Positions 1 to 64,000 of a stretch of 64,000 nucleotides of DNA are shown here, piece after piece. The stretch comes from Candidatus Omnitrophota bacterium (GTDB lineage Bacteria; Omnitrophota; Gorgyraeia; Duberdicusellales; 4484-171). Location of the stretch: NCBI GenBank assembly GCA_016935525.1, contig JAFGQU010000013.1, positions 26,523-90,522 on the forward strand, in the 5' to 3' direction. How positions within the stretch are numbered: position 1 is the first letter of the stretch; every line of letters starts with the position of its first letter. The notes beneath the pieces are model-generated. The model had not been told where the DNA came from and made no database searches. It saw nothing but the letters and a program-made list of their open reading frames with translations. Both the position numbers and the translations under genes were made by a program.

Positions 1-1
1 T

Positions 2-451
2 GCCGCCCGGTTCTATTATATCAGCCGGCGTAATTCGTCGCCGCTTGATTTTGATATTGATCTGGCCCGGCAGATATCGTTTGATAATCCCTTGTATTAC
101 GTCCAGTACGCGCATGCCCGGATATGCAGTATATTCGAAAAAGCCGGGGATATGAAGACCGACCTTGCCGGGAGCGCCGCATTGGCCGATGAAGAAGAAT
201 ACCTTCTGTTAAGAAAATTATTTCAATTTACCTATTGTCTCGATAAGATCTATTACAGTTGGGAACCGGTATTTTTGATCGAATTCCTTAAAACCGCCGC
301 GACCGCGTTCCATAAATTTTATGAACAGAAAAAAGTGCTGGACGAAGATCCCCACATAAGACAAGCCCGGTTGAACCTCTTGAGGGCGACCCGGATCACC
401 CTTGCCTGTGGTTTAAAATTGTTAGGTATTACTCCTTTAGAGAAAATGTGA
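2..451 (+). CDS. argS: arginine--tRNA ligase, C-terminal part (5' end lies outside the window)
   Basis: Frame-2 translation from position 2 reads ...LDFDIDLARQISFDNPLYYVQYAHARICSIFEKAG..., which matches the ArgRS anticodon-binding (DALR) domain. Stop TGA at 449-451. Confidence 0.85.
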   Translation, partial: AARFYYISRRNSSPLDFDIDLARQISFDNPLYYVQYAHARICSIFEKAGDMKTDLAGSAALADEEEYLLLRKLFQFTYCLDKIYYSWEPVFLIEFLKTAATAFHKFYEQKKVLDEDPHIRQARLNLLRATRITLACGLKLLGITPLEKM

Positions 452-2112
452 TGAGAACCGAATGGCTGCTTGCCGACCTTAATCCCGATGCCGTTGAATT
501 AGGCGAGGTGTACGGTCTTAATCCGTTGATCGTCCACCTTTTACTTGCCCGCGGGATACCTCAAAAGGAGTTCCTCTCGTTTCTTAATCCTTCGCTCGGC
601 GACCTCTATTCTCCTCATCGTCTGCCGGATATGGAAAAGGCTCTCGGCCGCATACGCAGTGCGATCGAGAAAAAAGAAGATATCCTGCTGTTCGGTGATT
701 ATGATGTCGATGGGATCACCTCGGTCATCATTCTTAACGAATATCTTAAAACTACTCCCTGTAAAGTGCATTTCTATATTCCGCACCGGGTCGAGGAAGG
801 GTATGGGTTGAACACCGCGGCGATCGATGAAGCACGCCGGAAGAATTGTCCGCTTTTGATCGCGGTAGATTGCGGGACTAATTCGTATGAAGAGATCGAA
901 TATGCCCGTTCGTTCGGTATCGATGTGATCGTCCTTGACCACCATACTCCCAAGAAAGGCCTGAACACGCCGTACGCGTTTATCAACCCTAAACGCGAAG
1001 AGAGCGATTATCCTTTTGGCGAACTCTCTTCCGGCGGGATCGTATTTAAATTCGTCCAGGCCCTGAGCGGACGTGATTGTTTCGAACTTCTGGATCTGGT
1101 CGCGCTTTCGGTCGTCTGTGATGTCGCGCCCCTGCGCGGAGAGAACCGGATATTCCTTGTCGAGGGGTTAAAACAACTGAGAGATCCCCAGAGGCTCGCG
1201 CTGAAAGTGTTATGTGAGACCACCAAAATAAAGCCGGCCAATATCCAGCCGTATCATCTGGGATATATCCTCGGGCCGCGGATCAACGCCTGCGGCCGGA
1301 TAGCGTCGGCAAAAGAAGTGTTAGACCTGTTTTTATCGGACGAGTACGATACCGTCCGTGAAGTCGCCCAAAAGATGAACGAGTATAATACTGCCCGGCG
1401 TAGTATCGAAAGCGCGATCTATAAAGAGGCGGAACTGCTCGTCGAGAAAGAGTATAAAGACGATACGGTACTGGTGTTATCGAAAGAGGGGTGGCATCAG
1501 GGGGTGTTGGGGATCGTCGCGTCCCGGCTTGCCGATAAATATTCCCGTCCGGCGTTTTTGATCGGATGTGACGAGAAGAAAGGGAAAGGGTCGGCCCGGT
1601 CGGTTGCCGGCGTGCATATCATGGACGCGTTAGGCGAATGTCAGGATTATCTTGCGACGTATGGCGGACATAAAAAAGCCGCCGGGATCGAGATCTTAGA
1701 AGAAAATATCGAGGCGTTCCGGGTAAAGATCAACGCGGTAGTCAAAGACACGTTTTCCCAAAAGCAGCCGGCAACCCGATTAACGGTCGATGTACAACTT
1801 GATTTTAAAGATATTACGCTTGGATTTGTCGACGATATAGAACGGTTAAGCCCGTTTGGCGAAGAAAACCGGGCTCCCTTATTTTTGAGTAAAGGTATCT
1901 TACCTAAAACTTCCCCCCAGAAGTTACGGTATACCATGTATTCGGTATGGCTTACCGACGGGTCGTGCACCTATGAGGCGATCTTTTATGAACGTAACGG
2001 GTTTTTCGACCTGATCAATTACGGTAAACCGCTGGATGTGGTATACAGTCTCGAAAGAAATTATTATCACAATAGTGTACGGTTGGTATTAAAAGATGTG
2101 CGGTTAGCCTGA
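451..2112 (+). CDS. recJ: single-stranded-DNA-specific exonuclease RecJ
   Basis: 554-aa ORF with DHH phosphoesterase motifs (LLFGDYDVDGITS, DCGTNS, VIVLDHHTP) and a DHHA1 region. Start overlaps the argS stop; GTG at 448 or ATG at 451. Confidence 0.9.
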   Translation: MRTEWLLADLNPDAVELGEVYGLNPLIVHLLLARGIPQKEFLSFLNPSLGDLYSPHRLPDMEKALGRIRSAIEKKEDILLFGDYDVDGITSVIILNEYLKTTPCKVHFYIPHRVEEGYGLNTAAIDEARRKNCPLLIAVDCGTNSYEEIEYARSFGIDVIVLDHHTPKKGLNTPYAFINPKREESDYPFGELSSGGIVFKFVQALSGRDCFELLDLVALSVVCDVAPLRGENRIFLVEGLKQLRDPQRLALKVLCETTKIKPANIQPYHLGYILGPRINACGRIASAKEVLDLFLSDEYDTVREVAQKMNEYNTARRSIESAIYKEAELLVEKEYKDDTVLVLSKEGWHQGVLGIVASRLADKYSRPAFLIGCDEKKGKGSARSVAGVHIMDALGECQDYLATYGGHKKAAGIEILEENIEAFRVKINAVVKDTFSQKQPATRLTVDVQLDFKDITLGFVDDIERLSPFGEENRAPLFLSKGILPKTSPQKLRYTMYSVWLTDGSCTYEAIFYERNGFFDLINYGKPLDVVYSLERNYYHNSVRLVLKDVRLA

Positions 2113-2343
2113 ATAAGCCGGTACGTTTACTTTACCGCTTTTAAGGCATTTAGTGCAGATAAGGGCTTTTTTGATCTTACCGTTTACGAGGATGCGTTTA
2201 TTCTGCAGGTTAGGCAAAAACCGCCGTTTGGTGATCCCGGTCGTTTTCTTACCGACACCACCTTTCTTTTTTGCCATACCGCGGCGAGTGATCGAATTAC
2301 CGGTCATCGCGGTTTTTCCGCAGATCGCGCATTTACGTGCCAT
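2104..2343 (-). CDS. rpmB: 50S ribosomal protein L28
   Basis: MARKCAICGKTAMTGNSITRRG...ICTKCLKSGKV is typical of L28. Internal ATG at 2343 chosen as start (track ORF extends to 2379). Confidence 0.85.
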   Translation of the reverse strand: MARKCAICGKTAMTGNSITRRGMAKKKGGVGKKTTGITKRRFLPNLQNKRILVNGKIKKALICTKCLKSGKVNVPAYSG

Positions 2344-2518
2344 AGGCAGTAATATACTTATGTATGGATTATCTGTCAAGCTTTTTTTAGAAAGGGATTA
2401 CGGTGATTATATGTACATGTGAGTACAGTGATGAGAGAGGAATAAGGGGAGATCGTGGTAATATATGCCGTTATCACCGTAATCAAATTGCGGCATTTTG
2501 CCGCAATTACATAAACTA

Positions 2519-2547
2519 TTTGACACAGAGACGCCAACCATTTAAAA
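2519..2547 (+). promoter_or_regulatory. sigma70-like promoter (TTGACA-17-TAAAAT) upstream of the PagL-like gene
   Basis: TTGACA at 2519-2524, 17-nt spacer, TAAAAT at 2542-2547, about 55 nt before the ATG at 2601. Confidence 0.5.
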
Positions 2548-2600
2548 TTAGTTCTAACTTATATAAAATTATCTTTGGTCTGTAACCGAAGAAGGGGATA

Positions 2601-3158
2601 ATGAGAAAAAGGTTAATTTTATTGGTGTCTTGTTCGTTCTTTGTCTTTCATCTGGCGGGTTTTTCTTTAACCGGTATCGAATATTTTACCGGATGGGTCA
2701 ACGGAAAGGTCAAAGAGAAAGGCTCATTTAACGGGATGCCGGTTTCGGTCGCGTTTAATTTCGATTCGCGCCCGGTACAGGAAAAACTCTCTCTTGACCT
2801 GAAAGGGCAATTGGATTTCGTGGTCGAACCGGGTATTACGGCAGTGTTTGACCCGGCGGCCGAGGCGGAGGTTTTTACTAATTTTCTTATCAAATATACA
2901 TTCCCGGTCGATTGGCGCCTGAAACCTTACCTGAAAGCCGGTGCCGGGCTGATCTACATGACCCTGAACTCGCGGGAACAGGGGACTCAGTTCAATTTTA
3001 CGCCGCAGATAGGGGTGGGGGCTCATTGGTGTATCAATGAGAAGAAAGCATTGACCCTGGAATACCGGTTCCGGCATCTATCGAATGCTGCTGCGAGAAA
3101 ACCGAATAAAGGGATCGATGTCGATATGATGCTTGTAGGTGTTTCCAATTTCTTTTAA
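2601..3158 (+). CDS. outer-membrane beta-barrel protein, PagL-like lipid A deacylase family (putative)
   Basis: N-terminal signal peptide, alternating beta-strand-like composition, C-terminal RFRHLSNA resembling the PagL His-x-Ser catalytic motif, terminal aromatic residue (F). Confidence 0.45.
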   Translation: MRKRLILLVSCSFFVFHLAGFSLTGIEYFTGWVNGKVKEKGSFNGMPVSVAFNFDSRPVQEKLSLDLKGQLDFVVEPGITAVFDPAAEAEVFTNFLIKYTFPVDWRLKPYLKAGAGLIYMTLNSREQGTQFNFTPQIGVGAHWCINEKKALTLEYRFRHLSNAAARKPNKGIDVDMMLVGVSNFF

Positions 3159-3182
3159 CGGAAAGCCGAAAAAAACTATCCC

Positions 3183-3641
3183 ATGTTAAGAAAAGCTACG
3201 CTTAAAGACGCTAAAAAAATACAAAAATTGATCCATTTCTGGGCGAAAAAAGGACGAGTCCTTAACCGTCCGCTTAATTATATTTACGAAAATATCCGCG
3301 ATTTCTGGATATACCAGGAGAACCGTAAAGTCCTGGGTGTATGCGCTCTCCATGTAGTGGGATGGGACGATCTGGCTGAGGTCAAATCACTGGTAGTCGA
3401 TGAAGGTGCGCATAAACGGGGAGTAGGGAGAAAACTCGTTGCGGCCTGTATAAAAGAAGCCGCGCAGTTAGGCGTAAAGAACCTGTTCGCATTGACCTAT
3501 GTCGAGGTTTTTTTTAAAAAGATGGGGTTTAAGAAGATCTCTAAAAGTAAACTGCCGCATAAGATCTGGAATGAATGTATTAATTGTGTCGATTTTCCTA
3601 ATCAATGCTCGGAAATAGCGTTGCTATTGAAGATTAAATGA
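3183..3641 (+). CDS. GNAT family N-acetyltransferase (ArgA C-terminal-domain-like)
   Basis: 152 aa with acetyl-CoA-binding motif VDEGAHKRGVGRKLV. Resembles short N-acetylglutamate-synthase-like GNATs. Confidence 0.7.
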   Translation: MLRKATLKDAKKIQKLIHFWAKKGRVLNRPLNYIYENIRDFWIYQENRKVLGVCALHVVGWDDLAEVKSLVVDEGAHKRGVGRKLVAACIKEAAQLGVKNLFALTYVEVFFKKMGFKKISKSKLPHKIWNECINCVDFPNQCSEIALLLKIK

Positions 3642-3649
3642 GCACATGA

Positions 3650-3734
3650 CTTATGGAGCGCAAGCGCTCATAAGTCATAGGTGCGAATTTAACCCTTGAC
3701 AATTTTACGTAAAATCGTCAAGGGTCAATGCGAC
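3650..3734. promoter_or_regulatory. two long near-perfect palindromes (15/16-bp and 16/17-bp stems) between the GNAT and acyl-CoA dehydrogenase genes
   Basis: ATGACTTATGGAGCGC-aa-GCGCTCATAAGTCAT and ACCCTTGACAATTTTAC/GTAAAATCGTCAAGGGT. No T-tract directly after either, so they could be operators or a terminator pair. Confidence 0.4.
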
Positions 3735-3798
3735 TACAACCTTTTTTATTCGCTTCGCTCACTAAAAAAGATTAAGTCTTATTGAAAGGAGGACTTCA

Positions 3799-4959
3799 AT
3801 GCTTGTAGATTACGGTTTTACCGAAGAACAGAAAATGTTACGAGACCTATGCCGTCAGATCGCTGAAGAAAAGATCCGGCCGGTTTCACGCGAGCTCGAT
3901 GAAAAAGAAGAGTTCCCCTGGGATATCATCAAAGTGATGGCTCAGTCTGATCTGTTCGCGTTGTGTATTCCGGAGGCGTACGGCGGGATAGGCGGAAACC
4001 TTATGGACTTGGTGATCGCGACCGAAGAAATATCCCGGGTCGACGGCGGAGTCGCTACCTGTTATGCCGCGTCCTATTTGGGGATGTTCCCGATATTACT
4101 GTACGGGACCGAAGAACAAAAGAAAAAATATTTACCGGATATCGCCTCAGGTAAAAAACTCGCGGCATTCGGATTGACCGAACCGGAAGCCGGTTCTGAC
4201 GCGTCCGCGGTCAAGACGAGCGCGAAAAAACAAGGCGACAAATATATATTGAACGGAACGAAACATTTTATCACTAACGGCGGGGATGCCGAGGTATATA
4301 CGATCATTGCCGTGACGAATAAAGCTAAGGGCCCGCGGGGGATTTCGGCGTTTATTCTGGAAAAAGGGCAGGACGGGTTTACGTTCGGAAAAAAAGAGGA
4401 AAAACTGGGGATACGAGCGTCTTCGACCGGCGAACTTGTTTTTAATGACGTGGAAGTATCAAAAGATAACCTGTTAGGCGGTAAAGAAGGGCTGGGGTTT
4501 ATCGCGACGATGAAGACATTTGACCAGTCACGTCCCGGTGTCGCCGCACAAGCTGTCGGGATCGCGCAAGGGGCTCTGGAACTTGCGACCGCGTACGCTC
4601 ATACCCGGATACAGTTCGGTAAACCGATCACGTCGTTTCAGGGGATCCAGTGGATGCTCGCCGATATGGCGACAAAAGTCGAAGCCGCCCGCAGTCTGGT
4701 ATATGCTGCCGCGGCAATGGTCGATCGCGGGGTAAAAGATGTCGGCGGGGCAAGCGCGATGGCTAAGTTGTATGCGTCCGATATCGCCATGGAAGTCACG
4801 ACCGATGCCGTCCAGATCTACGGCGGGTACGGGTATATGCGTGACTATCCGGTTGAAAAGTTCATGCGTGACGCGAAGATCACTCAGATCTATGAAGGGA
4901 CTAACCAGATCCAGAAAAACATTATCGCTCTGAATCTCATCAAGAAATACACGAAATAA
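3799..4959 (+). CDS. acyl-CoA dehydrogenase (short/butyryl-chain type)
   Basis: 386 aa with canonical ACAD N-terminal, middle and C-terminal regions (GLTEPEAGSDA, YASDIAMEVTTDAVQIYGGYGY, FMRDAKITQIYEGTNQIQ). RBS AAAGGAGG upstream. Confidence 0.9.
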   Translation: MLVDYGFTEEQKMLRDLCRQIAEEKIRPVSRELDEKEEFPWDIIKVMAQSDLFALCIPEAYGGIGGNLMDLVIATEEISRVDGGVATCYAASYLGMFPILLYGTEEQKKKYLPDIASGKKLAAFGLTEPEAGSDASAVKTSAKKQGDKYILNGTKHFITNGGDAEVYTIIAVTNKAKGPRGISAFILEKGQDGFTFGKKEEKLGIRASSTGELVFNDVEVSKDNLLGGKEGLGFIATMKTFDQSRPGVAAQAVGIAQGALELATAYAHTRIQFGKPITSFQGIQWMLADMATKVEAARSLVYAAAAMVDRGVKDVGGASAMAKLYASDIAMEVTTDAVQIYGGYGYMRDYPVEKFMRDAKITQIYEGTNQIQKNIIALNLIKKYTK

Positions 4960-4984
4960 CAAACGATTATTTTGTATAGATGAT

Positions 4985-5018
4985 AAAAACCCTGGGGAAT
5001 CCCGGGGTTTTTGTTTTT
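4985..5018 (+). terminator. intrinsic terminator downstream of the acyl-CoA dehydrogenase gene
   Basis: AAAACCCTGGGGAATCCCGGGG hairpin followed by TTTTTGTTTTT. Confidence 0.55.
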
Positions 5019-5168
5019 AGAATGTCCGCAGAACTGTTCCTTTTTCTTGAATCACCGCAATCTTTTTTAATTTCTACGCAGACCCCCCCGAGCTTCAGAC
5101 CGGGATGAATACGAGAAATTATCCGCCTCAGTGCGGATGTCCCGCCGAACGAAGTTTGGCGGAACGTG

Positions 5169-5195
5169 AAAAAACCTCGGGCTTTTAGCCCGAGG
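5169..5195 (-). terminator. minus-strand intrinsic terminator with no annotated minus-strand gene feeding it
   Basis: Perfect 8-bp hairpin CCTCGGGC-TTTTA-GCCCGAGG with a T6 tract on the minus strand only (AAAAAA on plus at 5169-5174). Confidence 0.45.
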
Positions 5196-5257
5196 AGATT
5201 CACTCACTGGGATCAGGCGCCGGTGCGTTTGCGCGACAGCGCCAAACAAGAGGTTGC

Positions 5258-5286
5258 TTGACAAAAAAACGATTGTAGTATACATT
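5258..5286 (+). promoter_or_regulatory. candidate sigma70 promoter for aroK (TTGACA-17-TACATT)
   Basis: TTGACA at 5258-5263, 17-nt spacer, TACATT at 5281-5286, ATG at 5295. Confidence 0.4.
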
Positions 5287-5294
5287 TTGAAGTA

Positions 5295-5813
5295 ATGAAT
5301 AAAATAGATAAAAATATATATCTTATAGGATTTATGGGTACGGGAAAGACTACCGTTGCCAAAATCCTTGCCGATGACCTTGGCCGTGAGTTTCGGGAGA
5401 CCGACGAAGAGATCGAGAAATCGGAGCAGAAAAAGATAAAAGATATCTTTGCCGAACACGGCGAGAAGTATTTCCGTCAAAAAGAAAAAGCGGTGCTTAA
5501 AAGGTTGTCTGGCGAGCGAGGGCTCATCGTCAGTTGCGGGGGCGGTGTCGTGATCGACCCGGAGAACCGCGATCTGCTTAAAGTTACGGGGACAGTGGTC
5601 TGTCTTACGGCAAGCCCCGAAACTATTTATCAACGGACAAAAGGGCTGGACGATAGGCCGCTTTTAAATGTTTCCGATCCTTTGGGAAAGATCAAAGAAC
5701 TGCTTGTTTCCCGGGATGAGTATTATCGGGAAACCGGTCATCTTATTATCGATACCGATTCGTTGAACCCGAAAGACGTGGCGGTGAGGATCAAAGAGGG
5801 CATACCTGAATGA
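5295..5813 (+). CDS. aroK: shikimate kinase
   Basis: Walker A motif FMGTGKTTV and shikimate kinase core (VVSCGGGVV...). 172 aa. Confidence 0.85.
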   Translation: MNKIDKNIYLIGFMGTGKTTVAKILADDLGREFRETDEEIEKSEQKKIKDIFAEHGEKYFRQKEKAVLKRLSGERGLIVSCGGGVVIDPENRDLLKVTGTVVCLTASPETIYQRTKGLDDRPLLNVSDPLGKIKELLVSRDEYYRETGHLIIDTDSLNPKDVAVRIKEGIPE

Positions 5814-6871
5814 AAGAGTTAGCTATTCTTTTCAATAAAGCCGGTGTTTCGTTTACGAAGTTTCAGGAGGTTGCCGCCGGGAATAGAGACCTCCTACGTA
5901 CGGTTCAAGACAAAGATGCTTGGGGTGAATTCCCTTTCCTTACCGAAAAAGAGCGTGAACGTCTAAAAGGTCTACAAAGACAGGATTTCGTAAAAAACGA
6001 ATTACAGCGGGCCCAAGAATCGAACGTACAGATCATCGATTTTTATTCTGAAGAATACCCTCAATTATTACGGGAAATCCCGCATCCGCCGGTCGTCCTT
6101 TATGTGCAGGGTTCGCCGGCGGTGATTTCGAAACTGTGTATCGGGATCGTGGGGACGAGGTTACCTACGTTTTACGGGATAGAGATGGCCAAGAAATTTT
6201 CTTACGCTCTGGCGTCGTTAGGATTAATTGTTGTTTCGGGGCTTGCCCGGGGTATCGATACTGCCGCGCATCTGGGGGCGCTTGCCGGCGGGGATACTAT
6301 TGCGGTACTGGGGTGCGGATTGAACTATCGGTATCCTAAAGAGAATGAGAGTCTTGCCGCGCGTATTTCTGAACGGGGTGCGGTGATTTCCGAATTTGCT
6401 CTTGAAGAAAGGCCCCGCCGGGAATATTTTCCCCGGCGTAACCGTATTATCAGCGGTGTGTCACGCGGTGTGCTTGTGGTCCAGGCGGCCGACCGAAGCG
6501 GGGCGTTGATCACCGCCCGGTACGCGCTGGAACAGAACCGGGAAGTATTTGCTCTGCCGGGGGATGTGAATTCTTCAAAAAGCCGGGGAACCAATAAGCT
6601 TATTAAACAAGGCGCGAAACTTGTCGATTCAGTAGAAGATATATTACAAGAGTTACCTTATGATTTTTCCCGGCCGGGAAATGCCTTATCGTTATCCGAT
6701 GAAGAGAAAGGCGTGTTTGATATCATCACCGAAGGAGGTATCAGTCTTGAGGAGATGCTCTTGCGGTATCAACTCAAACGCGATATTATCAATAAAGTAG
6801 TGTTATCGTTACAGATAAAAGGGCTGATCAAAGAGGCTAAACCTTTATATTATGTAAAAGCACAACTTTAA
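5810..6871 (+). CDS. dprA: DNA processing protein DprA (Smf)
   Basis: Rossmann-like DprA core GIVGTR...VVSGLARGIDTAAHLGAL...GRSGALITARYALEQNREVFALPG. Overlaps the aroK stop by 4 nt. Confidence 0.9.
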   Translation: MKELAILFNKAGVSFTKFQEVAAGNRDLLRTVQDKDAWGEFPFLTEKERERLKGLQRQDFVKNELQRAQESNVQIIDFYSEEYPQLLREIPHPPVVLYVQGSPAVISKLCIGIVGTRLPTFYGIEMAKKFSYALASLGLIVVSGLARGIDTAAHLGALAGGDTIAVLGCGLNYRYPKENESLAARISERGAVISEFALEERPRREYFPRRNRIISGVSRGVLVVQAADRSGALITARYALEQNREVFALPGDVNSSKSRGTNKLIKQGAKLVDSVEDILQELPYDFSRPGNALSLSDEEKGVFDIITEGGISLEEMLLRYQLKRDIINKVVLSLQIKGLIKEAKPLYYVKAQL

Positions 6872-6987
6872 GGGGATATGGCAATAAACCAGTCGATAGT
6901 CGACGGTCTATGGTCGATAGTATAGAAAAATAAAAACTAAATGCCAAAGACTAACGACCAACGACTCTATACGGAGCTTTTAAGAAG

Positions 6988-8940
6988 ATGAGTGATTATT
7001 TAGTCATAGTCGAGTCTCCCACAAAAGTAAAGACGATTTCCAAGATCCTCGGGCCGGAATATGTCGTGCTTTCTTCTATGGGGCATGTCATCGATCTGCC
7101 GCCGAAGTCGCTCGCGGTAGACGTCGAAGACAGTTTTAATCCCCGTTATAAAGTCATTCCCGGAAAGAATAAGGTGCTTTCGTTATTGAAAGCTCAGGCA
7201 AAAGGTAAAAAAACGATCTATGTCGCGACCGACCCGGACCGGGAAGGAGAAGCGATCGGCTGGCATATCCGTAACGAATTGAAAAAAGACGCGAAAAGGT
7301 TTTTAAGAGTGAATTTCCATGAGATCACGCCGGAGGCGGTCAAAGACGCGTTTACCCATCCCCGCGATTTCGATATGAACCTTATTTACGCGCAGACCGC
7401 ACGCAGGGTGCTCGATAGGATCGTGGGATATCTGCTTTCCCCGTTATTATGGAAGAAGATCGTGCGGGGATTGTCCGCCGGACGAGTCCAGTCGGTTGCG
7501 CTTAAGTTCATCGTCGAGAGAGAAGAGGCGATCAACGCGTTTGTCCCTAAAACTACGTACGGGGTCGAAGCGTTACTTTTAAAAGGGACCACTGAATTTA
7601 CCGGCCGCCTGGTAAAATTCAGAAAAGAGAAGCCGCCGTTTGAAGAGAAATCGCACGCTGAGGAAGCTATCGCCTATGCGAGGGGTGAAAAATTCATCGT
7701 CGATAAGATCGAAAAGAAAGAAAGTAAACGAAAACCGCCGCCGCCGTTCATCACTTCCTCACTCCAGCAGGAGGCGTTTTATACATACCGGTTCTCTTCG
7801 CAGAAGACGATGCTTTTGGCTCAGAAACTGTATGAAGGGATCGAGATCGATAACCAGATGGTCGGGTTGATCACCTATATGCGTACCGATTCTTATAACG
7901 TAGCCGACCGGGCAAAAAAGGAAGTGAAAGGATATATCGAAAGTAATCACGGCAGCGAGTATTTGCCCGCCAAAGACTATGTCTATAAAGCCAAGAAAAG
8001 AGCCCAGGAAGCTCATGAAGCGATCCGGCCGACTACGGTCGCGCGTACTCCGAATTCGCTACGGGACTATCTTACCGGCGATCTGTTCAAGTTATACGAA
8101 CTGATCTGGCGCCGGTTTGTCTCTTCGTTTATGGCCGAGACGGTATATGAATCGACAAAAGTGACGATGAGCGTCGGGGAAGCCCAGTTTGCCAGTGACG
8201 GCCGACGGATCGTGTTTGACGGGTTTCAGAAGATATGGGAACGAGAAGAAGAACAACCGTTACCGGAATTTACCGAAGGCGAAGGAGTGCAGCTTAAAAA
8301 GATGGATTTTATCGAACATACCACCAAACCTCCCCCGCATTTTAACGATGCGTCGCTGGTAAAACTGCTTGAAGAAAAAGGTATCGGCCGGCCTTCTACT
8401 TACGCGCCGACTATCGCCACGCTTATCCGCCGTGATTACGTGAGCCGGGAGAAAGGGCATTTTGAACCGACCGAACTGGGCAGTAAAGTCTGTAAACTGT
8501 TACTGGAAAATTTTCCCGATATTATGGATGACCGGTTTACCGCCCAGATGGAAGACAAACTGGATGAGGTGGAAGCCGGCGGTATCGAGTGGAACCGGAT
8601 ATTAAAAGATTTTTATCCGTCATTTAAAGAAGCGGTAGATGAAGCCACCAAAAAAGTCCAGAAAGACGTCGAGTACACCCAGGAAATTTGTCCTCAATGC
8701 GGTAAGCCGCTTGTGGTAAAATGGTCTCGTCGGGGGCGGTTCTTAAGCTGTGCCGGATATCCGGGGTGTAAGTTCGCAAAAAGTATCACTACCGGCATCG
8801 AATGTCCCGGCTGTCATGACGGAGAGTTAATCGAAAGGAGAAATCGCAGAGGACAGCGGTTCTACGGATGTACCGCCTACCCTAAATGCACGTATACTTC
8901 TCGGACGCTTCCCGACCAAAACAATACAGAAGAGCAATGA
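6988..8940 (+). CDS. topA: DNA topoisomerase I
   Basis: Toprim N-terminus ([13 protein letters not shown]), topoisomerase IA core and three C-terminal Zn-ribbon motifs ([25 protein letters not shown]). The dprA-topA synteny supports the call. Confidence 0.9.
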
Positions 8941-9818
8941 TACCATTTTCCTATTATCGGGATAAGTTCCTTTCCTGCCTGGAAATCGAGAAGAATTATT
9001 CCCCGCATACCCTTCACAGCTATAAAAAAGATCTGGACGATTTCTCCGGGTTTCTCGAAGAACACTATAAAGGCGAAGATATCAAAAAAATAGATTATTT
9101 TATCCTGAGAAAATTTTTAAGTGTCCTTACTTCTCATCCGCTTAAAAAACGGAGTATTTCCCGCAAGATATCGACATTGAAAAGTTTTTTTAAGTTTCTG
9201 GTAAAGGAAGGCGTGACTAAAAATAACCCTTCGGCAAGCCTTATCTATCCTAAACTGGATAAACCGTTACCGAAATTCCTTACTGAACAGGAAGTCCTCA
9301 CGCTCCTGGGGAGCGTGAAAGAGGATACCCTGCTGGATTTGAGAGATAAGGCGATCCTTGAGTTTTTGTATTCTACCGGCGCCCGGGTCAGTGAAGCCGC
9401 GTCTCTAAAAAAAGAACAGATCGAGTTGATCGGCGGGATCGCGAAAGTAAAAGGGAAGGGCAGGAAAGAGCGGTTGCTCCCTCTGGGTGATCCGGCATTG
9501 GATGCGCTCAGGGCATATTTTAAAGCGCGTACCGATAGTAATCCTTATGCCTTTGTAAATAAAAGAGGCGGCACTTTGAGTGACCGTTCGTTTCGGCTCA
9601 TTGTCGATAAATATATAAAAAAGATCTCATCTTCCATGAAGATATCGCCGCATACGTTTCGTCATTCATTTGCTACCCATCTTTTAAATCGCGGGGCCGA
9701 TTTGCGGTGCGTACAGGAATTGTTAGGCCATTCCAGTATCGCGACGACTCAGGTGTATACTCATCTTACGATCGATACCCTAAAAAAAGTCTATGATAAA
9801 GCTCATCCGCGCGCCTGA
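8937..9818 (+). CDS. xerC: tyrosine site-specific recombinase XerC/XerD family
   Basis: N-terminal SAM-like domain and C-terminal catalytic domain ([31 protein letters not shown]). Start ATG at 8937 overlaps the topA stop (ATGA). dprA-topA-xerC order as in Bacillus. Confidence 0.8.
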
Positions 9819-9820
9819 TC

Positions 9821-11116
9821 ATGATTAAAAGACGTATTTTTTCATTTTTTTATGACAGTATATTTTTTCTGGGAGTAATCGTATATCTGCCGGTTTATTT
9901 TAAACGGAAAAAGATCACCTGGTCGGCGTTTAAAGAGAAATGTGCGGTGTACCCGGAAAAAGCCAGATCGATCGCGCCGAAAAACAGGAAAGTCGTCTGG
10001 ATCCAGGTGGTAAGTGTGGGCGAGGTGACGTTGATCCGGTCGTTAGTCGAATATCTTAAAGCTCAGGGCGAAAGTGACGTGGTGATTTCGGTGACCACAT
10101 TGACCGGGCGTAAGGTCGCCGAGAAGATGTATCCGGGGAACCTGGTGGTCTATTTGCCTTTTGATATCAGTTTCCTGATCCGCCGGGCGATACGGTTCAT
10201 TAAACCGGCGGTATTCGTCGCGATCGAGACCGAGATCTGGCCGAACCTGTATCTTCAACTTAAAAGGGAAAATGTCCCGGTCATCATTTTAAACGGCCGG
10301 ATATCGGAAAGAGCTTTTGCGCAATACCGTAAAATAAAGTTTTTCATGAAAAAGATATTGAACCTGGCTGAGTGTATCGGAGTACAAAACCAGTTTTATA
10401 AAGAGCGGTTTCTCGAGTTAGGGGCGGACATCGAGAAAACCATTATTACCGGCAACCTTAAGTTCAGTAATTACTCTATCGATGAGAAAAAGTACGCGGC
10501 ATTTGTGGAAAAATATTATCCTTACCTGAAAAACGACGATTCGCTGCTTTTTTTAGCGGCAAGTACCCACGCGCCTGAGGAGACCTATGCGCTTGATTGT
10601 TATAAAACACTTATTGTCCGTTATCCGAATCTGCGGTTGATGGTAGTGCCCCGGCATATCGAACGGGTTGACGAAATAGAGCGTATTTTTGCCGCGGCCG
10701 GGTTCCGTACGCTTAAACTGAGCGAAGGATTTAAGGGCGGAACATCGTCACAGGATGTGTTTGTCGTCGACACCGTGGGTGATCTTCTGGCTTGTTATAG
10801 TATGGCTGATTTCTGTTTTGTGGGAGGGAGTCTTGCCGATTACGGCGGACATAATATTCTTGAACCGCTGTATTTCGCTAAACCGACTCTGTTCGGCCCG
10901 TGTATGAGTAATTTTAAAGAGATCGAACAGACGGTCCTTGATCACCAGGCGGGTATTCAGGTCGCACATAGCGAAGATCTCCGGGAGAGACTTGAAGAAT
11001 TGATACAGGATGTATCGTATCGCCAGAAACTTTCAGGTAACGCCCATGCGATTTTTACCGAAGGGCAGGAAACTTTAAAAAACAGTGTCGCATGTATTCG
11101 TCGTTGGTTGTATTAA
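9821..11116 (+). CDS. waaA: 3-deoxy-D-manno-octulosonic acid (Kdo) transferase
   Basis: GT30 signature WIQVVSVGEV near the N-terminus. 431 aa. Confidence 0.85.
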   Translation: MIKRRIFSFFYDSIFFLGVIVYLPVYFKRKKITWSAFKEKCAVYPEKARSIAPKNRKVVWIQVVSVGEVTLIRSLVEYLKAQGESDVVISVTTLTGRKVAEKMYPGNLVVYLPFDISFLIRRAIRFIKPAVFVAIETEIWPNLYLQLKRENVPVIILNGRISERAFAQYRKIKFFMKKILNLAECIGVQNQFYKERFLELGADIEKTIITGNLKFSNYSIDEKKYAAFVEKYYPYLKNDDSLLFLAASTHAPEETYALDCYKTLIVRYPNLRLMVVPRHIERVDEIERIFAAAGFRTLKLSEGFKGGTSSQDVFVVDTVGDLLACYSMADFCFVGGSLADYGGHNILEPLYFAKPTLFGPCMSNFKEIEQTVLDHQAGIQVAHSEDLRERLEELIQDVSYRQKLSGNAHAIFTEGQETLKNSVACIRRWLY

Positions 11117-12114
11117 AACAAAAATATTTAGGGCTTATCCAGGAGAAAAACCGTACTCCTCTCGGTCAGGCGTTATTTTTGGTATTGGTCGGGCTTTCCG
11201 GTATTTTCTGGATATTGGTCAAGGCGCGCGGCCTTTTTTATGAAAAAGAAGTGTGTAAGACGTATCAGTCCGAAAAGAGGATCGTCAGTATCGGGAACAT
11301 ATCCTGGGGCGGGACCGGTAAGACCAGTTTAACTCTGTATCTTTATAAAACACTGCAGGTCCCGGTAAGGGCGTGTATTATTACCAAAGGGTATGCTAAA
11401 GACGAATATGCTCTTATCCGGCGTAGTACAAAAAGTGTATACGATTCCCGTAACCGGATACGGATGATCCGGCGTCTCGAAAAAGAGTATGACCTTTTCC
11501 TTCTCGATGACGCGTTCCAATATCGCGGATTGGCTCGGGACCTCGATATTGTCCTTATCAATAAACAGGAGATCATTACCAGACCCCGGCTTATACCGGC
11601 CGGGCCGTTACGGGAACCGTTCAGCAGTCTTAAGCGTGCCGATATCGTCATCGTATCGTATTGCAGTAAAGAGGATTTAGCCGGTATTTCTCCTCGTATA
11701 GCGCGGATCAATAAAAATGCGGCGGTGTTCGCCGCCGATTATAAAGTGACCGGTCTATTGGACCATAACTTGAAGAGAGTACCTCAGGAATATTTGAAAG
11801 GTAAAAAACTGGGAGTACTTACCGCGATAGGATATCCTCAAGGATTTTTAGATAAAATACACGGGATCTCTTATGAGCCGTCCCGGGTATCGGTATATCC
11901 CGATCATTATGAGTTTAGCGGCGAACATCTGCGGGAAATCGAACGGGAATTTTTAAAAGACGGTATCGAAAATGTCTTGATCACGTATAAGGATTATTAT
12001 CATACCGATTTTTCCCGTAAAAGGCTTAACTATTTTATCGTGCAGGTGGAACTTATTATTCATGACGAGGAGAAGTTTTTAGAAGTCGTCCATAACCGTA
12101 TAAGATCTTTATAA
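11092..12114 (+). CDS. lpxK: tetraacyldisaccharide 4'-kinase
   Basis: P-loop IVSIGNISWGGTGKTS typical of LpxK. Overlaps the waaA 3' end by 25 nt. Confidence 0.85.
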   Translation: MYSSLVVLKQKYLGLIQEKNRTPLGQALFLVLVGLSGIFWILVKARGLFYEKEVCKTYQSEKRIVSIGNISWGGTGKTSLTLYLYKTLQVPVRACIITKGYAKDEYALIRRSTKSVYDSRNRIRMIRRLEKEYDLFLLDDAFQYRGLARDLDIVLINKQEIITRPRLIPAGPLREPFSSLKRADIVIVSYCSKEDLAGISPRIARINKNAAVFAADYKVTGLLDHNLKRVPQEYLKGKKLGVLTAIGYPQGFLDKIHGISYEPSRVSVYPDHYEFSGEHLREIEREFLKDGIENVLITYKDYYHTDFSRKRLNYFIVQVELIIHDEEKFLEVVHNRIRSL

Positions 12115-12119
12115 TCGCG

Positions 12120-13931
12120 ATGGCCAGGCTATTGTTGAGATTAATAAATGTATTTGTGCATCTTTTACCGCGTCCGGCGGCCCGGGCGTTAGGCGGGATG
12201 ATCGGCTTTTCCTTTTACCGTAACCGCCGCAGACGCCGGAACGCGTTTATCAATATCAAACAGGCGTTTCCCGAAAAAAGTAATCGTGAGCTTTTCTCGA
12301 TCATCCGCCGCAGTTTTATCTCTTTCGGCGTGAGTATTATCGAGACGTTCCTGGTCGAACAGATGAAAGAAGAAGTAACCCGGCAATGGTCGGAAAAAAT
12401 GACTCAAACCGGGGAGATATTCGTCGGGCTCCATCAGGGGAACTGGGAATCGTATCATGCGGATTTCGCGCGTACCGCGCCGCTGGCATTACTGGCAAAA
12501 GCGCAGAGATATTCAGTGCTTGACGATTATTTGAACGATCTGCGCAAGACCCATCTTGTTACGGTGTGTTTTTCCCTGAAAGAGGCGATCGCGGCTCTTA
12601 AAAAAAATATGTGGGTCGGGCTGGTCATCGATCACGGCGCGGAAAAAAACGCCCGGTTCGTCGATTTTTTCGGCCAGCTGGTGCCTACTCCGGGAGGAGC
12701 GGTGTCGCTCGCGAAAAAATTCGATAAACGGATTTTCCCGACGTTCGGGTATCGTAAGGGGAAAGAGCAGATATTCGTCATCGATGATCCCCTGGATTGC
12801 CGGGATCTTTCCGAAGAGGAAGCCTTACGTAAGATCAATGAAATGTATGAAGAGTTTTTAAGGGCGCATCCTTACGAGTATATGTGGTGGTTTAAACGGT
12901 TCAAACGGAAAAAGAACCGTAGTATCCTTATTTTGAGCGATGGTAAAGCCGGGCATCTTAAACAGTCTTTCGCGTTGAGTAAAAAAGTGGAGGAAGCCGG
13001 GTACCGGGTGGCTACCGAGACCGTAGAGGTAGCGTATCGTCACCGGTGGTCCCGGGCGGGCCTGGATATCGTTGCTTGTTTCAGTTCGCCCTGGGCAGTA
13101 GGTAGAACAAGAGCGTTGCGGTTCTTTCTTAAAAAGGAAATATGGGAGAAGTTAGAGAAGAGGTTTTACGATATTGTCATCTCTACCGGTTCAAGCGTGG
13201 CCGCGGCGAATGTGTTGTATGCCCGGTCACTGGGAGCAAAATCGTGCGTGATCTTAAGACCGAATGTTCCGTTAGTTAAATTCGATACAGCGCTCGTGCC
13301 CGAGCATGACGGGATAAAAGGGAACAATGTGATCACGACTAAAGGGGCGTTAGCCTATTTCGAACACTGGCAGGAACATGTGTTACGCGGGAAGGAGCAT
13401 TTCCGGTTTACCGAAGAGAAAAAGATCGCGGTATGTATCGGGGGGGCGCTCAATGACCACGGGCAATATCGTGAACGTCTCGGCATGTTCCTTGCGGCGT
13501 TAAAAGAATACGCTCTTAAACATCAGTACAGAATCGTCCTCACCACGTCGAGACGTACCGAAAGGCTGGTTGATGAGATCATCGAACGTGAACTTTCCTC
13601 ATTCCCCAATACTGAAGCGCTCCTCCTGGTAAGTCGCGAGAATCATCCGTTTGTAGTGCCGGCGTTTCTCGCGGTAAGTGAAATAGTCTGTGTGAGTGCC
13701 GAGAGCGTATCGATGATCTCCGAAAGCCTCTCCCAGGATAAAACAACGGCAGCGGTGTTTCTTGAAGACCTGAAATCGAAACCGCATCGGCGGTTTCTGG
13801 CATCACTGGAGAAAGAATATCTGAATTTTTTAAAGTATCCTTATGGCCAGTTTTCGTTCCGGCACCCGACGAGGTCGCTTAGGGCGCAGAACGAAGAACG
13901 GCTGGCGGAGGCGGTAACGCGGTTGTTATGA
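12120..13931 (+). CDS. fusion protein: LpxL/HtrB-family lipid A late acyltransferase (N-terminal) with ELM1/DUF1022-type domain (C-terminal)
   Basis: Residues 1-~265 look like lauroyl/myristoyl acyltransferases. From ~270 the sequence ILILSDGKAGHLKQSFAL... matches the bacterial ELM1 (mitochondrial-fission-ELM1-like) family start (KxxxLxDGKxGHxNQ). Confidence 0.65.
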   Translation: MARLLLRLINVFVHLLPRPAARALGGMIGFSFYRNRRRRRNAFINIKQAFPEKSNRELFSIIRRSFISFGVSIIETFLVEQMKEEVTRQWSEKMTQTGEIFVGLHQGNWESYHADFARTAPLALLAKAQRYSVLDDYLNDLRKTHLVTVCFSLKEAIAALKKNMWVGLVIDHGAEKNARFVDFFGQLVPTPGGAVSLAKKFDKRIFPTFGYRKGKEQIFVIDDPLDCRDLSEEEALRKINEMYEEFLRAHPYEYMWWFKRFKRKKNRSILILSDGKAGHLKQSFALSKKVEEAGYRVATETVEVAYRHRWSRAGLDIVACFSSPWAVGRTRALRFFLKKEIWEKLEKRFYDIVISTGSSVAAANVLYARSLGAKSCVILRPNVPLVKFDTALVPEHDGIKGNNVITTKGALAYFEHWQEHVLRGKEHFRFTEEKKIAVCIGGALNDHGQYRERLGMFLAALKEYALKHQYRIVLTTSRRTERLVDEIIERELSSFPNTEALLLVSRENHPFVVPAFLAVSEIVCVSAESVSMISESLSQDKTTAAVFLEDLKSKPHRRFLASLEKEYLNFLKYPYGQFSFRHPTRSLRAQNEERLAEAVTRLL

Positions 13932-15982
13932 GAGTGTTACAGATATTGCCTAAGATGAATATCGGAGGAGTGGAGAAAGGGGTGCTTGATTTTTCTTCTT
14001 ATTTTAAATCGGACATGGTCGTCGTCTCCGGCGGAGGAAGATGGGTGAAAAAGCTGGAAGAGGCCGGGGCGAAACATTATACCCTTTCGGTATACCGGAA
14101 ATCTCCGGTAAGTATTTTCTCAATCGGAAAATTGCGCCGGATAATCAAAGAAGAAAAGGTCGATATCGTCCATGCCCGTTCACGCGTGCCGGCGTGGATC
14201 GCTTTTTTCGCGACCCGGGGATTAGACGTCCCTTTTATGACTACCGCGCACGGAGCCTATTCGGTCCACAATTTCAGTGAAGTGATGGGGTGGGGTAAAT
14301 TCGTGATCTGTCCTTCGAAAAGTATCATCCGGCATATGATGGACAATTTCGGCGTACGTGAAAATAAAGTAAGGCTTGTCCCGCGGTGGGTAGATCTTGA
14401 TAAGTTCACTTTTAAACCGCAAACAGACCGGCGCCTGTGTAATTCGATCCTCAGTATCGGGCGGATCTCTCCTTCAAAAGGATACGAATACCTGATCGAA
14501 GCGTTCCGGAAGATCGCCCGGCATAATCCCTATTTGACCCTGACTATTGTCGGAGAAGCGGAACCTTCCAAAACGAAATATTTTCAATATTTAAAAAGTC
14601 TGGTCACACGATACGCTTTAAATTATCAGGTGCGTTTTCTGGGGTACCGGGAAGATGTCAATGAACTGCTCGATACCGCCTTCGCTTTGGTGATCCCTTC
14701 GGTCGTCGAAGAAGCGTTCGGCCGGGTGGTCGTTGAGGCGTTTGCCGCTGGCGTTCCGGTAGTCGCCACACGCATGGGAGCGTTGGAGGAGATCATCGAA
14801 CATCGTCAAGACGGGATCCTCGTGTTTCCCCGTAATGCCGACAGCCTCGCCGAAGGGCTTTTAGAGATCGTAAATAACCCGCCGCTGGCCCAGAAGCTCA
14901 TAGAGAATGCCCGCAGAAAAGTCGAAACCCTTTATTCTTTTTCCCATTGTGTGCGGGAGGTGGAAAAAGTATACCGGGAAGTGGTGCGTCATAAAAGAAT
15001 ACTGGTGATGAAGATATCTTCTTTAGGAGATGTGATCCTTTCGATCCCTTCTTTGAAAGCGATCAAAGAACAATGTCCCGACAGCGAACTTGTATTGCTT
15101 ACTCTCAAGAAGTACTCGTCTCTGTTCTACGGGTGTCCGTATGTCGATAGAGTTATCGGCCTTGACGCCGACTATAAACGGTTGCGTAACATCGTCCAGT
15201 TAAGCCGCTCTTTGAGAAGAGAGAGTTTCGATTACGTGATCGACCTGCAGAATAACCGCGCTTCCCACCTGATCGCTTTTTTGACGTTACCGCAGAAGTC
15301 GTTCGGATATTCCCGGAAATGGGGCAGATTATTGACGCATAAGGTTCCGGTATCGAAAAAGAGTGTTTCTCCTTTAGAATCTCAGGAAAAGATATTGAAC
15401 GCGGCCGGTATCGTTTTGACCGATAAAAGGCTCAGGTTATGGGATATGAACGTGTCTCAGCCTCAAAAATGGGAATTCTCCGATGAAGCCTGTATCGGTA
15501 TTAATATGTCGGCGTCGGTAAAGTGGCAGACTAAAAACTGGCCGTTGGCGCATACCAAGAAACTTATCGAATTGATCTTAAGAGAATTCCCTAAAATGAA
15601 GGTCGTATTGCTCGGTGACGAACATAGCGTAGCTGAATCTAAACTACTGGAGAAGATCGCGCCGCATTCGGTGATCAATCTGTGCGGAAAGACTACTCTG
15701 GGGGAACTGGTCGGTGTCCTTGCCCATGTAAAGATATTCATCACTCAGGATACAGCCCCTTTACACCTTGCCTGCGCGTTAGGGATCAAAGTGATCGCTC
15801 TTTTCGGCCCGACAGATCCGGATCGTCATACGGTAAAAAGCGATTATCTCCATCTGGTGGTGAGGAAAATACCCTGTTCATTCTGTTATAAACCGGTATG
15901 TAAAGATAACGTCTGTATGACCAAGATCACTCCTCAGGAAATAATGATGAGAATACAGAGTATATTAGGTAAATCAGGTTAA
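13928..15982 (+). CDS. bifunctional glycosyltransferase: GT4 (N-terminal) fused to GT9 LPS heptosyltransferase (C-terminal)
   Basis: N-terminal part has the GT4 E-x7-E region (EEAFGRVVVEAFAAGVPVV). From ~aa 355, ILVMKISSLGDVILSIPSLKAIKE... is the GT9/ADP-heptose heptosyltransferase N-terminus. Confidence 0.7.
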   Translation: MRVLQILPKMNIGGVEKGVLDFSSYFKSDMVVVSGGGRWVKKLEEAGAKHYTLSVYRKSPVSIFSIGKLRRIIKEEKVDIVHARSRVPAWIAFFATRGLDVPFMTTAHGAYSVHNFSEVMGWGKFVICPSKSIIRHMMDNFGVRENKVRLVPRWVDLDKFTFKPQTDRRLCNSILSIGRISPSKGYEYLIEAFRKIARHNPYLTLTIVGEAEPSKTKYFQYLKSLVTRYALNYQVRFLGYREDVNELLDTAFALVIPSVVEEAFGRVVVEAFAAGVPVVATRMGALEEIIEHRQDGILVFPRNADSLAEGLLEIVNNPPLAQKLIENARRKVETLYSFSHCVREVEKVYREVVRHKRILVMKISSLGDVILSIPSLKAIKEQCPDSELVLLTLKKYSSLFYGCPYVDRVIGLDADYKRLRNIVQLSRSLRRESFDYVIDLQNNRASHLIAFLTLPQKSFGYSRKWGRLLTHKVPVSKKSVSPLESQEKILNAAGIVLTDKRLRLWDMNVSQPQKWEFSDEACIGINMSASVKWQTKNWPLAHTKKLIELILREFPKMKVVLLGDEHSVAESKLLEKIAPHSVINLCGKTTLGELVGVLAHVKIFITQDTAPLHLACALGIKVIALFGPTDPDRHTVKSDYLHLVVRKIPCSFCYKPVCKDNVCMTKITPQEIMMRIQSILGKSG

Positions 15983-15993
15983 GAAATAGTTCG

Positions 15994-16076
15994 CGCGTTC
16001 ACCCGTGCTCGCGTTTCCCGCCACAGGCGGGATTCCCGTTCAAAAGAACGGGTACACGGGCGAACGGGAAAACGGG
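15994..16076. repeat. GC-rich nested palindromic element in the LPS cluster intergenic region
   Basis: Nested inverted repeats CGTTCACCCGTG/CACGGGCGAACG and GTTTCCCG/CGGGAAAAC around the hairpin CCCGTTC-AAAA-GAACGGG. Confidence 0.35.
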
Positions 16077-16098
16077 CTAACTCGACTATAGATTAAAT

Positions 16099-17157
16099 AT
16101 GAATATATTAATCTTAACTACTCATCTGGACCCGGGCGGGATCACCCGTTATGCCTTAAATTTAAGTGAAGAGTTATCCCGAGATCACCGGGTATGGGTC
16201 GCCTCCTCCGGCGGCTCCTGGCAGGATAGATTTTCCCGCTCCGGCGTAGGGTTTAAATGGATCCCGATTAAGACCAAATCGATACTGGATCCTAAGATCA
16301 TAGCCTGTTTTTTTAATCTTCTTCCGTTTTTGGTAAAAAATAAGATCGACGTTATCTGCGCCAATACCCGGGTTACTCAGTTTCTGGCTTACCTTATGTA
16401 TCGGGCCGGCGGGATCCCTTATGTTTCGGTATATCATGGTTTCTATAAAGCCCGGTATGAACGTAAAGTCTTAAAATTTCAGGGGGCCCGTACAATCGCG
16501 GTCAGTGAATCGGTAAAAAGACACCTGACCGAAGACCTGGGTGTCCCCTCAGAACAGATCCGGGTGGTCTATAACGGAATCGATCCGGCCCGGTTTGCGC
16601 CTCGTTCTAAAAAGCAGGATAGCCGGGGGAGAATACGGTTAGGTATTTTAGGCCGGATCTCGGCGGAAAAAGGGCACCTGTTGGTGGTCGAGACGGTAAA
16701 AGAACTTATCGCTGACGGCGTGAACGTGTCGTTATATATTGCCGGTGAAGGGAAATTGAAAAAGAAAGTCACCGAATACGTGACGAGGTGCGGATTGGAT
16801 GCGTATGTGGAGTTCGTTTCTGCCGACGGCGAGCGGTTCCTGGATATGATCGACATCCTGATCGTCGCTTCATCCAAAGAAGGGTTTGGCTATATTATTT
16901 TAGAGGCGTTTGCGAAAGAGGTGCCGGTAGTCGCCTACGCGGTAGGCGGTATCAAAGAGATCGTGAGCGACGGACAAAACGGATTGCTTTTCTGGCAGTA
17001 CAATGCCGGGAGTCTCAAAGAGAAGCTGGTAGAGATCATCAACGATTACGAATTACAACAACAGTTGGTAATAAACGGGAAAGGAAGTCTGAGCCGGTTC
17101 AGTTTAGAGCAGATGGCCAGAGAAACCGCCCGAGTGTTAGGGGAAACTTTAAGATGA
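16099..17157 (+). CDS. glycosyltransferase family 4
   Basis: GT4 fold with EGFGYIILEAFAKEVPVVAYAVGG (E-x7-E). 352 aa. Confidence 0.8.
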   Translation: MNILILTTHLDPGGITRYALNLSEELSRDHRVWVASSGGSWQDRFSRSGVGFKWIPIKTKSILDPKIIACFFNLLPFLVKNKIDVICANTRVTQFLAYLMYRAGGIPYVSVYHGFYKARYERKVLKFQGARTIAVSESVKRHLTEDLGVPSEQIRVVYNGIDPARFAPRSKKQDSRGRIRLGILGRISAEKGHLLVVETVKELIADGVNVSLYIAGEGKLKKKVTEYVTRCGLDAYVEFVSADGERFLDMIDILIVASSKEGFGYIILEAFAKEVPVVAYAVGGIKEIVSDGQNGLLFWQYNAGSLKEKLVEIINDYELQQQLVINGKGSLSRFSLEQMARETARVLGETLR

Positions 17158-17924
17158 TAAAAAGAATATTTTTTGCAGTCTTTGCGGTTTTGGCTGTTTT
17201 ATTTTTAGGGTTTTATATCTGGCTGTATCCGCAATACGAGGTGCCGGTCTTTATGTACCATTCGTTGAATGAAGCCCGGTTAGGTGAATATTCCGTCGTG
17301 CCGCTTGAGACTTTTCGTGCCCAGATGGAATATATCAAAAAGAACGGATATACGGTGTTGCGATTGGAAGAGTACTGCCGCCGGTTAAAAGAAGGCTTAA
17401 GTGTACCGCGGCATAGCGTGGTGATCACTTTTGACGACGGGCATCGTGATAATACGCGTGCGGTCGAGGTGCTGGACAGCCTGGATATCCCGGCAACCAT
17501 ATTCCTCATAGTCGATAAGATCGGAACCGAGGCCTATCTTACTAAAGAACAGGTCGTAGCATTTCTTCAAAATACCCCGGTCGATATCGGTTCGCACACG
17601 ATGAGCCATGCCTATTTACCGGACTTGGTCGATAGCGAAGTTTTCTATCAGATCAATGAATCTAAACATACCTTAATCGAAGAGTTCGGCGTGCCGGTTG
17701 AAACGCTCACCTATCCGGTAGGAGGGTTTAACGAAACCGTATTAAAAGAAGTAGAACATGCCGGGTACCTGTGCGCGTGCACTACGAACCGGGGATTTTC
17801 CAAAGAGAAACACCTGTTCGCGTTACGCCGGATCAAGATCACCGATCGTGACCGGGGGATAGCGCTATGGGCGAAACTGAGCGGGTATTATAACGTATTT
17901 AAAAAACCTAAAAATCCTTACTAA
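17154..17924 (+). CDS. polysaccharide deacetylase (CE4/NodB family), membrane-anchored
   Basis: Start ATG at 17154 overlaps the upstream TGA. N-terminal TM helix, then CE4 motifs VVITFDDGHRD and IGSHTMSHAYL. Confidence 0.75.
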   Translation: MIKRIFFAVFAVLAVLFLGFYIWLYPQYEVPVFMYHSLNEARLGEYSVVPLETFRAQMEYIKKNGYTVLRLEEYCRRLKEGLSVPRHSVVITFDDGHRDNTRAVEVLDSLDIPATIFLIVDKIGTEAYLTKEQVVAFLQNTPVDIGSHTMSHAYLPDLVDSEVFYQINESKHTLIEEFGVPVETLTYPVGGFNETVLKEVEHAGYLCACTTNRGFSKEKHLFALRRIKITDRDRGIALWAKLSGYYNVFKKPKNPY

Positions 17925-17930
17925 TGAAAA

Positions 17931-18100
17931 GTTACACGACACACGCCACACGCATGCCTGCTACGCAGGCCGTCACACGTTGCACGACACACGTCACATG
18001 TATTAATTCTTTCTCGACGTGTGACTATGTGACCTTGTGTCCTTGTGACTTGCCGAAGGCATACGTATGACGTGTGACCTTGTGACTATGTGACCTGCGT
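17931..18100. repeat. family-1 intergenic repeat element (GTCACA/TGTGAC octamer arrays), copy A
   Basis: Tandem NGTCACAN octamers followed by tandem NTGTGACN octamers, with embedded hairpins GCCTGCTACGCAGGC and TGCCGAAGGCA. Approximately the reverse complement of copy C at 44245-44408. Confidence 0.7.
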
Positions 18101-18103
18101 GTT

Positions 18104-19117
18104 ATGGAACGAGTACTCGTCGTCAACGTAAACTGGCTGGGTGACTGTATCATGACTTTGCCGGCATTCAGTGCCCTGAAGAAAGAATATCCCCACGTAT
18201 ATACCGCGGTAATGGCGCCGGGGCGGGTCGCCGAGATATTTGAAAAAGATCCTTCTATCGATGAGGTCCTGGTGTTTGACGAACGAACCACGCATCGGAG
18301 CCTGCCGGCGAAACTGCGGTTTATCCGTGCATTAAAAGAAAAGAGATTTGATACGGCGATATGTATCCATCGTTCGTGTACCCGTATATTGATCTGTCGG
18401 CTTGCCGGTATTCCCCGGAGGATCGGGTATCACCGCCGCAAGACTTCCTGGCTGATCAATCATAAAGTAAAACCGCCGGCAGGTACCGGGCATCGTCAGG
18501 ATTATTATTTGTGTCTTTTCGAAGCGGCCGCAATACCGGTAAAGACGAGGATTCCGCAGGTATTCATCGACGATGATGTGCGTCATCGTATGTATTACCG
18601 TCTGCAGAGGCCTGAGCATACGCACGCTCATCTTATCGGGGTACAGGTCTCGGCAAATTGGGACCAGAAACGCTGGCCGGCACAATCGTATGCCGAGTTG
18701 TGCGACCGGCTGATCAGCCGGTACTCCTGCGCGATATTCTTTGTCGGAACGCAAAAAGACGCCCCCGCGGTAAGCGCGGTCACCGAAAAAATGAAACGTA
18801 AGGATTTTTACGATTTTTGCGGACAGACGACTCTTTCCGAACTTGCCGCGGTTATGGAGAATTTTGATTTGTTTATATCCAACGATTCCGGGCCGGCGCA
18901 TCTTGCCGCGGCCGTCGGTATTCATACGCTTGTTCTTTTCGGTCCGACCGATCCGGAGGTCACCTCTCCGCGCGGTAAGTATGTCCATATCGTCAAAAGC
19001 GATGTGCCCTGCGTGATACCCTGTTATAAGACCGACTGTAAGGATAATTTCTGTATGAGCGGGATATCGGTCGATGAAGTGATAGAGACCGTACAGTACA
19101 TATTCGACAATGAATAA
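18104..19117 (+). CDS. LPS heptosyltransferase (GT9)
   Basis: VLVVNVNWLGDCIMTLPAFSALKKEYP N-terminus and C-terminal GPAHLAAAVG...LFGPTDP GT9 motifs. Confidence 0.8.
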   Translation: MERVLVVNVNWLGDCIMTLPAFSALKKEYPHVYTAVMAPGRVAEIFEKDPSIDEVLVFDERTTHRSLPAKLRFIRALKEKRFDTAICIHRSCTRILICRLAGIPRRIGYHRRKTSWLINHKVKPPAGTGHRQDYYLCLFEAAAIPVKTRIPQVFIDDDVRHRMYYRLQRPEHTHAHLIGVQVSANWDQKRWPAQSYAELCDRLISRYSCAIFFVGTQKDAPAVSAVTEKMKRKDFYDFCGQTTLSELAAVMENFDLFISNDSGPAHLAAAVGIHTLVLFGPTDPEVTSPRGKYVHIVKSDVPCVIPCYKTDCKDNFCMSGISVDEVIETVQYIFDNE

Positions 19118-20042
19118 AGGGATTTTAATAAATTTTCCTACGAATATCGGCGACGTGATCCTCTCTCTGCCGCTTCTAGACCGGATCAGGAGCCTTTATC
19201 CGGACCGTCCGATTACGGCGATCGTATCGTCCCGTACCCGCGAATTTTTAGAAGCGCATACGTTCATCGATGAAGTGATCGTGTTTGATAAACATTGGCC
19301 GGGTAAAACCAAATTGCAATTCGCTTTCCGGTTACGGAATAAATTCGATATCGTGGTCGATTTAAAGAATTCGCTTCTTCCTTTTGTGATCGCGCCACGG
19401 TGGCGGACCCGGTTTATCCGGTTTTTTAAACCTACCCAGCATATTACTCACCGTTATCTATCGCTGATCTCAAAACTGGGGTTGCCGGCGGCGACCGTAC
19501 GCGGAGACGTGCGCATCGCGGCCGAAAAAAAGGCCCGCTGGGATGGGTTGAATCTGTCCGGCGCGGTAGGCGTGGGCTGTTCTTCACAGTTTTATCTGAA
19601 ACAGTATCCTTACGAAAACTTAAAACAAGTGATCGAAAGATTGCACGGCCAATATCCGGTCGTGATCTTGGGCGAAGAAAAAGAACGCGGGTTCTACCGT
19701 GATATCCTTGGCCTGCCGGGGGTGAGAGACCTTGTCGGGAAGACTACGTTGACCGATGTGTTTTATATTTTAAAAAATTTCTGCCGGGTTATGGTCGCGG
19801 TCGATTCCAGCCTCATGCATATGGCCGGATACCTTAATGTGCCGGTCATCGGGTTGTTCGGCCCTACCGCGCCGGGCCGGTCCTATCCGCTTTCGGAAAA
19901 ATCGGTAATATTACAGAACACCCATATCATGTGTGTCCCCTGTGACGGTACATTATGTGAGCATGAGAATATATGTATGAATATCGATCCCGAAACGGTA
20001 ATCGGGACGGTAAGAGGTATTATCGATGCTGAAGGAGCCTGA
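19110..20042 (+). CDS. LPS heptosyltransferase (GT9) paralogue
   Basis: ILINFPTNIGDVILSLPLLDRIRSLYP N-terminus, LMHMAGYLNVPVIGLFGPT C-terminal motif. Confidence 0.75.
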   Translation: MNKGILINFPTNIGDVILSLPLLDRIRSLYPDRPITAIVSSRTREFLEAHTFIDEVIVFDKHWPGKTKLQFAFRLRNKFDIVVDLKNSLLPFVIAPRWRTRFIRFFKPTQHITHRYLSLISKLGLPAATVRGDVRIAAEKKARWDGLNLSGAVGVGCSSQFYLKQYPYENLKQVIERLHGQYPVVILGEEKERGFYRDILGLPGVRDLVGKTTLTDVFYILKNFCRVMVAVDSSLMHMAGYLNVPVIGLFGPTAPGRSYPLSEKSVILQNTHIMCVPCDGTLCEHENICMNIDPETVIGTVRGIIDAEGA

Positions 20043-21069
20043 AAAGATCCTCGTGGTACGTACCGACCGGATGGGGGACGTGATCCTGTCTACTCCGGTG
20101 ATTTCGGCGTTACGCCGGCGATATCCCCACGCGTATATCGCGTTTATGTGCCGGCCGTATACCCGGCCGTTACTGGAAGGCAATCCCGGTCTAAACGAAG
20201 TGATCGAGTGTGATAAATCCGGATCTCATAAGGGATTCTGGGGGACAGTACGGTTTATCCGCGCCTTGCGGCGTACACGGTTCGATGTAGCGATCATTCT
20301 TCATCCTACGGTCCGGGTCCATCTGGTCACTTTTTTTGCCGGGATCCCCCGGCGTATCGGGTGGGATAAAAAGAATAGTTTTCTGCTTACCAGAAAAATC
20401 CCTCATCTTAAACAGCAAGGGGAAAAACATGAGTCTCAATATACTTTGGATATTTTACGGGCTCTTGGTATCGAGACGCGAGAAATAAAACCGTTTGTGC
20501 CGGTGAGTGAGGCGGCCCGGATGAACATAGCCAAAAGGCTTCAGGATAAAGGAATAAAAGTAAACGAACCATTCATTGTCGTTCATCCTTCGGCGTCATG
20601 CCCTTCTAAACGCTGGCCACAAGAACATTTCGTGACGTTAGTCAATAAGATCAAAACCGGATTAAGGCTGCCGGTGGTACTGGTGACTTCCCGTGATGAG
20701 AAAGAATTCGGCGGTAAAGTCGCTCAGGTCCCTGAGGTGATCGATCTGAGAGGCGCACTGGAGCTTTCCGAACTTATCGCTCTTATCGAAAAGGCCGCGC
20801 TGTTTATTTCCAACGATTCCGGGCCGGTGCATATCGCAGCAAGCCTGGATGTGCCGGTGATCTCTATCTTCGGCCGGAGTGATCCGGGACTTTCTCCGGA
20901 ACGTTGGAAGCCGCTCGGTGAGCATTCGGTGTTTGTCCATAAAGATGTAGGCTGTCCGGTCTGTTTCGCTCACGATTGCCGAAAAGGATTTTTATGTTTA
21001 GAGTCCATTACTCCGCAGGAAATATTTGCTCTGGTTGAGAAAATCCTTGCCAAACATAAAAAAATCTGA
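20026..21069 (+). CDS. LPS heptosyltransferase (GT9) paralogue
   Basis: ILVVRTDRMGDVILSTPVISALRRRYP and SNDSGPVHIAASLDVPVISIFGRSDP. Confidence 0.8.
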   Translation: MLKEPEKILVVRTDRMGDVILSTPVISALRRRYPHAYIAFMCRPYTRPLLEGNPGLNEVIECDKSGSHKGFWGTVRFIRALRRTRFDVAIILHPTVRVHLVTFFAGIPRRIGWDKKNSFLLTRKIPHLKQQGEKHESQYTLDILRALGIETREIKPFVPVSEAARMNIAKRLQDKGIKVNEPFIVVHPSASCPSKRWPQEHFVTLVNKIKTGLRLPVVLVTSRDEKEFGGKVAQVPEVIDLRGALELSELIALIEKAALFISNDSGPVHIAASLDVPVISIFGRSDPGLSPERWKPLGEHSVFVHKDVGCPVCFAHDCRKGFLCLESITPQEIFALVEKILAKHKKI

Positions 21070-21200
21070 TATCACTATTGTTAATATATACTTTTGAGTT
21101 TGTTTAAATAATTTTCAGAATAACCAATCACCAAACTGTCCAATTGATTTTACTTTATAAGGATGTCCGATTATTGAAATTTGATTATTGGTTATTGTTT

Positions 21201-21280
21201 CCCCCTAGGAATCGCCTTTCCCTTAGGCAGGCGATTCCAGGGACTCGGTCCCGGGAATTCTCCGAATTCCACGGGGGGGT
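21201..21280 (+). promoter_or_regulatory. structured 5' leader: three hairpins enclosed by a C5/G7 outer stem (4-way-junction-like), candidate metal-sensing riboswitch
   Basis: CCCCC...[GGAATCGCC-loop-GGCGATTCC][GGGAC-TCG-GTCCC][GGAATTC-TCC-GAATTCC]...GGGGGGG, immediately upstream of a Ni/Co transporter gene. Confidence 0.35.
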
Positions 21281-21302
21281 ATTGTTTCTTGGTTATTGGT
21301 GA

Positions 21303-22043
21303 TTGCAACCTAATATAACTAGAAAAATGATGACTCCGGAAACATATGTATTGCTCGGTACGGCACTGACGATAGGGTTTATTCATACCCTGTTCGGTCC
21401 GGACCATTATCTTCCTTTTATCGTAATGTCTAAAGCGCGTTCCTGGAGCATGACGAAGACTGCAGTGGTTACGATCCTCTGCGGGATAGGTCATGTGGCA
21501 AGTTCCATCGTTCTGGGATTTGTCGGTATTGCTTTGGGAGTTGCGGTATTCCATTTAGAGAATATCGAATCGGTCCGCGGAGAAGTCGCGGCCTGGCTGT
21601 TTTTAGCGTTCGGATTGGCTTATTTTATCTGGGGTATTCGTCATGTCGTGCGTCGGCGGGGGCATCATCACCGGCATGTCCATTTTGACGGAGAAATCCA
21701 CGATCACCCGCATACTCATCTTAAAGAACACAGCCATGTGCATAGCGGACCGAAAGGCGTGAACCTGACTCCCTGGATCCTGTTCACTATTTTTGTGTTT
21801 GGGCCGTGTGAACCGTTGATCCCGATCTTGATGTATCCGGCGGCGAAAGGGAATATGTTTTTGGTGGCAGCGGTTTCTCTCGTGTTCGGAATCACTACGA
21901 TCACGACGATGCTGGCTATCGTGCTTGCCGTCTCCTACGGGCTCGCGAAACTGCCGATGGGGCGGTTAGAAAGATATTCTCACGCTCTGGCCGGACTCGC
22001 GATTTTTCTAAGCGGCGCGGCGATCAAATTGTTCGGCCTTTAA
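21303..22043 (+). CDS. Ni/Co transporter, RcnA/NicO-like with central His-rich loop
   Basis: Six predicted TM segments. HTLFGPDHY resembles the RcnA HGLEPGHSK motif. His-rich loop RRRGHHHRHVHFDGEIHDHPHTHLKEHSHVHSG. GPCEPLIP resembles RcnA GLIPCP. Confidence 0.6.
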   Translation: MQPNITRKMMTPETYVLLGTALTIGFIHTLFGPDHYLPFIVMSKARSWSMTKTAVVTILCGIGHVASSIVLGFVGIALGVAVFHLENIESVRGEVAAWLFLAFGLAYFIWGIRHVVRRRGHHHRHVHFDGEIHDHPHTHLKEHSHVHSGPKGVNLTPWILFTIFVFGPCEPLIPILMYPAAKGNMFLVAAVSLVFGITTITTMLAIVLAVSYGLAKLPMGRLERYSHALAGLAIFLSGAAIKLFGL

Positions 22044-22117
22044 TCGGATTGTCAAAGGACACACAATAAAAAATTATTTGACAAGGTTTTGCGAATATGT
22101 TATCTTTGTCAAGATAT

Positions 22118-22135
22118 ATGTGAACGTATTCACAA
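22118..22135. promoter_or_regulatory. Rex operator upstream of the hydrogenase operon
   Basis: ATGTGAACGTATTCACAA matches the Rex box consensus TTGTGAA-N4-TTCACAA in 17 of 18 positions. A TTGACA -35-like hexamer lies 25 nt upstream. Confidence 0.6.
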
Positions 22136-22153
22136 AATAGAGAGGATGATCCA

Positions 22154-23188
22154 ATGACTCAATACGTAATTCTTAATAAAACCGATCTTGACGAATTTAT
22201 TTCCCGTCTTGCTCAGATTAAAAAGACCGTCGCTCCCGTAAAACGGGGAGTGAAGAATTATGCGTTCGAAGAAGTCACCTCCGGAAAAAACGTCGCCGTA
22301 AAATATATACCTACTATTCTGCCTCCGAAAAAGTATTTCCTGCCTCAGACCGAAACGTTACAGCAGTATGATAAGAGTAAGAAGACCTGGAACGCGGTAA
22401 TGGAGTTTCAGGAAATGATCATATTCGGGGTCCATACCTGCGACCTTGCCGGTATCCAATGTCTTAATATGGCCTTTTCCGATAAACCCAAAGATATCAA
22501 TTATCTTGCCCGTAAGAACAGAATATTGATCATCGGCCTTGAATGTAATGATTATTGCGATGAATACGCGAGCTGTAAGGTGATGGATAACCATATGCCC
22601 AACGGAGGATATGACCTTTTCTTCACCGAACTCGATGACTTTTTTATGGTCCATATCAATACGCTCGAAGGTGAAGATTTGATCGAGAAGACCGGTTTGT
22701 TCAAAGAAGCGAAAGAAGAGCATAAGAAAGCCCTGAAAGCGATGAGGGAAGAGAAAAGGAAACGGTTTAAGGATGAAGTCAATGTGACCCATAACCAGTT
22801 AAAACCGCTATTCGATAAATCGTTCGAAGCGCCGGTGTGGCAGAGTCTCGAGGCGCGCTGTGTTTCCTGCGGAAATTGTACGAATGTCTGTCCTACCTGT
22901 TATTGTTTTGATATCGAAGATGAAATAGACCTGAATCTTACTACGGGCGTGAGAAAACGCCGGTGGGATTCCTGTCAAAACGAACCGTTTGCTCAAGTAG
23001 CCGGCGGTGAGAATTTCCGGGAAGCCCGCGGCGAACGCCAGCGTCACCGGTACCTGCGTAAATTCAAATATCCCGTAGATAAATACAGCCGGTATTTCTG
23101 TACCGGGTGCGGACGATGTTCCCGGACCTGTATGGCTAAGATTAATTTAAAAGAGACCATAAACGAGTTAGCCCAAGGAGCAAAATGA
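22154..23188 (+). CDS. [NiFe] hydrogenase (group 3b-like, sulfhydrogenase-type) beta subunit, 4Fe-4S protein
   Basis: C-terminal ferredoxin-like Cys clusters (CVSCGNCTNVCPTCYC, CTGCGRCSRTC). Position and architecture match HydB of the tetrameric sulfhydrogenase. Confidence 0.7.
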   Translation: MTQYVILNKTDLDEFISRLAQIKKTVAPVKRGVKNYAFEEVTSGKNVAVKYIPTILPPKKYFLPQTETLQQYDKSKKTWNAVMEFQEMIIFGVHTCDLAGIQCLNMAFSDKPKDINYLARKNRILIIGLECNDYCDEYASCKVMDNHMPNGGYDLFFTELDDFFMVHINTLEGEDLIEKTGLFKEAKEEHKKALKAMREEKRKRFKDEVNVTHNQLKPLFDKSFEAPVWQSLEARCVSCGNCTNVCPTCYCFDIEDEIDLNLTTGVRKRRWDSCQNEPFAQVAGGENFREARGERQRHRYLRKFKYPVDKYSRYFCTGCGRCSRTCMAKINLKETINELAQGAK

Positions 23189-24021
23189 AAAGAGTTACCT
23201 TAAAAGAATCGGCGTATAACGTAAAGACCGGGAAGATCCTTGTCGCAAAAATGCTTACCGCCCAGGAGAAATATTTTAAGATCGCTCTAGCCGGAGGTGA
23301 GAGCCTCGACCATGAGCCGGGACAGTTCGTGATGGTAGCGGTTCCGGGGGTGGGTGAGGCGCCGATTTCGGTCTCTTCTTCGCCTACGATCAGAGGGTAT
23401 TTTGAATTGGTCGTACGTGATGCCGGTAAACTGACTCATGTATTACATCAATTAGAAGCCGGCGATACGGTGGGTATCCGCGGACCGTTCGGCGTGGGAT
23501 TTCCTACCCAGATCTTAGAGGGAAACGACCTGGTGTTTGTTGCCGGAGGGTTGGGGATCGTTCCGTTACGGTCGCTGATCAATTTTGTGATTGATAACCG
23601 CCGTGATTTCGGAAAGGTGAGTATTCTCCTTGGGTGTAAGACTCCTCAAGATATGCTGTTTGGCGATGAGGTCGATCAATGGGAAAAACGGCTTGATGTG
23701 AATTTCAATTGTACCGTCGATAAAGCCGATCCCGATTGGAAAGGAAACGTCGGCTTGATCACTTCGTTGATTCCGGGGGTGACTCTTGATATCGAACGGA
23801 CGTTCGCTATCGTAGTCGGCCCGCCGATCATGTATAAATTCGTCATTGCCGAACTGCTTAAGAAGAACATCCCTGAACGGCAGATCTATCTTTCCCTGGA
23901 GAGGCACATGAAGTGCGGGGTTGGCAAGTGCGGCCATTGTCAGATCGGAGATGTGTATTGCTGTCAGGACGGGCCGGTATTTTCTTATGATAAGATAAAA
24001 AATAATATTGAGGCCTTATAA
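23185..24021 (+). CDS. hydrogenase gamma subunit, FAD/NAD(P)-binding oxidoreductase with 2Fe-2S (PyrK-like)
   Basis: Ferredoxin-reductase fold (GIRGPFGVGF, VAGGLGIVP) and C-terminal CGVGKCGHCQIGDVYCC cluster. Confidence 0.75.
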   Translation: MKRVTLKESAYNVKTGKILVAKMLTAQEKYFKIALAGGESLDHEPGQFVMVAVPGVGEAPISVSSSPTIRGYFELVVRDAGKLTHVLHQLEAGDTVGIRGPFGVGFPTQILEGNDLVFVAGGLGIVPLRSLINFVIDNRRDFGKVSILLGCKTPQDMLFGDEVDQWEKRLDVNFNCTVDKADPDWKGNVGLITSLIPGVTLDIERTFAIVVGPPIMYKFVIAELLKKNIPERQIYLSLERHMKCGVGKCGHCQIGDVYCCQDGPVFSYDKIKNNIEAL

Positions 24022-24023
24022 TC

Positions 24024-24791
24024 ATGAAAAAACCAAAAGTAGCTTTTTTTGATTTTTCTTGTTGTGAAGGATGTCAGTTGCAGGTTGCTAATTTCGGAGA
24101 AGGATTGTTAGATATCTTAAACCTTATTGAGGTCGTAGAGTTTCGTGAAGTAATGTCCGAAAAATGGGAAGGAGATTTTGATGTCGCGATAGTAGAGGGG
24201 AGCATTACGACCCCTCACGGCGTCGAACGGATAAAAAAGATCAGAGACCGCTCTAAAGTATTGATCGCCTACGGGTCCTGTGCGACTATCGGCGGCATCA
24301 ATGGGATGAAAAATAAATTCGATTTAGACGAGATCAAAGAGTATGTATATAAAGACGGCGCAAAATATTTCGAAACGATTCCGACTCGGCCGGTGCATCA
24401 GGTGGTAAAAGTCGATTACTTTGTGCACGGCTGCCCGGTATATCAGCCGGAATTCGTAAAGGTATTGAAATGCGCTTTACAGGGTATTCCGTATACGGTG
24501 CCGGATCATTCGGTCTGTGTGGAATGTAAACTGAACGAAAACGAGTGTATGTATGATAAAGGGCTTACTTGTTTAGGGCCGGTCACCCGGGCCGGATGTA
24601 ATTCCTGGTGTATTAATAACGGGAATATCTGTTACGGATGCCGGGGGATGGTGAGTAATCCTGCGAAAAACGGGCAGATGGATATCCTGGAGAAACATAA
24701 TATCCCGCTTGACTGGGTAGTGAATAAGATCGATATGTACAATAAACCGCGTGAATTAGAGGAGACCGAGACCAATGGCAAGAAACGTTAA
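24024..24791 (+). CDS. [NiFe] hydrogenase small (delta) subunit
   Basis: N-terminal FDFSCCEGCQL (NuoB/HycG-like proximal cluster motif) and additional C-terminal Cys clusters. Confidence 0.8.
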   Translation: MKKPKVAFFDFSCCEGCQLQVANFGEGLLDILNLIEVVEFREVMSEKWEGDFDVAIVEGSITTPHGVERIKKIRDRSKVLIAYGSCATIGGINGMKNKFDLDEIKEYVYKDGAKYFETIPTRPVHQVVKVDYFVHGCPVYQPEFVKVLKCALQGIPYTVPDHSVCVECKLNENECMYDKGLTCLGPVTRAGCNSWCINNGNICYGCRGMVSNPAKNGQMDILEKHNIPLDWVVNKIDMYNKPRELEETETNGKKR

Positions 24792-26100
24792 AGTCAATGT
24801 CGAGTATCTGACCCGGGTCGAAGGGCACGGGAATATCGTCGTAAATGTCAAAGAAGGTAAATTAGAGGAATGCCGTCTTGATATCGTCGAGTCGCCTCGT
24901 TTCTTCGAAGGTATGTTACGGGGACGTTCTATTTTCGAAGCCCAGCATATCACTTCCCGGATCTGCGGGATCTGCGCCTGCGGCCACACTCTGGCTTCGA
25001 TCCAGGCCGCCGAAGATGCTATCGGGTTTATACCGTCAGAGCAGACTACTATGTTGAGAAAATTGCTTCTTCATCAGGAGAATCTTGACAGCCATATCCT
25101 GCATATCTATCTGTTGGTCGCCCCGGACCTGCTGGGGGTAAAAAGTTTTGTTCCGCTTATCGATACTCATAATAAAGTCGTCCGGCGGGCTTTGCGGATG
25201 AAGAAGAGCTGTAACGATGTCTGCGATATCCTGGTCGGCCGTCATGTCCATCCGATCTCGGCTATCGTCGGAGGATTTACCAAATTACCGCGCGAAAAAG
25301 ACCTGGATGCGATGATGGATATTTTGGTCAGTATGCGCGCGGATATGGATGCGACCGTCGAGTTATGTAAAACGTTGAAGTTCCCTCAGTTTGAACGGGA
25401 AACCGAGTATGTTGGGTTAGTCAGCGATGATGATGAATACCCGATGCTCATCGGCGATGTCGGCTCGACTGACGGGAAACGTATGGATAAACATGAGTAT
25501 CGTAAGATCACCAACGAGTTCGTGATGCCGCATTCTTCGGCTAAACACGCCAAATGGAACCGTGAATCGTATATGGTGGGGGCGCTCGCCCGGGTGAATC
25601 TGAACTACAAGAAGCTTCATCCTAAAGCCAAGGCCGTCGCCGATTTCCTGGGGTTACATAAGATCTGTTACAACAGTTTTCTCAATACCGCAGCGCAATT
25701 GGTCGAATGTATCCATTCACTGGAAGAATCGATCGCGATCCTCGAATATTTTAAAAACCATGGCGTCAAGCATGAGGAAGCTCTGGTGGTAGGGTTGAAC
25801 GAAAAAAAGACTATTCCGGTAAAAGCCGGTAACGGTGTCGGCGCGGTGGAGGTGCCTCGCGGGCTCCTTTTCCATAACTATGAAGTTGACGATGACGGTA
25901 AGATCGTCAATGCCAATTGCATTATCCCTACTTCTCAAAACGTCAATAGTATCGAACATGATATGAAAAAACTGGTACCTCAGATCCTTGAGAAGTCCGA
26001 TGAAGAGATCACTCTGATGATGGAGATGCTGGTACGGGCTTATGATCCCTGTATATCGTGTTCGGCCCATTTCCTCGATGTCAAATTCGTTAACCGCTAG
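24775..26100 (+). CDS. [NiFe] hydrogenase large (alpha) subunit
   Basis: N-terminal RICGICACGHT (L1 Ni-binding CxxC) and C-terminal DPCISCSAH followed by a 9-aa extension (protease cleavage site). Confidence 0.9.
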   Translation: MARNVKVNVEYLTRVEGHGNIVVNVKEGKLEECRLDIVESPRFFEGMLRGRSIFEAQHITSRICGICACGHTLASIQAAEDAIGFIPSEQTTMLRKLLLHQENLDSHILHIYLLVAPDLLGVKSFVPLIDTHNKVVRRALRMKKSCNDVCDILVGRHVHPISAIVGGFTKLPREKDLDAMMDILVSMRADMDATVELCKTLKFPQFERETEYVGLVSDDDEYPMLIGDVGSTDGKRMDKHEYRKITNEFVMPHSSAKHAKWNRESYMVGALARVNLNYKKLHPKAKAVADFLGLHKICYNSFLNTAAQLVECIHSLEESIAILEYFKNHGVKHEEALVVGLNEKKTIPVKAGNGVGAVEVPRGLLFHNYEVDDDGKIVNANCIIPTSQNVNSIEHDMKKLVPQILEKSDEEITLMMEMLVRAYDPCISCSAHFLDVKFVNR

Positions 26101-26563
26101 TGTCCTTTCTGCGTTACGCCGGTATCCCGGCCACAATGTTTTTATTACCGTAGGGAACAGTTTACGGAGTGATGACGGTGTGGGGCCGTATATCTCATCG
26201 GTTCTGGAAAATCTCAAAGACCTGAGTGTGATCGCTGCCGGACAGAATCCCGAGAACGTGATCGATAAGGTGGCCGGGTTGCGTCCCGCCCGTATCCTTA
26301 TTATCGATGCGGCTGATTTCGGGAAGAACCCCGGTTATACCCAGATCGTGGACCGTGAACATATCCCCGAGACCAGTGTCAGTACGCATGCGATTTCATT
26401 GAAAGTCATCGCTCATCTTATAGAGGAAGATACCGGCGTGGCTGTGGAATTTCTGGGTATTCAGCCGCAATCGGTCGAGTTGAAAGAAGGGTTATCCCCG
26501 CAGGTAAAAGAGACTGCCGATGCGATTATCGCCGTAATCAGGAAGGAGTTTTCTCATGCATGA
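26078..26563 (+). CDS. hydrogenase maturation endopeptidase (HycI/HyaD family)
   Basis: FITVGNSLRSDDGVGPYI and IIDAADFG motifs. Start is uncertain: ATG 26078 or 26042, either overlapping the large-subunit gene. Confidence 0.7.
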   Translation: MSNSLTASVLSALRRYPGHNVFITVGNSLRSDDGVGPYISSVLENLKDLSVIAAGQNPENVIDKVAGLRPARILIIDAADFGKNPGYTQIVDREHIPETSVSTHAISLKVIAHLIEEDTGVAVEFLGIQPQSVELKEGLSPQVKETADAIIAVIRKEFSHA

Positions 26564-26798
26564 GATGCATTTGGTAAAAGACCTATTTGAAGATGTTTTA
26601 ACCCATGCTCGCAATAACCAGGCCGATAAGGTGACGAAAGTATACCTTAAAATGGGCGAGTTTACCGAGATCAATGAAGAGGTGCTCCGGTTCTTTTTCA
26701 AAGAAAAAGGGGCCCAGACAATATTAGAAGGTGCCGAATTAGTCATCGAAAAAAGCCCGGCCCGCGAATTACGGCTGGTATCGTTTGATTGCGAGTAA
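26556..26798 (+). CDS. hypA: HypA-like nickel-insertion protein, N-terminal fragment lacking the Zn-finger (possible pseudogene)
   Basis: Starts MHEMHL (HypA MHE Ni-binding N-terminus). Ends at ...ELVIEKSPARELRLVSFDCE*, exactly where the first CxxC of the Zn finger should begin. The stop codon abuts the family-2 repeat. Confidence 0.45.
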   Translation: MHEMHLVKDLFEDVLTHARNNQADKVTKVYLKMGEFTEINEEVLRFFFKEKGAQTILEGAELVIEKSPARELRLVSFDCE

Positions 26799-26893
26799 AG
26801 ATGCAGATGATCGCTGATTTTGGATTCACACAGATGATCGCTGATATTATATCTGTGGCAATCTGTGATTCTCTGAATCTGTGATCATCAGCG
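26799..26893. repeat. family-2 intergenic repeat cluster (CAGATGATCGCTGAT / ATCTGTGATCATCAG units), locus E1
   Basis: Two forward units (GCAGATGATCGCTGAT, CACAGATGATCGCTGAT) and three ATCTGTG units in the opposite orientation within 95 nt. Confidence 0.6.
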
Positions 26894-26912
26894 TGAAGGA
26901 GCGAAGCGACGA

Positions 26913-28211
26913 ATGTGTTATGCTATTCCCGGAAAAGTAAAACGGTTCCAAGATAAGTTTGTCATTGTCGATTATTTCGGCGAAGAACGCCGGGCGTATA
27001 ATGAGCTGGATGATCTCTCAATCGGAGACTATATTTACGCTCAGGGCGGTTACGCCATCCAAAAGATAGCATCGGATGAGGCCGAAAGTATATTGATGAC
27101 GTGGAAAGAGACTTTTTTTGAATTACAGGAAGTCGACCTCCAACTTTCCCGGATGGATCTTGAATCTAAAGACCTTTCGCTCCGAGTCGTCGGGCTGCTT
27201 GATAAAGTGAATCACGGGTTTTCTTTAAAAACCGACGAGTTGGAATACATCCTTGGCCTTGAAGATGAAAAAGAAAAAGAGTTTATATGTAAAAATGCGA
27301 ATTTTTTAAGGCAGAAATATCATAAGAACGCCTGTTGTGTGCATGGGATCATCGAGATATCCAACCGGTGCGCCCGGGATTGTCATTATTGCGGTATTTC
27401 TACGTTTAATAATAATCTTATCCGGTATCATATGGACGCGGATGAGATATTCGCGGTCGCTCAAAAAGCCGTCAAAGAATATAGTTTTAAAGCATTGGTC
27501 TTACAGAGCGGTGAAGAGTGCGGGTATAATACCCGTGAATTGGCGGGAGTGATCTCGAAAATCCGCCGTGAATTAGGCGCGTTGGTATTTATCAGTTTTG
27601 GCGAGATATCTCTTGAAGCTCTCGATCAGTATTATCAGGCCGGGGCCAGAGGGATATTGTTGCGGTTTGAGACGTCGAACGAAGGATTATATAACCGTCT
27701 TCATCCCGGAGGAGCATTGGCTAGGCGTATTGATTTGATCCGGGCGGCCGATAAGCGGGGCTATCTGGTCGCAACCGGCGGTCTCATCGGGTTGCCGGGG
27801 GCGACTGCGCATGATATCGTGAACGATGCTTTGTTAGCTAAAGAGCTGAACGCCGAGATGTATTCGTTCGGCCCGTTTATTCCATCGCACGATACGCCGC
27901 TTTCACAATCTTTTTCGGTCTCACCGGATTATATGCGGATGGTCATCGCCCTTATCCGGCTGGTCGATCCTGCGAAAGGGAAAATATTAGTGACTACGGC
28001 ATTTGAAACGTTAGACCCTTTAGCCAGGCGCCAGGGGCTGCTGTGCGGCGCGAATTCGGTTATGCTGAATGTGACTCCCCGCAGGTACCGTCAGCTTTAT
28101 TCGATTTATCCCGGACGGGCTCACCAGTCGCAGTCGATCCCTGAACAGATAGAAGAGACTATTGTATTACTCAAGTCTTTAGGCCGCGCGCCTACGGATC
28201 TGGGTATTTAA
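26913..28211 (+). CDS. hydE: fusion protein: HypC/HupF-like domain (N-terminal) joined to HydE-type radical-SAM maturase
   Basis: N-terminal MCYAIPGKV...VDYFGEERRAYNEL...GDYIYAQGGYAIQKI matches the HypC signature (MC-x-AIP, essential Cys2). From ~aa 95: EISNRCARDCHYCG (CxxxCxxC), YLVATGGLIGLPG, GANSVMLNVTPRRYRQLYSIYPGR match HydE. Confidence 0.7.
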   Translation: MCYAIPGKVKRFQDKFVIVDYFGEERRAYNELDDLSIGDYIYAQGGYAIQKIASDEAESILMTWKETFFELQEVDLQLSRMDLESKDLSLRVVGLLDKVNHGFSLKTDELEYILGLEDEKEKEFICKNANFLRQKYHKNACCVHGIIEISNRCARDCHYCGISTFNNNLIRYHMDADEIFAVAQKAVKEYSFKALVLQSGEECGYNTRELAGVISKIRRELGALVFISFGEISLEALDQYYQAGARGILLRFETSNEGLYNRLHPGGALARRIDLIRAADKRGYLVATGGLIGLPGATAHDIVNDALLAKELNAEMYSFGPFIPSHDTPLSQSFSVSPDYMRMVIALIRLVDPAKGKILVTTAFETLDPLARRQGLLCGANSVMLNVTPRRYRQLYSIYPGRAHQSQSIPEQIEETIVLLKSLGRAPTDLGI

Positions 28212-28236
28212 TCTAACCGGAACGATTCACAACATT

Positions 28237-28254
28237 TTGTGAATTTTATCACAA
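28237..28254. promoter_or_regulatory. Rex operator upstream of rex (autoregulation)
   Basis: TTGTGAATTTTATCACAA matches TTGTGAA-N4-TTCACAA in 17 of 18 positions. An adjacent TTCACAA-N4-TTGTGAA palindrome lies at 28225-28242. A TTGACA-16-TACACT promoter at 28259-28286 overlaps. Confidence 0.5.
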
Positions 28255-28322
28255 AATATTGACATCCCGGAAGAATATGGTACACTTGTGTTTCTTTAAA
28301 AATAGGCAGGGAGGCCACCACG

Positions 28323-28991
28323 ATGGTAAATAAGAATTATATTATACGTCTTTCTAATTATCGTCACGCTTTGAACCGGTTTAAAACGTTGGGCTTTATT
28401 AAGGTTTTTTCCGACAATCTGGCTGACGCCACCGGGGTGACTTCATCTCAGGTCCGTAAAGATTTTTCGATCTTCGGGATATCCGGGAACAAAAAGGGGG
28501 GGTATCAGGTCGAACTATTATTGGAACGATTAAATGATATCCTCGGTAAAGACCGGCTTCAACGCGTGATCATCGTGGGTGCCGGTAAAATAGGTAAGGC
28601 GCTTATCAATTATAAAGGATTTGAAAAAGACGGCATAAAAGTTGTCGCCGCTTTTGACGTGAATACGGCTGACCGGGTTCCGGTTGAGATCGATGTCCCG
28701 GTGTATCCTCTGGAGAAATTAAAAAATTACGTGAAGAAGAATAACATTGAAATCGGGGTTATCGCCGTACCGGATAACGCGGCTCAAGGGGTAATGGATC
28801 TTCTGGTAGAGTCGGGGATAAAAGGGGTATTGAATTTCGCGCCGATACGGTTACGTTCCGATACCGATACGATCATCAATAACGTGGATCTGCGTTCGGA
28901 ACTGGAAAATCTCGTTTATTTCGTGAACGCGACCGGGAAATCGAAAGCCAGAAATAATGATAAAGGTAAAAAGAATAGAGAAGAGCAATGA
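28323..28991 (+). CDS. rex: redox-sensing transcriptional repressor Rex
   Basis: Winged-helix N-terminus (VTSSQVRKDFSIFG) and Rossmann NADH-binding domain (IIVGAGKIGKAL). 222 aa. Confidence 0.85.
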   Translation: MVNKNYIIRLSNYRHALNRFKTLGFIKVFSDNLADATGVTSSQVRKDFSIFGISGNKKGGYQVELLLERLNDILGKDRLQRVIIVGAGKIGKALINYKGFEKDGIKVVAAFDVNTADRVPVEIDVPVYPLEKLKNYVKKNNIEIGVIAVPDNAAQGVMDLLVESGIKGVLNFAPIRLRSDTDTIINNVDLRSELENLVYFVNATGKSKARNNDKGKKNREEQ

Positions 28992-30490
28992 GTATCACGC
29001 ATAATAAAAAAAACCTGGAAATTTGGATAAAAAACCGTGTACGTCATGACCAGGTCGATAAGTACCTGCATGATCAGAAAGATTTTATCGATGAGGATAA
29101 GATCTTTACCGCGTTAGAAGCCGGGAAATCTCCGGATGCCGGGTATGTGAGAGATATTCTCAAGAAATCTCTGGCTATCGAAACGCTTAATCTTGATGAA
29201 ACGGCGGCCCTTCTCAACGTGACTGATCCGGACTTGTTAGCTGAGATGAGGCAGACCGCCGCAGCGGTGAAAAAGAAAGTGTATGATAACCGGATCGTCA
29301 CGTTCGCGCCTTTGTATCTTTCTAATTTCTGCGTGAACAATTGTCTTTACTGCGGGTTTCGCAGCGATAACATCCTCGCTCGGCGCCGGACGCTTTCAAT
29401 CGACGAGGTAAAGCGGGAAATCGAAGTCCTGGCCGGTACTATCGGGCATAAACGGCTGATCGTCGTGTACGGTGAACATCCTCAAAGTGATATCGATTAT
29501 ATGGTCGATACTATCGCTGCGATCTATGAGGTGAAGGTGAAGACCAAAAAAGGGGTCGGACAGATCCGCCGGGTGAACGTGAATGCCCCGCCGCTTTCGG
29601 TTGAATCGTTACGGTCTTTGAAGGAAGTCGGAATCGGGACCTACCAGGTGTTTCAGGAGACATACCACCACGATACCTACCGCCGCCTTCATCCTCAAGG
29701 TACGATAAAAGGCGATTACCGTTGGCGCCTTTATTGTATGCATCGGGCGTTTGAGGCGGGTATAGATGATGTGGGTATCGGCGTGTTATTCGGGTTGTAT
29801 GACTGGAAATTCGAAGTGCTGGGACTGGTGACTCACGCCCGTATCCTGGAAGCCCATTGCGGGGTAGGCCCGCATACGGTATCGTTTCCGCGGCTGGAAG
29901 AGGCTACGCATATCCCGTTTACGTTACAGAGTAAGTATCGGGTACGTGACGAAGATTTTAAGAAAATAGTGACGGTATTGCGCTTGGCGATCCCTTATAC
30001 CGGAATGATCCTTACCGCCCGGGAAACCGCGTCGATGCGCCGGGAGACTATTGGCTTGGGAGTGACCCAGATCGACGCGTCAACGCGTATCGGTATCGGA
30101 GCCTATAGCGACCGATCAGAAGAACAGGAAGGACGCCGTCAGCAGTTTTTGCTCGGCGATACCCGCAGTTTAGATGAGGTAATCCGTGAACTGGCCCGTG
30201 ACGGGTATATTACCTCGTTCTGTACCGCGGGATATCGTTGCGGACGGACCGGTGAGTGTATCATGGAATTGCTTAAAACCGGTAAAGAAGGACAGTTCTG
30301 TAAATTAAATGCCATCCTTACTTTTCGCGAATGGCTTGACGATTTCGCTTCAAAACCGACCCAGGATATTGGCGAAGAGATCATCAATAAAGAACTTGAT
30401 GAAGTGAAAAAAAACATACCCGGAATGTATCCTCATTTGGTCGAGTATTATGAGCGGGTAGCTCAAGGCGAACGCGACCTCTATTTTTAA
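28988..30490 (+). CDS. hydG: HydG-type radical-SAM protein (tyrosine-lyase family, ThiH/HydG-like)
   Basis: FAPLYLSNFCVNNCLYCGF radical-SAM motif typical of HydG/ThiH. At 500 aa it is HydG-sized, with a C-terminal Cys cluster (FCTAGYRCGRTGEC...FC). Confidence 0.65.
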   Translation: MSITHNKKNLEIWIKNRVRHDQVDKYLHDQKDFIDEDKIFTALEAGKSPDAGYVRDILKKSLAIETLNLDETAALLNVTDPDLLAEMRQTAAAVKKKVYDNRIVTFAPLYLSNFCVNNCLYCGFRSDNILARRRTLSIDEVKREIEVLAGTIGHKRLIVVYGEHPQSDIDYMVDTIAAIYEVKVKTKKGVGQIRRVNVNAPPLSVESLRSLKEVGIGTYQVFQETYHHDTYRRLHPQGTIKGDYRWRLYCMHRAFEAGIDDVGIGVLFGLYDWKFEVLGLVTHARILEAHCGVGPHTVSFPRLEEATHIPFTLQSKYRVRDEDFKKIVTVLRLAIPYTGMILTARETASMRRETIGLGVTQIDASTRIGIGAYSDRSEEQEGRRQQFLLGDTRSLDEVIRELARDGYITSFCTAGYRCGRTGECIMELLKTGKEGQFCKLNAILTFREWLDDFASKPTQDIGEEIINKELDEVKKNIPGMYPHLVEYYERVAQGERDLYF

Positions 30491-30587
30491 TTTGAGAGAG
30501 TTGAAAAACATACTATCACGCTATCTGAGTACAATGAGTATAGAATGATCGCGGCGGTATATATATTTTCTCAATAGGATTGATTTT

Positions 30588-31559
30588 ATGGAATATTCTC
30601 GTATTGCACAATTGGAACTGCCGGTTTCAAAAATCGGATTAGGGTGCTGGGCGTTCGGCGGCGATAGCTGGTGGGGGCCGCAGAACGATCACGATTCACT
30701 GGAGGTTCTTGATCAGGCATTAAAAAGTGAGATCACTCTGATCGATACCGCGCCGGTATACGGACGGGGCCGGTCGGAAACTATTATCGGGAATTTCTTG
30801 AGAAAACGCAAGGTAAGAGAGAAAGTCATCCTTGCGACAAAACTGGGGCTGGCTTGGGAAGGGCCGAATATCCTTCATGATTTAAGTGAAAAAAGGATGC
30901 GTCAGGAATTGGATGCATCACGCCGGCGTCTTTGTACCGATTATTTCGATATCTATCAGGTCCATTGGCCTGACCCTAACATCCCGATCGGTGAGACCGC
31001 GCAGGTGATGCATGAGTTTTACCAAAAAGGTATTATCAAAGCGGTGGGGGTAAGTAATTATTCCGTGGACCAGATGGAAGAGTTTATGAAATATTGTCCG
31101 GTCCATAGCCTTCAACCGCAATACAGCATGTTTGTCCGTGACATCGAGCATGAGACCGTACCATTTTGTGTGCGGCACAATATCGCTATTTTTGCGTACG
31201 CGCCGCTGTATAGCGGGCTTTTAACGGGAAAATTCTTTTTGAACGGAGAAAAAATACCCGATGATACCAACCGGAAGATGAAGCGGAAAGATCTGGAAGA
31301 ACCGTTATTTTCCGTGAATCGTGCGATACTCCAGGAATGTAAAGAGATAGCGTGTGGGTACGGGAAATCGCTTACCCAGCTGGTGATCAATTGGACCTCT
31401 CATCAAGAAGGGATCAGTTCGGTCCTGGTCGGTTCGCGCAGCCGTACCCAGATATGCGAAAATGCCGCAGGAGCCGGTTGGGAAATCTCCGAAAGTGATC
31501 AGGCAAAGATCGATACTCTCTTGCGGCAACGGCAGGAAAAAATAAAAAGTTTAAGATGA
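30588..31559 (+). CDS. aldo/keto reductase
   Basis: AKR motifs GLGCWAFGG, LIDTAPVYGRGRSE, IKAVGVSNYS. Confidence 0.85.
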   Translation: MEYSRIAQLELPVSKIGLGCWAFGGDSWWGPQNDHDSLEVLDQALKSEITLIDTAPVYGRGRSETIIGNFLRKRKVREKVILATKLGLAWEGPNILHDLSEKRMRQELDASRRRLCTDYFDIYQVHWPDPNIPIGETAQVMHEFYQKGIIKAVGVSNYSVDQMEEFMKYCPVHSLQPQYSMFVRDIEHETVPFCVRHNIAIFAYAPLYSGLLTGKFFLNGEKIPDDTNRKMKRKDLEEPLFSVNRAILQECKEIACGYGKSLTQLVINWTSHQEGISSVLVGSRSRTQICENAAGAGWEISESDQAKIDTLLRQRQEKIKSLR

Positions 31560-32491
31560 ACATCCTCGTTACCGGGGCGACCGGGTTTATCGGCAGGCAT
31601 CTTGTACGGAATTTAAGCCGGCATACCGAGTATACTATTTTTGGTCTTACCCGTAACCTTAAGAGAATATCCCCGCCGGTTTCAAGTAATATCCAGTATC
31701 TTCAGGGCGATATAACCTGCCGGGAATCTCTGGATGTTCTGGCTCATCGGAATTTCGATATCGTATTTCATTGCGCCGCCTGCGTGGAGAATGCTCCGAA
31801 AGAGGCGTTGTATCGTACTAATGTGCTGGGTACAAAAAATATCTGTGAGTGTGCGCTTAGAGCGAGAGTATCGCGCCTGGTCTATACCAGTTCGGTCGCG
31901 GTAATAAGCGGTAATGATCGGGCGCCGTTTACCGAAGACATGCCTTATCGCGCGACAAATCCTTACGGCGATTCGAAGATAGCGGCCGAAAAAATAGTGT
32001 GGGACTATCGTGAGAAAGGGGTCCCGGCAGCTATTGTGCGTCCGCCGATGGTGTACGGAGCCGATGAACCGCATATGTTAGGGATATTGTTGACTTTGCT
32101 CCGCTTGCGGATGTTACCGTTTTTAAACGACGGAGCTCAAGCGTTTCATCTGGCTTATGTGGAAAATGTAGTCGCGGCGTTGACTTTGGCGGCGACCCAT
32201 GAAGGGTTTTTGGAGGGTACTTATTTTGTCGCCGATGAAGACGTGTTGTCATATAAAGAAGTCGTTACCTTTTTATGTGAAGGGTTAGGAGTAAAAGTCC
32301 CCGGCCGACTGCCGCGTATGTTCGATGGCCTGGTTGATGCGGTTCCGTGTATGAAGAAGAAAAAAGACCGGCTTTTAAGGCCGAGACAATACTGTCTTGA
32401 CCGTATCCACGCCCTCGGATTTAAAGCTCCTTATGCGGCGAAAGAGAGCCTCATCCTGAGCGCCCGTAATTTCACTGGTCGAGCGTCGTGA
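31556..32491 (+). CDS. NAD-dependent epimerase/dehydratase (SDR family)
   Basis: ILVTGATGFIGRHLV Rossmann motif and YGDSK catalytic YxxxK. Confidence 0.75.
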   Translation: MNILVTGATGFIGRHLVRNLSRHTEYTIFGLTRNLKRISPPVSSNIQYLQGDITCRESLDVLAHRNFDIVFHCAACVENAPKEALYRTNVLGTKNICECALRARVSRLVYTSSVAVISGNDRAPFTEDMPYRATNPYGDSKIAAEKIVWDYREKGVPAAIVRPPMVYGADEPHMLGILLTLLRLRMLPFLNDGAQAFHLAYVENVVAALTLAATHEGFLEGTYFVADEDVLSYKEVVTFLCEGLGVKVPGRLPRMFDGLVDAVPCMKKKKDRLLRPRQYCLDRIHALGFKAPYAAKESLILSARNFTGRAS

Positions 32492-32576
32492 GTCCTGCCC
32501 GCTCCCGACCTGTCGGGAGGGCTGGCGAGCGTACGTCGAGCGTTTTAGGGAACGAAAAAAAGGAAGAGAAAGATCG

Positions 32577-33188
32577 ATGAGCAAGAAAGTGTTTGCGTTT
32601 GATTTAGGGAGGGTCCTTTTCGATTTCGATATCCGTATCGCTCTGCGGGCTTTGGGCAGTACCAGCGAAATGTCCCAAGAGAAGATACTGGAGGCGATTT
32701 ATTATGAGAATTTCGGAGTCGAGTACGAGAAGGGATTAATCACTAATTTCGAGTTTTATAAAAGATTTTCCGACAAGTTCGGGCTTAAAAATAAATACGA
32801 AGACTTTACTGAAGCCTGGTGCGGCATGTTTTCGCCTAAGAATGAGATGATCGAATTTGTCGCAAAGCTCCGCCGGATGTATCCGCTCTATATGATCTCT
32901 AATATCAGCGATCTGCATTTTGAGTATCTGTTTGAAAAATACCGGTACGTCTTTGATTATTTCCGTGGCCTCGTCCTATCGTTTAAAGAGAGATCGGTCA
33001 AACCGGAGGAGAAGATCTATAAAACCCTTGAGACACTCTGCGGGGTTCCTCGGCAGGATATCATCTATATCGATGACCGCCAGGATCTTATTGAGGCGGC
33101 TGAGGGTATGGGGTTCTGTTCTATCCAATTCAAAGATCTCGCCAGATTAATCGAAGATTTAGAAAAAGCAGGAATTGCTCTTCCTTGA
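32577..33188 (+). CDS. HAD-superfamily hydrolase (putative)
   Basis: HAD-like motifs: FAFDLGRVLFD (motif I variant), MISNIS (II), KPEEK (III), IYIDDRQD (IV). Confidence 0.5.
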   Translation: MSKKVFAFDLGRVLFDFDIRIALRALGSTSEMSQEKILEAIYYENFGVEYEKGLITNFEFYKRFSDKFGLKNKYEDFTEAWCGMFSPKNEMIEFVAKLRRMYPLYMISNISDLHFEYLFEKYRYVFDYFRGLVLSFKERSVKPEEKIYKTLETLCGVPRQDIIYIDDRQDLIEAAEGMGFCSIQFKDLARLIEDLEKAGIALP

Positions 33189-33331
33189 TCAGAAATCCCA
33201 CAATTATTTTAACTTCGTTACACTATAGACCATAGATTAGGCGAGATAACATCTTGTCATTGGAAAAAACGGTTGATATAATAAAAAGAGTACGATTTTT
33301 AAGCAAACATAGAAAATGGAAGGGAGGAAGA

Positions 33332-33715
33332 ATGAAGGTTCCAAATTTACTCGTGTTGTGCGCGTTCATCTTTTCCGGATGTGTGCCGGTGCTGCTGGGA
33401 GCCGGAGCGGTTACCGGGTATATGCTCAGTAATGATTATGCGTTAGGTAATGTGAAGACCGATTACCGTACTTTGTGGGATACGTCTTTAGATACAGTGA
33501 GTACTGCCGAATTCAATATCGTGGAAGCGAACGAATCAAAAGGTATCATTAAAATAAAAGATTCCGATGTCGATGTGACGATCAAGATCGACAGCCTGGC
33601 CGTAGACGAACAACGACTGAAAGTATCTTCGCGGAAATATCTTATCCCGAAACCCGCGTATTCTCAGAAAATATTCTTCCGGATCATTCGTGGGTTAGAT
33701 ATGGAATTAGAGTGA
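33332..33715 (+). CDS. hypothetical lipoprotein
   Basis: MKVPNLLVLCAFIFSGC lipobox after the GGGAGG RBS. No recognisable domain. Confidence 0.5.
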   Translation: MKVPNLLVLCAFIFSGCVPVLLGAGAVTGYMLSNDYALGNVKTDYRTLWDTSLDTVSTAEFNIVEANESKGIIKIKDSDVDVTIKIDSLAVDEQRLKVSSRKYLIPKPAYSQKIFFRIIRGLDMELE

Positions 33716-34470
33716 TCAAAAGATTACTTTTTTTGTGTCTGGTTTTTATCGGATGTAGCTCTCCGGTCGATTATTCCCATATAAAAGTCATCGAGGCCAT
33801 TGACGGGGATACCGTGATGTTAGAGAACCGTCACCTGTTGAGGTATATCGGTATCGATACTCCCGAAACGCGTGTTCGTCAGGATGGACGCTGGATTGAA
33901 CAGCCGGCATTGTATGGCCAGGAGGCCAAATCATTTAACCGTGACCTTGTCGAAGGAAAATACGTCCGGGTCGAGTTCGATCTGGAGTCGCAGGATAAGT
34001 ACGGCCGGCTCCTGGGGTATGTATTTGTAGACGATATGTTTGTGAATGAGAAATTGCTTCGGGAAGGGTACGCGGTATTATATACCTATCCGCCTAATGT
34101 GAAATATGTCGACCGTCTGGTTTCCGCTCAACGTGAAGCCCGTCAGACCAATCGCGGCTTTTGGGGAGCTTATGAAATTATAGCGGCTCAGGATGCGTCG
34201 AAATGGTTCGGGCATATCCGTACGGTACGAGGCCGGGTGCAGAACATCTTTCAGTCGGGTAAAGCGGTATTTTTGAATTTTGGGGATAATTGGCGAGATG
34301 ATTTTACCGTGGTCATCTTTAATAACGCGTTTGAATATTTTTATAAACAAAACATACATCCGGTAACATATTATAAAGGGAAAACGGTCGAGGTGACCGG
34401 GCGGATCCGGGAATATAACGGGCCGGAGATCATAGTCAACAGCCCGCAGGAAATTATAATAATAAAATGA
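33712..34470 (+). CDS. thermonuclease (SNase-like) lipoprotein with C-terminal OB-like domain
   Basis: Lipobox FIGC. SNase catalytic region IDGDTV...RYIGIDTPE...GRLLGYVFVD. Confidence 0.75.
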   Translation: MIKRLLFLCLVFIGCSSPVDYSHIKVIEAIDGDTVMLENRHLLRYIGIDTPETRVRQDGRWIEQPALYGQEAKSFNRDLVEGKYVRVEFDLESQDKYGRLLGYVFVDDMFVNEKLLREGYAVLYTYPPNVKYVDRLVSAQREARQTNRGFWGAYEIIAAQDASKWFGHIRTVRGRVQNIFQSGKAVFLNFGDNWRDDFTVVIFNNAFEYFYKQNIHPVTYYKGKTVEVTGRIREYNGPEIIVNSPQEIIIIK

Positions 34471-34558
34471 TTGTGGTCACACGACACACGTCACAAGGTC
34501 ACACGTAAAGAAAACAGGTGATTTACCTGTGACGTGTGACTATGTGACTTTGTGACCC
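34471..34558. repeat. family-1 repeat element, copy B
   Basis: GGTCACACGACACACGTCACAAGGTCACACG, a 22-nt spacer, then TGTGACGTGTGACTATGTGACTTTGTGACC. Confidence 0.7.
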
Positions 34559-34569
34559 GAATAAAAGGT

Positions 34570-35325
34570 ATGGACCATAAAAATAAATTCATGTTTATGA
34601 TAGGGTTTCGCTTTGTTCTTGCGCTGTCGCTATTTCTGGGGAGCGGCTGCGTGACGGTCTACAACCCGGCTACCCAGCGTAACGAGATGTATTTTATCAG
34701 TGAAGATTCAGAACTCGCTATGGGTAAAAAACTTGCTGATGAGGTGATCAAAGAAAATAAATTGATCGAGGATAACACTGTGGTCTCAGCTTTACTCCAG
34801 GTGGCGCATGAGATCGCGCGGGTGTGCGACCGGAGTAATCTTACCTATCATTTTTATGTGATAGATAATGAAGAGATGAACGCGTTTGCTCTACCCGGGG
34901 GATACATTTTTGTGCATAAGGGGCTGTTCGATAAAGTAAGCCGTGACGAACTCGCATTTGTCCTGGCTCATGAGATCGGACATGTCAGCGCCCGGCATTC
35001 CGTCAAAAGATTGCAGGCGGCGATGGGAGTCAACCTGCTTTTAAACCTCGCGTTCGGAAATAACGCTCAATCTATGCAGCAGGCGTTAGGGATAGTCTAT
35101 AACGTGGTTTCCAAAGGATATTCCCGGCAGGATGAATATTTAGCCGATACCCTGGCAGTAAAATATACTCATCGGGCCGGGTTTGATCCTTATGCCGGGG
35201 TGAGTTTGATGGAGAAGTTACAAAAAGAAGGGGCCCAGGGGCATCCGTTTGTCTTTTTAAACAGCCATCCTAAGTCGTCCGACCGTATCGCGAATATTCA
35301 GGACAAAATCCTTCAAATCCGGTGA
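34570..35325 (+). CDS. M48 family metallopeptidase (lipoprotein)
   Basis: HEIGHVSARH (HExxH) and downstream glutamate. N-terminal signal ending LGSGC. Start set at ATG 34570, just outside the repeat. Confidence 0.8.
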   Translation: MDHKNKFMFMIGFRFVLALSLFLGSGCVTVYNPATQRNEMYFISEDSELAMGKKLADEVIKENKLIEDNTVVSALLQVAHEIARVCDRSNLTYHFYVIDNEEMNAFALPGGYIFVHKGLFDKVSRDELAFVLAHEIGHVSARHSVKRLQAAMGVNLLLNLAFGNNAQSMQQALGIVYNVVSKGYSRQDEYLADTLAVKYTHRAGFDPYAGVSLMEKLQKEGAQGHPFVFLNSHPKSSDRIANIQDKILQIR

Positions 35326-35407
35326 AATTCCTGATATTTTTCTTGAGGCAGGTATGAGTTGAAATAAATTGACGCTTGTATCCTCTTTTGGTATTATGTT
35401 TCTTCCT

Positions 35408-36700
35408 ATGATAGCACGATATACCCCCGAAAAGATTGGGAAAATATGGACTGACGAGGAAAAATTCCGCAGATTTCTCGAGATAGAGATCCTGCTCTGT
35501 GAAGCTTTAGAGAAGAACCGGAAAATCCCCGGCGGTGTATCTCGCCGGATACGGAAAAAAGCGAAGATATCGGTAAAAAGGATCCTCCAGATCGAGGAGT
35601 CTACGCATCATGATATTATCGCTTTTCTTAAGGACCTTTCGGCATCGTTAGGGGATGATGCTCAATATCTGCATTGGGGATTGACTTCAAGCGATCTTCT
35701 GGATACTACGCTTGCCTGGCAGATAAAAGATGCGACCGCGGTTATCCTTGCCGATACCGAAAAACTGCTTGCGGCCGTAAAAAAACAGGCCTTGAGGTAT
35801 AAAGATACGCTGTGTGTCGCGCGGACTCACGGGGTCCATGCCGAAATCTATAGTTTTGGCTTGAAATTCGTTTCGTTTTATGACGAGTTGTCCCGTAGCC
35901 ACGAACTTCTGAAAGAGGGGATCGGGCGTATCGCGACCGGAAAAATATCCGGAGCCGTGGGGACGTTTGCGTATCTTGAACCGAAAGTAGAGGAATATAT
36001 CTGTAAAAAACTGGGTATCGGGATATCGCCGGTATCGACCCAGATCGTCTCGCGCGAACGGCATGCCTATTATCTTTCTCTTCTGGCTTTGCTGGCATCG
36101 ACGATAGAACGGTTTTCGACCGAGATCCGGCATTTGCACCGTACCGAGGTGAATGAGGCGAAAGAGCCGTTCTATAAAGGGCAAAAAGGGTCAAGTGCCA
36201 TGCCTCATAAACAGAATCCGATCATCTGTGAACGGATGAGCGGGCTGGCCCGTCTGGTACGCGGGAATATGATGGTTGCGTATGAAAATATCAACCTGTG
36301 GCATGAACGGGATATTTCTCATTCATCGGCCGAACGGGTCATTATCCCCGATGCGACTATTGCTCTTACCTATATGGTAGGCAAATGTATCGAGGTGGTG
36401 AAGAATTTAAACGTGAATCCTCAGAATATGCTTAAAAACATCGAGTTAAATCGCGGATTGATCTATTCTCAGAAGATCCTTTTGACGCTTATGCAGAAAG
36501 GGGTCTCAAGGATGCAGGCGTATGACCTGGTGCAAAGTATCTCGCTTAAGGTCATCAATGATCACTCCGATTTTAAGAAAGAGATCATGGCTGATTCCCG
36601 GATTAAGAAGTATTGCTCGAAACAGGAACTGGAAGATATTTTCGATCCTTACGAATATCTTGCCAATATTGAAAAAATCTACAAACGTGTGCTTGGATAA
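35408..36700 (+). CDS. purB: adenylosuccinate lyase
   Basis: MIARYTPEKIG N-terminus and fumarate-lyase signature GSSAMPHKQNP. Confidence 0.85.
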   Translation: MIARYTPEKIGKIWTDEEKFRRFLEIEILLCEALEKNRKIPGGVSRRIRKKAKISVKRILQIEESTHHDIIAFLKDLSASLGDDAQYLHWGLTSSDLLDTTLAWQIKDATAVILADTEKLLAAVKKQALRYKDTLCVARTHGVHAEIYSFGLKFVSFYDELSRSHELLKEGIGRIATGKISGAVGTFAYLEPKVEEYICKKLGIGISPVSTQIVSRERHAYYLSLLALLASTIERFSTEIRHLHRTEVNEAKEPFYKGQKGSSAMPHKQNPIICERMSGLARLVRGNMMVAYENINLWHERDISHSSAERVIIPDATIALTYMVGKCIEVVKNLNVNPQNMLKNIELNRGLIYSQKILLTLMQKGVSRMQAYDLVQSISLKVINDHSDFKKEIMADSRIKKYCSKQELEDIFDPYEYLANIEKIYKRVLG

Positions 36701-36720
36701 GAAAGAACCACCCATTTTCA

Positions 36721-39606
36721 ATGATCTGGCGTATAGACGTTTTTTCTCAAATCAAACCTAATGACCATAGCGTGTGTTCCCATATCCAGGACCTCGGAAT
36801 TCAGAAGGCCTGTGAGGTCACTGTCAGAAAAGTCTATTGTATTGAGTCAGATCCCCCGCGAAATCGTATTGAAGATATTTCCCGTAAGTTATTGATCGAT
36901 CCGGTGATCGAACGGTTCACGGTAAGCGAGGGGTTTTATGAAAAACCGCCGGGACCGGGTGAGATTATGATCACCTATAATCCCGGGGTCTGTGACCCGG
37001 TTTCTTTGTCTTTGGCGAAAGCCCTCGGCGATCTTGAGTTTGATGCGAAAAACGTGTGTACGGGGAGGGCGTATACATTCGAGGGGCTTACCGATGAAGA
37101 AATACGGTATGTTGCCGAGAAGTTGTTATACAATCCTTTGATCGAGCATATCGTCGAATACGAAAAAGTGAAAGATCTGGTTACTCTCGATGTGTTTAGC
37201 GGTACGGCATATTCGTTTCGTCTTAACACCGTACCGATTACCCAAGCTACCGATGATGAGTTGATGGAGATATCGCGTAAAGGGTGTCTCTCGCTTAATA
37301 CGGCCGAGATGAAACTCATCCAGCGTTATTTTAAAGATCAAAGGCGTGAGCCGACCGATTGTGAACTGGAGACTGTCGCTCAGACCTGGTCGGAACATTG
37401 CGCGCATAAGACGTTTCGCGGATTGATCACGTATGAAGAACGCGACGACCAGGGTAAACTCATCGAATCTCAGGAAATACATAATCTGCTGAAATCGACG
37501 GTGATGAAAGCTACCGAGGATATCGGTTCTCAAGATTGTATATCGGTATTCAGCGACAATTCCGGAGTTGTCCGGTTTAATGAAGATTCGCATCTTTGTT
37601 TTAAAGTAGAGACCCATAACCATCCTTCAAGCCTTGAGCCTTATGGCGGGGCGTCTACCGGCATCGGCGGGGTGATCCGTGATATCCTCGGTACCGGATG
37701 CGCGGCTCGTCCGTTTGCTTCGATCGATGTGTTTTGTTTTTCGCCCTGGCGGATGTCATACCAGGATGTCCCCAAAGGGCTGCTTCATCCCCGGCGGGTG
37801 ATCAAAGGAGTAGTGCGGGGGGTACGGGATTACGGGAACCGTATGGGGATTCCGACGGTCGCCGGCGCGGTAGTATTTGATGAGCGGTTTTTAGGAAATC
37901 CCCTGGTATATTGCGGTACGTTAGGCCTTATTCCTCACGATAAAGTAGAAAAACAGGTATCGTGCGGCGATGTGGTGATCGTCTGCGGCGCGCGTACCGG
38001 ACGCGACGGTATCCATGGCGCGACGTTCTCATCGATCGAACTCGATGAAACGACGATCACCCTTACTCAGGCAGTACAGATCGGTAATCCTATCGAAGAG
38101 AAAAAACTTACCGAAGCGATCCTGCGGGCTCAAAGAGCGGACCTTTTCTCCGCCATTACCGATTGCGGAGCCGGGGGCTTAAGCAGCGCGGTAACTGAAC
38201 TTGCGGCGGATCATGGGGTACGGGTGGATCTGGAAAAAGTGCCGCTTAAATATGCCGGCTTGACGTATACCGAAATATGGATATCGGAGTCTCAGGAACG
38301 GATGGTCTTTTTTACTCAAAAAGATAAAATCGAAGATATCCGCAGGATTTTTCAGGAAGAAGAAGTGGAATTCAGCGTGATCGGCGAGGTTACGCAAGAT
38401 AAACAACTCGCTCTTTTCTATGAAGGCAATCAGGTGTGCCGGTTGGATCTCGATTTTCTTTTTAAAATACCGCGTCTTGAAAAAAAAGCGGTCTGGGTGA
38501 GGCCGCAGGAGATCAGGATCGCCCTGGATGAAAAAGACAATTACACCCATGACCTGAAATCGTTGCTGGCGTCTCCCAATATCGCTCCTAAAGACTGGAT
38601 CGTGACCGAATATGATCATGAAGTGCAGGGCGGGTCGGTAGTGAAACCGTTTAAAGAAACAGGCAATATCGCGGTAAGCGATGCCAGTGTCGTGAGGCCG
38701 GACTTACATAGTGAAAAAGCGGTCGTAATCGGGTTAGGCATAAATCCGTTCTATTCGGATATCGATCCTTACTGGATGGCGGCGTTGGCGATCGATGAAG
38801 CGATACGTAATATCATCGCATCCGGCGGTACCCTTACCCATACGTTTTTGCTCGATAATTTCAGTTGGGGAGCGCCTACCGACGAGAAAGTCTTAGGGGG
38901 CTTGGTGAGGGCAAGCCGGGCTTGTTACGATTTTGCCACACAGTTCGGGACCCCGTTTATTTCCGGTAAAGACAGTCTTTATAACGAATATATTGTCGAA
39001 GATACACGGATCTCAATACCGGGAACACTGCTTATTTCGGCGGTCTCGGTGATCGAGAGCTGGAAGAAGACGATTAAAAACCATTTCACTAAAAAAGATG
39101 ATCTGATCTATCTGGTAGGACAGACAAAACCGGAAATGGGCTCATCAGAATATTTTCGTCAACATAACGTCGCCGGCGGTATCGTCCCTAAAATAGAGCC
39201 TTATGCCTGCGAGATATTCAAGAAATTGAGCGAAGCGATTACGAAAGGGTATGTCTCATCTTGCCATGATTGTTCAGAGGGCGGATGCGCGGTTGCACTT
39301 GGCGAGATGTGTATCGGAGCCAATATCGGAGCGAATATATTTTTGGCCGAGATGCCCCAAACCGAGAATATGAGGTCTTATGAACTGCTTTTTTCCGAAT
39401 CTCCTTCCCGGTTTATCGTCGAGGTGAGAAAAGAAAATAAAGAGAATTTCGAAAAGATCATCCAGGGCGTTCCTTACGGGTTGATCGGATGTGTTTCCGG
39501 CGATGAGAAGCTGTTGATCCATGATAAGAACAATGATGTGGTCGTCGGGGCATCCCTTTCCGAATTAAAACAGGCCTGGATACACACGTTCAGTGAATTT
39601 CGATGA
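36721..39606 (+). CDS. purL: phosphoribosylformylglycinamidine synthase, PurS-PurS-PurL fusion
   Basis: Two tandem PurS-like ~75-aa segments (KLLIDPVIERF, KLLYNPLIEHI) then the small-type PurL core (SEHCAHKTF, THNHPS). 961 aa. Confidence 0.85.
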   Translation: MIWRIDVFSQIKPNDHSVCSHIQDLGIQKACEVTVRKVYCIESDPPRNRIEDISRKLLIDPVIERFTVSEGFYEKPPGPGEIMITYNPGVCDPVSLSLAKALGDLEFDAKNVCTGRAYTFEGLTDEEIRYVAEKLLYNPLIEHIVEYEKVKDLVTLDVFSGTAYSFRLNTVPITQATDDELMEISRKGCLSLNTAEMKLIQRYFKDQRREPTDCELETVAQTWSEHCAHKTFRGLITYEERDDQGKLIESQEIHNLLKSTVMKATEDIGSQDCISVFSDNSGVVRFNEDSHLCFKVETHNHPSSLEPYGGASTGIGGVIRDILGTGCAARPFASIDVFCFSPWRMSYQDVPKGLLHPRRVIKGVVRGVRDYGNRMGIPTVAGAVVFDERFLGNPLVYCGTLGLIPHDKVEKQVSCGDVVIVCGARTGRDGIHGATFSSIELDETTITLTQAVQIGNPIEEKKLTEAILRAQRADLFSAITDCGAGGLSSAVTELAADHGVRVDLEKVPLKYAGLTYTEIWISESQERMVFFTQKDKIEDIRRIFQEEEVEFSVIGEVTQDKQLALFYEGNQVCRLDLDFLFKIPRLEKKAVWVRPQEIRIALDEKDNYTHDLKSLLASPNIAPKDWIVTEYDHEVQGGSVVKPFKETGNIAVSDASVVRPDLHSEKAVVIGLGINPFYSDIDPYWMAALAIDEAIRNIIASGGTLTHTFLLDNFSWGAPTDEKVLGGLVRASRACYDFATQFGTPFISGKDSLYNEYIVEDTRISIPGTLLISAVSVIESWKKTIKNHFTKKDDLIYLVGQTKPEMGSSEYFRQHNVAGGIVPKIEPYACEIFKKLSEAITKGYVSSCHDCSEGGCAVALGEMCIGANIGANIFLAEMPQTENMRSYELLFSESPSRFIVEVRKENKENFEKIIQGVPYGLIGCVSGDEKLLIHDKNNDVVVGASLSELKQAWIHTFSEFR

Positions 39607-40373
39607 GTATTAAAACGTTAGTGTTAAGGACTGCCGGGATCAATTGTGACGCCGAAAGCGAATACGCCTTTCGCAGCTTAGGCTCCCAAGTCGACCGGCT
39701 GCATATTAACCGTCTTAAACAAAGAGTGTCGCTCACCGATTATCAGATCATCTGTGTGCCGGGGGGGTTTAGTTATGGAGACGATCTGGGTGCCGGTAAG
39801 ATATTTTCTTTAGAACTGTTGTTGTGGTTTAAAGACCAGTTACAGCAGTTTTTAAAAAAAGACGGGTTGATCATCGGTATTTGTAACGGATTCCAGGTGC
39901 TGGTGAAAACCGGGATACTTCCTGATACCGATTTTGTCCAGAAAGTGACTTTGACCGATAACGATTCCGGACGGTTTGAAGACCGTTGGATCCACTTGAA
40001 AGTCCCCCAGGATCCTTCTCATCCGGCTCGGCGGATATGGCTTAAAAGTCTGCCTGAGATCATCCAGTTGCCGGTAGCTCACGGCGAAGGTAAATTCTTT
40101 GCGAACGACAAAGTTTTAGATACAATAAACGGATCGGAACAGGTCGCGTTACGTTACGTGGATGCGTCCGGGAAAGTGTCCGGGTATCCGGCTAACCCTA
40201 ACGGGTCTTTAGAAAGTATCGCCGGGATCACCGATACCCAGGGTAAGGTGTTCGGGTTGATGCCTCACCCGGAAAGATGTTTCCAGGAACACCATCATCC
40301 TTTCTGGCAGCAGAAAGAGAAAGTCACTTTTGGCCGTAAAATTTTTCAAAACGCCATCGACTATTTCAAATGA
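39603..40373 (+). CDS. purQ: phosphoribosylformylglycinamidine synthase glutaminase subunit
   Basis: Class I GATase: GICNGFQVL (Cys nucleophile), HPE motif. Confidence 0.85.
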   Translation: MSIKTLVLRTAGINCDAESEYAFRSLGSQVDRLHINRLKQRVSLTDYQIICVPGGFSYGDDLGAGKIFSLELLLWFKDQLQQFLKKDGLIIGICNGFQVLVKTGILPDTDFVQKVTLTDNDSGRFEDRWIHLKVPQDPSHPARRIWLKSLPEIIQLPVAHGEGKFFANDKVLDTINGSEQVALRYVDASGKVSGYPANPNGSLESIAGITDTQGKVFGLMPHPERCFQEHHHPFWQQKEKVTFGRKIFQNAIDYFK

Positions 40374-41401
40374 GATCTTCTAAAAGGGTATCCTACAAAT
40401 CGTGCGGGGTGAGTATCGCCGGCGGCGAAAAATTCGTCACGACCATTAAACGCCTCTTTCCGAAAAAAGCCAAAGAGACGGTATCGGCGTTCAGCTCGTT
40501 GTTTCCGCTTGCAAAGTTGTCAAAACACTACCAGGAGCCGTTACTGGTCGCTTCCACCGACGGGGTAGGGACTAAACTGCTTATCGCGCAGAGTCTCAAT
40601 ATCCATCATACCGTGGGAATAGACCTGGTAGCGATGAATACGAACGATATTATCAGTATCGGGGCCCGTCCGCTTTTCTTTTTAGATTATATCGCTTGCG
40701 GTAAAGTGCATCACCGCCTTTTGACTACATTGATGCAGGGGATAAAACGCGGCCTGGAATTTTCCGAATGTCAGTTGATCGGGGGAGAGACGGCCGAGAT
40801 GCCGGATATGTATACACCTAGCGAGTATGACCTTGCCGGGTTTTGTACGGGAATAGTGGATAAAAAAAGGATCATCGACGGCCGAAAGATCTCCCGGGGC
40901 GACATAGTGATCGGCCTGGCTTCAAGCGGTATCCATTCTAACGGGTATTCTTTGGTGAGGAAAGTGTTTACTCCTTTAGAAATAAAAAAATATTCCCGTC
41001 AGATCCTGGAGCCGACCCGTATTTATGTGAAACCTATATTGAATTTGATCGAGAAGATCAAAGATCTGCATACGGTAGTGAAAGGTATCGCTCATGTTAC
41101 CGGCGGCGCGTATTACACAAAAGCGACTAAGATCATCCCTCACCGGTACAGTATGTCGCTCGATAAGAGGGCCTGGCCGGTACCGGAGATATTTACACGG
41201 ATACAGAAAAAAGGGCGGGTATCGGAAAAAGAGATGTATTCGGTATTCAATATGGGGATCGGGATGATCGTGGTCGTACATAAAGACCATCTCGAACGTT
41301 GTGTGAAGAAATTACGTAATTATTGTAAATGTTATGTGATCGGCGAGATCGTGAAATCCAAGAAGGCAGGAGAGAAAGTCGTATGGGCAAAAAAGTCCTG
41401 A
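40370..41401 (+). CDS. purM: phosphoribosylformylglycinamidine cyclo-ligase (AIR synthetase)
   Basis: AIRS domain VASTDGVGTKL and C-terminal AIRS_C region. Confidence 0.9.
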   Translation: MRSSKRVSYKSCGVSIAGGEKFVTTIKRLFPKKAKETVSAFSSLFPLAKLSKHYQEPLLVASTDGVGTKLLIAQSLNIHHTVGIDLVAMNTNDIISIGARPLFFLDYIACGKVHHRLLTTLMQGIKRGLEFSECQLIGGETAEMPDMYTPSEYDLAGFCTGIVDKKRIIDGRKISRGDIVIGLASSGIHSNGYSLVRKVFTPLEIKKYSRQILEPTRIYVKPILNLIEKIKDLHTVVKGIAHVTGGAYYTKATKIIPHRYSMSLDKRAWPVPEIFTRIQKKGRVSEKEMYSVFNMGIGMIVVVHKDHLERCVKKLRNYCKCYVIGEIVKSKKAGEKVVWAKKS

Positions 41402-42681
41402 TTATAGGAAGCGGCGGCCGGGAACATAGTCTTGCCTGGAAAATCGCGCAATCACCGCTTACCGAAAAGATCTATTGCGCCCCCGGTAACGGCGGGACAC
41501 ACGATCTGGGAGAAAATGTTCCGATAAAAGCTACCGATCCGGATGCATTATTGGCTTTTGCTCAGAAAAAAGAGATAGATTTTGTGATCGTAGGGCCTGA
41601 GGCTCCGTTGGTCGACGGGATTGTCGACCTATTTGAATCGGCGGATATCCCTATCTTCGGCCCTTCGGGCGAACTGGCCCGGCTGGAGGGAAGTAAGGTC
41701 TATAGTAAAGAACTGTTAAAGAAGTTCAATATTCCTACCGCGGACTTTCAGGTGTTCGATAATGCCGATGAGGCGCTATCTTACGTACGGGCGAAAGGAG
41801 CTCCGATCGTCATTAAAGCCGACGGGCTTGCCGCCGGTAAAGGCGTGATTATTGCCAAGACTCTCGATGAAGCCGCCGGTGCGATCGATATGATTATGCG
41901 GCAAAAACAGTTCGGGTTTGCCGGCAGCCAGATAATAATCGAAGATATGCTTGAAGGTGAAGAAACTTCGATCCTGGTCGTGACCGACGGGACGACGATT
42001 GTGCCGCTTGTCGCGTCCCAGGACCATAAACGGGTGGGTGACGGTGATCAGGGGCCTAATACCGGCGGGATGGGCGCGTATGCTCCGGCACCGCTGGTCG
42101 ATGAGGCTATGGCTCATAAGATCATCTCGGAAGTATTTGAACCGTTGATCCGGGGATTGAAAAAAGAAGGTAAGAAATATAAAGGTATACTGTATGGCGG
42201 GCTAATGATCAAAGATAACCAGCCTTATGTCTTAGAGTTTAACGTGCGGTTCGGCGACCCGGAAACCCAGGTGGTGTTACCTAAACTAAAGTCTGACCTG
42301 TTGGAATTGATGATAAAGACTACCGAGGAACGTTTAGAAGGAGTGATGTTGGAATGGGATCCGCGTTATTGTGTCGGGGTAGTGCTCGCATCGGAGGGGT
42401 ATCCCGGTAGTTATGAAAAAGGAAAAGAGATCTCCGGTTTAGATACAGTAGCCGCCCAGAAAGATATCTATGTGTTCCATGCCGGGACACAACGGACCGA
42501 AGGCGGGAAAATCGTAACTGACGGGGGTCGGGTGCTTAATGTCGTGGGAATGGCCGATACGCTCATTTTGGCTAAACAGAAAGCTTACCAGGGAGCCGAG
42601 ATGATCGACTTTAACGGTGTTCATTTCCGTCGTGATATCGGCGATAAGGGTTTAAAATTACTTTTCCCTCAGGCGAAATGA
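41383..42681 (+). CDS. purD: phosphoribosylamine--glycine ligase
   Basis: MGKKVLIIGSGGREHSLAWKI N-terminus, ATP-grasp core. Start ATG 41383 overlaps purM by 19 nt. Confidence 0.9.
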   Translation: MGKKVLIIGSGGREHSLAWKIAQSPLTEKIYCAPGNGGTHDLGENVPIKATDPDALLAFAQKKEIDFVIVGPEAPLVDGIVDLFESADIPIFGPSGELARLEGSKVYSKELLKKFNIPTADFQVFDNADEALSYVRAKGAPIVIKADGLAAGKGVIIAKTLDEAAGAIDMIMRQKQFGFAGSQIIIEDMLEGEETSILVVTDGTTIVPLVASQDHKRVGDGDQGPNTGGMGAYAPAPLVDEAMAHKIISEVFEPLIRGLKKEGKKYKGILYGGLMIKDNQPYVLEFNVRFGDPETQVVLPKLKSDLLELMIKTTEERLEGVMLEWDPRYCVGVVLASEGYPGSYEKGKEISGLDTVAAQKDIYVFHAGTQRTEGGKIVTDGGRVLNVVGMADTLILAKQKAYQGAEMIDFNGVHFRRDIGDKGLKLLFPQAK

Positions 42682-42727
42682 TGAGGGATTGCAATTTCCA
42701 AGGTGAACAGATAAAATAGGGGGGAAT

Positions 42728-43186
42728 ATGAAAGCAAAAATAGCGATCGTATTGGGTAGTAAATCGGATAAGGCCAGATTAGAAGAAGGTTTTTCTCTGC
42801 TCAAAGCCGTCCGTATCGGGTATACGTTAGAAATAATCTCTGCCCATCGCAATCCCGATGAGTTGCGTACGTTTTGCAAATATGCCAAACGCCGTGGGAT
42901 AGAGGTCATTATCGCCTGCGCGGGGCTGGCTGCGGCTCTGCCCGGATTTATCGCTTCTTATGTCGATATCCCGGTGATCGGAGTCCCGCTTGAAGGCGGA
43001 CCGCTTAATGGGTTTGAGAGTCTCGTTTCTATTGTCGAGGTGCCAAAAGGTATCGGCCTGGTCAGTACCGGTATCGGTAAAAAGGGGTTCTTTAACGCGA
43101 TCATCTTTGCGTTACGGATACTCGCTTGCCAGCATAAAGAATATCAGAAAGCGTTGGTTACCGTCACCAATAAATTTAAAAAATGA
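42728..43186 (+). CDS. purE: N5-carboxyaminoimidazole ribonucleotide mutase
   Basis: KIAIVLGSKSD...EIISAHRNPDEL...AGLAAALPG PurE motifs. Confidence 0.9.
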   Translation: MKAKIAIVLGSKSDKARLEEGFSLLKAVRIGYTLEIISAHRNPDELRTFCKYAKRRGIEVIIACAGLAAALPGFIASYVDIPVIGVPLEGGPLNGFESLVSIVEVPKGIGLVSTGIGKKGFFNAIIFALRILACQHKEYQKALVTVTNKFKK

Positions 43187-44244
43187 AAAGGATTTCTCTT
43201 AACGCTCAAAATTCCGATCTGTCTCTTTTCCAGGAAGTAAAAGATATTATCCTGAAAGGAGGAATCGTGGCGTTACCGACCGAGACCGTATATGGGCTGG
43301 GAGCGTTGGCCCGTAGTAAGTCGGCAGTCGAAAAACTGGTTGCGCTTAAACAACGGGATCTGAACAAACCGTTTACTCTGGTCGTAGGGAACATCGATCA
43401 GGCATTGAATATTTTTATGACCTTGCCTCCTTACGGGTACCGGCTCATCGAACGGTTCTGGCCCGGGCCGTTGACGCTTATTTTCTATGATAAAAAAGGG
43501 GATAAGGTGGGCATACGGGTGCCGGCCCATGAAGTATTACAACGGATATTGACCGGATTGACCGAACCGATCTATCTTCCTTCGGCCAATATCAGCGGAA
43601 ATAAGGAATCGTTAAGCGCCGATGAAGTAGAAACCGTGTTTAACGGGAGGATCGACCTGATCGTCGATAGCGGCGCTCCTCAGTATTGTCAGCCTTCTAC
43701 GGTGTTGGATATTACGTATCATCCTTTTAAGATCCTGAGGGAAGGGGTGGTGAGTACCCGGGAGATCGTCGAGAGTTTTGTGAGAAAACGGCTGGTATTT
43801 GTATGTACGGGTAATACCTGCCGTTCGGTACTTGGTGAATATCTTTTGAAAAAATATTTATTCGAATATGATCCGGGCCTTGCCGATCGATACGAGATCA
43901 TCTCCCGCGGAGTTTCTGCCGGCATTGGATGCGGAGCTTCCGATGGGGTGCTCGATATCCTTTTTCATGAAGAACAGATCGGGGCGGTAGACCATATATC
44001 GCAACGGTTAGACCATTATACGGTCCTTTCGTCAGACTTGATATTTACTATGGAAGAAAGTCAGAGAGAGTATGTGCTTCAAATGGAGCCCACGGCGGAG
44101 GCGAGAGTATTTGCGTTAAGTAAATTCTTGCCGGGAAGCCCGCAAAAAGATATTCAGGACCCTATCGGCCAGCCGAAGGAAGTGTATCAAAAAGCCTATG
44201 AATTGATAAAACAGAGTGTGGTAGAATTGAGAGAATGGCTGTAA
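43183..44244 (+). CDS. tsaC: fusion protein: L-threonylcarbamoyladenylate synthase (TsaC/YrdC) with C-terminal low-molecular-weight protein phosphatase domain
   Basis: YrdC fold (LPTETVYGLGA, KPFTLVV). From ~aa 200, VFVCTGNTCRSVLGEYL is the LMW-PTP CX5R P-loop, and DPIGQ is the LMW-PTP DP general-acid motif (YwlE-like). Confidence 0.75.
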   Translation: MKRISLNAQNSDLSLFQEVKDIILKGGIVALPTETVYGLGALARSKSAVEKLVALKQRDLNKPFTLVVGNIDQALNIFMTLPPYGYRLIERFWPGPLTLIFYDKKGDKVGIRVPAHEVLQRILTGLTEPIYLPSANISGNKESLSADEVETVFNGRIDLIVDSGAPQYCQPSTVLDITYHPFKILREGVVSTREIVESFVRKRLVFVCTGNTCRSVLGEYLLKKYLFEYDPGLADRYEIISRGVSAGIGCGASDGVLDILFHEEQIGAVDHISQRLDHYTVLSSDLIFTMEESQREYVLQMEPTAEARVFALSKFLPGSPQKDIQDPIGQPKEVYQKAYELIKQSVVELREWL

Positions 44245-44408
44245 TCACGTCACAAAGTCACATAGTCACAAGGTCACACGTGTGCCTTCGGCATGTCACA
44301 AGGACACATAGACACATGGTCACAAGTAAAGAGAAAAATACGTGTGACGTGTGTCGTGCAACGTGTGACAAGCCTGCTGGGTAGGCTTTCGTGTGTCGTG
44401 TGACTTAT
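44245..44408. repeat. family-1 repeat element, copy C (longest)
   Basis: CACGTCACAAAGTCACATAGTCACAAGGTCACACG - TGCCTTCGGCA - TGTCACAAGGACACATAGACACATGGTCACAAG ... GTGTGACGTGTGTCGTGCAACGTGTGAC - AAGCCTGCTGGGTAGGCTT - TCGTGTGTCGTGTGAC. Reverse complement of copy A. Confidence 0.7.
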
Positions 44409-44423
44409 ATGGATATTAATGTT

Positions 44424-44873
44424 ATGAAGATAGGTTTCGCGTGTGACCATCGCGGTTTTAATTTAAAAAACTTTCTTATGGATGTAAGTAAAGAGAAAGG
44501 ACATAGTGTCATAGATTATGGCACCTATTCCCGGGATTCTTGTGATTATCCCGATTATGCGGTAGCTTTAACAAGCGGGATAAACGAAAAAAAAGTCGAT
44601 CGCGGCGTCTTGATCTGTTATACGGGAGTGGGGAGTTCGATCGCCGCCAATAAAGTAAAAGGGATACGGGCGGCGTTAGTATCGAATACGAAGATGGCGG
44701 CACTCACCCGTAAACATAATAACAGTAATGTCTTGGTATTGGGATCGGGGTTTCTTACCCGTGATGATGCGAAAAAAATCATGCTGAAATGGTTCGCAAC
44801 TGACTTTGAAGGCGGGCGGCATCTGCGCCGGTTACGTAAAATCAAGAAAATCGAGGAGACAAATGATGTATGA
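44424..44873 (+). CDS. rpiB: ribose-5-phosphate isomerase B
   Basis: [27 protein letters not shown] (RpiB/LacAB family). Start ATG 44424, just outside the repeat. Confidence 0.85.
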
Positions 44874-46128
44874 AATTCTCAAAAATGTAGATCCCCAGGT
44901 ATATCAGAGTATCGTCCACGAGATCCATCGTCAGCGGGATCAGATCGAATTGATTGCCAGTGAAAATTTTGCGCCACTTGCGGTATTGGCGGCGGCGGCT
45001 TCTCCGCTTACCAATAAATACGCCGAAGGGTACCCCCGGGCCCGCTGGTACGGCGGATGTCAGTATATCGATCAGGCCGAAGACCTCGCCCGGGAACGTG
45101 TAATAAAACTTTTCGGTGCCGAACATGCTAATGTCCAGCCTCATTCGGGGACTCAGGCTAATATGGCGGTCCTTTTGGCGATGTTGGACGCAGGAGACAC
45201 GATCTTAGCTATGGATCTTGCCTGTGGCGGGCATCTTTCTCACGGCCATCCGATGAATTTCAGCGGGAAGTTCTATAATGTGGTTTCCTACGGAGTAGAC
45301 CGTAAGACCGAACAATTGGATTATAACGAAATCTCAGAGCTTGCCTCGACTCATAAACCGAAATTGATCATTGCCGGGGCAAGCGCCTATCCGCGGATCA
45401 TAGATTTTGCCAAGTTCCGGGCGATCGCCGATAAAGTAGGTGCCTATCTTCTGGTGGATATGGCCCACTTTGCCGGAATGGTCGCCGCCGGAATATATCC
45501 TAATCCCGTAGAATATGCCGAGTTTGTGACTTCGACTACTCATAAAACATTACGCGGACCCCGCGGTGGGTTCATCCTTTGTCAGAAAAAATTTGCCAAA
45601 AAAATCGACTCAGCCGTCTTTCCCGGGATCCAGGGCGGCCCGCTTATGCATATTATTGCCGCTAAAGCCGTAGGGTTCGGGCTTTCATTGAAAGATGAGT
45701 TTAAAGAGTATCAGAAAAAACTGGTGCGCAACGCGGCCTATTTCGCCGATGCCTTGAGTAAGAAAGATTTCCGCATTGTCTCAGGCGGTACCGATACGCA
45801 TCTGTTTTTAGTCGATGTGAGGGCAAAAGGATTGACCGGCAAAGAATGTGCTACCTTTTTAGAAGAGGTCAATATTACGGTGAATAAAAATCTTATCCCT
45901 TATGATCCCGAGCCGCCGCTGGTAACCAGCGGTATTCGTATTGGGACTCCGGCAATCACTACCCGGGGGATGGGGACTCTTGAGATGGAAATACTTGCCG
46001 AATGTATTGAGATGGCGGTATGCAATCGTAAAGATGCCGGAAAGATGGATCAGGTAAAGGAAAAAGTCGCGCAATTGGCGGAAAAGTTCCCGCTTTATCC
46101 GGAGATCAAAGACGCGGATGATCGCTGA
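44863..46128 (+). CDS. glyA: serine hydroxymethyltransferase
   Basis: [20 protein letters not shown] (PLP-Lys). RBS GAGGAG before ATG 44863, overlapping the rpiB stop. Last codons DADDR* lie inside a family-2 repeat unit. Confidence 0.9.
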
Positions 46129-46155
46129 TTTGAAGAAACACAGATGATCGCAGAT
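46114..46155. repeat. family-2 repeat units, locus E2
   Basis: GCGGATGATCGCTGAT and CACAGATGATCGCAGAT span the glyA stop and the probable comEB start region. Confidence 0.5.
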
Positions 46156-46167
46156 ATGAGTATGAAT

Positions 46168-46650
46168 ATGCCACGTGTTGAGAAGAAAAAAAACAAAAGG
46201 AAACGTCCGGATTGGGAACAGTATTTCATGAAAGCGGCAGATCTGGTCAGTGAACGATCTACTTGTCTGCGCCGCCAGGTAGGGGCGGTATTGGTTAAAG
46301 ATAAACGGATCCTGGCAACCGGGTATAACGGGGCTCCTTCGGGGGTATCTCATTGCGAAGTTTCCGGATGTCTGCGGCAGAAACTTAAGGTCCCTTCCGG
46401 ACAGCGGCATGAGTTATGCCGCGGCCTTCATGCCGAACAGAATGTGCTTTTGCAAGCGGCGCTTCACGGGGTTTCGGTAAAAGGGAGCGTGTTGTATGTC
46501 ACTTGTGTGCCGTGCAGTATTTGTGCTAAAATGATCATCAATGCCGGCATAAAAGAAGTGTTCTATAAGGACAGCTATCCTGATGAGATGGCTGAATCGT
46601 TTTTAAAAGAAGCGAAAGTGAAATTAAAGAAATATAAAGGAAAGGAATAG
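46168..46650 (+). CDS. comEB: dCMP deaminase (ComEB-like)
   Basis: CMP/dCMP deaminase zinc motifs HAEQNVLL and [12 protein letters not shown]. Start uncertain (ATG 46144-46168). Confidence 0.75.
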
Positions 46651-46665
46651 TCCACTGCGAAGCAT

Positions 46666-47127
46666 ATGAAATGTCCTTTTTGTCACAGTAATTCCGATAA
46701 AGTTATCGATTCCCGGGAGACCCAGGAAGGGGTTTCTATCCGCCGTCGCCGGGAATGCACCAGTTGTAACCGGCGGTTTACTACCTATGAGTATATTGAA
46801 AAAGTGCCGTTGATGGTGGTAAAGAAAGACGGCCGGCGCGAGCCGTTTAGCCGGGAAAAGATATTGAGCGGCCTGATGCGGGCCTGCCAGAAACGGCCGA
46901 TCAGCATGGAACGATTGGATCAGCTGGTGAGCGAAGTCGAAAGTGTTATTCAGAAAAAATTTGATCAGGAAGTGCCTTCCAGCGCCGTCGGAGAGTTGGT
47001 GATCGAGAAGCTTCCCCAGATCGACGAGATCGCGTATGTGCGGTTTGCCAGTGTCTATCGGCATTTCAAGGATGTAAACCAATTCATGAAAGAACTGCGG
47101 GACGTGTTGAATAAAAAAATAAAATGA
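46666..47127 (+). CDS. nrdR: transcriptional repressor NrdR
   Basis: [18 protein letters not shown]...[12 protein letters not shown] Zn-ribbon plus ATP-cone. Confidence 0.9.
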
Positions 47128-47522
47128 TTGAAGTAGAATTATCAAGGATCATTATTGACGAACAAAAAAAAGAACAGATCGTCGTGCTTAAAGAAAAAAA
47201 CGGCACGAAACTCCTGCCGATAGTCATCGGGATCAATGAAGCCGCAGCGATCCGAATGAAGTTGAGCGGATTTGTGCCGCCGCGTCCACTTACCCATGAT
47301 CTGATTAAAAATCTTATTGAGAACCTCGGTGTAAGTCTGGAGAAAGTAGTGATTGATAAATTGGTGGACAGTACTTTTCATGCCAAATTGTATATACGGA
47401 GAAACGGCGAAACGCAAATGATCGATGCCCGCCCTTCAGACAGTATCGCTTTGGCAGTACGTACTAAATCGCGGCTTTTTGTCGAAGACGCCATCTTTGA
47501 ACAGCTTACCGGAAAAAGTTAA
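47124..47522 (+). CDS. bifunctional nuclease family protein (BFN/DUF151)
   Basis: [14 protein letters not shown]...PRPLTHDL...[14 protein letters not shown] are typical of PF02577. Confidence 0.7.
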
Positions 47523-47544
47523 CATTAAATCCTCACCTTCTTGT

Positions 47545-48993
47545 ATGCGATTAAAAGATACAATAAGACTGATCCCTTATCTTTCTTCGCTTAAATCGAT
47601 TGCCGCGAAACTCGATGCCGATGTCTATTTAGTGGGCGGGTTTTTGCGGGATTTCTATCTGGGTGATGTAAAGATGTGCCGGGATTTTGATTTTATCGTC
47701 GCCGCCGGCGCGTTTTCTTTCGCTCAAGAATTCGCCAAAAAGACGGATTCTAAGATTATCGTTTTGGATGATGATGAAAAAACGTACCGGGTGATCCTGA
47801 AAAAGGCAAAGACGCATTATTATTACGATTTTGCCCAGATGCGCGGCAATTCATTGGATGAAGATCTGCGCTTGCGGGATTTTCCGCTCAATACGTTATC
47901 GGTACGGCTTGGCCGTGGTTCCCCAATAGAACTCTATGATCCTCTCGGCGGGAAAAAGGATATCGCCCGTAAACTGATAAGGGTCGCTGATAAAAACGTG
48001 TTAAAACAGGATCCGTTACGGATCCTGCGGGCGTTCAGCCTTTCTGTCAAGTATGGATTACGGATCGAACCGCTCACATTTACATATCTCGGTCAATACC
48101 GGAAGTTACTGAAAAAGGTATCGCCGGAACGGGTGAACGAAGAGCTGTTCAAGATCCTGGGGTGCGAGAAATGTTATCCGGTGATTAAAAAAATGGCTGA
48201 TCAGGAAATACTTGATGAGATCCTTCCCGGATTAAAGAGATGCCGGGGTGTGACTCAAGAAGGAGGGTTTCACCATCTTGACGTATTCGACCATTCCCTG
48301 GAGACTCTCCTGCGGTTTGAGATGATGTATAGTACACAGTTGGCCCGCAGGTCTCTGGTAAAGGAGTATCTTGATCAGGAATTGGCTAAAGGGCGCCGCC
48401 GGATTCAGATCATCAAACTGGCCTGTCTCCTGCACGATATCGGTAAACCGCGGGCAAAAAAGAGAAAAGATAAAAAAACCATTTTCCATCAACATGAAAA
48501 ATTCGGTTCGCGGATGAGCGAAGAGATCGCCGAAAAACTTAAATTTTCGGTCAAAGAAAAAGAATCGCTTAAAAAACTTGTTTTCTGGCATCTGCGTCCC
48601 GGGTATCTGGCGGATATCCGTTTGCCGTCGAGGCGGGCAGTATACCGGTTCTTTCGTGATTCGCAAGATGACGGGATCGGTATTATCCTGCTGTCGCTTG
48701 CGGATTGGCGGGCGACGCGTGGGCCGAAGACTTCCGAACGTGAAAAGATACAACACGAGAAAGTGATGTTTTCCCTTCTGAGACAGTATTTTGCCGAAAA
48801 AGGGAAAAAACCTCTCCGGAGGGTTCTTGACGGATACGATGTTATGAAAAAGTTCAAGATCGCCCCATCGCCTTTGGTGGGCGATATCCTTTCGGTGATC
48901 TATGAAGAACAAGCGTTAGGAAAGATCACTCATAAAAAGGACGCCTATGCTCTGGCAGCAAAATTAATCGCAAAAAAGAGAGGTACCCGGTGA
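47545..48993 (+). CDS. cca: CCA tRNA nucleotidyltransferase / poly(A) polymerase family with HD domain
   Basis: Pol-beta NTase head YLVGGFLRDFYLG...DFDF, and HD domain HHLDVFDHSL...LLHDIGK. Internal ATG at 47545 chosen as start. Confidence 0.8.
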   Translation: MRLKDTIRLIPYLSSLKSIAAKLDADVYLVGGFLRDFYLGDVKMCRDFDFIVAAGAFSFAQEFAKKTDSKIIVLDDDEKTYRVILKKAKTHYYYDFAQMRGNSLDEDLRLRDFPLNTLSVRLGRGSPIELYDPLGGKKDIARKLIRVADKNVLKQDPLRILRAFSLSVKYGLRIEPLTFTYLGQYRKLLKKVSPERVNEELFKILGCEKCYPVIKKMADQEILDEILPGLKRCRGVTQEGGFHHLDVFDHSLETLLRFEMMYSTQLARRSLVKEYLDQELAKGRRRIQIIKLACLLHDIGKPRAKKRKDKKTIFHQHEKFGSRMSEEIAEKLKFSVKEKESLKKLVFWHLRPGYLADIRLPSRRAVYRFFRDSQDDGIGIILLSLADWRATRGPKTSEREKIQHEKVMFSLLRQYFAEKGKKPLRRVLDGYDVMKKFKIAPSPLVGDILSVIYEEQALGKITHKKDAYALAAKLIAKKRGTR

Positions 48994-49757
48994 AGATAGA
49001 TACTACGGAGATCATTGTCTTACGGGAAAAGGTAGATAAGATTTCTGCGGATGCGGTCGTCTCTGTTCCCGGACAGTTTACCGATGAGGAGAAGGTACGT
49101 AGATTTACTTTCGATTCTTTAGGCGAAGCGCAGAAAAAAAAGAATAAAATCGTTGTGTTTTCCCTGTTGCCAGAGGAGCCCACAGGGTTAGGCTCCGGTA
49201 TCGTATCCAAAATAATGGCGCAGGAAGTCTTACGGTATGTGCGGACCGCTACACCGGATTTCTCGAAAATCATCTTTGTCGTATCTACCGAAGAGATGCG
49301 TTTGCTTTTCGAAAAGAATATGTATGGGTATCTGCACCATATGACTCACACCTTGAGCCGGGGCCCGTATCTTACCGTAGACGCGATCATCGAATATGGC
49401 GGCGGTATCGTGATGGTCGAACGGAGTAACCCTCCCCTGGGGTGGGCATTACCCGGGGGGTTCGTCGATTACGGCGAAAGCGCCGAAGATGCCGTATGCC
49501 GGGAGGTGAAAGAAGAGACACATCTTGATTTCGAAAATATAACACAGTTTAAGGTGTATTCTCAACCCTCACGGGATCCCCGATTCCATACGGTTTCGGT
49601 AGTCTTTTATGGGGTCGCCCGCGGCGAACCGACGGCTGATTCCGACGCCAAAGGGGTCGGGGTATTTGATTTAGATGAACTGCCTTCAATAATCGCTTTT
49701 GATCATCGTCAGATCATTGAAGATTATAGAAAATTAAAAATGAAAGATGAAAAATAA
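48990..49757 (+). CDS. NUDIX hydrolase with uncharacterised ~125-aa N-terminal domain
   Basis: Nudix box GGFVDYGESAEDAVCREVKEETHL. The N-terminal domain is not confidently assignable. Confidence 0.7.
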   Translation: MKIDTTEIIVLREKVDKISADAVVSVPGQFTDEEKVRRFTFDSLGEAQKKKNKIVVFSLLPEEPTGLGSGIVSKIMAQEVLRYVRTATPDFSKIIFVVSTEEMRLLFEKNMYGYLHHMTHTLSRGPYLTVDAIIEYGGGIVMVERSNPPLGWALPGGFVDYGESAEDAVCREVKEETHLDFENITQFKVYSQPSRDPRFHTVSVVFYGVARGEPTADSDAKGVGVFDLDELPSIIAFDHRQIIEDYRKLKMKDEK

Positions 49758-49843
49758 AAAATGTTAATTTTTATTTCCAGTTTTCATCTTTAACTTTCTT
49801 CGATTTTTTATTTTTAATATTTAATTTTTCATATTTATTTGCT
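49725..49843. repeat. AT-rich ~100-nt element (family 3), copy 1, spanning the nudix 3' end and the recG leader
   Basis: ATTAAAAATGAAAGATGAAAAATAAAAAATG...TTTTTTATTTTTAATATTTAATTTTTCATATTT. Shares ~85% identity over the first ~33 nt with 62175-62268 and shares the TTTTTTATYTTTAATWTTTAAYWTTTAATTTT block. Confidence 0.45.
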
Positions 49844-51904
49844 ATGGAACAAGTTGAATTACGTTACCTTAAAGGGATCGGCCCGAAAAACGAGAAGTTA
49901 TTTAATAAACTGGGGATCTATTCCGTAAGAGACCTGTTATATTTCTTTCCCGTACGGTATGAAGACCGCCGCGCCGTTACCTCGATAAAAGACCTTAAAG
50001 AAGAAGAACCGGCCCTCATTCATGCCCGGATAATGGCTAAACAGGTAAAACGGGTAGGTAAGAACCGGTTTTCCCGCCGCGGAGGGATATTCCAGATAAT
50101 CGTTGCCGATTCTTCCGGTAAAATCGAATGTGTCTGGTTTAACCAGTCTTATTTGAACGATTCGGTGAGTGTCGGCGATTGGCTGCTTGTGTACGGAAAA
50201 GTAACACGATATAAAGGTAAGCTGCAGTTTACCTGCCCGGATTTCGAAAAAACCGAAAAAGATGAAACTGCCGATAGTTCCTTGAATTTCGGCCGGATAG
50301 TCGGTATGTACCGTTTGACTGAAGGGATAAGTCAAAAACGTATGCGTCGGGTCATGGCCGAGAATGTGAAGAACTATGTGCATAAGATCGAAGATTACCT
50401 CCCGTTTACCATACGTAAAGAAAAGGATTTTCTCAATATCACCCAGAGTATAACCAATATCCATTTACCGTGCGATTTCGCCGCCGCCGAAAGAGCCCGG
50501 GCACGGTTCATCTTTGAAGAACTGTTTTTTTCGCAGATCACCGTATATTTACGTAAAGCTAAACGCGTCATGCAATCGGGGGTCGCATTTAAGATGGTTT
50601 CCCGTCTCCTGGATACCCTGAAACAACGGTTAGGGTTTTCGCTCACATCCGCTCAGCTGAAAGTGATCGGCGAGATCTGTGAAGATATGCAGAAACCTTA
50701 TCCGATGCACCGGTTACTCCAGGGAGATGTGGGTTCCGGTAAGACCGTCGTCGCGTTATGCGCCCTGGCGATTTGTGCCGCCAATGAATACCAGGCGTCG
50801 CTGATGGTGCCTACTGAGATCCTCGCATACCAGCATTATGAGACGTGTAAGCGGCTCCTGGGCCCGTTTGGATATACGATCGAACTGTTAGTATCTAAAA
50901 TACCGAAAGCTAAACGCCGCCGGTTACTGGAAAACCTTGCCGGCGGGAAGATCGATATCGTTATCGGGACTCATTCGCTGATCGAAGAGGATGTCCAGTT
51001 CAAACAGTTGGGATTGGTCGTTATCGATGAACAGCATAAGTTCGGAGTGTCTCAAAGAGCGCTTCTCCCTAAAAAAGGAGTCAATCCCGATTGTCTGGTG
51101 ATGAGTGCGACTCCTATCCCGCGCAGTCTTGCCCTTTCGCTTTACGGGGATCTGGACTTATCGATACTGGATGAATTGCCTCGCGGCCGTAAGAATCCCG
51201 AGACTCTGTTGATCCCGGAGGGAAAACGGAATAAAGTGTATGAGTTCATAAAAGGAAAATTGCGTGAGGGGAGACAAGCGTATATCGTATTCCCGGTCAT
51301 CGAAGAATCTCAGGATCAGGATCTGTTATCGCTTAATCAGATGTATGGCGAGCTTAAAAAGATCTTTAGTGAATTCCAGGTGGCGATATTCCACGGTCGG
51401 ATGAAAAAAGAGGAAAAACAAAAAGTAGTTGAACAGTTTTGTCAGAAAAAAACACATATTCTGGTGGCGACGACGGTGATCGAGGTAGGGGTAAATATAG
51501 AGAATGCGACAGTTATGGTGGTAGAGAATCCCGAACGGTTCGGGTTAGCGCAGTTACATCAGTTGCGGGGCCGGATCCGCCGGGCCGATTATCAGCCCCA
51601 TTTTATAATGATGCGCAGACAGAATTTAAGCGAACACGCGCTCGCCCGGCTCAGAGTGATCGCCGGCACGTGCGATGGGTTTCGTATTGCGGAGGAGGAC
51701 CTTAAATCACGGGGACCGGGAGATTTTTTCGGGCATTCTCAGTCGGGATTCCCTTATTTAAAGATCGCAAACCCTCTGAATGACATCAAGATCCTTCAGG
51801 AAGCCCGTCGGTATGCCTATCAGATAATAAAGAAAGATCCCCAGCTTATCGAATCGGCGCATAAACCTATCCGTAATTACCTGAAAGACTGGTTTTTAAG
51901 TTGA
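49844..51904 (+). CDS. recG: ATP-dependent DNA helicase RecG
   Basis: Wedge domain, helicase motifs (GDVGSGKT, DEQHKFG) and C-terminal RecG region. 686 aa. Confidence 0.9.
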   Translation: MEQVELRYLKGIGPKNEKLFNKLGIYSVRDLLYFFPVRYEDRRAVTSIKDLKEEEPALIHARIMAKQVKRVGKNRFSRRGGIFQIIVADSSGKIECVWFNQSYLNDSVSVGDWLLVYGKVTRYKGKLQFTCPDFEKTEKDETADSSLNFGRIVGMYRLTEGISQKRMRRVMAENVKNYVHKIEDYLPFTIRKEKDFLNITQSITNIHLPCDFAAAERARARFIFEELFFSQITVYLRKAKRVMQSGVAFKMVSRLLDTLKQRLGFSLTSAQLKVIGEICEDMQKPYPMHRLLQGDVGSGKTVVALCALAICAANEYQASLMVPTEILAYQHYETCKRLLGPFGYTIELLVSKIPKAKRRRLLENLAGGKIDIVIGTHSLIEEDVQFKQLGLVVIDEQHKFGVSQRALLPKKGVNPDCLVMSATPIPRSLALSLYGDLDLSILDELPRGRKNPETLLIPEGKRNKVYEFIKGKLREGRQAYIVFPVIEESQDQDLLSLNQMYGELKKIFSEFQVAIFHGRMKKEEKQKVVEQFCQKKTHILVATTVIEVGVNIENATVMVVENPERFGLAQLHQLRGRIRRADYQPHFIMMRRQNLSEHALARLRVIAGTCDGFRIAEEDLKSRGPGDFFGHSQSGFPYLKIANPLNDIKILQEARRYAYQIIKKDPQLIESAHKPIRNYLKDWFLS

Positions 51905-52476
51905 AGATATTAAAAGGAGAATTTAAAAACCGCAGTATCATCGTTCCCGGGAAGACCAGGCCGGTCGCGTTACGGGTAAAACGCTCTCTTTTCGATATCT
52001 TGCAAGACGTAATCCCCGAAAGTCATGTATTGGATCTGTTTGCCGGTTCCGGAGCCCTGGGAATAGAATCAGTTTCTCAAGGAGCCCATCACGCCGTGTT
52101 CGTCGATAGCGGGCTCAGTCCGGTTAAGACGATCCGGCAGAATGTGAATAGCTTGAAAATAGCCCATAAAACAAAGGTTATTTGTAAAGATGCCCTTGCC
52201 GTGGTGAAGCGTTTTCATGAACGCGGCGACCATTTTGATATTATTTATGCCGATCCGCCGTATTATCAGGGCCTGACGAGAAAAACCTTGCATACCTTAG
52301 AGGCTTATGATATATTAACCCCTCGTGGTTTTGTGGTTGTGACCTGTTTCTATAAAGACATTTTCGACTCTCAATTTACACATTTTCAAGAAATATCCAG
52401 AAGATCGTATGGACAAACAGTGATTATAGTCTATCAAAATCGTGATGAGAAAAGTCATATATCCCGGGACATTTGA
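51901..52476 (+). CDS. rsmD: 16S rRNA (guanine966-N2)-methyltransferase
   Basis: LDLFAGSGALGIE and IIYADPPY motifs. Confidence 0.85.
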   Translation: MKILKGEFKNRSIIVPGKTRPVALRVKRSLFDILQDVIPESHVLDLFAGSGALGIESVSQGAHHAVFVDSGLSPVKTIRQNVNSLKIAHKTKVICKDALAVVKRFHERGDHFDIIYADPPYYQGLTRKTLHTLEAYDILTPRGFVVVTCFYKDIFDSQFTHFQEISRRSYGQTVIIVYQNRDEKSHISRDI

Positions 52477-52924
52477 TCCGATTACGTTAGGCCATTTAGA
52501 TATTATTCAAAGGGCTTCTTGTATCTTTGATAAAGTGATCGTGGCGGTTGTGAAAGTCCCTTCTAAACAGACAATGTTTTCTTTCGAGGAACGGCTGGCA
52601 ATGGTAAAAGAGGCGACCGTTTCTATGCAAAAGATTGAGGTACAAGGGTTTACGGGATTAGTCGTTGATTTTGCCCAAACCTTAGGAATACACGTGATTG
52701 TACGGGGACTGAGAATGATCTCGGATTTTGAGTATGAATTCCAGATGGCTTTGACCAATCGCCGTCTTAATGACGAAATCGAAACCATATTCCTTATGCC
52801 TCATCCGGAATATTCTTATATTTCTTCACGTTTGATCAAAGAGGCGGCTCAGTTAGGGGCGTCTCTTTCCGAATTTTTACCGCCGATTTCCGCCCAATAC
52901 GTAAAGGAGAAATTGAACAAGTGA
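52442..52924 (+). CDS. coaD: phosphopantetheine adenylyltransferase
   Basis: IYPGTFDPITLGHLDII (T/HxGH nucleotidyltransferase motif). 160 aa. Confidence 0.85.
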   Translation: MMRKVIYPGTFDPITLGHLDIIQRASCIFDKVIVAVVKVPSKQTMFSFEERLAMVKEATVSMQKIEVQGFTGLVVDFAQTLGIHVIVRGLRMISDFEYEFQMALTNRRLNDEIETIFLMPHPEYSYISSRLIKEAAQLGASLSEFLPPISAQYVKEKLNK

Positions 52925-53433
52925 AAGTGGCTATCGAGACTTTAAATGAAGAGCCGTTTCGTGTCCAGGAAGATATCGTCGCCCAGGATTGGGGTATGGA
53001 TAGTTTTGATATTAAGTTTATCGATACGCTCAGTGTGACCGCCGATTTTACCAGAATAAAAAAAGATATTTATGTGCAGACCGAGGTCATCTCAAAACGG
53101 ATAATCGTCTGTTCGCGTTGTATGGATAAGGTCAAACAGACCGTCCGTCAGAATTTTCATTTTCATTTTGACCGCTCCGGTTTACGCGATACGCTGGAAA
53201 TGGATAATGCTATCCGCGAAGAGATCCTTTTACATTTTCCTATGAAAGTATTATGTAAAACCGACTGTAAAGGGTTATGTACGGTGTGCGGAAGCAACCT
53301 TAACCACAGCCGGTGTGATTGTCAGAAGGCTATTCATCGTGACCTTTCCTCTTCGGTCACCGCCGGCAGGTTTCAAGAGGCAGAGGGTGATACTGAATCA
53401 CAGATCCTTGAAAGAGAGTATATCGAGGAATAA
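52921..53433 (+). CDS. yceD: YceD/DUF177 family protein (large-subunit rRNA accumulation)
   Basis: CKGLCTVCGSNLNHSRCDC C-terminal motif. Conserved position upstream of rpmF-plsX. Confidence 0.75.
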   Translation: MKVAIETLNEEPFRVQEDIVAQDWGMDSFDIKFIDTLSVTADFTRIKKDIYVQTEVISKRIIVCSRCMDKVKQTVRQNFHFHFDRSGLRDTLEMDNAIREEILLHFPMKVLCKTDCKGLCTVCGSNLNHSRCDCQKAIHRDLSSSVTAGRFQEAEGDTESQILEREYIEE

Positions 53434-53465
53434 AAAATAACCCGTGTTACCGATAAGGAGGCATT

Positions 53466-53660
53466 ATGGCACATCCTAAACGTAGACATTCTCATTCTCG
53501 AACCAGAAAAAGAAGGACGCATCAAAAACTGACCGTACCGGCATTGGTCGTCTGTACCGAATGCAAAAAGATGAAGCCGGCACATATGGTGTGCCCTTTC
53601 TGCGGCTACTATAAAGGGCAACCGGTAGTGGTCTTGGAGAAAAAAGATAAAAAACGATGA
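53466..53660 (+). CDS. rpmF: 50S ribosomal protein L32
   Basis: MAHPKRRHSHSRTRKRRTH...CTECKKMKPAHMVCPFCGYYKG. Confidence 0.9.
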   Translation: MAHPKRRHSHSRTRKRRTHQKLTVPALVVCTECKKMKPAHMVCPFCGYYKGQPVVVLEKKDKKR

Positions 53661-54688
53661 ACTATAAGATCGGTCTTGATGTTTCCGGTGGAGATTGTGC
53701 TCCTCTTGAACCATTGAAAGGAGCCGAGCTTGCCCGGGGTGAATTAGATGCCTCGATCGTACTTTTGGGGATGAAAGAGGAGATCGCCCGCGGCGCCCAG
53801 GAAGCTAATATCGACCTTTCGCATTTTGAGATCGTTGAGGCCGAAGAGAAAATAGAGATGGCTGAATCTCCCGCCTATTCCGTCCGCCGTAAAAAAAGAT
53901 CTTCTATCGTAATCGCCAGTAATATGATCAAGAACCGCCAAATAGACGCGTTCGTCTCTTGCGGTAATACCGGAGCGGTGGTATGTGCCAGTTCTCTTTT
54001 GATCAGGTTGATCGAAGGAGTGGAACGGCCGGGTATCGGGATCCTTCTGCCTACATTGAAAGGGGTATGTCTTTTGATCGATGCCGGCGCAAATATCGAG
54101 CCGAAACCGCTTCATCTTTTTCAGTACGGGATAATGGCGTCTTTGTATTATTCGTCGATCCTCGGGAAAAAAGAACCGGTAGTAGGCTTATTAAATATCG
54201 GCGAAGAAGAGAGTAAAGGGCCGGATTTCATGAAGACGACTCACCGGCTTTTTTCTCAATCAACGCTTAATTTTGCCGGGAACATCGAACCTAAAAGTAT
54301 ATTTTCCGGAGATTGTGATTGTGTTATCTGTGACGGTTATGTGGGGAATGTCGTTTTAAAATTATCGGAAGGGCTGGCTGACGCTATGGGGAAGTTTCTG
54401 GCACTGAATATCAAGAACGATCCGTTAGGCAAAGTCGGTGCGTTATTGATGCGTAGTAGTTTGCAGAAATTCAAGAAGTCGACCGATTATGCCGAGTATG
54501 GCGGAGCCCCGTTGCTGGGTATTGACGGGGTCGTGATTATCGGACATGGCCGTTCTCATGCCTATGCGATCAAGAATGCTTTAAAAGTCGCCCAAGAAGA
54601 ACTTAAACGGGATCTAAACGCCCGAATAAAAGGAAGGATCGATGAGGTCAGCAAAGATAGTAGGATTAGGGAAATACTTGCCGCCTAG
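53657..54688 (+). CDS. plsX: phosphate acyltransferase PlsX
   Basis: IGLDVSGGD N-terminus and PlsX core. 343 aa. Confidence 0.9.
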   Translation: MNYKIGLDVSGGDCAPLEPLKGAELARGELDASIVLLGMKEEIARGAQEANIDLSHFEIVEAEEKIEMAESPAYSVRRKKRSSIVIASNMIKNRQIDAFVSCGNTGAVVCASSLLIRLIEGVERPGIGILLPTLKGVCLLIDAGANIEPKPLHLFQYGIMASLYYSSILGKKEPVVGLLNIGEEESKGPDFMKTTHRLFSQSTLNFAGNIEPKSIFSGDCDCVICDGYVGNVVLKLSEGLADAMGKFLALNIKNDPLGKVGALLMRSSLQKFKKSTDYAEYGGAPLLGIDGVVIIGHGRSHAYAIKNALKVAQEELKRDLNARIKGRIDEVSKDSRIREILAA

Positions 54689-55622
54689 AAAATTGACAAA
54701 TAGCGACCTGGAAAAAATGGTCGAAACTTCCGACGACTGGATTACGACCCGGACCGGTATTAAAAAACGCCATATCGTAGAGAAGGGGATGTCGGCGTCG
54801 ACACTTGCTAAATATGCCGCCCGTCAGGCTTTAAAACGGGCCGGGATCAAATCTTCCGATCTTGATTTGATCATTGTCGCAACGATTACGCCCGATACTC
54901 AGTTTCCTTCTACCGCCTGTTATCTGCAGAACCATCTGCATGCCCGTCACGCGGCCTGTTTTGACGTGTCCGCGGCCTGCGCCGGGTTCGTGTATGCGCT
55001 TACCTGTGCCTGGCAATTCATCAGTACCGGGTTTTATAAAAACGCTCTTATTGTCGGAAGTGAAGTACTCTCTTCGATTACCGATTGGCAGGACCGTTCG
55101 ACCTGTGTGTTGTTCGGAGACGGGGCCGGGGCGGCAGTGCTTACTTCTACCAGCCGGGGCGGGATATTAAGCGCGTATCTCGGTTCGGATGGTTCTAAAG
55201 GTGATTTCCTTATTTTGCCCGGAGGCGGGTCACGGTTTCCGTCGTCACATGAGACTATCGACCAAGGGTTGCATCATATTAAGATGAAAGGGAATGAACT
55301 TTTTCGTATTGCGGTCAGGATCATGGTCCAGGCGGCAAAAAAAGCGTTAAAAAAAGCAAAAGTCCCGGTGCGAGATGTAAAAATGTTGATCCCTCATCAG
55401 GCTAATATAAGGATCATCAACGCGGTTACCAAAAGGTTAAAACTAACGCCCGAACAGGTCTATGTGAATATTGCCCGTTACGGGAATATGTCTTCGGCCT
55501 CCAGCGCGATTGCGCTTTGTGAAGCCTGGGAAGAAGAGAAGATCAGCCGCGGCGATGTTATCGTGCTTGACGCGTTCGGGGGGGGACTGGTATGGGGCAG
55601 TACGGTGATCCGGTGGATCTGA
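54642..55622 (+). CDS. fabH: 3-oxoacyl-ACP synthase III
   Basis: KIVGLGKYLP start, active-site Cys (AACAGFVYAL), His/Asn region. Overlaps plsX by 47 nt. Confidence 0.9.
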   Translation: MRSAKIVGLGKYLPPRKLTNSDLEKMVETSDDWITTRTGIKKRHIVEKGMSASTLAKYAARQALKRAGIKSSDLDLIIVATITPDTQFPSTACYLQNHLHARHAACFDVSAACAGFVYALTCAWQFISTGFYKNALIVGSEVLSSITDWQDRSTCVLFGDGAGAAVLTSTSRGGILSAYLGSDGSKGDFLILPGGGSRFPSSHETIDQGLHHIKMKGNELFRIAVRIMVQAAKKALKKAKVPVRDVKMLIPHQANIRIINAVTKRLKLTPEQVYVNIARYGNMSSASSAIALCEAWEEEKISRGDVIVLDAFGGGLVWGSTVIRWI

Positions 55623-55627
55623 CGTTC

Positions 55628-55720
55628 GCCGATGATCACAGAAGGAAAGACACAGATGATCACTGATGGAAATATCTGCGATAGTCTGTGTATATTCAAA
55701 ATCTGTGCTCATCTGTGCAT
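55628..55720. repeat. family-2 repeat cluster, locus E3
   Basis: GATGATCACAG, CACAGATGATCACTGAT, ATCTGCGAT, TCTGTGTAT, AATCTGTGCTCATCTGTGCAT between fabH and fabD. Confidence 0.55.
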
Positions 55721-55741
55721 GTCGAACGAAGTGAGGCAGAG

Positions 55742-56647
55742 ATGAATGCGATGATTTTTCCCGGACAGGGAGCTCAATATGCAGGGATGGGTAAGAGCCT
55801 TTATGATAGTTTTGAAAAAGCGCGGGGCGTATTTACCGCGATAGATGAAGTCCTTGGTTTTAAAATATCCGATATTTGTTTTGGCGGGTCTGAAGAAGAA
55901 TTGAAAAACACCCGGAATCAGCAGTTAGCTATTTTAACGGTCAGTCTTGCCGCATTTGAAGTGTTCAAGGATACCTCAGCTTTGGATATTACCTATTTTT
56001 CCGGGTTGAGTTTAGGAGAATACACCTGTCTTTATGCGGCCGGTGTCCTTGCCCTTTCTGAGGTCGCCCGGTTAGTCAACGTACGGGCCCAGGCTATGGA
56101 AGATGCGGCAAAGCTGAACCCTTCTACGATGCTTGCCGTAATCGGCTGGAATAGGGAACAACTGGTTGCCAAAGAGGGATTAGGGTTTTATGTCGCCAAC
56201 ATAAATGCTCTTACTCAGATCGCAGTCTCGGTAAGTGCCCAGAAGAAAGCGGAAGTAGCCGAGGCTTTGACTAAAGAGGGGGCAAAAGTAATAGAGTTAG
56301 CGGTAAGTGGGGGATTCCATTCTCCGTTTATGGCCCAGGCCAAAGCTCCGCTTGCCGAGATCATCGGATCACTTGATTTTCAGGACGCGAAGATCCCGAT
56401 TGTGAGCAATGTAACGGCCAAGGCGCATACCAATGCCGAGGAAATCAAACAGAACCTCGTTACCCAGATGGTATCTCCGGTCCTTTGGAACGGATGTGTA
56501 AATTTTATGGCTCAAACCGGGGTCGATACGTTTGTGGAAACCGGACCTTCCCGGGTATTGCGGGGATTAATGCGGAAAATCAACTCTCAGTTAAAAGTGA
56601 TAAATATTGAGAAGAAAGAAGATATTGAAAATCTCACTATTTCTTAA
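55742..56647 (+). CDS. fabD: malonyl CoA-ACP transacylase
   Basis: MIFPGQGAQY and GLSLGEY active-site Ser motif. ATG 55742 after the GAGGCAGAG RBS. Confidence 0.9.
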   Translation: MNAMIFPGQGAQYAGMGKSLYDSFEKARGVFTAIDEVLGFKISDICFGGSEEELKNTRNQQLAILTVSLAAFEVFKDTSALDITYFSGLSLGEYTCLYAAGVLALSEVARLVNVRAQAMEDAAKLNPSTMLAVIGWNREQLVAKEGLGFYVANINALTQIAVSVSAQKKAEVAEALTKEGAKVIELAVSGGFHSPFMAQAKAPLAEIIGSLDFQDAKIPIVSNVTAKAHTNAEEIKQNLVTQMVSPVLWNGCVNFMAQTGVDTFVETGPSRVLRGLMRKINSQLKVINIEKKEDIENLTIS

Positions 56648-56700
56648 TCTGTGATCATCAGTCCGGTCCGAAGGACCGTATCTGCGATTGTCTGCGTATA
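56646..56700. repeat. family-2 repeat units, locus E4
   Basis: AATCTGTGATCATCAG (identical to a unit at 26873-26888) and TATCTGCGATTGTCTGCGTAT, with internal hairpin GGTCCGAAGGACC. Confidence 0.5.
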
Positions 56701-56713
56701 AAAGGAGGAAATA

Positions 56714-57448
56714 ATGGATGTTCAGGGGAAAGTTGCGGTAATAACCGGAGCGGCTCAGGGAATAGGAAAAGAAATAGCCACCGTATTGGCCAGGAACAAA
56801 GCGAAGATCGCCCTTCTGGACGTGAATGAGGAAAGCCTTGCTCAGACCGAAAAGGAGCTTTCTCAATATTCAGAAGTAATACGTTTTTCCGTTGATGTGA
56901 CTCAATTAAGCCAAGTGCAGGATTGTATTAATAAAATTGTTGACAAGTTTTCAAGAGTTGATATATTAGTTAACAACGCGGGTATCACTCGCGACAATTT
57001 AATATTACGGCTCTCTGAAAACGATTGGGATAAGGTATTAGACGTTAATTTAAAAGGCGCATTTAATTGCGCGAAGGTCGCTGCGAAGTATATGTTGAAA
57101 CAGCGAGCCGGGAAAATCATTAATATCTCATCAATCATCGGTCTTATCGGCAATGCCGGGCAGGTGAATTATGCTGCTTCTAAGGCCGGGTTAATCGGGA
57201 TTACGAAATCCCTTGCCAAAGAGTTGGGGTCACGTAACATTTGTGTGAATAGTATTGCTCCGGGATATATTCGTACGGCAATGACTGACCAGTTAGACGA
57301 GAAAATCAAGGCACACATGATGGAAAAGATCCCGCTTGCCCGTTTTGGTGAAGCGAAAGATGTGGCGAATGCGGTGCTTTTCCTGGCATCGACTGCGGCC
57401 GATTACATCACCGGACAGGTGCTGGTAGTTGATGGCGGAATGGCTTAA
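56714..57448 (+). CDS. fabG: 3-oxoacyl-ACP reductase
   Basis: ITGAAQGIGKEIA, NNAGI, YAASKAG (SDR motifs). Confidence 0.9.
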   Translation: MDVQGKVAVITGAAQGIGKEIATVLARNKAKIALLDVNEESLAQTEKELSQYSEVIRFSVDVTQLSQVQDCINKIVDKFSRVDILVNNAGITRDNLILRLSENDWDKVLDVNLKGAFNCAKVAAKYMLKQRAGKIINISSIIGLIGNAGQVNYAASKAGLIGITKSLAKELGSRNICVNSIAPGYIRTAMTDQLDEKIKAHMMEKIPLARFGEAKDVANAVLFLASTAADYITGQVLVVDGGMA

Positions 57449-57544
57449 ACGGTGTATACAAAAATTGACATTTCTAAGGAATAGGACATTAAAATGGCAG
57501 ATCGAAACAAAAGATCTGCCAGGGGGTTGAAAGGAGGGCTAAAG

Positions 57545-57790
57545 ATGAGCAATGTTGACGGAAGAACAATGGAGATCATTGCTGAGCAGTTAGGTGTAAA
57601 AAAAGAAGAAATCAAAAATGAGAGCTCATTTGTAGATGATTTAGGAGCTGATTCTTTAGATACAGTAGAGATCGTAATGGCTTTGGAAGAGGAGTTTGGT
57701 ATCGAGATCCCTGATGAAGATGCCGAGAAGATGGCGACAGTCGGAGAAGCCATTAAGTATATTGAAGATAAAATAAGTAAAAAAGCATAA
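57545..57790 (+). CDS. acpP: acyl carrier protein
   Basis: [11 protein letters not shown] phosphopantetheine site. RBS AAAGGAGGG before ATG 57545. An 8-bp leader hairpin GGCAGATC/GATCTGCC lies just upstream. Confidence 0.9.
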
Positions 57791-57808
57791 CCTAGTTCTT
57801 TAACACAG

Positions 57809-59050
57809 ATGGAGCCGCGACGCGTAGTTATTACAGGGTGTGGTGTTGTCTCTCCGGTCGGAATAGGCACGCCAGGTTTCTGGAAGAGCCTTATCGCAGG
57901 GAAAAGCGGGGTTTCCCGGATCACCCAGTTCGATCCTTCCCATTTCGATTCAAAGATCGCCGGTGAAGTAGGCGATTTCGATCCTTCCCAATATCTCAAT
58001 TATAAAGAATTAAGAAGAACTCCCCGGTTTGTACAGTTTGCTATCGCTGCCAGTGATCAGGCGGTAAAAGACAGCGCTCTTCGTTTGGAAGAGATGGATC
58101 CTTACCGTATCGGAGTGATCATCGGTTCGGGTATAGGAAGCCTGCGTAGCGTGGAAGAAGAACACGGGAACTATTTGGCGAAAGGGCCGCGGCGGATATC
58201 CCCTTTTCTCATACCGATGTTGATCACTAACGAAGCTGCCGGAACGGTAGCGATCCGGTATCATCTTAAAGGAGTAAATTTCTGTACGGTCACCGCGTGT
58301 GCTTCAGGCGCCCATGCGATCGGTGAGGCGTACCGGCTTATCAAATATGACCATTCGGACGTGATCGTCTGCGGAGGGACCGAAAGTTGTATTACTCATC
58401 TGGGAGTGGGAGGGTTTTGTTCTTTAAAAGCGTTATCGACCCGTAATGATGAACCCGAAAGAGCCAGCCGGCCGTTTGACCGTACTCGTGACGGGTTTAT
58501 CATGGCTGAAGGGGCCGGGATCGTGGTCCTTGAGGAACTGAATTCGGCCCGCAGACGGGGCGCGAAGATCTATGGAGAACTGGGTGGATACGGGTCGACC
58601 TGTGATGCCTATCACATTACTGCGCCCGATCCCGAAGGTAAATCCGCGGCCCGGGCGATAGAAGATGCTTTAAAAGAAAGTAACATATCGTTAGAGCAGC
58701 CGATCTACATCAATGCGCATGGGACGTCGACCCAGTTGAATGATAAAATGGAAACTCAGGCGATAAAGACCGCTTTTGGAAATAAGACCGATAAGATCAT
58801 GGTGAGTTCTACCAAATCGATGATGGGACATACTCTGGGAGCCGCTGGCGCCATTGAGTTTATCGTGAGTTGTCTTGTATTACAGAATAAGATAATCCCT
58901 CCTACTATTAATTATGAAGAACCTGATCCTGAATGCGATTTAGATTATACCCCCAACCACGCTCGCGAAGTAGATGCGCAGGTAGCATTATCTAATTCTT
59001 TGGGGTTTGGCGGTCATAATGCTGCGTTACTGGTAAAAACGTATACATAA
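57809..59050 (+). CDS. fabF: 3-oxoacyl-ACP synthase II
   Basis: KAS I/II architecture with active-site Cys (VTACASGAHA) and two His regions. 413 aa. Confidence 0.9.
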   Translation: MEPRRVVITGCGVVSPVGIGTPGFWKSLIAGKSGVSRITQFDPSHFDSKIAGEVGDFDPSQYLNYKELRRTPRFVQFAIAASDQAVKDSALRLEEMDPYRIGVIIGSGIGSLRSVEEEHGNYLAKGPRRISPFLIPMLITNEAAGTVAIRYHLKGVNFCTVTACASGAHAIGEAYRLIKYDHSDVIVCGGTESCITHLGVGGFCSLKALSTRNDEPERASRPFDRTRDGFIMAEGAGIVVLEELNSARRRGAKIYGELGGYGSTCDAYHITAPDPEGKSAARAIEDALKESNISLEQPIYINAHGTSTQLNDKMETQAIKTAFGNKTDKIMVSSTKSMMGHTLGAAGAIEFIVSCLVLQNKIIPPTINYEEPDPECDLDYTPNHAREVDAQVALSNSLGFGGHNAALLVKTYT

Positions 59051-59062
59051 TCATCGGACAAT

Positions 59063-60334
59063 ATGGGATTGACGTTAATTAAAAAAATTTTGCAGGCGCA
59101 TTCTTCTCAAAGCACATTGGAAGATTTTATCTATGCGGATGTCGATTTCTGTTTTGGGAACGATATTACCGCGCCTCTGGCCGTGAAAGCGTTTGGCGCG
59201 GCCGGATTTACCACTATTTTTGATAAAAATAAAATAGGTTTTATTTGCGACCATTTCTTGCCGGCCCGGGATCTTAAAGCGGCTAACAACGTGAAGCTTT
59301 TGCGTGATTTCGCAAAAGAGTATAGCATAACGAATTTTTATGATATTCAGCAATGCGGGGTCGAACACGTTTTTCTCGTCGAGCGAGGCCTCGTAAAACC
59401 GGGAAATCTGGTCATCGGCGCCGATTCGCATACTTGTACGTACGGAGCGATCGGGTGTGCCGCGTTTGGAGTAGGGTCGACGGATCTGGGATGTGTGATG
59501 AAAGAAGGTAAAGTCTGGTTAAGGGTCCCTGAGACTCTTCGTTTTATATATAAAGGTAAACCGGGGAAATGGCTTTGCGGGAAAGATCTGATCCTCGCGA
59601 CAATCGGAAAGATCGGGGTTGACGGGGCACTCTATAAAGTAATGGAGTTTTCCGGCCCGGTGATGAAGAAGATGGGGATAGAAGATAGATTGACGATGAC
59701 GAATATGGCAGTTGAAGCCGGCGCGAAAACCGGGATCGTCGAACCGGACGAGGCGACATTTGATTATCTGAAAAAAGTCCAAAAAGGATTTACATTCACG
59801 AAATCGCTGCGGGATTTAAAACGCGACGAAGATGCCGAGTATGCCGATAGTATAGAGATCGATGTGACCAACATGCAGCCTCAGGTCGCCTGTCCCCACC
59901 TGCCGAGTAATACCAAACCGGTAGGCAGTTTAAAAAAGATAAAATTAGACCAGGTGTTTATCGGGTCTTGTACCAACGGTAGATTCTCTGATTTAGAGGT
60001 TGCCGCCCGTATGTTACGGGGAAAAAAAGTGAAACGGGGCCTGAGGGTGATCGTGAGCCCGGCAACACCGGCTATTTTTAAACAGGCAGAAAAAAAAGGA
60101 TTTTTGAAAATATTTGTCGAAGCCGGCTGTATGGTCGCCCCGCCTACCTGCGGGCCTTGTTTAGGCGGGCATATGGGTATCCTTGATAAAGGTGAGACGG
60201 CGCTTGCGACCAGTAACCGTAACTTTATCGGCAGGATGGGAGATCCTGATTCATTTTTATATCTCTCTTCACCGGCAGTGGCGGCGGCCAGCGCGATTAA
60301 AGGGCGGATTACGCATCCGGATGAGATTGCGTAA
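59063..60334 (+). CDS. leuC: 3-isopropylmalate dehydratase large subunit (archaeal-type LeuC; could be homoaconitase-type)
   Basis: Aconitase-family large subunit, ~420-aa short type, with cluster-ligand cysteines (GSCTNGR, CGPCLG). Confidence 0.8.
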   Translation: MGLTLIKKILQAHSSQSTLEDFIYADVDFCFGNDITAPLAVKAFGAAGFTTIFDKNKIGFICDHFLPARDLKAANNVKLLRDFAKEYSITNFYDIQQCGVEHVFLVERGLVKPGNLVIGADSHTCTYGAIGCAAFGVGSTDLGCVMKEGKVWLRVPETLRFIYKGKPGKWLCGKDLILATIGKIGVDGALYKVMEFSGPVMKKMGIEDRLTMTNMAVEAGAKTGIVEPDEATFDYLKKVQKGFTFTKSLRDLKRDEDAEYADSIEIDVTNMQPQVACPHLPSNTKPVGSLKKIKLDQVFIGSCTNGRFSDLEVAARMLRGKKVKRGLRVIVSPATPAIFKQAEKKGFLKIFVEAGCMVAPPTCGPCLGGHMGILDKGETALATSNRNFIGRMGDPDSFLYLSSPAVAAASAIKGRITHPDEIA

Positions 60335-60403
60335 CGCGAAACGAGTAACGCGTACCGCGAAAAAGACACGAAGTACGAACGACTCACGACGAACGACGAG
60401 ATT

Positions 60404-60883
60404 ATGATCATAAAAGGGCATGTACATAAATTCGGTGACGATATAAATACCGACGATATTATCGCGGCAAAATATCTTGATTCTCAGGATCCGGAATATT
60501 TAGGGGCGCATTGTATGGAGAATATCGATGAAGGGTTCCCGCGAAAAGTCAAAGAAGGGGATATTATCGTCGGGGGTAAAAATTTCGGATGCGGTTCCAG
60601 CCGGGAACATGCTCCCTGGGCGATTAAAGGATGTAAGATCAGCATGGTTATCGCGAGCAGTTTTGCCCGTATTTTTTACCGTAATTGCATCAATATCGGA
60701 TTGCCGATTTTGGTCTCGCCGGATGTAAATAAGATCAAACAACATGATTTCTTAGAGGTTGACTTGATTGAAGGTAAAATACATAATATTACCCAGGGAA
60801 GCACGTACCTTTGCGAAAAATTTCCTAAATTCATGCAGGAGTTAATAAAAAACGGCGGGTTAGTGAACTGGATAAGGAGATAA
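60404..60883 (+). CDS. leuD: 3-isopropylmalate dehydratase small subunit (short type)
   Basis: [15 protein letters not shown] and [14 protein letters not shown] motifs. Confidence 0.8.
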
Positions 60884-60885
60884 GT

Positions 60886-61134
60886 ATGAATGACCGATGT
60901 GAGATGAAAGCGGTTTTCTTTACCGAAAAATTCAAGATCGAGGGGACAGTCTATATTGAAGCCGGTTTTCGAGTAAGTGACCTGTTAAACGCGCCTAAAA
61001 ACGGGTTTGTCCCGTTGACGAAAGTTTCAATATCGGATTGGCAGGATAACTTGATTTTGAAACAGGATTTTATCTGTCTGAATAAAAGTTTTATTCTCTT
61101 TGCCAGAGACGTGATGTGTCAGAAAGAAGGTTAA
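60886..61134 (+). CDS. hypothetical small protein (82 aa) between leuD and leuB
   Basis: Strong RBS AAGGAGA 5 nt upstream. Tightly packed: 2 nt after the leuD stop and 2 nt before the leuB start. No recognisable domain. Confidence 0.45.
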   Translation: MNDRCEMKAVFFTEKFKIEGTVYIEAGFRVSDLLNAPKNGFVPLTKVSISDWQDNLILKQDFICLNKSFILFARDVMCQKEG

Positions 61135-61136
61135 TC

Positions 61137-62204
61137 ATGAGTAAATATAGTATCGCGGTGGTTGGAGGAGACGGGACCGGGCCGGAGGTGGTAAAAGAAG
61201 GATTGAAAGTCCTTAAGGCTACCGCTTCCGTATGCGGGTTTACCTACGAAACTGTCGATTATGATATCGGAGGGGAAAGATATTTAAAAACGAACGAGAT
61301 CCTTCCCGATTCCGTGGTCGAAGGACTGAAAAGGTGCGATGCGATCTATTTGGGAGCAATTGGCGATCCGCGGGTTAAACCGGGCATCTTGGAAAAAGGG
61401 ATATTGTTGAAACTCAGGTTTACTCTCGATCAATATGTGAATCTTCGGCCGGTGGTTTTGTACGATAAACGGTTTTGTCCTCTGAAGGATAAAAAAGAAG
61501 AAGATATTGATTTTGTAGTGGTGAGGGAAAATACCGAAGGGCTCTATTGTGGAGCCGGGGGATTCCTTAAAAAAGGGACAAAAGATGAAGTCGCGATCCA
61601 GGAAAGTATTAATACCTATAAAGGAGCTGAACGGGTGATCCGGTTTGCTTTCGAATATGCCCGCAGAAGAAATAAAAGGAAAAAAGTCACTCTTTGCGGG
61701 AAGACCAACGTGCTGACCTATGCGTTTGATCTGTGGGAGCGGACGTTTTACGCGGTCGCGAAAGAATATCCCGATATCCAGGCCGATTACGCTCATGTCG
61801 ATGCGACCTGTATGTGGATGGTCAAAAGTCCGGAATGGTTTGATGTGATTGTGACCGATAATATGTTCGGAGATATCATCACGGACCTGGGTGCGATGAT
61901 CCAGGGGGGGATGGGGATCGCGGCCGGAGGGAATATCAATCCGCAGGGGGTCTCCATGTTCGAACCCATCGGCGGGAGCGCTCCTAAATATACCGGGAAG
62001 AACGTGATCAATCCCCTGGCGGCAATATGCGCTGTAGGGATGTTATTAGACCAGATCGGCGAACAGGACGCCGGCCAAAGAATAGAGACTGCGGTGAAAA
62101 AAGTGGTAAAAGAGAAACTAGAAAGTTTTTCTGCCGGGAAAATGGGCTATTCTACGTCGGAAGTAGGAGATCTGGTCGCGGAATATATTAAAAATGAAAA
62201 ATGA
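61137..62204 (+). CDS. leuB: 3-isopropylmalate dehydrogenase (isocitrate/isopropylmalate DH family)
   Basis: MSKYSIAVVGGDGTGPEV N-terminus and NMFGDIITDLGA signature. Confidence 0.8.
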   Translation: MSKYSIAVVGGDGTGPEVVKEGLKVLKATASVCGFTYETVDYDIGGERYLKTNEILPDSVVEGLKRCDAIYLGAIGDPRVKPGILEKGILLKLRFTLDQYVNLRPVVLYDKRFCPLKDKKEEDIDFVVVRENTEGLYCGAGGFLKKGTKDEVAIQESINTYKGAERVIRFAFEYARRRNKRKKVTLCGKTNVLTYAFDLWERTFYAVAKEYPDIQADYAHVDATCMWMVKSPEWFDVIVTDNMFGDIITDLGAMIQGGMGIAAGGNINPQGVSMFEPIGGSAPKYTGKNVINPLAAICAVGMLLDQIGEQDAGQRIETAVKKVVKEKLESFSAGKMGYSTSEVGDLVAEYIKNEK

Positions 62205-62268
62205 AAAACAAAAAAGGGTTATTCTTTTTTTCTATATTTTTTATCTTTAATTTTTAACATTTAATTTT
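62175..62268. repeat. AT-rich element (family 3), copy 2, spanning the leuB 3' end and the asd leader
   Basis: ATTAAAAATGAAAAATGAAAAACAAAAAAG...TTTTTTATCTTTAATTTTTAACATTTAATTTT. See copy 1. Confidence 0.45.
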
Positions 62269-63294
62269 ATGAAGAAGTATCATGTAGCGGTAGTCGGTGT
62301 GGGGGTCGTGGGGATTGAGATTTTGAAATGTCTTAAAAGCCGCAGTTTCCCCATAGCGAATTTACGGGTGTTTGCCCGTTCGGCGCGCGCGATAGAAGTC
62401 GAGGGGATCGAATATGAAGTCGAAGCAATAGGTGATGAACGGTTTGACGGGGTTGAGATCGCTTTGTTTGCCGGTACCGAAGGAGAAAAAGGAGCAAGTA
62501 AGCTCTATGCCCATAAATTTATCGAGAAAGGGGCAATCGTCGTTGATAACGGCGCCGATTTCCGGCTCGAACATGATGTCCCGTTGGTCGTGCCGGAAGC
62601 TAATCGTGACGCGGTCAAGAACCATAAAGGCCTTATTGCCAATCCTAATTGTACTACTATCCAGGCTATCGTCGCATTGTGCGGTATTCACCGTGAGTTC
62701 GGTTTAGAGAGAATATTGCTTACCAGTTTTCAGGCAACCAGCGGTGCCGGGAAAAAAGCCGCGATGAAATTATGGGAAGAAGCCCGTACTCTTGTGAACA
62801 TAAACAGAAATAAAGAGTTTGACGAGATTCATAAGGATGTCGATAGTGAATTTGATGTGTTCAGCCATCAGATCGCGTTTAACGTGATCCCCCAGATCGG
62901 CGGGTTTGCCGAAGACGGATATACTTCTGAAGAATGGAAAGTGGTGAACGAGACCCATAAGATCCTGAATGATGATTCTATCCGGATTTCTTCTACCTGC
63001 GTGAGAGTACCGGTATTTACTGCCCACAGTGAAGCGATCTATTTTGAAACTAAAAAAGACGCCGATCATGCTCAGATCGAGAAAGTCCTTAAAGATTCTG
63101 AAGGAGTGAAATACTTCGCGGATTCGTCGTTCCCTTTGCCTCTGGAAGTCGAGGGGACCGATCTCACATATGTTGCGCGTCTCAGACGCGATCCGTTCAA
63201 CAAGAATTGTTTTTGGATCTGGGTGGTCGCTGACAATCTGCGTAAAGGGGCCGCTTTGAATGCGGTCCAGATCGCGGAAGAACTTACCAAATAA
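62269..63294 (+). CDS. asd: aspartate-semialdehyde dehydrogenase
   Basis: VAVVGVGVVG N-terminus and active-site IANPNCTTI. Confidence 0.9.
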   Translation: MKKYHVAVVGVGVVGIEILKCLKSRSFPIANLRVFARSARAIEVEGIEYEVEAIGDERFDGVEIALFAGTEGEKGASKLYAHKFIEKGAIVVDNGADFRLEHDVPLVVPEANRDAVKNHKGLIANPNCTTIQAIVALCGIHREFGLERILLTSFQATSGAGKKAAMKLWEEARTLVNINRNKEFDEIHKDVDSEFDVFSHQIAFNVIPQIGGFAEDGYTSEEWKVVNETHKILNDDSIRISSTCVRVPVFTAHSEAIYFETKKDADHAQIEKVLKDSEGVKYFADSSFPLPLEVEGTDLTYVARLRRDPFNKNCFWIWVVADNLRKGAALNAVQIAEELTK

Positions 63295-63380
63295 GGTCAC
63301 ACGACACATAGACACACGTCACATGTTTTTGCTTTCTGGTTTTTACGTGTGACTCTGTGACCATGTGACTTTGTGACTAT
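63295..63380. repeat. family-1 repeat element, copy D (intergenic part)
   Basis: GGTCACACGACACATAGACACACGTCACATG, a T-rich spacer, then ACGTGTGACTCTGTGACCATGTGACTTTGTGACT, immediately before the truA ATG. Confidence 0.65.
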
Positions 63381-63384
63381 CTAC

Positions 63385-64000
63385 ATGAAGAACATACTAT
63401 TAAGATTGGAATATGACGGAAGTGATTATTTTGGATGGCAGATCCAGTCCGAAAAAAAGTCACACGGCACACGACATACGACACACGTGAAGAGCGAAAA
63501 AGCCAAAACAGTGCAGGGTGAGGTGGAAAAGGCGATAGAAAAGCTTTTTCGTCAAAAGGTAAAGTTGATCTATGCCGGCCGGACCGATCGCGGCGTACAT
63601 GCCAAAGATCAAGTCTTGAATTTTTTCGTCGATACCACCATCCCTATTGCCAATATAAAAGGCGCGCTGAATAGTTTTTTACCCGGAGATATCCGCGTGA
63701 AACGGGTAAAGAAAGTATCTGATGATTTCCATGCCCGGTTCAGCGTTTCAACGAAGATATACCGGTACCGTATCCTTAACGTAAAAGAACCTTCGGTGTT
63801 TGAACGTACTCGTTCCTGGTGGGTGCCCGATCCACTCGATCTTAAAGTTATGCAGTCGGTCGCCAAAAAGCTTATCGGATATAAAGACCGTAGCCTTTTT
63901 GCGAAACAGCCGGACCTTTATCATGACTGCCGCCGAAGGATCTTTGCCATACATATTAAGAAAAAAAGTCCGTTTGTTATTATCGATATTGAAGCTGACG
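63385..64000 (+). CDS. truA: tRNA pseudouridine(38-40) synthase TruA (3' end outside the window), with an in-frame repeat-derived insertion
   Basis: MKNILLRLEYDGSDYFGWQIQ...YAGRTDRGVHA (catalytic Asp)...FHARFS...YRYRI. No stop before position 64000. Codons 63459-63489 (SHGTRHTTHV) are a family-1 repeat arm. Confidence 0.85.
   Translation, partial: MKNILLRLEYDGSDYFGWQIQSEKKSHGTRHTTHVKSEKAKTVQGEVEKAIEKLFRQKVKLIYAGRTDRGVHAKDQVLNFFVDTTIPIANIKGALNSFLPGDIRVKRVKKVSDDFHARFSVSTKIYRYRILNVKEPSVFERTRSWWVPDPLDLKVMQSVAKKLIGYKDRSLFAKQPDLYHDCRRRIFAIHIKKKSPFVIIDIEAD
63459..63489. repeat. family-1 repeat arm embedded in-frame inside truA
   Basis: GTCACACGGCACACGACATACGACACACGTG, heptad CACACG-type units identical in style to the left arms of copies A-D. 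Flanked by the imperfect direct repeat CGAAAAAAAG / CGAAAAAGCC. Confidence 0.6.

Follow-up and report, generated by a model that had tools for sequence, protein, structure and literature searches.

An LpxL-type acyltransferase fused to an ELM1/KdoT-type glycosyltransferase domain in an LPS core cluster of Omnitrophota

Introduction

The window studied here, a stretch of 64,000 nucleotides from a Candidatus Omnitrophota bacterium, carries a lipopolysaccharide (LPS) core cluster in which one open reading frame (ORF) joins a late acyltransferase of lipid A to a domain of the ELM1 family (PF06258, Mito_fiss_Elm1). The locus raises the question which reaction the ELM1-type half contributes, and at which stage of LPS assembly.

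A sequence-only reading of this DNA had described ELM1 as a family of unknown biochemical function in bacteria, a view that is outdated since the activity of KdoT has been published (PMC10936431, PMC12856342). A study of 2024 (PMC10936431) tied the Acinetobacter baumannii protein A1S_2903, which is the GtrOC1 of the OC locus and is classed as Mito_fiss_Elm1 (PMC4172580), to the attachment of a third Kdo, and in December 2025 the purified protein, named "KdoT", was reported to move Kdo from CMP-Kdo onto Kdo2-lipid IVA (PMC12856342). With A1S_2903 purified as a Kdo transferase, the fusion is not the first functional clue to an uncharacterised family, as which it had been presented. In view of the published KdoT activity and of the ELM1/GtrOC1 family name already in use at NCBI, it supports and broadens a function that was known before.

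Several properties of KdoT are relevant here. The purified enzyme is inactive on lipid IVA, activity being shown only on Kdo2-lipid IVA, and the third Kdo of A. baumannii is placed on O5 of KdoI (PMC12856342). Mutagenesis demonstrated that a positive charge at R180 is required for activity; the role of the SRRT motif in binding the Kdo carboxylate comes from modelling and mutagenesis, with no solved structure, and single Ala substitutions of four candidate catalytic bases did not abolish function (PMC12856342). An A. baumannii kdoT deletion is complemented by KdoT of A. nosocomialis, while a distant Rickettsia homologue restores core extension and, in part, the outer-membrane barrier (PMC12856342). 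In vivo, KdoT depends on GnaT in A. baumannii. GtrOC14, GtrOC19a-c and GtrOC22 are further outer-core glycosyltransferases of Acinetobacter in the Mito_fiss_Elm1 family, with specificity not assigned (PMC4172580). Eukaryotic ELM1 recruits a dynamin-related protein to mitochondria, and the plant protein is an adaptor, not an enzyme (PMC10936431). Only the Pfam family is common to this fission factor and the window domain, which is encoded by a bacterial gene of an LPS operon and is joined to a lipid A enzyme. A search of the accessible literature found no published work on an LpxL::ELM1 fusion.

The fusion gene

As the sequence-only reading had proposed, a single 603-aa ORF combines an LpxL/HtrB-family acyltransferase with an ELM1-type domain (Table 1). 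PF03279 matches aa 11-263 (E 2e-33, 116.3 bits against a cut-off of 22.3) and is followed, without a linker, by an ELM1-type GT-B domain at aa 266-603, in which PF06258 matches aa 277-566 (E 4.9e-39, 134.7 bits against a cut-off of 27). The peptide quoted in that reading, ILILSDGKAGHLKQSF, is present in the translation, with SDGKAGH at aa 273-279.

Table 1. Features of the fusion gene and its neighbours. Positions are those of the window; residue numbers are those of the 603-aa translation unless KdoT is named.
Feature	Position	Strand	Basis or remark
waaA (Kdo transferase, GT30; makes the Kdo-lipid IVA acceptor)	9821..11116	+	PF04413, E 1.7e-51; best NCBIfam matches are lipid IV(A) Kdo transferases
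lpxK (tetraacyldisaccharide 4'-kinase)	11092..12114	+	PF02606; TIGR00682, 152.7 bits against a cut-off of 92
LpxL-type acyltransferase :: ELM1/KdoT-type GT-B glycosyltransferase	12120..13931	+	Complete 603-aa ORF, ATG start, no internal stops
LpxL/LpxM-family late acyltransferase domain, aa 1-265	12120..12914	+	PF03279
HX4E catalytic dyad, H105-Q-G-N-W-E110	12432..12449	+	Position in the translation and conservation
Domain junction, aa 254-272, YEYMWWFKRFKRKKNRSIL	12879..12935	+	LpxL C-terminal W..KRFK motif runs directly into the first GT-B beta-strand
ELM1/GtrOC1/KdoT-type GT-B glycosyltransferase domain, aa 266-603	12915..13931	+	PF06258
SDGKAGH motif, aa 273-279; D274, H279 = KdoT D8, H13	12936..12956	+	Alignment; H279 invariant in fusions
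PEHDG motif; H396, D397 = KdoT H109, D110	13299..13313	+	Alignment with Acinetobacter; both invariant in 124 fusions
SRRT motif, S477-R478-R479-T480; R478, R479 = KdoT R179, R180	13548..13559	+	Alignment to Acinetobacter and diverse ELM1 proteins
ESVSMISE motif of the donor-binding half (family-wide S.SM..E)	13701..13724	+	S529, M532, E535 invariant in fusions
GT4::GT9 fusion gene	13928..15982	+	ATG overlaps the LpxL::ELM1 stop codon (ATGA)
Rest of the core-oligosaccharide cluster	16099..21069	+	GT4, polysaccharide deacetylase, three GT9 genes
GT4 gene	16099..17157	+	
Polysaccharide deacetylase	ORF 16788..17924	+	True start probably near 17150
Three GT9 genes	18104..19117, 19110..20042, 20026..21069	+	

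A protein database search returned more than 120 independent homologues of about 600 aa at 38-57% identity, with both domains present. In an exhaustive search, two-domain proteins (575-694 aa) made up about 140 of the 150 best cluster representatives at 50% identity, and a single frame of about 600 aa recurs at 28-57% identity in hundreds of independent assemblies from NCBI, JGI, ENA and Logan. All fusion homologues with a named organism belong to Omnitrophota; NCBI labels these proteins 'ELM1/GtrOC1 family putative glycosyltransferase', and one protein identical to the window fusion (P0001) lies on a 161-kb contig of Candidatus Omnitrophica. Three close homologues of 384-400 aa (P0121, P0123, P0247) looked like unfused Omnitrophota genes; they are most likely truncated gene calls, because their contigs are about 2 kb long or the query was matched only partially.

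The junction itself is strongly conserved. Among 124 fusions W256 and K262 are invariant, and Y254, K259, R260, F261, K264 and L272 are conserved in at least 90%. In the AF2 model of the full-length protein (mean pLDDT 94.6, pTM 0.90, no low-pLDDT segments), the strand at aa 266-273 comes straight after the acyltransferase domain, with no flexible or disordered linker; these scores predict with confidence a fixed arrangement of both domains. We conclude that this is a genuine fusion, conserved across Omnitrophota.

The two domains

The profile match identifies the N-terminal domain as a divergent member of the PF03279 late acyltransferases. In the 124 fusion proteins H105 of the HX4E motif never varies and E110 is conserved in at least 90%; 108 out of 120 homologues show the pattern HxGxWE. 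The domain resembles LpxL, LpxM and LpxP (E. coli LpxL; A. baumannii LpxM, 5KN7) in its Pfam family, the HX4E motif, a C-terminal W..RFK motif and the adjacent lpxK and waaA. It differs from them in bearing a whole glycosyltransferase at its C-terminus, in that a strongly hydrophobic N-terminal transmembrane segment was not found, and in scoring far below every NCBIfam cut-off: the best of the 16 matches are lipid A lauroyl acyltransferases, all 16 are below their cut-offs (top NF006270, 77.7 bits against 248), and an equivalog or subfamily assignment as LpxL, LpxM or LpxP is not reached by this measure. At the N-terminus, sequence and AF2 model show two helices followed by an Arg-rich stretch. 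None of the 19-residue Kyte-Doolittle windows there is transmembrane-like, and the highest windows of the protein fall on internal Rossmann strands. For this domain, Foldseek placed A. baumannii LpxM first (5KNK and 5KN7, E 3.9e-12 and 7.5e-12, TMt 0.63-0.67), followed by PatA.

The C-terminal domain is, on the strength of its alignments, homologous to the experimentally validated KdoT lineage. BLASTP against the KdoT orthologue of A. nosocomialis gave 26% identity over 285 aa (E 5e-22). This orthologue has 294 aa, adjoins ilvE (L078, 9995-10879) and has the same residue numbering as the published KdoT. A search of 5.8 billion database proteins also brought up A. seifertii homologues, at E ~1.6e-11. 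KdoT (A1S_2903, GtrOC1) and the window domain share PF06258, the GT-B fold, the SRRT motif and the equivalent residues listed in Table 1. Within the 124 fusions S477 and R479 are invariant and R478 and T480 at least 90% conserved; the rare SFRT and SART variants among fusion homologues retain the second Arg. TSRRT is likewise invariant in 66 diverse ELM1 proteins and in the alignment with the Acinetobacter proteins, and so are, across the 66 proteins, the Met and Glu of the S.SM..E motif (there M267 and E270). Both domains retain the residues that define their families. On the other hand, KdoT is a stand-alone enzyme of 294 aa, whereas the window domain is a long form of about 338 aa with some 30 additional residues in the acceptor half that are absent from the 294-aa Acinetobacter enzymes; it is covalently fused to a late acyltransferase and shares only 26% identity with KdoT.

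The AF2 model of the isolated C-terminal domain (pLDDT 94.2) matched only GT-B structures of the PDB in Foldseek, among them MurG, WaaF (1psw), a polysialyltransferase (5wcn) and WecB/MnaA epimerases, all generic matches at TM ~0.5. A profile search of PDB sequences found no solved structure of the ELM1 family, the best match being a chance hit to gephyrin (E 0.7). We also considered whether the domain is a disguised LpxB (GT19) or WaaA (GT30). This was rejected: the ORF has no such Pfam match at E <= 0.1, including PF04413 (Glycos_transf_N), and a separate waaA is present. The comparison with multifunctional WaaA enzymes (GT30), which add all inner-core Kdo, is instructive in that these, too, exceed the minimal Kdo number on lipid IVA; the window, in contrast, has its own WaaA, and its ELM1-type domain belongs to a different GT-B family.

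Gene context

The placement of the fusion after waaA and lpxK and before heptosyltransferases, put forward in the sequence-only reading, is confirmed by profile matches. lpxK and waaA share 25 nt, and the end of lpxK lies 5 nt before the fusion ORF. The cluster comprises four GT9 domains, and two of its GT9 genes pass the cut-off for heptosyltransferase II. Apart from a PagL-like gene, no further lpx or kds genes were seen in the window, where ORFs up to 55.6 kb were scanned. The KdoT gene of Acinetobacter is similarly located in an LPS core cluster with a polysaccharide deacetylase and GT4 enzymes. Acinetobacter lipooligosaccharide is not known to contain heptose; in this respect the setting differs from that of the window, with its GT9 genes above a heptosyltransferase cut-off.

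The GT4 half of the downstream GT4::GT9 gene is a candidate partner enzyme, possibly analogous to GnaT/LpsB. Other phyla have GT4 genes beside or close to a stand-alone ELM1 gene; against these it scores 138-198 bits, and the second GT4 of the window always scores lower. NCBIfam returned only generic GT4 matches for it, all below their cut-offs. As in the KdoT-GnaT (LpsB, GT4) step of A. baumannii, an ELM1-type enzyme would be followed by a GT4, which in the window is the next and translationally coupled gene. The two genes are unlinked in Acinetobacter, whereas the GT4 of the window is itself fused to a GT9 domain.

Linkage of ELM1 genes to LPS genes recurs elsewhere. lpxL and ELM1 occur as adjacent unfused genes at two loci (L012, L013), and two further loci carry LpxK::ELM1 fusions (L019, ORF 9032-11077, 681 aa; L001, protein P0135). 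The latter agree with the window in the ELM1 subfamily and in a synteny of xerC/D-type recombinase, waaA, fusion gene, GT4::GT9 and GT9; the partner, however, is the lipid A 4'-kinase and not a late acyltransferase, and lpxL was not found in the fetched flanks. Synergistota have kdsA-kdsD-kdsB-ELM1(-GT4) operons, and the order waaA(-lpxK)...ELM1-GT4 was found in Natroniella and a Nitrospirae MAG. A neighbourhood survey of ELM1 homologues, which had been suggested before, showed waaA, lpxK, lpxL or kdsA/B/D within flanks of up to 10 kb at 12 of the 38 stand-alone loci not labelled Poribacteria, and no LPS neighbours within such flanks at 35 out of 36 Poribacteria-labelled loci. ELM1 genes are thus linked to lpxL, lpxK, waaA and kds genes, and to one particular type of GT4, in several phyla. 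The lpxL-ELM1 pairs, the LpxK::ELM1 fusions and the kds operons strengthen the earlier reading on three counts: its domain calls, its synteny, and its proposal that the protein acts in lipid A or inner-core modification.

A GT4 gene lies directly 3' of ELM1 at 16 of 84 loci, and this adjacency recurs in Synergistota, Natroniella, the Nitrospirae MAG and Marinobacterium, which has two ELM1 paralogues within one cluster. The pairing has a counterpart in A. baumannii, where KdoT depends on GnaT in vivo. An apparent GT4+ELM1 fusion at another locus (L060) was discarded as a stop-to-stop frame on a contig full of overlapping spurious ORFs.

Discussion

The fusion represents a new domain architecture of known enzymes; both halves come from known families, and no new enzyme class is involved. 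We think that it is probably a bifunctional enzyme acting on Kdo2-lipid IVA, to which it adds both a secondary acyl chain and one further sugar of the inner core; the likeliest sugar is Kdo. If so, the independent LpxL and LpxK fusions, together with the unfused lpxL-ELM1 pairs, are gene-fusion evidence of the classic kind and indicate that the ELM1-type enzyme works on intermediates of the lipid IVA stage.

The course of events would be as follows; we infer which sugar is donated, where it is attached, which of the two reactions comes first and whether the domains pass substrate to each other. LpxK provides lipid IVA, which WaaA converts to Kdo(2)-lipid IVA. With its H105/E110 dyad, the N-terminal LpxL/LpxM-type domain would transfer an acyl chain from a carrier to a secondary position, and the C-terminal KdoT-type GT-B domain would place one more inner-core sugar, most probably Kdo donated by CMP-Kdo, on the Kdo region. 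The next sugar may be added by the GT4 half of the coupled downstream gene, and the GT9 enzymes may extend the core.

The main competitor keeps the enzyme bifunctional and lets the ELM1-type domain move a different sugar, such as a hexose, a hexuronic acid or another ulosonic acid, as would befit a GT-B family with varied donors. We give it a minor, though real, chance. PF06258 members are not necessarily all Kdo transferases: GtrOC14, GtrOC19 and GtrOC22 belong to variable outer-core gene sets, and Marinobacterium has its two paralogues at one locus. The low identity to the validated KdoT and the long-form insertion of about 30 residues count against Kdo as well. O5 of KdoI is the position normally used by heptosyltransferase I, and the heptosyltransferase-type genes of the window might need it. 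In A. baumannii this O5 carries KdoIII; given the four GT9 domains of the window cluster, another regiochemistry or another sugar may apply here. Speaking for Kdo nevertheless, neither SRRT nor any other of the motifs varies between Acinetobacter KdoT and the fusions, and the long forms of Synergistota, which are more closely related to the window domain, are encoded inside a CMP-Kdo synthesis operon, kdsA-kdsD-kdsB-ELM1. The fusion to LpxL or LpxK and the adjacency to waaA put the reaction at the Kdo-lipid IVA stage, and even the distant Rickettsia homologue rescues core extension, and partly the barrier, in the A. baumannii kdoT deletion.

It appears improbable that the ELM1-type domain is the transferase of the second Kdo (KdoII), with a monofunctional WaaA and an LpxL domain that needs KdoII, such that acylation is tied to the Kdo disaccharide. 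Late acyltransferases are indeed sensitive to how the Kdo region is made up: LpxL of E. coli requires Kdo2, and Hankins and Trent (2009, in the reference list of PMC12856342) are said to have reported that phosphorylated Kdo is required for secondary acylation in V. cholerae. Both the LpxL fusion and its LpxK::ELM1 variant also set the domain very early in the pathway. The behaviour of purified KdoT, inactive on lipid IVA and active on Kdo2-lipid IVA, argues against such a role, and WaaA of the window bears no sequence sign of being monofunctional, though its valency is not readable from sequence with the tools used here.

Still less credit is due to a catalytically dead C-terminal domain that serves as scaffold, membrane anchor or regulator of the acyltransferase. 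The plant adaptor offers a parallel, and KdoT tolerated single Ala changes at four candidate bases; but purified bacterial KdoT is an enzyme, and the family-invariant residues, including the equivalent of R180, are all kept, strongly conserved among proteins of only 28-57% identity. That an lpxL and an adjacent ELM1 gene, as they occur unfused at L012 and L013, were merged by a sequencing or assembly error, the case named in the sequence-only reading as one that would overturn the fusion, is ruled out for practical purposes by the more than 120 two-domain homologues, by hundreds of independent single-frame assemblies with an almost invariant junction, and by the compact two-domain model.

Returning to the bifunctional enzyme with Kdo as its most likely sugar, a wider reading can be put forward tentatively, as a possibility that we hold with more doubt than confidence. 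The fusion would then couple two active sites physically in one enzyme, which keeps hold of a single Kdo2-lipid IVA molecule and makes an obligate link between secondary acylation and the extra Kdo. The ELM1 -> GT4 module, in which a GT4 adds its sugar after the extra Kdo, would offer an alternative to Kdo addition by WaaA only that is widespread and possibly ancient. The phyla and lineages covered by this module are Omnitrophota, Synergistota, Halanaerobiales (Natroniella), a Nitrospirae MAG, Verrucomicrobiota and Proteobacteria.

For the biology of these bacteria, the consequences are as follows. The 'split' Kdo pathway of the KdoT type has so far an experimental basis only in Acinetobacter, plus one Rickettsia homologue by complementation; if our favoured reading is true, it extends to at least half a dozen diderm phyla, most of them uncultured. 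Action at the lipid IVA stage would fit the published preference of KdoT for a tetra-acylated substrate, and would suggest that late acylation is coordinated with the completion of the inner core. Several hundred Omnitrophota proteins that now go by the name 'mitochondrial fission ELM1 family protein' would receive a concrete name. Should the coupled enzyme and the ELM1 -> GT4 module hold true as well, the 'non-canonical' route of Acinetobacter would be widespread among bacteria instead of peculiar to one genus.

A single reading frame with two lipopolysaccharide enzyme domains

The LpxL::ELM1 frame sits at precisely the coordinates of the sequence-only reading and carries both domains that this reading had proposed, and each Pfam match lies well over the curated threshold. 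Lip_A_acyltrans (PF03279) covers amino acids 11-263 with an E-value of 2e-33, and Mito_fiss_Elm1 (PF06258) amino acids 277-566 with 4.9e-39. For the N-terminal half, each of the top NCBIfam matches is a lipid A lauroyl, myristoyl or palmitoleoyl transferase. None of them reaches its cut-off (best 77.7 bits versus 248), and thus this half is a divergent member of the acyltransferase family without an assignable sub-type. The closest structural relative of this domain is LpxM (5KN7).

The fusion is genuine. In a word-indexed search, more than 120 proteins of roughly 600 amino acids matched the window protein with 38-57% identity, all of them with both Pfam domains; their assemblies stem from NCBI, JGI, ENA and Logan. 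Those with a named organism come without exception from Candidatus Omnitrophica/Omnitrophota, and one homologue, located on a 161-kb contig, has the same sequence as the window protein. When 1.84 billion cluster representatives were searched exhaustively with HMMER, 224 scored E <= 1e-30, and approximately 140 of the best 150 align without a break over both domains. Among these is a remoter group of fusions (about 650 amino acids, 28-34% identity), which again has its named members in the Omnitrophota. The junction is near-invariant (Y254, W256, K259, R260, F261, K262 and K264, then L272, D274, G278 and H279). A conserved W..KRFK motif closes the acyltransferase, and the glycosyltransferase begins with its first strand immediately afterwards. 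An AlphaFold2 model from 124 fusion sequences (mean pLDDT 94.6, pTM 0.90) contains no low-confidence linker and predicts a compact protein with the two domains in a fixed arrangement. Homologues, junction and model all argue against two genes joined by a sequencing error.

Gene surroundings

Features of the window, with coordinates in nucleotides
Feature	Position	Strand	Remarks
PagL-like lipid A 3-O-deacylase, outer-membrane type	2601-3158	+	185 aa; PF09411, E 2.4e-19
dprA, topA, xerC/D-type recombinase	upstream of waaA	+	
waaA	9821-11116	+	25-nt overlap with lpxK
lpxK	11092-12114	+	ends 5 nt ahead of the fusion ORF
LpxL::ELM1 fusion ORF	12120-13931	+	ATG start, 603 codons, no internal stops
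GT4::GT9 fusion gene	13928-15982	+	684 aa; directly 3' of the LpxL::ELM1 ORF
Second GT4 gene	16099-17157	+	3' of GT4::GT9
Polysaccharide deacetylase (longest ORF)	16788-17924	+	GTG start at 16788
HupF/HypC::radical SAM ORF	26913-28211	+	432 aa; hydrogenase-maturation domain N-terminal
Second radical SAM/BATS protein	28988-30490		
Sua5/YciO/YrdC::low-molecular-weight phosphotyrosine phosphatase ORF	43183-44244	+	353 aa; single ORF

As read from the sequence, the fusion gene directly follows waaA-lpxK and precedes heptosyltransferase-family (GT9) genes. Its stop codon overlaps the start codon of GT4::GT9 (ATGA), a gene that is present in every Omnitrophota-type locus whose contig runs past the ELM1 gene; the contig of locus L009 stops short of there. 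The GT9 half of GT4::GT9 belongs to the heptosyltransferase family. The whole two-domain gene has counterparts at the ELM1 loci L001 (1740-3878), L019 (11074-13221), L005-L011 and L014 of other genomes. The two consecutive fusion genes encode four lipopolysaccharide enzymes.

About 370 nt of the longest deacetylase frame lie within the GT4 gene ahead of it. Since the deacetylase domain begins only at amino acid 207 and the homologue in L001 has 262 amino acids, translation probably begins near 17150. Three GT9 genes follow, two of which score above the heptosyltransferase II cut-off. The lipopolysaccharide block ends at 21069 and is followed by a [NiFe]-hydrogenase cluster and by purine and fatty-acid genes; no more lpx or kds genes were found beyond this point among the frames scanned up to 55.6 kb.

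Every convincing gene of the 64-kb window lies on the forward strand. Minus-strand frames of at least 150 amino acids are all nested in longer forward-strand genes. For a co-oriented stretch, this is unusually long. The PagL-like frame, which lies 7 kb ahead of the lipopolysaccharide cluster, adds a second function that modifies lipid A, and the HupF/HypC::radical SAM frame is located just 3' of the hydrogenase cluster (22154-26563).

Relation to the Kdo transferase KdoT

The sequence-only reading regarded the bacterial ELM1 family as of unknown biochemical function. This is outdated, as a function was assigned in 2024 (PMC10936431) and the enzyme purified in 2025 (PMC12856342). The Acinetobacter outer-core locus opens, beside ilvE, with the gene of GtrOC1, which is listed as a Mito_fiss_Elm1 putative glycosyltransferase; further putative enzymes of this kind in these loci are GtrOC14, GtrOC19 and GtrOC22 (Kenyon and Hall, PMC4172580). 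Deletion of the GtrOC1 gene, A1S_2903, in A. baumannii leaves a Kdo2-lipid A chemotype, and co-expression with the GT4 enzyme LpsB adds KdoIII and GlcNAcA, E. coli included (PMC10936431). Under its new name KdoT, the protein was purified and reported in December 2025 to move Kdo from CMP-Kdo onto Kdo2-lipid IVA with a preference for the tetra-acylated intermediate; the third Kdo of A. baumannii sits at O5 of KdoI (PMC12856342). Activity needs the positive charge of R180 within the conserved SRRT motif, whose role in binding the Kdo carboxylate was proposed from modelling and mutagenesis only (PMC12856342). Homologues of other Acinetobacter species complement a kdoT deletion, and a Rickettsia homologue restores the core banding pattern but rescues the outer-membrane barrier only partly (PMC12856342).

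Aligned directly with the A. nosocomialis KdoT orthologue (294 amino acids, immediately after ilvE), the window domain shows a low identity of 26% over 285 residues (E 5e-22), and it belongs to the long forms, with an additional segment of about 30 residues in the acceptor-binding half. The orthologue shares the published numbering of D8, H13, H109, D110, R179 and R180, which correspond to D274, H279, H396, D397, R478 and R479 of the window protein. Across 66 diverse stand-alone ELM1 proteins and the window domain, TTSRRT is invariant together with the SDGKxGH, GS, P..FD..PEHD and S.SM..E motifs. S477 and R479 are invariant across the 124 fusions, a few of which carry SFRT or SART but keep the second arginine, the one that counts in KdoT. 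H13 was described as not conserved outside Acinetobacter (PMC12856342). Our alignments disagree: its equivalent H279 (nt 12954-12956) is invariant in the 124 fusions and at least 90% conserved in the 66 diverse proteins.

A model of the domain alone has a GT-B fold (pLDDT 94.2) and reaches a TM-score of only about 0.5 with MurG, WaaF, a CDP-bound polysialyltransferase and the WecB/MnaA epimerases. No sequence-related solved structure was found for the ELM1-type domain.

ELM1 genes in other genomes

We carried out the proposed survey of ELM1 neighbourhoods by scanning a single genome of each GTDB species with a domain profile. At 84 loci, we searched the flanks with the lipopolysaccharide proteins of the window and with Kdo-synthesis proteins of a Dethiosulfovibrio locus. 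Within flanks of up to 10 kb, a lipid A or Kdo pathway gene occurs near stand-alone ELM1 genes at 12 of 38 loci not labelled Poribacteria, and near ELM1 at one of 36 labelled so.

LpxL::ELM1 fusions were found at eight loci; as far as their contigs carry the flanks, these match the window, with waaA-lpxK upstream and GT4::GT9 downstream. Two of the Omnitrophota-type clusters, L007 and L010 (waaA-lpxK-LpxL::ELM1-GT4::GT9), are labelled uncultured Planctomycetia bacterium; either the label is imprecise or the architecture reaches past the Omnitrophota within the PVC group. At two further loci of the same synteny (xerC/D-waaA-[fusion]-GT4::GT9), the ELM1-type domain is fused to LpxK and the acyltransferase domain is absent (L001, 16-1599, protein P0135; L019, 9032-11077). 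The L019 protein is a complete, Pfam-confirmed frame of 681 amino acids that joins the lipid A 4'-kinase straight to the ELM1-type domain. As two unfused neighbours, lpxL and ELM1 are located 67 nt apart in L012 (8995-9912 and 9980-11047) and 9 nt apart in L013 (3503-4390 and 4400-5479); the fusion presumably arose from an arrangement of this type. Both loci fall outside the fusion group, and one is labelled Poribacteria.

In Synergistota/Fretibacterium (L003, 1696-10192; L025, L030, L053, L062 and L083), ELM1 ends the kdsA-kdsD-kdsB operon for CMP-Kdo synthesis, often with a GT4 gene next. L003 and L025, whose flanks reach further upstream, show kdsA-kdsD-(waaA)-kdsB-ELM1. Natroniella and a Nitrospirae MAG have waaA(-lpxK)...ELM1-GT4. 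Compared with the GT4 half of the window GT4::GT9, the GT4 proteins encoded beside or near ELM1 in these two, Marinobacterium and Verrucomicrobiota reach 138-198 bits; against the second GT4 of the window they always score clearly lower. ELM1 followed by GT4 is thus a conserved pair, reminiscent of KdoT, which depends on GnaT/LpsB in vivo in A. baumannii. Marinobacterium sedimentorum (L054, 9875-15907) holds two ELM1 paralogues in one cluster, among GT4 genes and a polysaccharide deacetylase, which shows that the family can diversify inside one core locus.

Proposed function and significance

Each half falls into a known family, with the function of the ELM1-type half published in 2025, and database labels already read "ELM1/GtrOC1 family putative glycosyltransferase" or [quoted passage not shown]. 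A literature search, with most subscription journals outside its reach, found no papers on LpxL::ELM1, LpxK::ELM1 or the ELM1-GT4 pairing across phyla. LpxL::ELM1 is a new domain architecture of known enzyme kinds. The architecture, its conservation, the retained catalytic motifs, the homology to a validated lineage and the neighbourhood and gene-fusion links are shown here.

We propose that LpxK and WaaA make Kdo(2)-lipid IVA on the inside of the cytoplasmic membrane, where the fusion protein would carry out two reactions on it. The H105/E110 acyltransferase domain would attach a secondary acyl chain, and the KdoT-type domain would add one more sugar to the inner core, most probably Kdo donated by CMP-Kdo. 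GT4::GT9, the translationally coupled next product, would continue the core. The donor sugar, the linkage, the reaction order and any channelling between the domains we infer. Pairing LpxL with KdoT would be biochemically sensible, since the tetra-acylated intermediate preferred by KdoT is the LpxL substrate. Given GtrOC14, GtrOC19 and GtrOC22 and the two Marinobacterium paralogues, the donor sugar may not be uniform in the family. With heptosyltransferase I normally acting at O5 of KdoI and four GT9 domains encoded in the cluster, the linkage may differ from that in A. baumannii.

The fusion independently corroborates the KdoT assignment. It suggests a broad phylogenetic range for the split Kdo pathway, and hints that late acylation is coordinated with completion of the inner core.

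Follow-up and report, generated by a model that had tools for sequence, protein, structure and literature searches.

The window, by which we mean the whole 64,000-nucleotide stretch of Omnitrophota DNA analyzed here, carries four full copies and a half copy of a repeat that we denote family 1 and that we lean toward reading as a non-autonomous foldback element, MITE-like in its logic and with slippage-prone arms. Each copy probably represents the empty form of a mobile element that has so far been poorly described. The plan of family 1 consists of inverted arrays of 7- or 8-nt units (G[T/A]CACA plus one or two variable bases) around a short A-rich loop with the consensus start CGTAAAGAAAA, with nested GC mini-hairpins in some copies. 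The elements are 86–170 nt long, contain no ORF, and have arms of 3–8 subrepeats each, arranged as inverted arrays. Dispersal by copying is indicated by the likeness of copies A and C outside the repeats, the occurrence of two orientations, insertion at otherwise tight gene junctions, a loop common to copies from different MAGs, and contig breaks. The non-autonomous reading draws on small-ORF cassettes enclosed by arrays in other genomes and on the deletion derivatives of a sister family with the unit CACGAAG, which together provide a model for foldbacks without an ORF.

Two of the copies are composite. Copy A (17931–18100, minus strand) is a foldback of minus polarity that includes an outer left array (17931–17953), the mini-hairpin GCCTGCTACGCAGGC (17956–17970), an inner left array (17972–17999), the apical loop (18000–18018), an inner right array (18019–18049), the mini-hairpin TGCCGAAGGCA (18051–18061), and an outer right array (18066–18096). 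It is flanked by the stop codon of a polysaccharide deacetylase gene (17924) and the ATG of a heptosyltransferase gene (18104). Copy C (44245–44408, plus strand, plus polarity) comprises an outer left array (44249–44278), the UUCG mini-hairpin TGCCTTCGGCA (44283–44293), an inner left array (44295–44324), the loop GTAAAGAGAAAAATAC, an inner right array (44340–44369), the mini-hairpin AAGCCTGCTGGGTAGGCTT (44370–44388), and an outer right array (44390–44404); its flanks are the stop of the Sua5/LMW-phosphatase gene (44244) and the start of rpiB (44412 or 44427). The other two copies are simple foldbacks with four units in each arm. Copy B (34471–34558, plus strand), with the loop CGTAAAGAAAACAGGTGATTTACC, has unit lengths of 7, 7, 8, and 8 nt in linear order in both the left and the right arm and lies between the stop of an SNase-OB nuclease gene (34470) and the start of an M48 peptidase gene. 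Copy D (63295–63380, minus strand, minus polarity), the loop of which reads CGTAAAAACCAGAAAGC on the minus strand, lies between the stop of asd (63294) and the ATG of truA (63385). Within truA itself, a one-armed direct array on the plus strand (63459–63489; GTCACAC, GGCACAC, GACATAC, GACACAC) is in frame and encodes KSHGTRHTTHV, part of a 16-residue loop insertion in the alignment to E. coli TruA (1DJ0). A further full copy was found about 5.3 kb past the window end, directly after rodA, on a Logan contig from the same sample (L209) that overlaps the window end. This contig terminates within the fifth copy, which brings the tally to five full copies per about 69 kb, four of them in the window together with the half copy in truA, and indicates that the repeats break assemblies.

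A preliminary description of this DNA had reported arrays of octamers, in the order array, loop, complementary array, at these four loci and at 63459–63489, all four full copies being placed between stop and start codons and copy A being essentially the reverse complement of copy C. On reading the intervals, all coordinates hold, as do the placement and the kinship of A and C; the octamer period is only part of the picture, because the 30 unit spacings measure 8 nt in 18 cases and 7 nt in 12. The pattern GTCACANNGTCACA, allowing at most one mismatch, has 16 matches in the window against 0.07 expected, all confined to the four reported intervals, and none of 100 shuffles reached 16. In a census of 43 units, the core G[T/A]CACA is near-invariant, with T or A at position 2, the apparent conservation being inflated by the admission of only those units with no more than one core mismatch. 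The spacers between the cores differ (C, TA, AG, AA, TG, GA).

Family-1 copies share descent and were inserted in either orientation. Copy A (17925–18103, plus strand) is 87% identical over about 170 nt to the reverse complement of copy C (44245–44412), and the match takes in the non-periodic parts, namely, the apical loop and the mini-hairpins TGCCGAAGGCA/TGCCTTCGGCA and GCCTGCTACGCAGGC/GCCTACCCAGCAGGC. The mini-hairpin with a UUCG-type tetraloop is on the plus strand in copy C and on the minus strand in copy A. Copies B and D are simpler (about 90 nt) and have in common irregular sub-patterns, such as GGTCACACGACACA, as well as the loop start CGTAAAGAAAA. Loop polarity is evenly divided, with B and C pointing one way and A and D the opposite way. 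The number and order of units vary among copies and between the two arms. The linear 7, 7, 8, 8 order in both arms of copy B, which are therefore not mirror images, points to arms that evolve by slippage, each on its own side; given the uniform hexamer core, any left unit would be able to pair with any right unit.

Every copy in the window fills the stop-to-start gap of two co-directional genes, nearly all genes being encoded on the plus strand. In the stretch 2113–2600 (488 nt), nominally intergenic, we noticed by reading an apparent small ribosomal protein-like gene on the minus strand (about 2150–2340; MARKCAICGK...); if this assignment is right, the genes in the window are not all on the plus strand. 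For comparison, 80 related loci with conserved gene order were recovered with PurL (46–64% identity). The sua5-rpiB junction, occupied by copy C in the window, spans 0–40 nt in about 24 relatives, and the SNase and M48 genes, separated by copy B in the window, overlap in the relative L117. Because the orthologous junctions are tight, the window copies are lineage-specific insertions. Downstream of A, C, and D, the genes have no recognisable Shine-Dalgarno sequence left. At the four junctions, read in element orientation, we see neither a target-site duplication, for which the preliminary description had proposed a search, nor a target motif in common, a weak result with four copies. Of those window ORFs that were inspected, none resembled a transposase.

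The family extends beyond this genome. A scan for runs of three GTCACANN units, with each species represented by a single genome, yielded at least 115 loci; among the matches listed, MAGs of Omnitrophota, Bacteroidota, and Planctomycetota dominate, and many are in hairpin arrangement. Copies with the loop start CGTAAAGAAAA are present also in the MAGs CAZABB01 (L022, L091) and JACQXZ01 (L098, L101). In Bacteroidota, GTCACA/TGTGAC arrays bracket a gene for a “four helix bundle” protein (PF05635/TIGR02436; L028), and the same arrangement was reached independently via protein homologues at two further loci (L197, L199). Other PF05635 genes are bracketed by different units, AATTGATA in L096, GTTCATAAA in L103, and TCGTTAC in L285. 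Two other small genes are enclosed by array pairs spaced about 450 bp, namely, a GxxExxY gene of the PD-(D/E)XK kind between CACGAAG arrays (L196; TIGR04256, PF13366) and a 95-residue GIY-YIG gene (L160; PF01541). Three independently fetched GxxExxY homologues (L211, L218, L290) are likewise embedded in CACGAAG/CTTCGTG arrays, and the GxxExxY cassettes of this CACGAAG family come from Planctomycetota. An array of period 6–10 lies within 120 nt of 11 of the 12 such small ORFs, compared with 116 of 751 background genes, and arrays on both sides were found for 8 of the 12 compared with 8 of the 751, proportions that are biased upward since several of the 12 ORFs were found via arrays or are homologous to array-flanked seeds. 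Arrays were paired by shared 6-mer matching; TRF with strict unit matching missed most elements. At three further loci from Prevotellaceae/Bacteroidaceae MAGs (L056, 1010–1621; L073, 4873–5283; L085, 406–1041), GTCACA/TGTGAC arrays bracket AT-rich non-coding segments of 150–600 bp that contain inverted repeats but lack a convincing ORF; these segments might be cassettes in decay or cargo of another kind.

How a cassette can lose its ORF is apparent in the CACGAAG family, where ORF-less hairpins adjoin the GxxExxY cassettes. The loop of these hairpins joins the opening codons of the ORF (ATCAATTGTCT) directly to its last bases (TTAACTTCG), that is, it holds GxxExxY codons 4–8 and the 3' end of the ORF. 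Thus, the ORF-less hairpins are internal-deletion derivatives of the cassettes. For the GTCACA unit, PF05635 cassettes were found only in Bacteroidota, and because this is another phylum, the common unit could be due to convergence. Neither the window nor about 1.2 Mb of the relatives' loci yielded an ORF-bearing GTCACA cassette or a GIY-YIG gene; narrow HMMs derived from 120 homologues each of PF05635 and GxxExxY detected neither gene there or in 59 viral contigs, and a local iterative PF05635 search with two seeds gave nothing new. The searchable literature yielded no description of array-bracketed small ORFs or of their link to PF05635, GxxExxY, and GIY-YIG. Many of the PF05635 and GxxExxY homologues (P0001–P0120, P0241–P0360) are on contigs of 0.5–3 kb, and for GxxExxY there are more than 8000 proteins at E<1e-10, those listed being 76–100% identical to the query; short contigs and abundance fit multi-copy, repeat-flanked genes that break assemblies. 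In L285–L288 (770–990), spacer lengths differ between samples by multiples of 7 nt, the gene after PF05635 starting at 992, 978, 971, or 985 in the four samples, which is a copy-number polymorphism of the CTCGTTA heptamer within a natural population.

Three rival explanations keep appreciable weight. According to the first, which we consider improbable, these are in-situ simple-sequence repeats: slippage favours 7- to 8-nt units, templated quasi-palindrome correction copies units from arm to arm, nothing is mobile, and the likeness between loci reflects a slippage-prone motif. The window contains at least seven (about ten) other unit sequences in an intergenic array-loop-inverse-array design, including AGTCGAT, CCCGT/ACGGG, CAGATGATC, AAAATGA/ATTTTTA, and CCAAT/ATTGG. 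Tandem arrays in 1.23 Mb comprising the related loci and the window are strongly concentrated at period 7 (73 arrays, whereas 27 have period 6 and 17 have period 8), and 72 different units were counted. Over-represented heptamers, with inverted pairs and copies inside genes, are known from Xanthomonas and Nostoc (PMC4692102), and that paper cites Mrazek 2007 for polymerase slippage as the cause. The 7-nt steps between samples and the non-mirrored arms of copy B speak for slippage as well.

In-frame arrays lead in the same direction, for they recur at identical protein-loop sites across lineages with unrelated units, so arrays can arise in situ without an element. In the PurQ loop after RWVYL, in-frame direct arrays are found in L118 (13289–13318), L119 (4355–4436), L136 (13323–13354), L137 (13402–13431), and L162 (about 4880–5010). 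Their units are lineage-specific (ACGTCCC, CAGAAAC/AGAGAGG, ACGAGCA, AGGTGTC, and GGGGCAAG/GGCACAGA), and relative to typical loop lengths they add an estimated 4–40 residues, the most in L162; the PurQ loop of the window (39969–40080) is 6 residues above typical, without a clear array. The TruA loop after GWQIQ varies from 29 to 59 residues among the measurable, Omnitrophota-dominated TruA homologues; the best named homologues of the window TruA come from Candidatus Omnitrophota, to which the organism is assigned. In purL of L128 (2903–3003), the full succession of array, GC hairpin, and inverse array (ATACTCG...CCGCCTGCCGGACGGGCAGGC...ATCGAGG) lies in frame directly after the conserved WSEHCxHK. 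Large pur gaps of the relatives gave no evidence of cassettes, their sizes being those of ordinary pathway genes (purC, purF). Against slippage as the sole process, the identity of A and C spans the non-periodic mini-hairpins and loop in opposite orientation, the loop start CGTAAAGAAAA is common to B, D, and copies from other MAGs, and the ORF-less CACGAAG copies are deletion derivatives of ORF cassettes. Slippage accounts for the dynamics of the arms but not for dispersal.

The second rival, which we judge unlikely, takes up a suggestion of the preliminary description, namely, that the arrays are sites for a dimeric DNA-binding protein. They would be bound cooperatively by a protein that recognises a specific DNA or RNA sequence and would serve the host in regulation, chromosome organisation, or control of the element; candidates are a ribbon-helix-helix (RHH) dimer (MetJ-like or omega-like) or the four-helix-bundle protein itself. 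The near-invariant hexamer core with varying 1- to 2-nt spacers fits this suggestion and is not predicted by pure slippage. The 7- to 8-bp period resembles that of RHH operators, as MetJ metboxes are 8 bp and omega-protein heptads 7 bp, and bAvd, a PF05635 relative, binds nucleic acids. Furthermore, heptanucleotide families of Geobacter metallireducens, “mostly in pairs,” are annotated as putative global-regulator sites (PMC2700814). However, at least seven other units in the 64-kb window and dozens in the relatives (72 distinct 7/8-nt units) have the same architecture, and each would need a protein of its own. The sites are operon-internal, from stop to start, rather than at promoters, and promoter-like sites show no excess in the scanned window interval; some arrays are in frame within genes; and the conserved core is equally well explained by pairing between left and right units. 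RHH operator arrays occupy promoter sites with the cognate repressor nearby; neither was found at the family-1 copies, and no small regulator gene adjoins them.

The third rival, also of low probability, holds that the copies are host-beneficial RNA elements, intercistronic hairpins selected for differential mRNA stability or processing, as REP/BIME in E. coli. All copies are intercistronic between co-directional genes, and all four are predicted to fold into long interrupted hairpins, with dinucleotide-shuffle z-scores from −3.9 to −5.0 that are equal on both strands. For copy A, the predicted RNA MFE is −60.7 on the plus and −70.0 on the minus strand; copy B has an MFE of −39.1 (z = −4.7 on the plus and −5.0 on the minus strand) and copy D of −32.2 (z = −4.2 and −4.6, respectively). 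The missing U-tract makes transcriptional read-through expected, and the stems of rRNA intervening sequences (IVSs), comparable in design, are cut by RNase III (PMC4990558). Yet the orientation relative to transcription is 2:2, folding energy gives the sense strand no advantage, relatives run the same operons without the spacer, and the loss of Shine-Dalgarno context for downstream genes looks like a cost rather than a design. Two simpler proposals are ruled out, a sense-strand-specific RNA structure by energies that are equal or mixed between strands and by the presence of both orientations, and an intrinsic terminator by the absence of a T-run after the right arm in all four copies. Sense-strand terminator-like sites were absent at A and B, the only copies inside the scanned interval. 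The window contains no match to Rfam at gathering thresholds or in a tRNA scan and no rRNA.

Cyanobacterial STRR are heptamer repeats of the same general kind, reportedly described by Mazel in 1990 and Vioque in 1997. The units known from heterocystous cyanobacteria (CCCCAGT, TTGGTCA, CAACAGT) are not those of family 1. STRR and heptamer SSRs of Xanthomonas (GGGAATC), Nostoc (GGGGAYT), and Geobacter metallireducens resemble family 1 in having tandem 7-nt units at many, mostly intergenic loci, frequent convergent or inverted pairs that form stem-loops, occasional intragenic copies, and copy numbers that vary among close relatives (PMC4692102, PMC2700814). With 12 of 30 spacings at 7 nt and five loci in 69 kb, family 1 is a heptamer array in this sense. 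It differs in the phylum (Omnitrophota), the unit G[T/A]CACA, the mixed 7/8 period, and the copying, as a whole, of a composite of fixed design that includes a conserved loop and nested mini-hairpins; the STRR literature that we found makes no link to ORF-bearing cassettes. The preliminary description had not recognised the repeat as a described family. This is fair for family 1 itself, of which the searchable literature yielded no description; the general kind, heptamer arrays often in inverted pairs, has already been described (in cyanobacteria, Xanthomonas, Geobacter, and Coxiella IVSs).

rRNA IVSs, as in Leptospira and Coxiella, have terminal inverted repeats that form a stem, and the enclosed loop can contain a small ORF, PF05635 being the protein family of the ORF-bearing 23S rRNA IVSs. 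The Coxiella IVS contains 2–3 tandem heptamers (GACAGAT) of varying copy number beside its PF05635 ORF, and its near-perfect stem of 28 bp (PMC4990558) contrasts with the family-1 stems broken every 6–10 bp. Family 1, moreover, is intercistronic in mRNA rather than located in helix 25/45 of 23S rRNA and has no ORF. REP/BIME, ERIC, Correia/NEMIS, and RUP elements are, like family 1, short non-coding hairpins dispersed between genes in either orientation and co-transcribed. The arms of family 1 are subrepeat arrays rather than a unique inverted repeat, and its copies, at 86–170 nt, have no GTAG-type head, whereas REP is an imperfect palindrome of 20–40 nt; the ORF-bearing relatives of family 1 encode small nucleases or the four-helix-bundle protein, not RAYT or an IS transposase. 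The MITE/REP-like label of the preliminary description accordingly divides: comparison with REP/BIME, ERIC, and Correia gave no membership, there being no REP-type short palindrome and, among the inspected window ORFs, no RAYT or transposase in sight. The MITE-like half fits in outline, in view of the dispersal in both orientations, insertion at tight junctions, related copies in other genomes, and small non-coding form with terminal inverted repeats, and the mobile-element reading gains from the origin by internal deletion seen in the sister CACGAAG family.

Rickettsia palindromic elements (RPE) resemble the arrays in truA, purQ, and purL as in-frame insertions that add a surface-loop peptide. 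RPE, however, are unique-sequence palindromes of 100–150 bp without subrepeats, whereas the intragenic form here is one arm, a direct array. By architectural analogy, family 1 most resembles the eukaryotic Foldback (FB) transposons, with their long inverted arms of short tandem subrepeats and variable arm length, and, as among the array elements, the loop is short or missing in most FB copies and contains coding sequence in a minority. The likeness is confined to architecture, as the domain of life, the subrepeats (10–31 bp in FB), and the proteins differ.

Under the foldback reading, the window copies would be empty derivatives, or landing pads, of an ORF-bearing cassette. A factor acting in trans might copy them to new sites, perhaps through nuclease-triggered repair with the arrays as homology, and the arms would lengthen or shorten through slipped-strand mispairing. 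Only insertions that spare ORFs and do not terminate transcription would survive, which could produce the exact stop-to-start placement. This placement and the in-frame surface-loop arrays are what purifying selection would leave of random insertions or in-situ expansions. In polycistronic mRNA, the copies would form a long interrupted hairpin and, by analogy with rRNA IVSs, might plausibly serve as an RNase III substrate or a 3'-end stabiliser, presumably as a side effect rather than as the reason for the existence of the element. With stems broken every 6–10 bp, the hairpins are expected to be poor canonical RNase III substrates.

More tentatively, STRR-like arrays, ORF-bearing rRNA IVSs, and the PF05635, GxxExxY, and small GIY-YIG genes might form one widespread, undescribed class of mobile prokaryotic foldbacks, a possibility that we regard as doubtful. 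In such a class, the coding capacity of the autonomous forms would be limited to a small nuclease or an Avd-like nucleic-acid-binding protein, and many ORF-less derivatives would occupy operon junctions and protein loops in Omnitrophota, Planctomycetota, Bacteroidota, and probably cyanobacteria. For 35 years, short heptamer arrays have been on record with no explanation, and the PF05635 and GxxExxY families include very many genes of unexplained role. If array-armed foldbacks are empty cassettes, the repeats acquire an origin, the orphan proteins gain a function that can be tested, namely, to bind or cut their own arms, and rRNA IVSs become a special case of a general element; the link between array hairpins and cassettes, if general, would tie together three features of bacterial genomes that have long lacked an explanation. 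For practical purposes, array elements break metagenome assemblies (as in L209 and at the many PF05635/GxxExxY homologues on very short contigs), add peptides to the conserved enzymes TruA, PurQ, and PurL, and part genes from their ribosome-binding context, so that annotation and operon prediction are affected in Omnitrophota and related phyla.

Several further arrays were recorded. Those in the window with array-loop-inverse-array design and other units are located at 6872–6987, 15983–16098, 21070–21302, 49726–49840, and 62190–62268, with the units AGTCGAT/CCAACGA, CCCGT/AACGGGCA (with a CCCGCCACAGGCGGG mini-hairpin), CCAAT/GATTATT-ATTGG, and AAAATGA/ATTTTTA; the segment 60329–60399 holds direct arrays only (GCGTAAC, ACGAACG). 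A second dispersed family, with the unit CAGATGATC/GATCATCTG, has copies at 26799–26912, 55623–55687, and 56648–56713, two of which bracket a fabD-like gene (55688–56647) and one of which contains a GGTCCGAAGGACC mini-hairpin. A CAGAT-type array follows sua5 in the relative L120 (22540–22590). Finally, 59 IMG/VR contigs (L226–L284), some labelled as giant-virus MAGs, contain at least three consecutive GTCACANN units, and a few have long arrays, such as L275 (seven matches) and L263 (four matches).

Follow-up and report, generated by a model that had tools for sequence, protein, structure and literature searches.

Candidate Rex operators at the promoters of a group 3b-type [NiFe] hydrogenase operon and of rex in an uncultured Omnitrophota bacterium

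The 64-kb stretch of DNA analyzed here, referred to as the window, comes from the MAG of an uncultured member of the Omnitrophota and contains a [NiFe] hydrogenase operon, a set of maturation genes, and a rex gene, together with two inverted repeats that are candidate Rex operators. All genes of the hydrogenase-rex region are on the + strand. Following shyA, the gene order is a HycI-type protease, a short HypA, a HypC fusion, rex, hydG, an aldo-keto reductase, and an epimerase, and an identical 11-kb contig is present in the Logan assembly of SRR13394437. The remaining genes of the window are related to lipid A/LPS, purine, fatty-acid, and leucine biosynthesis and to DNA repair; none of them is a hydrogenase, hyp, or hyd gene, and the 64 kb contain no third Rex box. 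The features on which the argument depends are as follows.

22078-22106, + strand: sigma-70-type promoter predicted for the hydrogenase operon (-35 TTGACA at 22078-22083, 17-nt spacer, extended -10 TGTTATCTT at 22098-22106)
22118-22135, no strand assigned: candidate Rex box 1, ATGTGAACGTATTCACAA (consensus match, PWM score of 19.9 bits, conservation)
22154-23188, + strand: shyB, beta subunit (sulfhydrogenase-family match)
23185-24021, + strand: shyC, gamma subunit (sulfhydrogenase-family match)
24024-24791, + strand: shyD, delta subunit (sulfhydrogenase-family match)
24775-26100, + strand: shyA, alpha subunit (sulfhydrogenase-family match)
26042-26563, + strand: hycI protease (family match)
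26556-26798, + strand: short hypA, 80 aa (family match)
26913-28211, + strand: HypC::HydE-like radical SAM fusion, 432 aa (family match)
28237-28254, no strand assigned: candidate Rex box 2, TTGTGAATTTTATCACAA (consensus match, PWM score of 26.5 bits, conservation)
28259-28286, + strand: predicted rex promoter (-35 TTGACA at 28259-28264, 16-nt spacer, extended -10 TGGTACACT at 28278-28286)
28323-28991, + strand: rex, redox-sensing transcriptional repressor, 222 aa (NF003996, PF06971 and PF02629, PDB matches)
28988-30490, + strand: hydG-family radical SAM maturase (TIGR03955)

For the hydrogenase, the best models for shyBCDA are NF040829, NF040830, NF040831, and NF040832/NF040828, which represent the subunits of the Pyrococcus Hyd/Shy sulfhydrogenases, with scores of 170-276 bits that are below the equivalog cut-offs of 460-880; judged by these matches, shyBCDA is a distant relative and not an equivalog. 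The gamma subunit contains PF00970, PF00175, and PF10418, i.e., FAD-, NAD-, and Fe-S-binding domains, the large subunit (441 aa) carries the [NiFe] motifs RICGICACGH and DPCISCSAH, matching RxCGxC and DPCxxC, and the subunit order beta-gamma-delta-alpha is that of the group 3b sulfhydrogenase type. The predicted product of shyBCDA is a cytoplasmic [NiFe] hydrogenase of the group 3b type. Such enzymes of Omnitrophota have been named group 3b, and group 3b has been described as the only hydrogenase in several Omnitrophota genera, where it is thought to dispose of surplus reductant (PMC8542988).

The protein encoded at 28323-28991 scores 240.4 bits against the NCBIfam equivalog model NF003996 (cut-off 138), is also above the cut-offs of NF003995, NF003989, and NF003994, and contains the Pfam pair PF06971 (N-terminal winged helix) and PF02629 (C-terminal Rossmann NAD(H)-binding domain). 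Residues 6-204 align with crystallized Rex chains from Streptococcus agalactiae, Thermoanaerobacter ethanolicus, Bacillus subtilis, Thermotoga maritima, and Thermus (E = 1e-40 to 1e-28). In the alignment with PDB 3KEO, 3WG9, and 2VT2, the recognition helix SSQVRKDFSIFG pairs with SATVRRDFSYFG, the GxGxxG motif GAGKIG lies in VGAGKIGKAL, which pairs with VGCGNIGRAL, the acidic residue after beta-2 is found where AAFDVN pairs with MAFDLD, and the C-terminal domain-swap helix DLRSELENLVYF pairs with DLTSELQTLLYF. On the strength of these matches, the protein is a bona fide Rex for which NADH and DNA binding are predicted. A preliminary description of this DNA had placed a rex gene inside the hydrogenase cluster and a beta-subunit gene downstream of box 1, and the NCBIfam, Pfam, and PDB evidence and the shyB start at 22154 confirm both; its designation of the enzyme as NAD(P)-linked is reasonable, given the FAD- and NAD-binding domains of the gamma subunit. 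The start of hydG overlaps the rex stop by 4 nt, making co-transcription and translational coupling of the two genes probable.

In the 64-kb window, no sites other than boxes 1 and 2 match the Rex consensus TTGTGAANNNNTTCACAA (TTGTGAA-N4-TTCACAA) with one mismatch or fewer. Each of the two has a single mismatch, corresponding to 13 of the 14 specified positions or to 17/18 when the N's are counted, and a re-count in the window sequence upheld the earlier report of 17/18 for both 18-mers. Intergenic DNA is AT-rich, as is the motif outside GTG and CAC, and functionless palindromes might be expected to arise there by chance. However, none of 100 dinucleotide-preserving shuffles of the window contained a box with one mismatch or fewer, and a PWM derived from 20 non-redundant sites in related loci, with the window sites left out, gave 26.5 bits for box 2 and 19.9 bits for box 1, above the best score in 100 Markov shuffles of the window (17.5; mean maximum 10.7), with the next window position at 8.8. 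Together with the conservation of box position and sequence in many loci described below, this effectively refutes chance as an explanation, and it is clear from both the statistics and the conservation that the two boxes are real. Several weaker sites were considered and rejected. The site at 22049-22066 (TTGTCAAAGGACACACAA, 3 mismatches), a potential second operator, has a score of 4.0 bits and no conserved counterpart in L002, the closest relative, and six other window matches with 3 mismatches (44782, 48842, 50677, 52142, 60811, and 62792) score no higher than 8.8 bits, under the shuffle mean maximum.

Related loci were collected by a large-subunit scan (one genome per species) and a beta-subunit metagenome scan, yielding 97 loci and 1.08 Mb of sequence, here identified by L numbers. 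The 1.08 Mb contain 17 boxes with one mismatch or none, every one of them within 450 nt upstream of shyB or rex; 11 of the 18 boxes with two mismatches lie there as well, and these upstream regions represent 4.2% of the sequence searched. The closest relative encodes a ShyB and a Rex that are 88% and 87% identical to those of the window, respectively, and between the -35 element and the start codon, both promoters can be matched nucleotide by nucleotide. Within these conserved promoter blocks, the half-sites are invariant and the central spacers are the most variable stretch: the box 1 spacer is CGTA in the window versus CACG in L002, and the center of box 2 is TTTTA versus AAAAG, with all five central positions changed and the same 4-nt offset to the -35 element. 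Invariant half-sites around a variable spacer are the footprint expected of a dimeric DNA-binding protein. At greater distance, all seven of the loci L019-L025 (ShyB 64-71% identical) have a box with at most one mismatch that ends 17-78 nt before the shyB start. Among the distant loci (ShyB about 50% identical), L036, L043, L077, and L090 have a TTGACA promoter followed by a box, a short HypA-like ORF (MHETHL...), and then shyB, and L087 has two 2-mismatch boxes in the same arrangement; L083 has a 2-mismatch box just upstream of the promoter, and L097 a perfect box 261 nt ahead of shyB. The rex gene is immediately 5' of shyB in L003, with a box 16 nt ahead of the rex start, and also 5' of shyB in L070, where the contig ends inside rex.

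The association is not universal. In the nearest shyB clade, 6 of the 14 loci (L003-L006, L009, and L010) are without a box within 450 nt of shyB, implying that the link between Rex and shyB is lineage-specific, and no box with three or fewer mismatches was found in a relevant position in L099-L101, the loci recovered via the HypC fusion; in L100 and L101, rex overlaps the preceding gene, and the start of the operon is outside the locus. Among rex genes with enough upstream sequence, 11 of 13 have a box within 200 nt upstream. The other two are those of L055, which has two identical 3-mismatch copies, and L022, where rex is 62 nt behind hypC::rSAM in an operon with a box before shyB. Collectively, these patterns support a predicted NADH/NAD+-responsive control of both the hydrogenase and the rex promoters by Rex.

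The predicted hydrogenase promoter, TTGACA-17-TATCTT, has 10 of 12 consensus matches and a TG before the -10 element in a consensus scan, is among the two best matches in the 10-kb region scanned, and is kept nearly base for base in L002. Transcription would be expected to start near 22113, placing box 1, which begins 11 nt past the -10 element, at about +6 to +23 of the predicted transcript; the box ends 4 nt ahead of the Shine-Dalgarno sequence and 19 nt ahead of the shyB ATG (22154). The box of L021 is likewise downstream of the shyB promoter -10 element, as in the window, and in L019, L020, and L022-L024, it lies on the -10 element, between the -35 element and the start site, the classic position for occlusion. 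In L025, the box is about 80 nt ahead of shyB, and no promoter was assigned. The location of box 1 in the 5' UTR, where it could form a 6-bp stem, raises the question of whether the inverted repeats function as RNA hairpins, i.e., as stabilizers or attenuators, rather than as operators for a protein. This is extremely improbable: the predicted fold of the shyB 5' UTR is -5.8 kcal/mol, with z = -0.1 relative to shuffles, box 2 is upstream of its promoter, and the two unrelated promoters, as well as the different lineages, have the same specific sequence, with no compensatory changes. In addition, an Rfam scan of the whole 64-kb window returned no match.

The predicted rex promoter, with its TG-extended -10 hexamer TACACT at 28281-28286, is kept in L002 and present in other rex loci. 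Box 2 was initially described as overlapping this TTGACA-16-TACACT promoter, and this did not hold, as the box ends 4 nt upstream of the -35 element and only abuts it. Only the extended palindrome of box 2, with 13-nt arms at 28230-28242 and 28249-28261, touches the -35 element, covering its first 3 nt. As is typical of Rex operators, both boxes are located within or adjoin the predicted promoter of the gene that they would regulate. The + strand shows no terminator-like site from 26300 to 28323, and hence none between hypC::rSAM and rex, so that read-through from the hydrogenase promoter into rex is possible.

To place box 2 in context, 12 rex upstream regions were lined up (L002, L003, L007-L009, L023, L032, L037, L055, L061, L062, and L085). 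In ten, a box with two mismatches or fewer is separated by 4-5 nt from the -35 hexamer that follows it, which is TTGACA in eight and TTGACT in L023 and L037; L055 has a 3-mismatch box at this position, and in L003, the box is downstream of the promoter. A second box just before the rex start codon, TTGTGAA-N4-GGAGCAA or a close variant, is present in 10 of the 12 regions (all but L002 and L003), and its right half doubles as the Shine-Dalgarno sequence. Two boxes flanking the site of polymerase binding fit repression well, and this conserved promoter layout has not been described before. The window and L002 have lost the second box and retain only a TTGTG at a different place, making box 2 alone at the rex promoter of the window the least certain part of the proposed mechanism.

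Rex might bind box 2 without repressing rex here, with the single box being a remnant of the two-box arrangement or even having a positive role, in which case rex-hydG would be free of negative autoregulation. The second box that is found over the Shine-Dalgarno sequence in L007-L009, L023, L032, L037, L055, L061, L062, and L085 and the position of box 2, which spans about -56 to -39 with its center near -47, upstream of the -35 element and outside the -35/-10 core, would both be consistent with this. On the other hand, box 2 is the best-scoring site in the window, and its half-sites and 4-nt offset are unchanged in L002 despite the turnover of the five central positions, a pattern that indicates selection. 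As the palindrome extends into the -35 element, sigma region 4 and the alpha-CTD would also probably collide with a bound dimer. We therefore consider a box 2 that does not repress unlikely and retain repression by Rex as the reading for both promoters.

The identity of the regulator also has to be considered, as the core TGTGA-N6-TCACA is common to Rex and CRP-type sites. This core is inside the Rex consensus and hence in every box by construction, halves resembling TGTGAT...ATCACA occur in several relatives, and a site upstream of the -35 element, like box 2, is in the usual place for an activator, all of which could be reconciled with a CRP/FNR-family regulator that binds the boxes and uses the site before the rex -35 element for activation. 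However, no CRP/FNR-family Pfam domains were detected in the roughly 60 larger ORFs of the window that were scanned, and in the related loci, the box tracks rex itself (the 11 of 13 genes noted above). The second copy over the rex ribosome-binding site in many loci is in a position suited to a repressor, and the outermost bases, T at position 1 and A at position 18, each found in 36 of 40 cases in the symmetrized site set, fit the Rex consensus. A CRP/FNR-type regulator is thus very unlikely, and Rex remains the preferred regulator.

Based on these data, we propose that at a low NADH/NAD+ ratio, a Rex dimer bound to box 1 would block open-complex formation or promoter escape and keep shyBCDA-hycI-hypA(-hypC::rSAM) off, while Rex bound to box 2 would compete with the alpha-CTD of RNA polymerase and sigma region 4 and limit rex-hydG to low, autoregulated expression. 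With a rise in NADH, the nucleotide would bind and close the dimer and Rex would leave the DNA, allowing production of the hydrogenase, of Rex itself (a negative feedback), and of HydG, and the NAD(P)H-linked hydrogenase would then vent surplus reductant as H2. We infer Rex binding, release by NADH, the sign of regulation, and the catalytic direction of the hydrogenase; the NADH response and the sign follow from the established behavior of the Rex family. In addition to the loci without a box before shyB, the loss of the second rex box, and the core shared with CRP-type sites, it counts against the mechanism that the center of box 2 near -47 is no textbook position for occlusion and that the usual coenzyme of group 3b enzymes is NADPH, not the NADH sensed by Rex. 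Taking these points into account, we estimate the probability that the two inverted repeats are operators for the Rex encoded at 28323-28991, jointly with the proposed mechanism, at roughly 0.82.

The maturation genes beside the hydrogenase are more unusual than the operators, as a short HypA, a HypC-radical-SAM fusion, and HydG travel with [NiFe] hydrogenases. The N-terminal part of the fusion contains MCYAIPG, with Cys2, and its radical SAM motif is CARDCHYC; its score against TIGR03956 is 227 bits, under the cut-off of 254.6. Its family comprises at least 120 protein clusters with 56-78% identity, of which those named by organism are mostly from Omnitrophota, and annotation of the members varies among HydE, HypC chaperone, and biotin synthase; a 100% identical protein has been deposited from a 161-kb contig of a Candidatus Omnitrophica MAG. 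The 80-aa HypA retains the MHE motif and is devoid of the zinc-binding CxxC pairs. Most related loci in which the region was recovered have the protease and the 80-aa HypA followed by the HypC fusion, with a HydG-family gene nearby, either behind rex or directly behind the fusion. In L100 and L101, the block from hycI to an M48 peptidase is in the gene order of the window and follows a group 4 Mbh/Mrp-type hydrogenase, and the trio of short hypA, fusion, and hydG is found alone in a 1.27-Mb contig from Omnitrophota, CP070684.1.

The HydG of the window scores 460 bits against TIGR03955 (cut-off 312) and has the CX3CX2C motif, as CVNNCLYC. The canonical C-terminal auxiliary-cluster motif of HydG is CX2CX22C, and the window protein is without it, having CTAGYRCGRTGEC...FC in place of C(T/A)ACYR...C. 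There are two HydG subtypes in or beside the clusters, one with C(T/A)ACYR...C and one, which includes the window protein, with CTAGYRCGRTG(E/K)C...FC; the canonical form is found in L022, L034, L068, L073, L085, L087, and L091. A regular-expression search of all loci, covering the loci rather than whole genomes, for the signatures of HypD (GPGCPVC) and HypE (PRIC-stop) identified them only in L071. A PRIC-stop match in L011 was rejected as HypE, as it falls at the end of shyA.

One possible reading of this genomic context is that the rex gene of Omnitrophota is part of a mobile maturation module made up of hycI, the 80-aa HypA, the HypC::HydE-like fusion, (rex), and HydG, in which HydG and the fusion would take over from HypDEF the supply of the Fe-CO/CN unit for these [NiFe] hydrogenases. 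If so, Rex would couple the synthesis of both the enzyme and its cofactor to the NADH level. To our knowledge, HydG and HydE-like enzymes are known only from assembly of the [FeFe] H-cluster, and we found nothing relevant in the literature on a role for HydG or a HypC-radical-SAM protein in [NiFe] maturation. The idea is a doubtful one. There is a full hydF-hydG-hydE set beside the cluster in L004 and an NAD(P)H-linked [FeFe] hydrogenase operon behind rex in L007-L009, and given these, plain co-location of both maturation systems under Rex, in an ordinary "hydrogen island," is at least as likely.

Descriptions of the Rex regulon are largely from Gram-positive bacteria, Thermotogae, and a few other groups. 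The Rex systems of Streptomyces coelicolor, Bacillus subtilis, and Staphylococcus aureus have the same 18-bp inverted repeat and the same architecture of a winged helix and a Rossmann domain with a swapped C-terminal helix, although there Rex controls genes of respiration and fermentation (cyd, ldh, adh, and others). In Thermococcales, a group 3b-type sulfhydrogenase operon is under the control of the redox-responsive factor SurR; the resemblance is functional only, as SurR belongs to another protein family, senses via a CxxC switch, recognizes another DNA motif, and is an activator of the hydrogenase. The S. aureus Rex consensus is TTGTGAAW4TTCACAA (PMC2883068), whereas the CGTA spacer of box 1 contains G and C at the W4 positions. 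Rex genes adjoining [FeFe] hydrogenases have also been found in groundwater Elusimicrobia (bioRxiv 10.1101/765248).

The closest experimental parallel is Caldicellulosiruptor bescii, where EMSA showed that Rex binds upstream of rex itself, of hydG, and of the hydrogenase genes of both the [NiFe] (Ech) and the [FeFe] type, at operators of the consensus TTGTGAANNNNTTCACAA, with derepression at high NADH (Sander et al. 2018/2019, PMC6391272). C. bescii is a Gram-positive thermophile with a membrane-bound Ech [NiFe] enzyme and with rex and hydG in separate transcription units; in contrast, the window has rex-hydG as one predicted unit inside the hydrogenase cluster of a diderm Omnitrophota bacterium with a predicted cytoplasmic group 3b enzyme. 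In Calderihabitans maritimus KKC1, a Rex-like motif, TTGTGA-N6-TCACAA, is upstream of the hyd-3b cluster, the transcripts of which are induced by CO (PMC7306483). There too, a predicted Rex motif precedes a group 3b [NiFe] cluster, with induction under reducing (CO) conditions, but C. maritimus is a Firmicute, its motif was obtained from a search among differentially expressed genes, and its rex is outside the cluster, whereas in the window, rex is inside the cluster and the site is backed by conservation across lineages. The mechanism linking Rex to hydrogenase adds nothing new in itself, as this wiring is known by experiment in C. bescii and predicted for group 3b in C. maritimus. The candidate operators would extend the Rex regulon to Candidatus Omnitrophota and neighboring uncultured lineages and provide a candidate regulatory link for their single hydrogenase, with H2 production switched on when NADH accumulates, which may be of use in reading metatranscriptomes of anoxic sediments and groundwater.

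Within the [NiFe] hydrogenase cluster, a single gene, hypC::rSAM, joins a HypC/HupF chaperone (aa 1-75, beginning MCYAIPG) to a HydE-like radical SAM/BATS domain that carries the motif CARDCHYC, and the TIGR03956 score of the product is 227 bits, below the 254.6 cut-off. Close homologues of the fusion make up at least 120 clusters; their annotation is inconsistent, and those named by organism are mostly from Omnitrophota. A literature search found no paper on such a protein. The fusion and the features discussed with it in the window are as follows.

Features of the window
21303-22043, + strand: membrane protein gene, 246 aa, weak DsbD_2 match
26556-26798, + strand: short hypA, product only 80 aa
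26799-26897: direct and inverted repeats with a hairpin fold, between hypA and hypC::rSAM
26913-28211, + strand: hypC::rSAM, 432 aa
28226-28261: half-site array at box 2, the Rex box before rex, with an extra half-site and an extended palindrome
28988-30490, + strand: hydG-family maturase gene, family score 460 bits, variant motif near 30221

The HypA encoded upstream of the fusion retains the N-terminal MHE nickel motif and lacks the C-terminal CxxC...CxxC zinc domain, a short form that is conserved among the relatives; a comparable short ORF (MHETHL...) is found in distant loci before shyB, the hydrogenase beta-subunit gene, immediately 3' of the Rex box. Direct and inverted repeats, including two copies each of CAGATGATCGCTGAT and AATCTGTGAT, crowd the 114 nt that separate hypA from hypC::rSAM, and this gap forms a long hairpin (-39.9 kcal/mol, z = -2.8) that ends just 5' of the Shine-Dalgarno sequence. 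The counterpart of this gap in L002, the closest relative of the window locus, is shorter, and its fold is not significant. Farther downstream, the hydG-family maturase is probably translationally coupled to rex, and its C-terminal cluster motif is a variant, CTAGYRCGRTGEC...FC, common to L002, L004, L099, and L100; the canonical form, C(T/A)ACYR-x22-C, is found in the related loci L022, L034, L068, L073, L085, L087, and L091.

Most of the related rex promoters carry a second Rex box directly 5' of the rex start codon. It is present in L023, L032, L055, L061, L062, and L085, as well as at the following positions.

Second Rex box before rex in related loci
L007: 3855-3872
L008: 5915-5932
L009: 13420-13437
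L037: 15895-15912

The right half of this second box is degenerate (GGAGCAA) and doubles as the Shine-Dalgarno sequence, and both rex-promoter boxes of L055 are identical 18-mers, TTGTGAAATAAGGAACAA. The second box is absent from the window and L002. In the window, an additional half-site, TTCACAA (28226-28232), precedes box 2 by 4 nt, so that three half-sites recur every 11 bp; L002 retains part of this extra half-site as ATCACAG. Box 2 forms the core of a longer palindrome with 13-nt arms (28230-28242 and 28249-28261), which extends to the predicted -35 element.

Upstream of shyB, L005 (400-645) and L006 (7300-7374) have a consensus promoter, TTGACA-17-TATAAT, in place of the Rex box. In the leader that follows this promoter, a terminator-like hairpin with a T-run sits immediately 5' of the ribosome-binding site, and attenuator or riboswitch-type control may here replace Rex. 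Neither a Rex box nor a rex gene occurs within the 18 kb of L004. The 246-aa membrane protein gene, which adjoins the window's hydrogenase promoter on the upstream side and has a conserved counterpart in L002 with 64% identity, may encode a metal (nickel) transporter.

Across the window (1-64000), GC skew is positive in all 2-kb windows, and all long ORFs with a family match lie on the + strand over the full 64 kb, which suggests one replichore with strongly co-oriented gene and replication direction.

In L009 (13443-20860), L007, and L008, rex is the first gene of an operon 3' of the Rex box that also encodes a Cache-domain histidine kinase, a NuoF/GltD-like fusion protein, and an [FeFe] hydrogenase with TSCSP replacing TSCCP, and rex autoregulation in these lineages would control the [FeFe] enzyme too. 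In L004 (14-3424), a partial hydF, hydG, and a canonical hydE (360 bits) lie immediately 5' of a group 3b operon that has its own HypC::rSAM fusion further downstream. Behind the group 3b cluster of L034, hydG is followed by an NfnAB-like pair (17276-19575), consisting of a sulfide dehydrogenase-like FAD/NAD subunit and a GltD-like subunit. This pair would connect the hydrogenase with the pools of NADPH, NADH, and ferredoxin.

L100 (1-16049) and L101 contain a block of genes in the same order as window 26042-35325: hycI, short hypA, hypC::rSAM, rex, and hydG, continuing with genes for an aldo-keto reductase, an epimerase, a HAD hydrolase, an SNase, and an M48 peptidase. In L100 and L101, however, this block lies 3' of a group 4 Mbh/Mrp membrane hydrogenase and not of a group 3b enzyme as in the window. 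The maturation-plus-rex module thus occurs together with more than one kind of [NiFe] hydrogenase.
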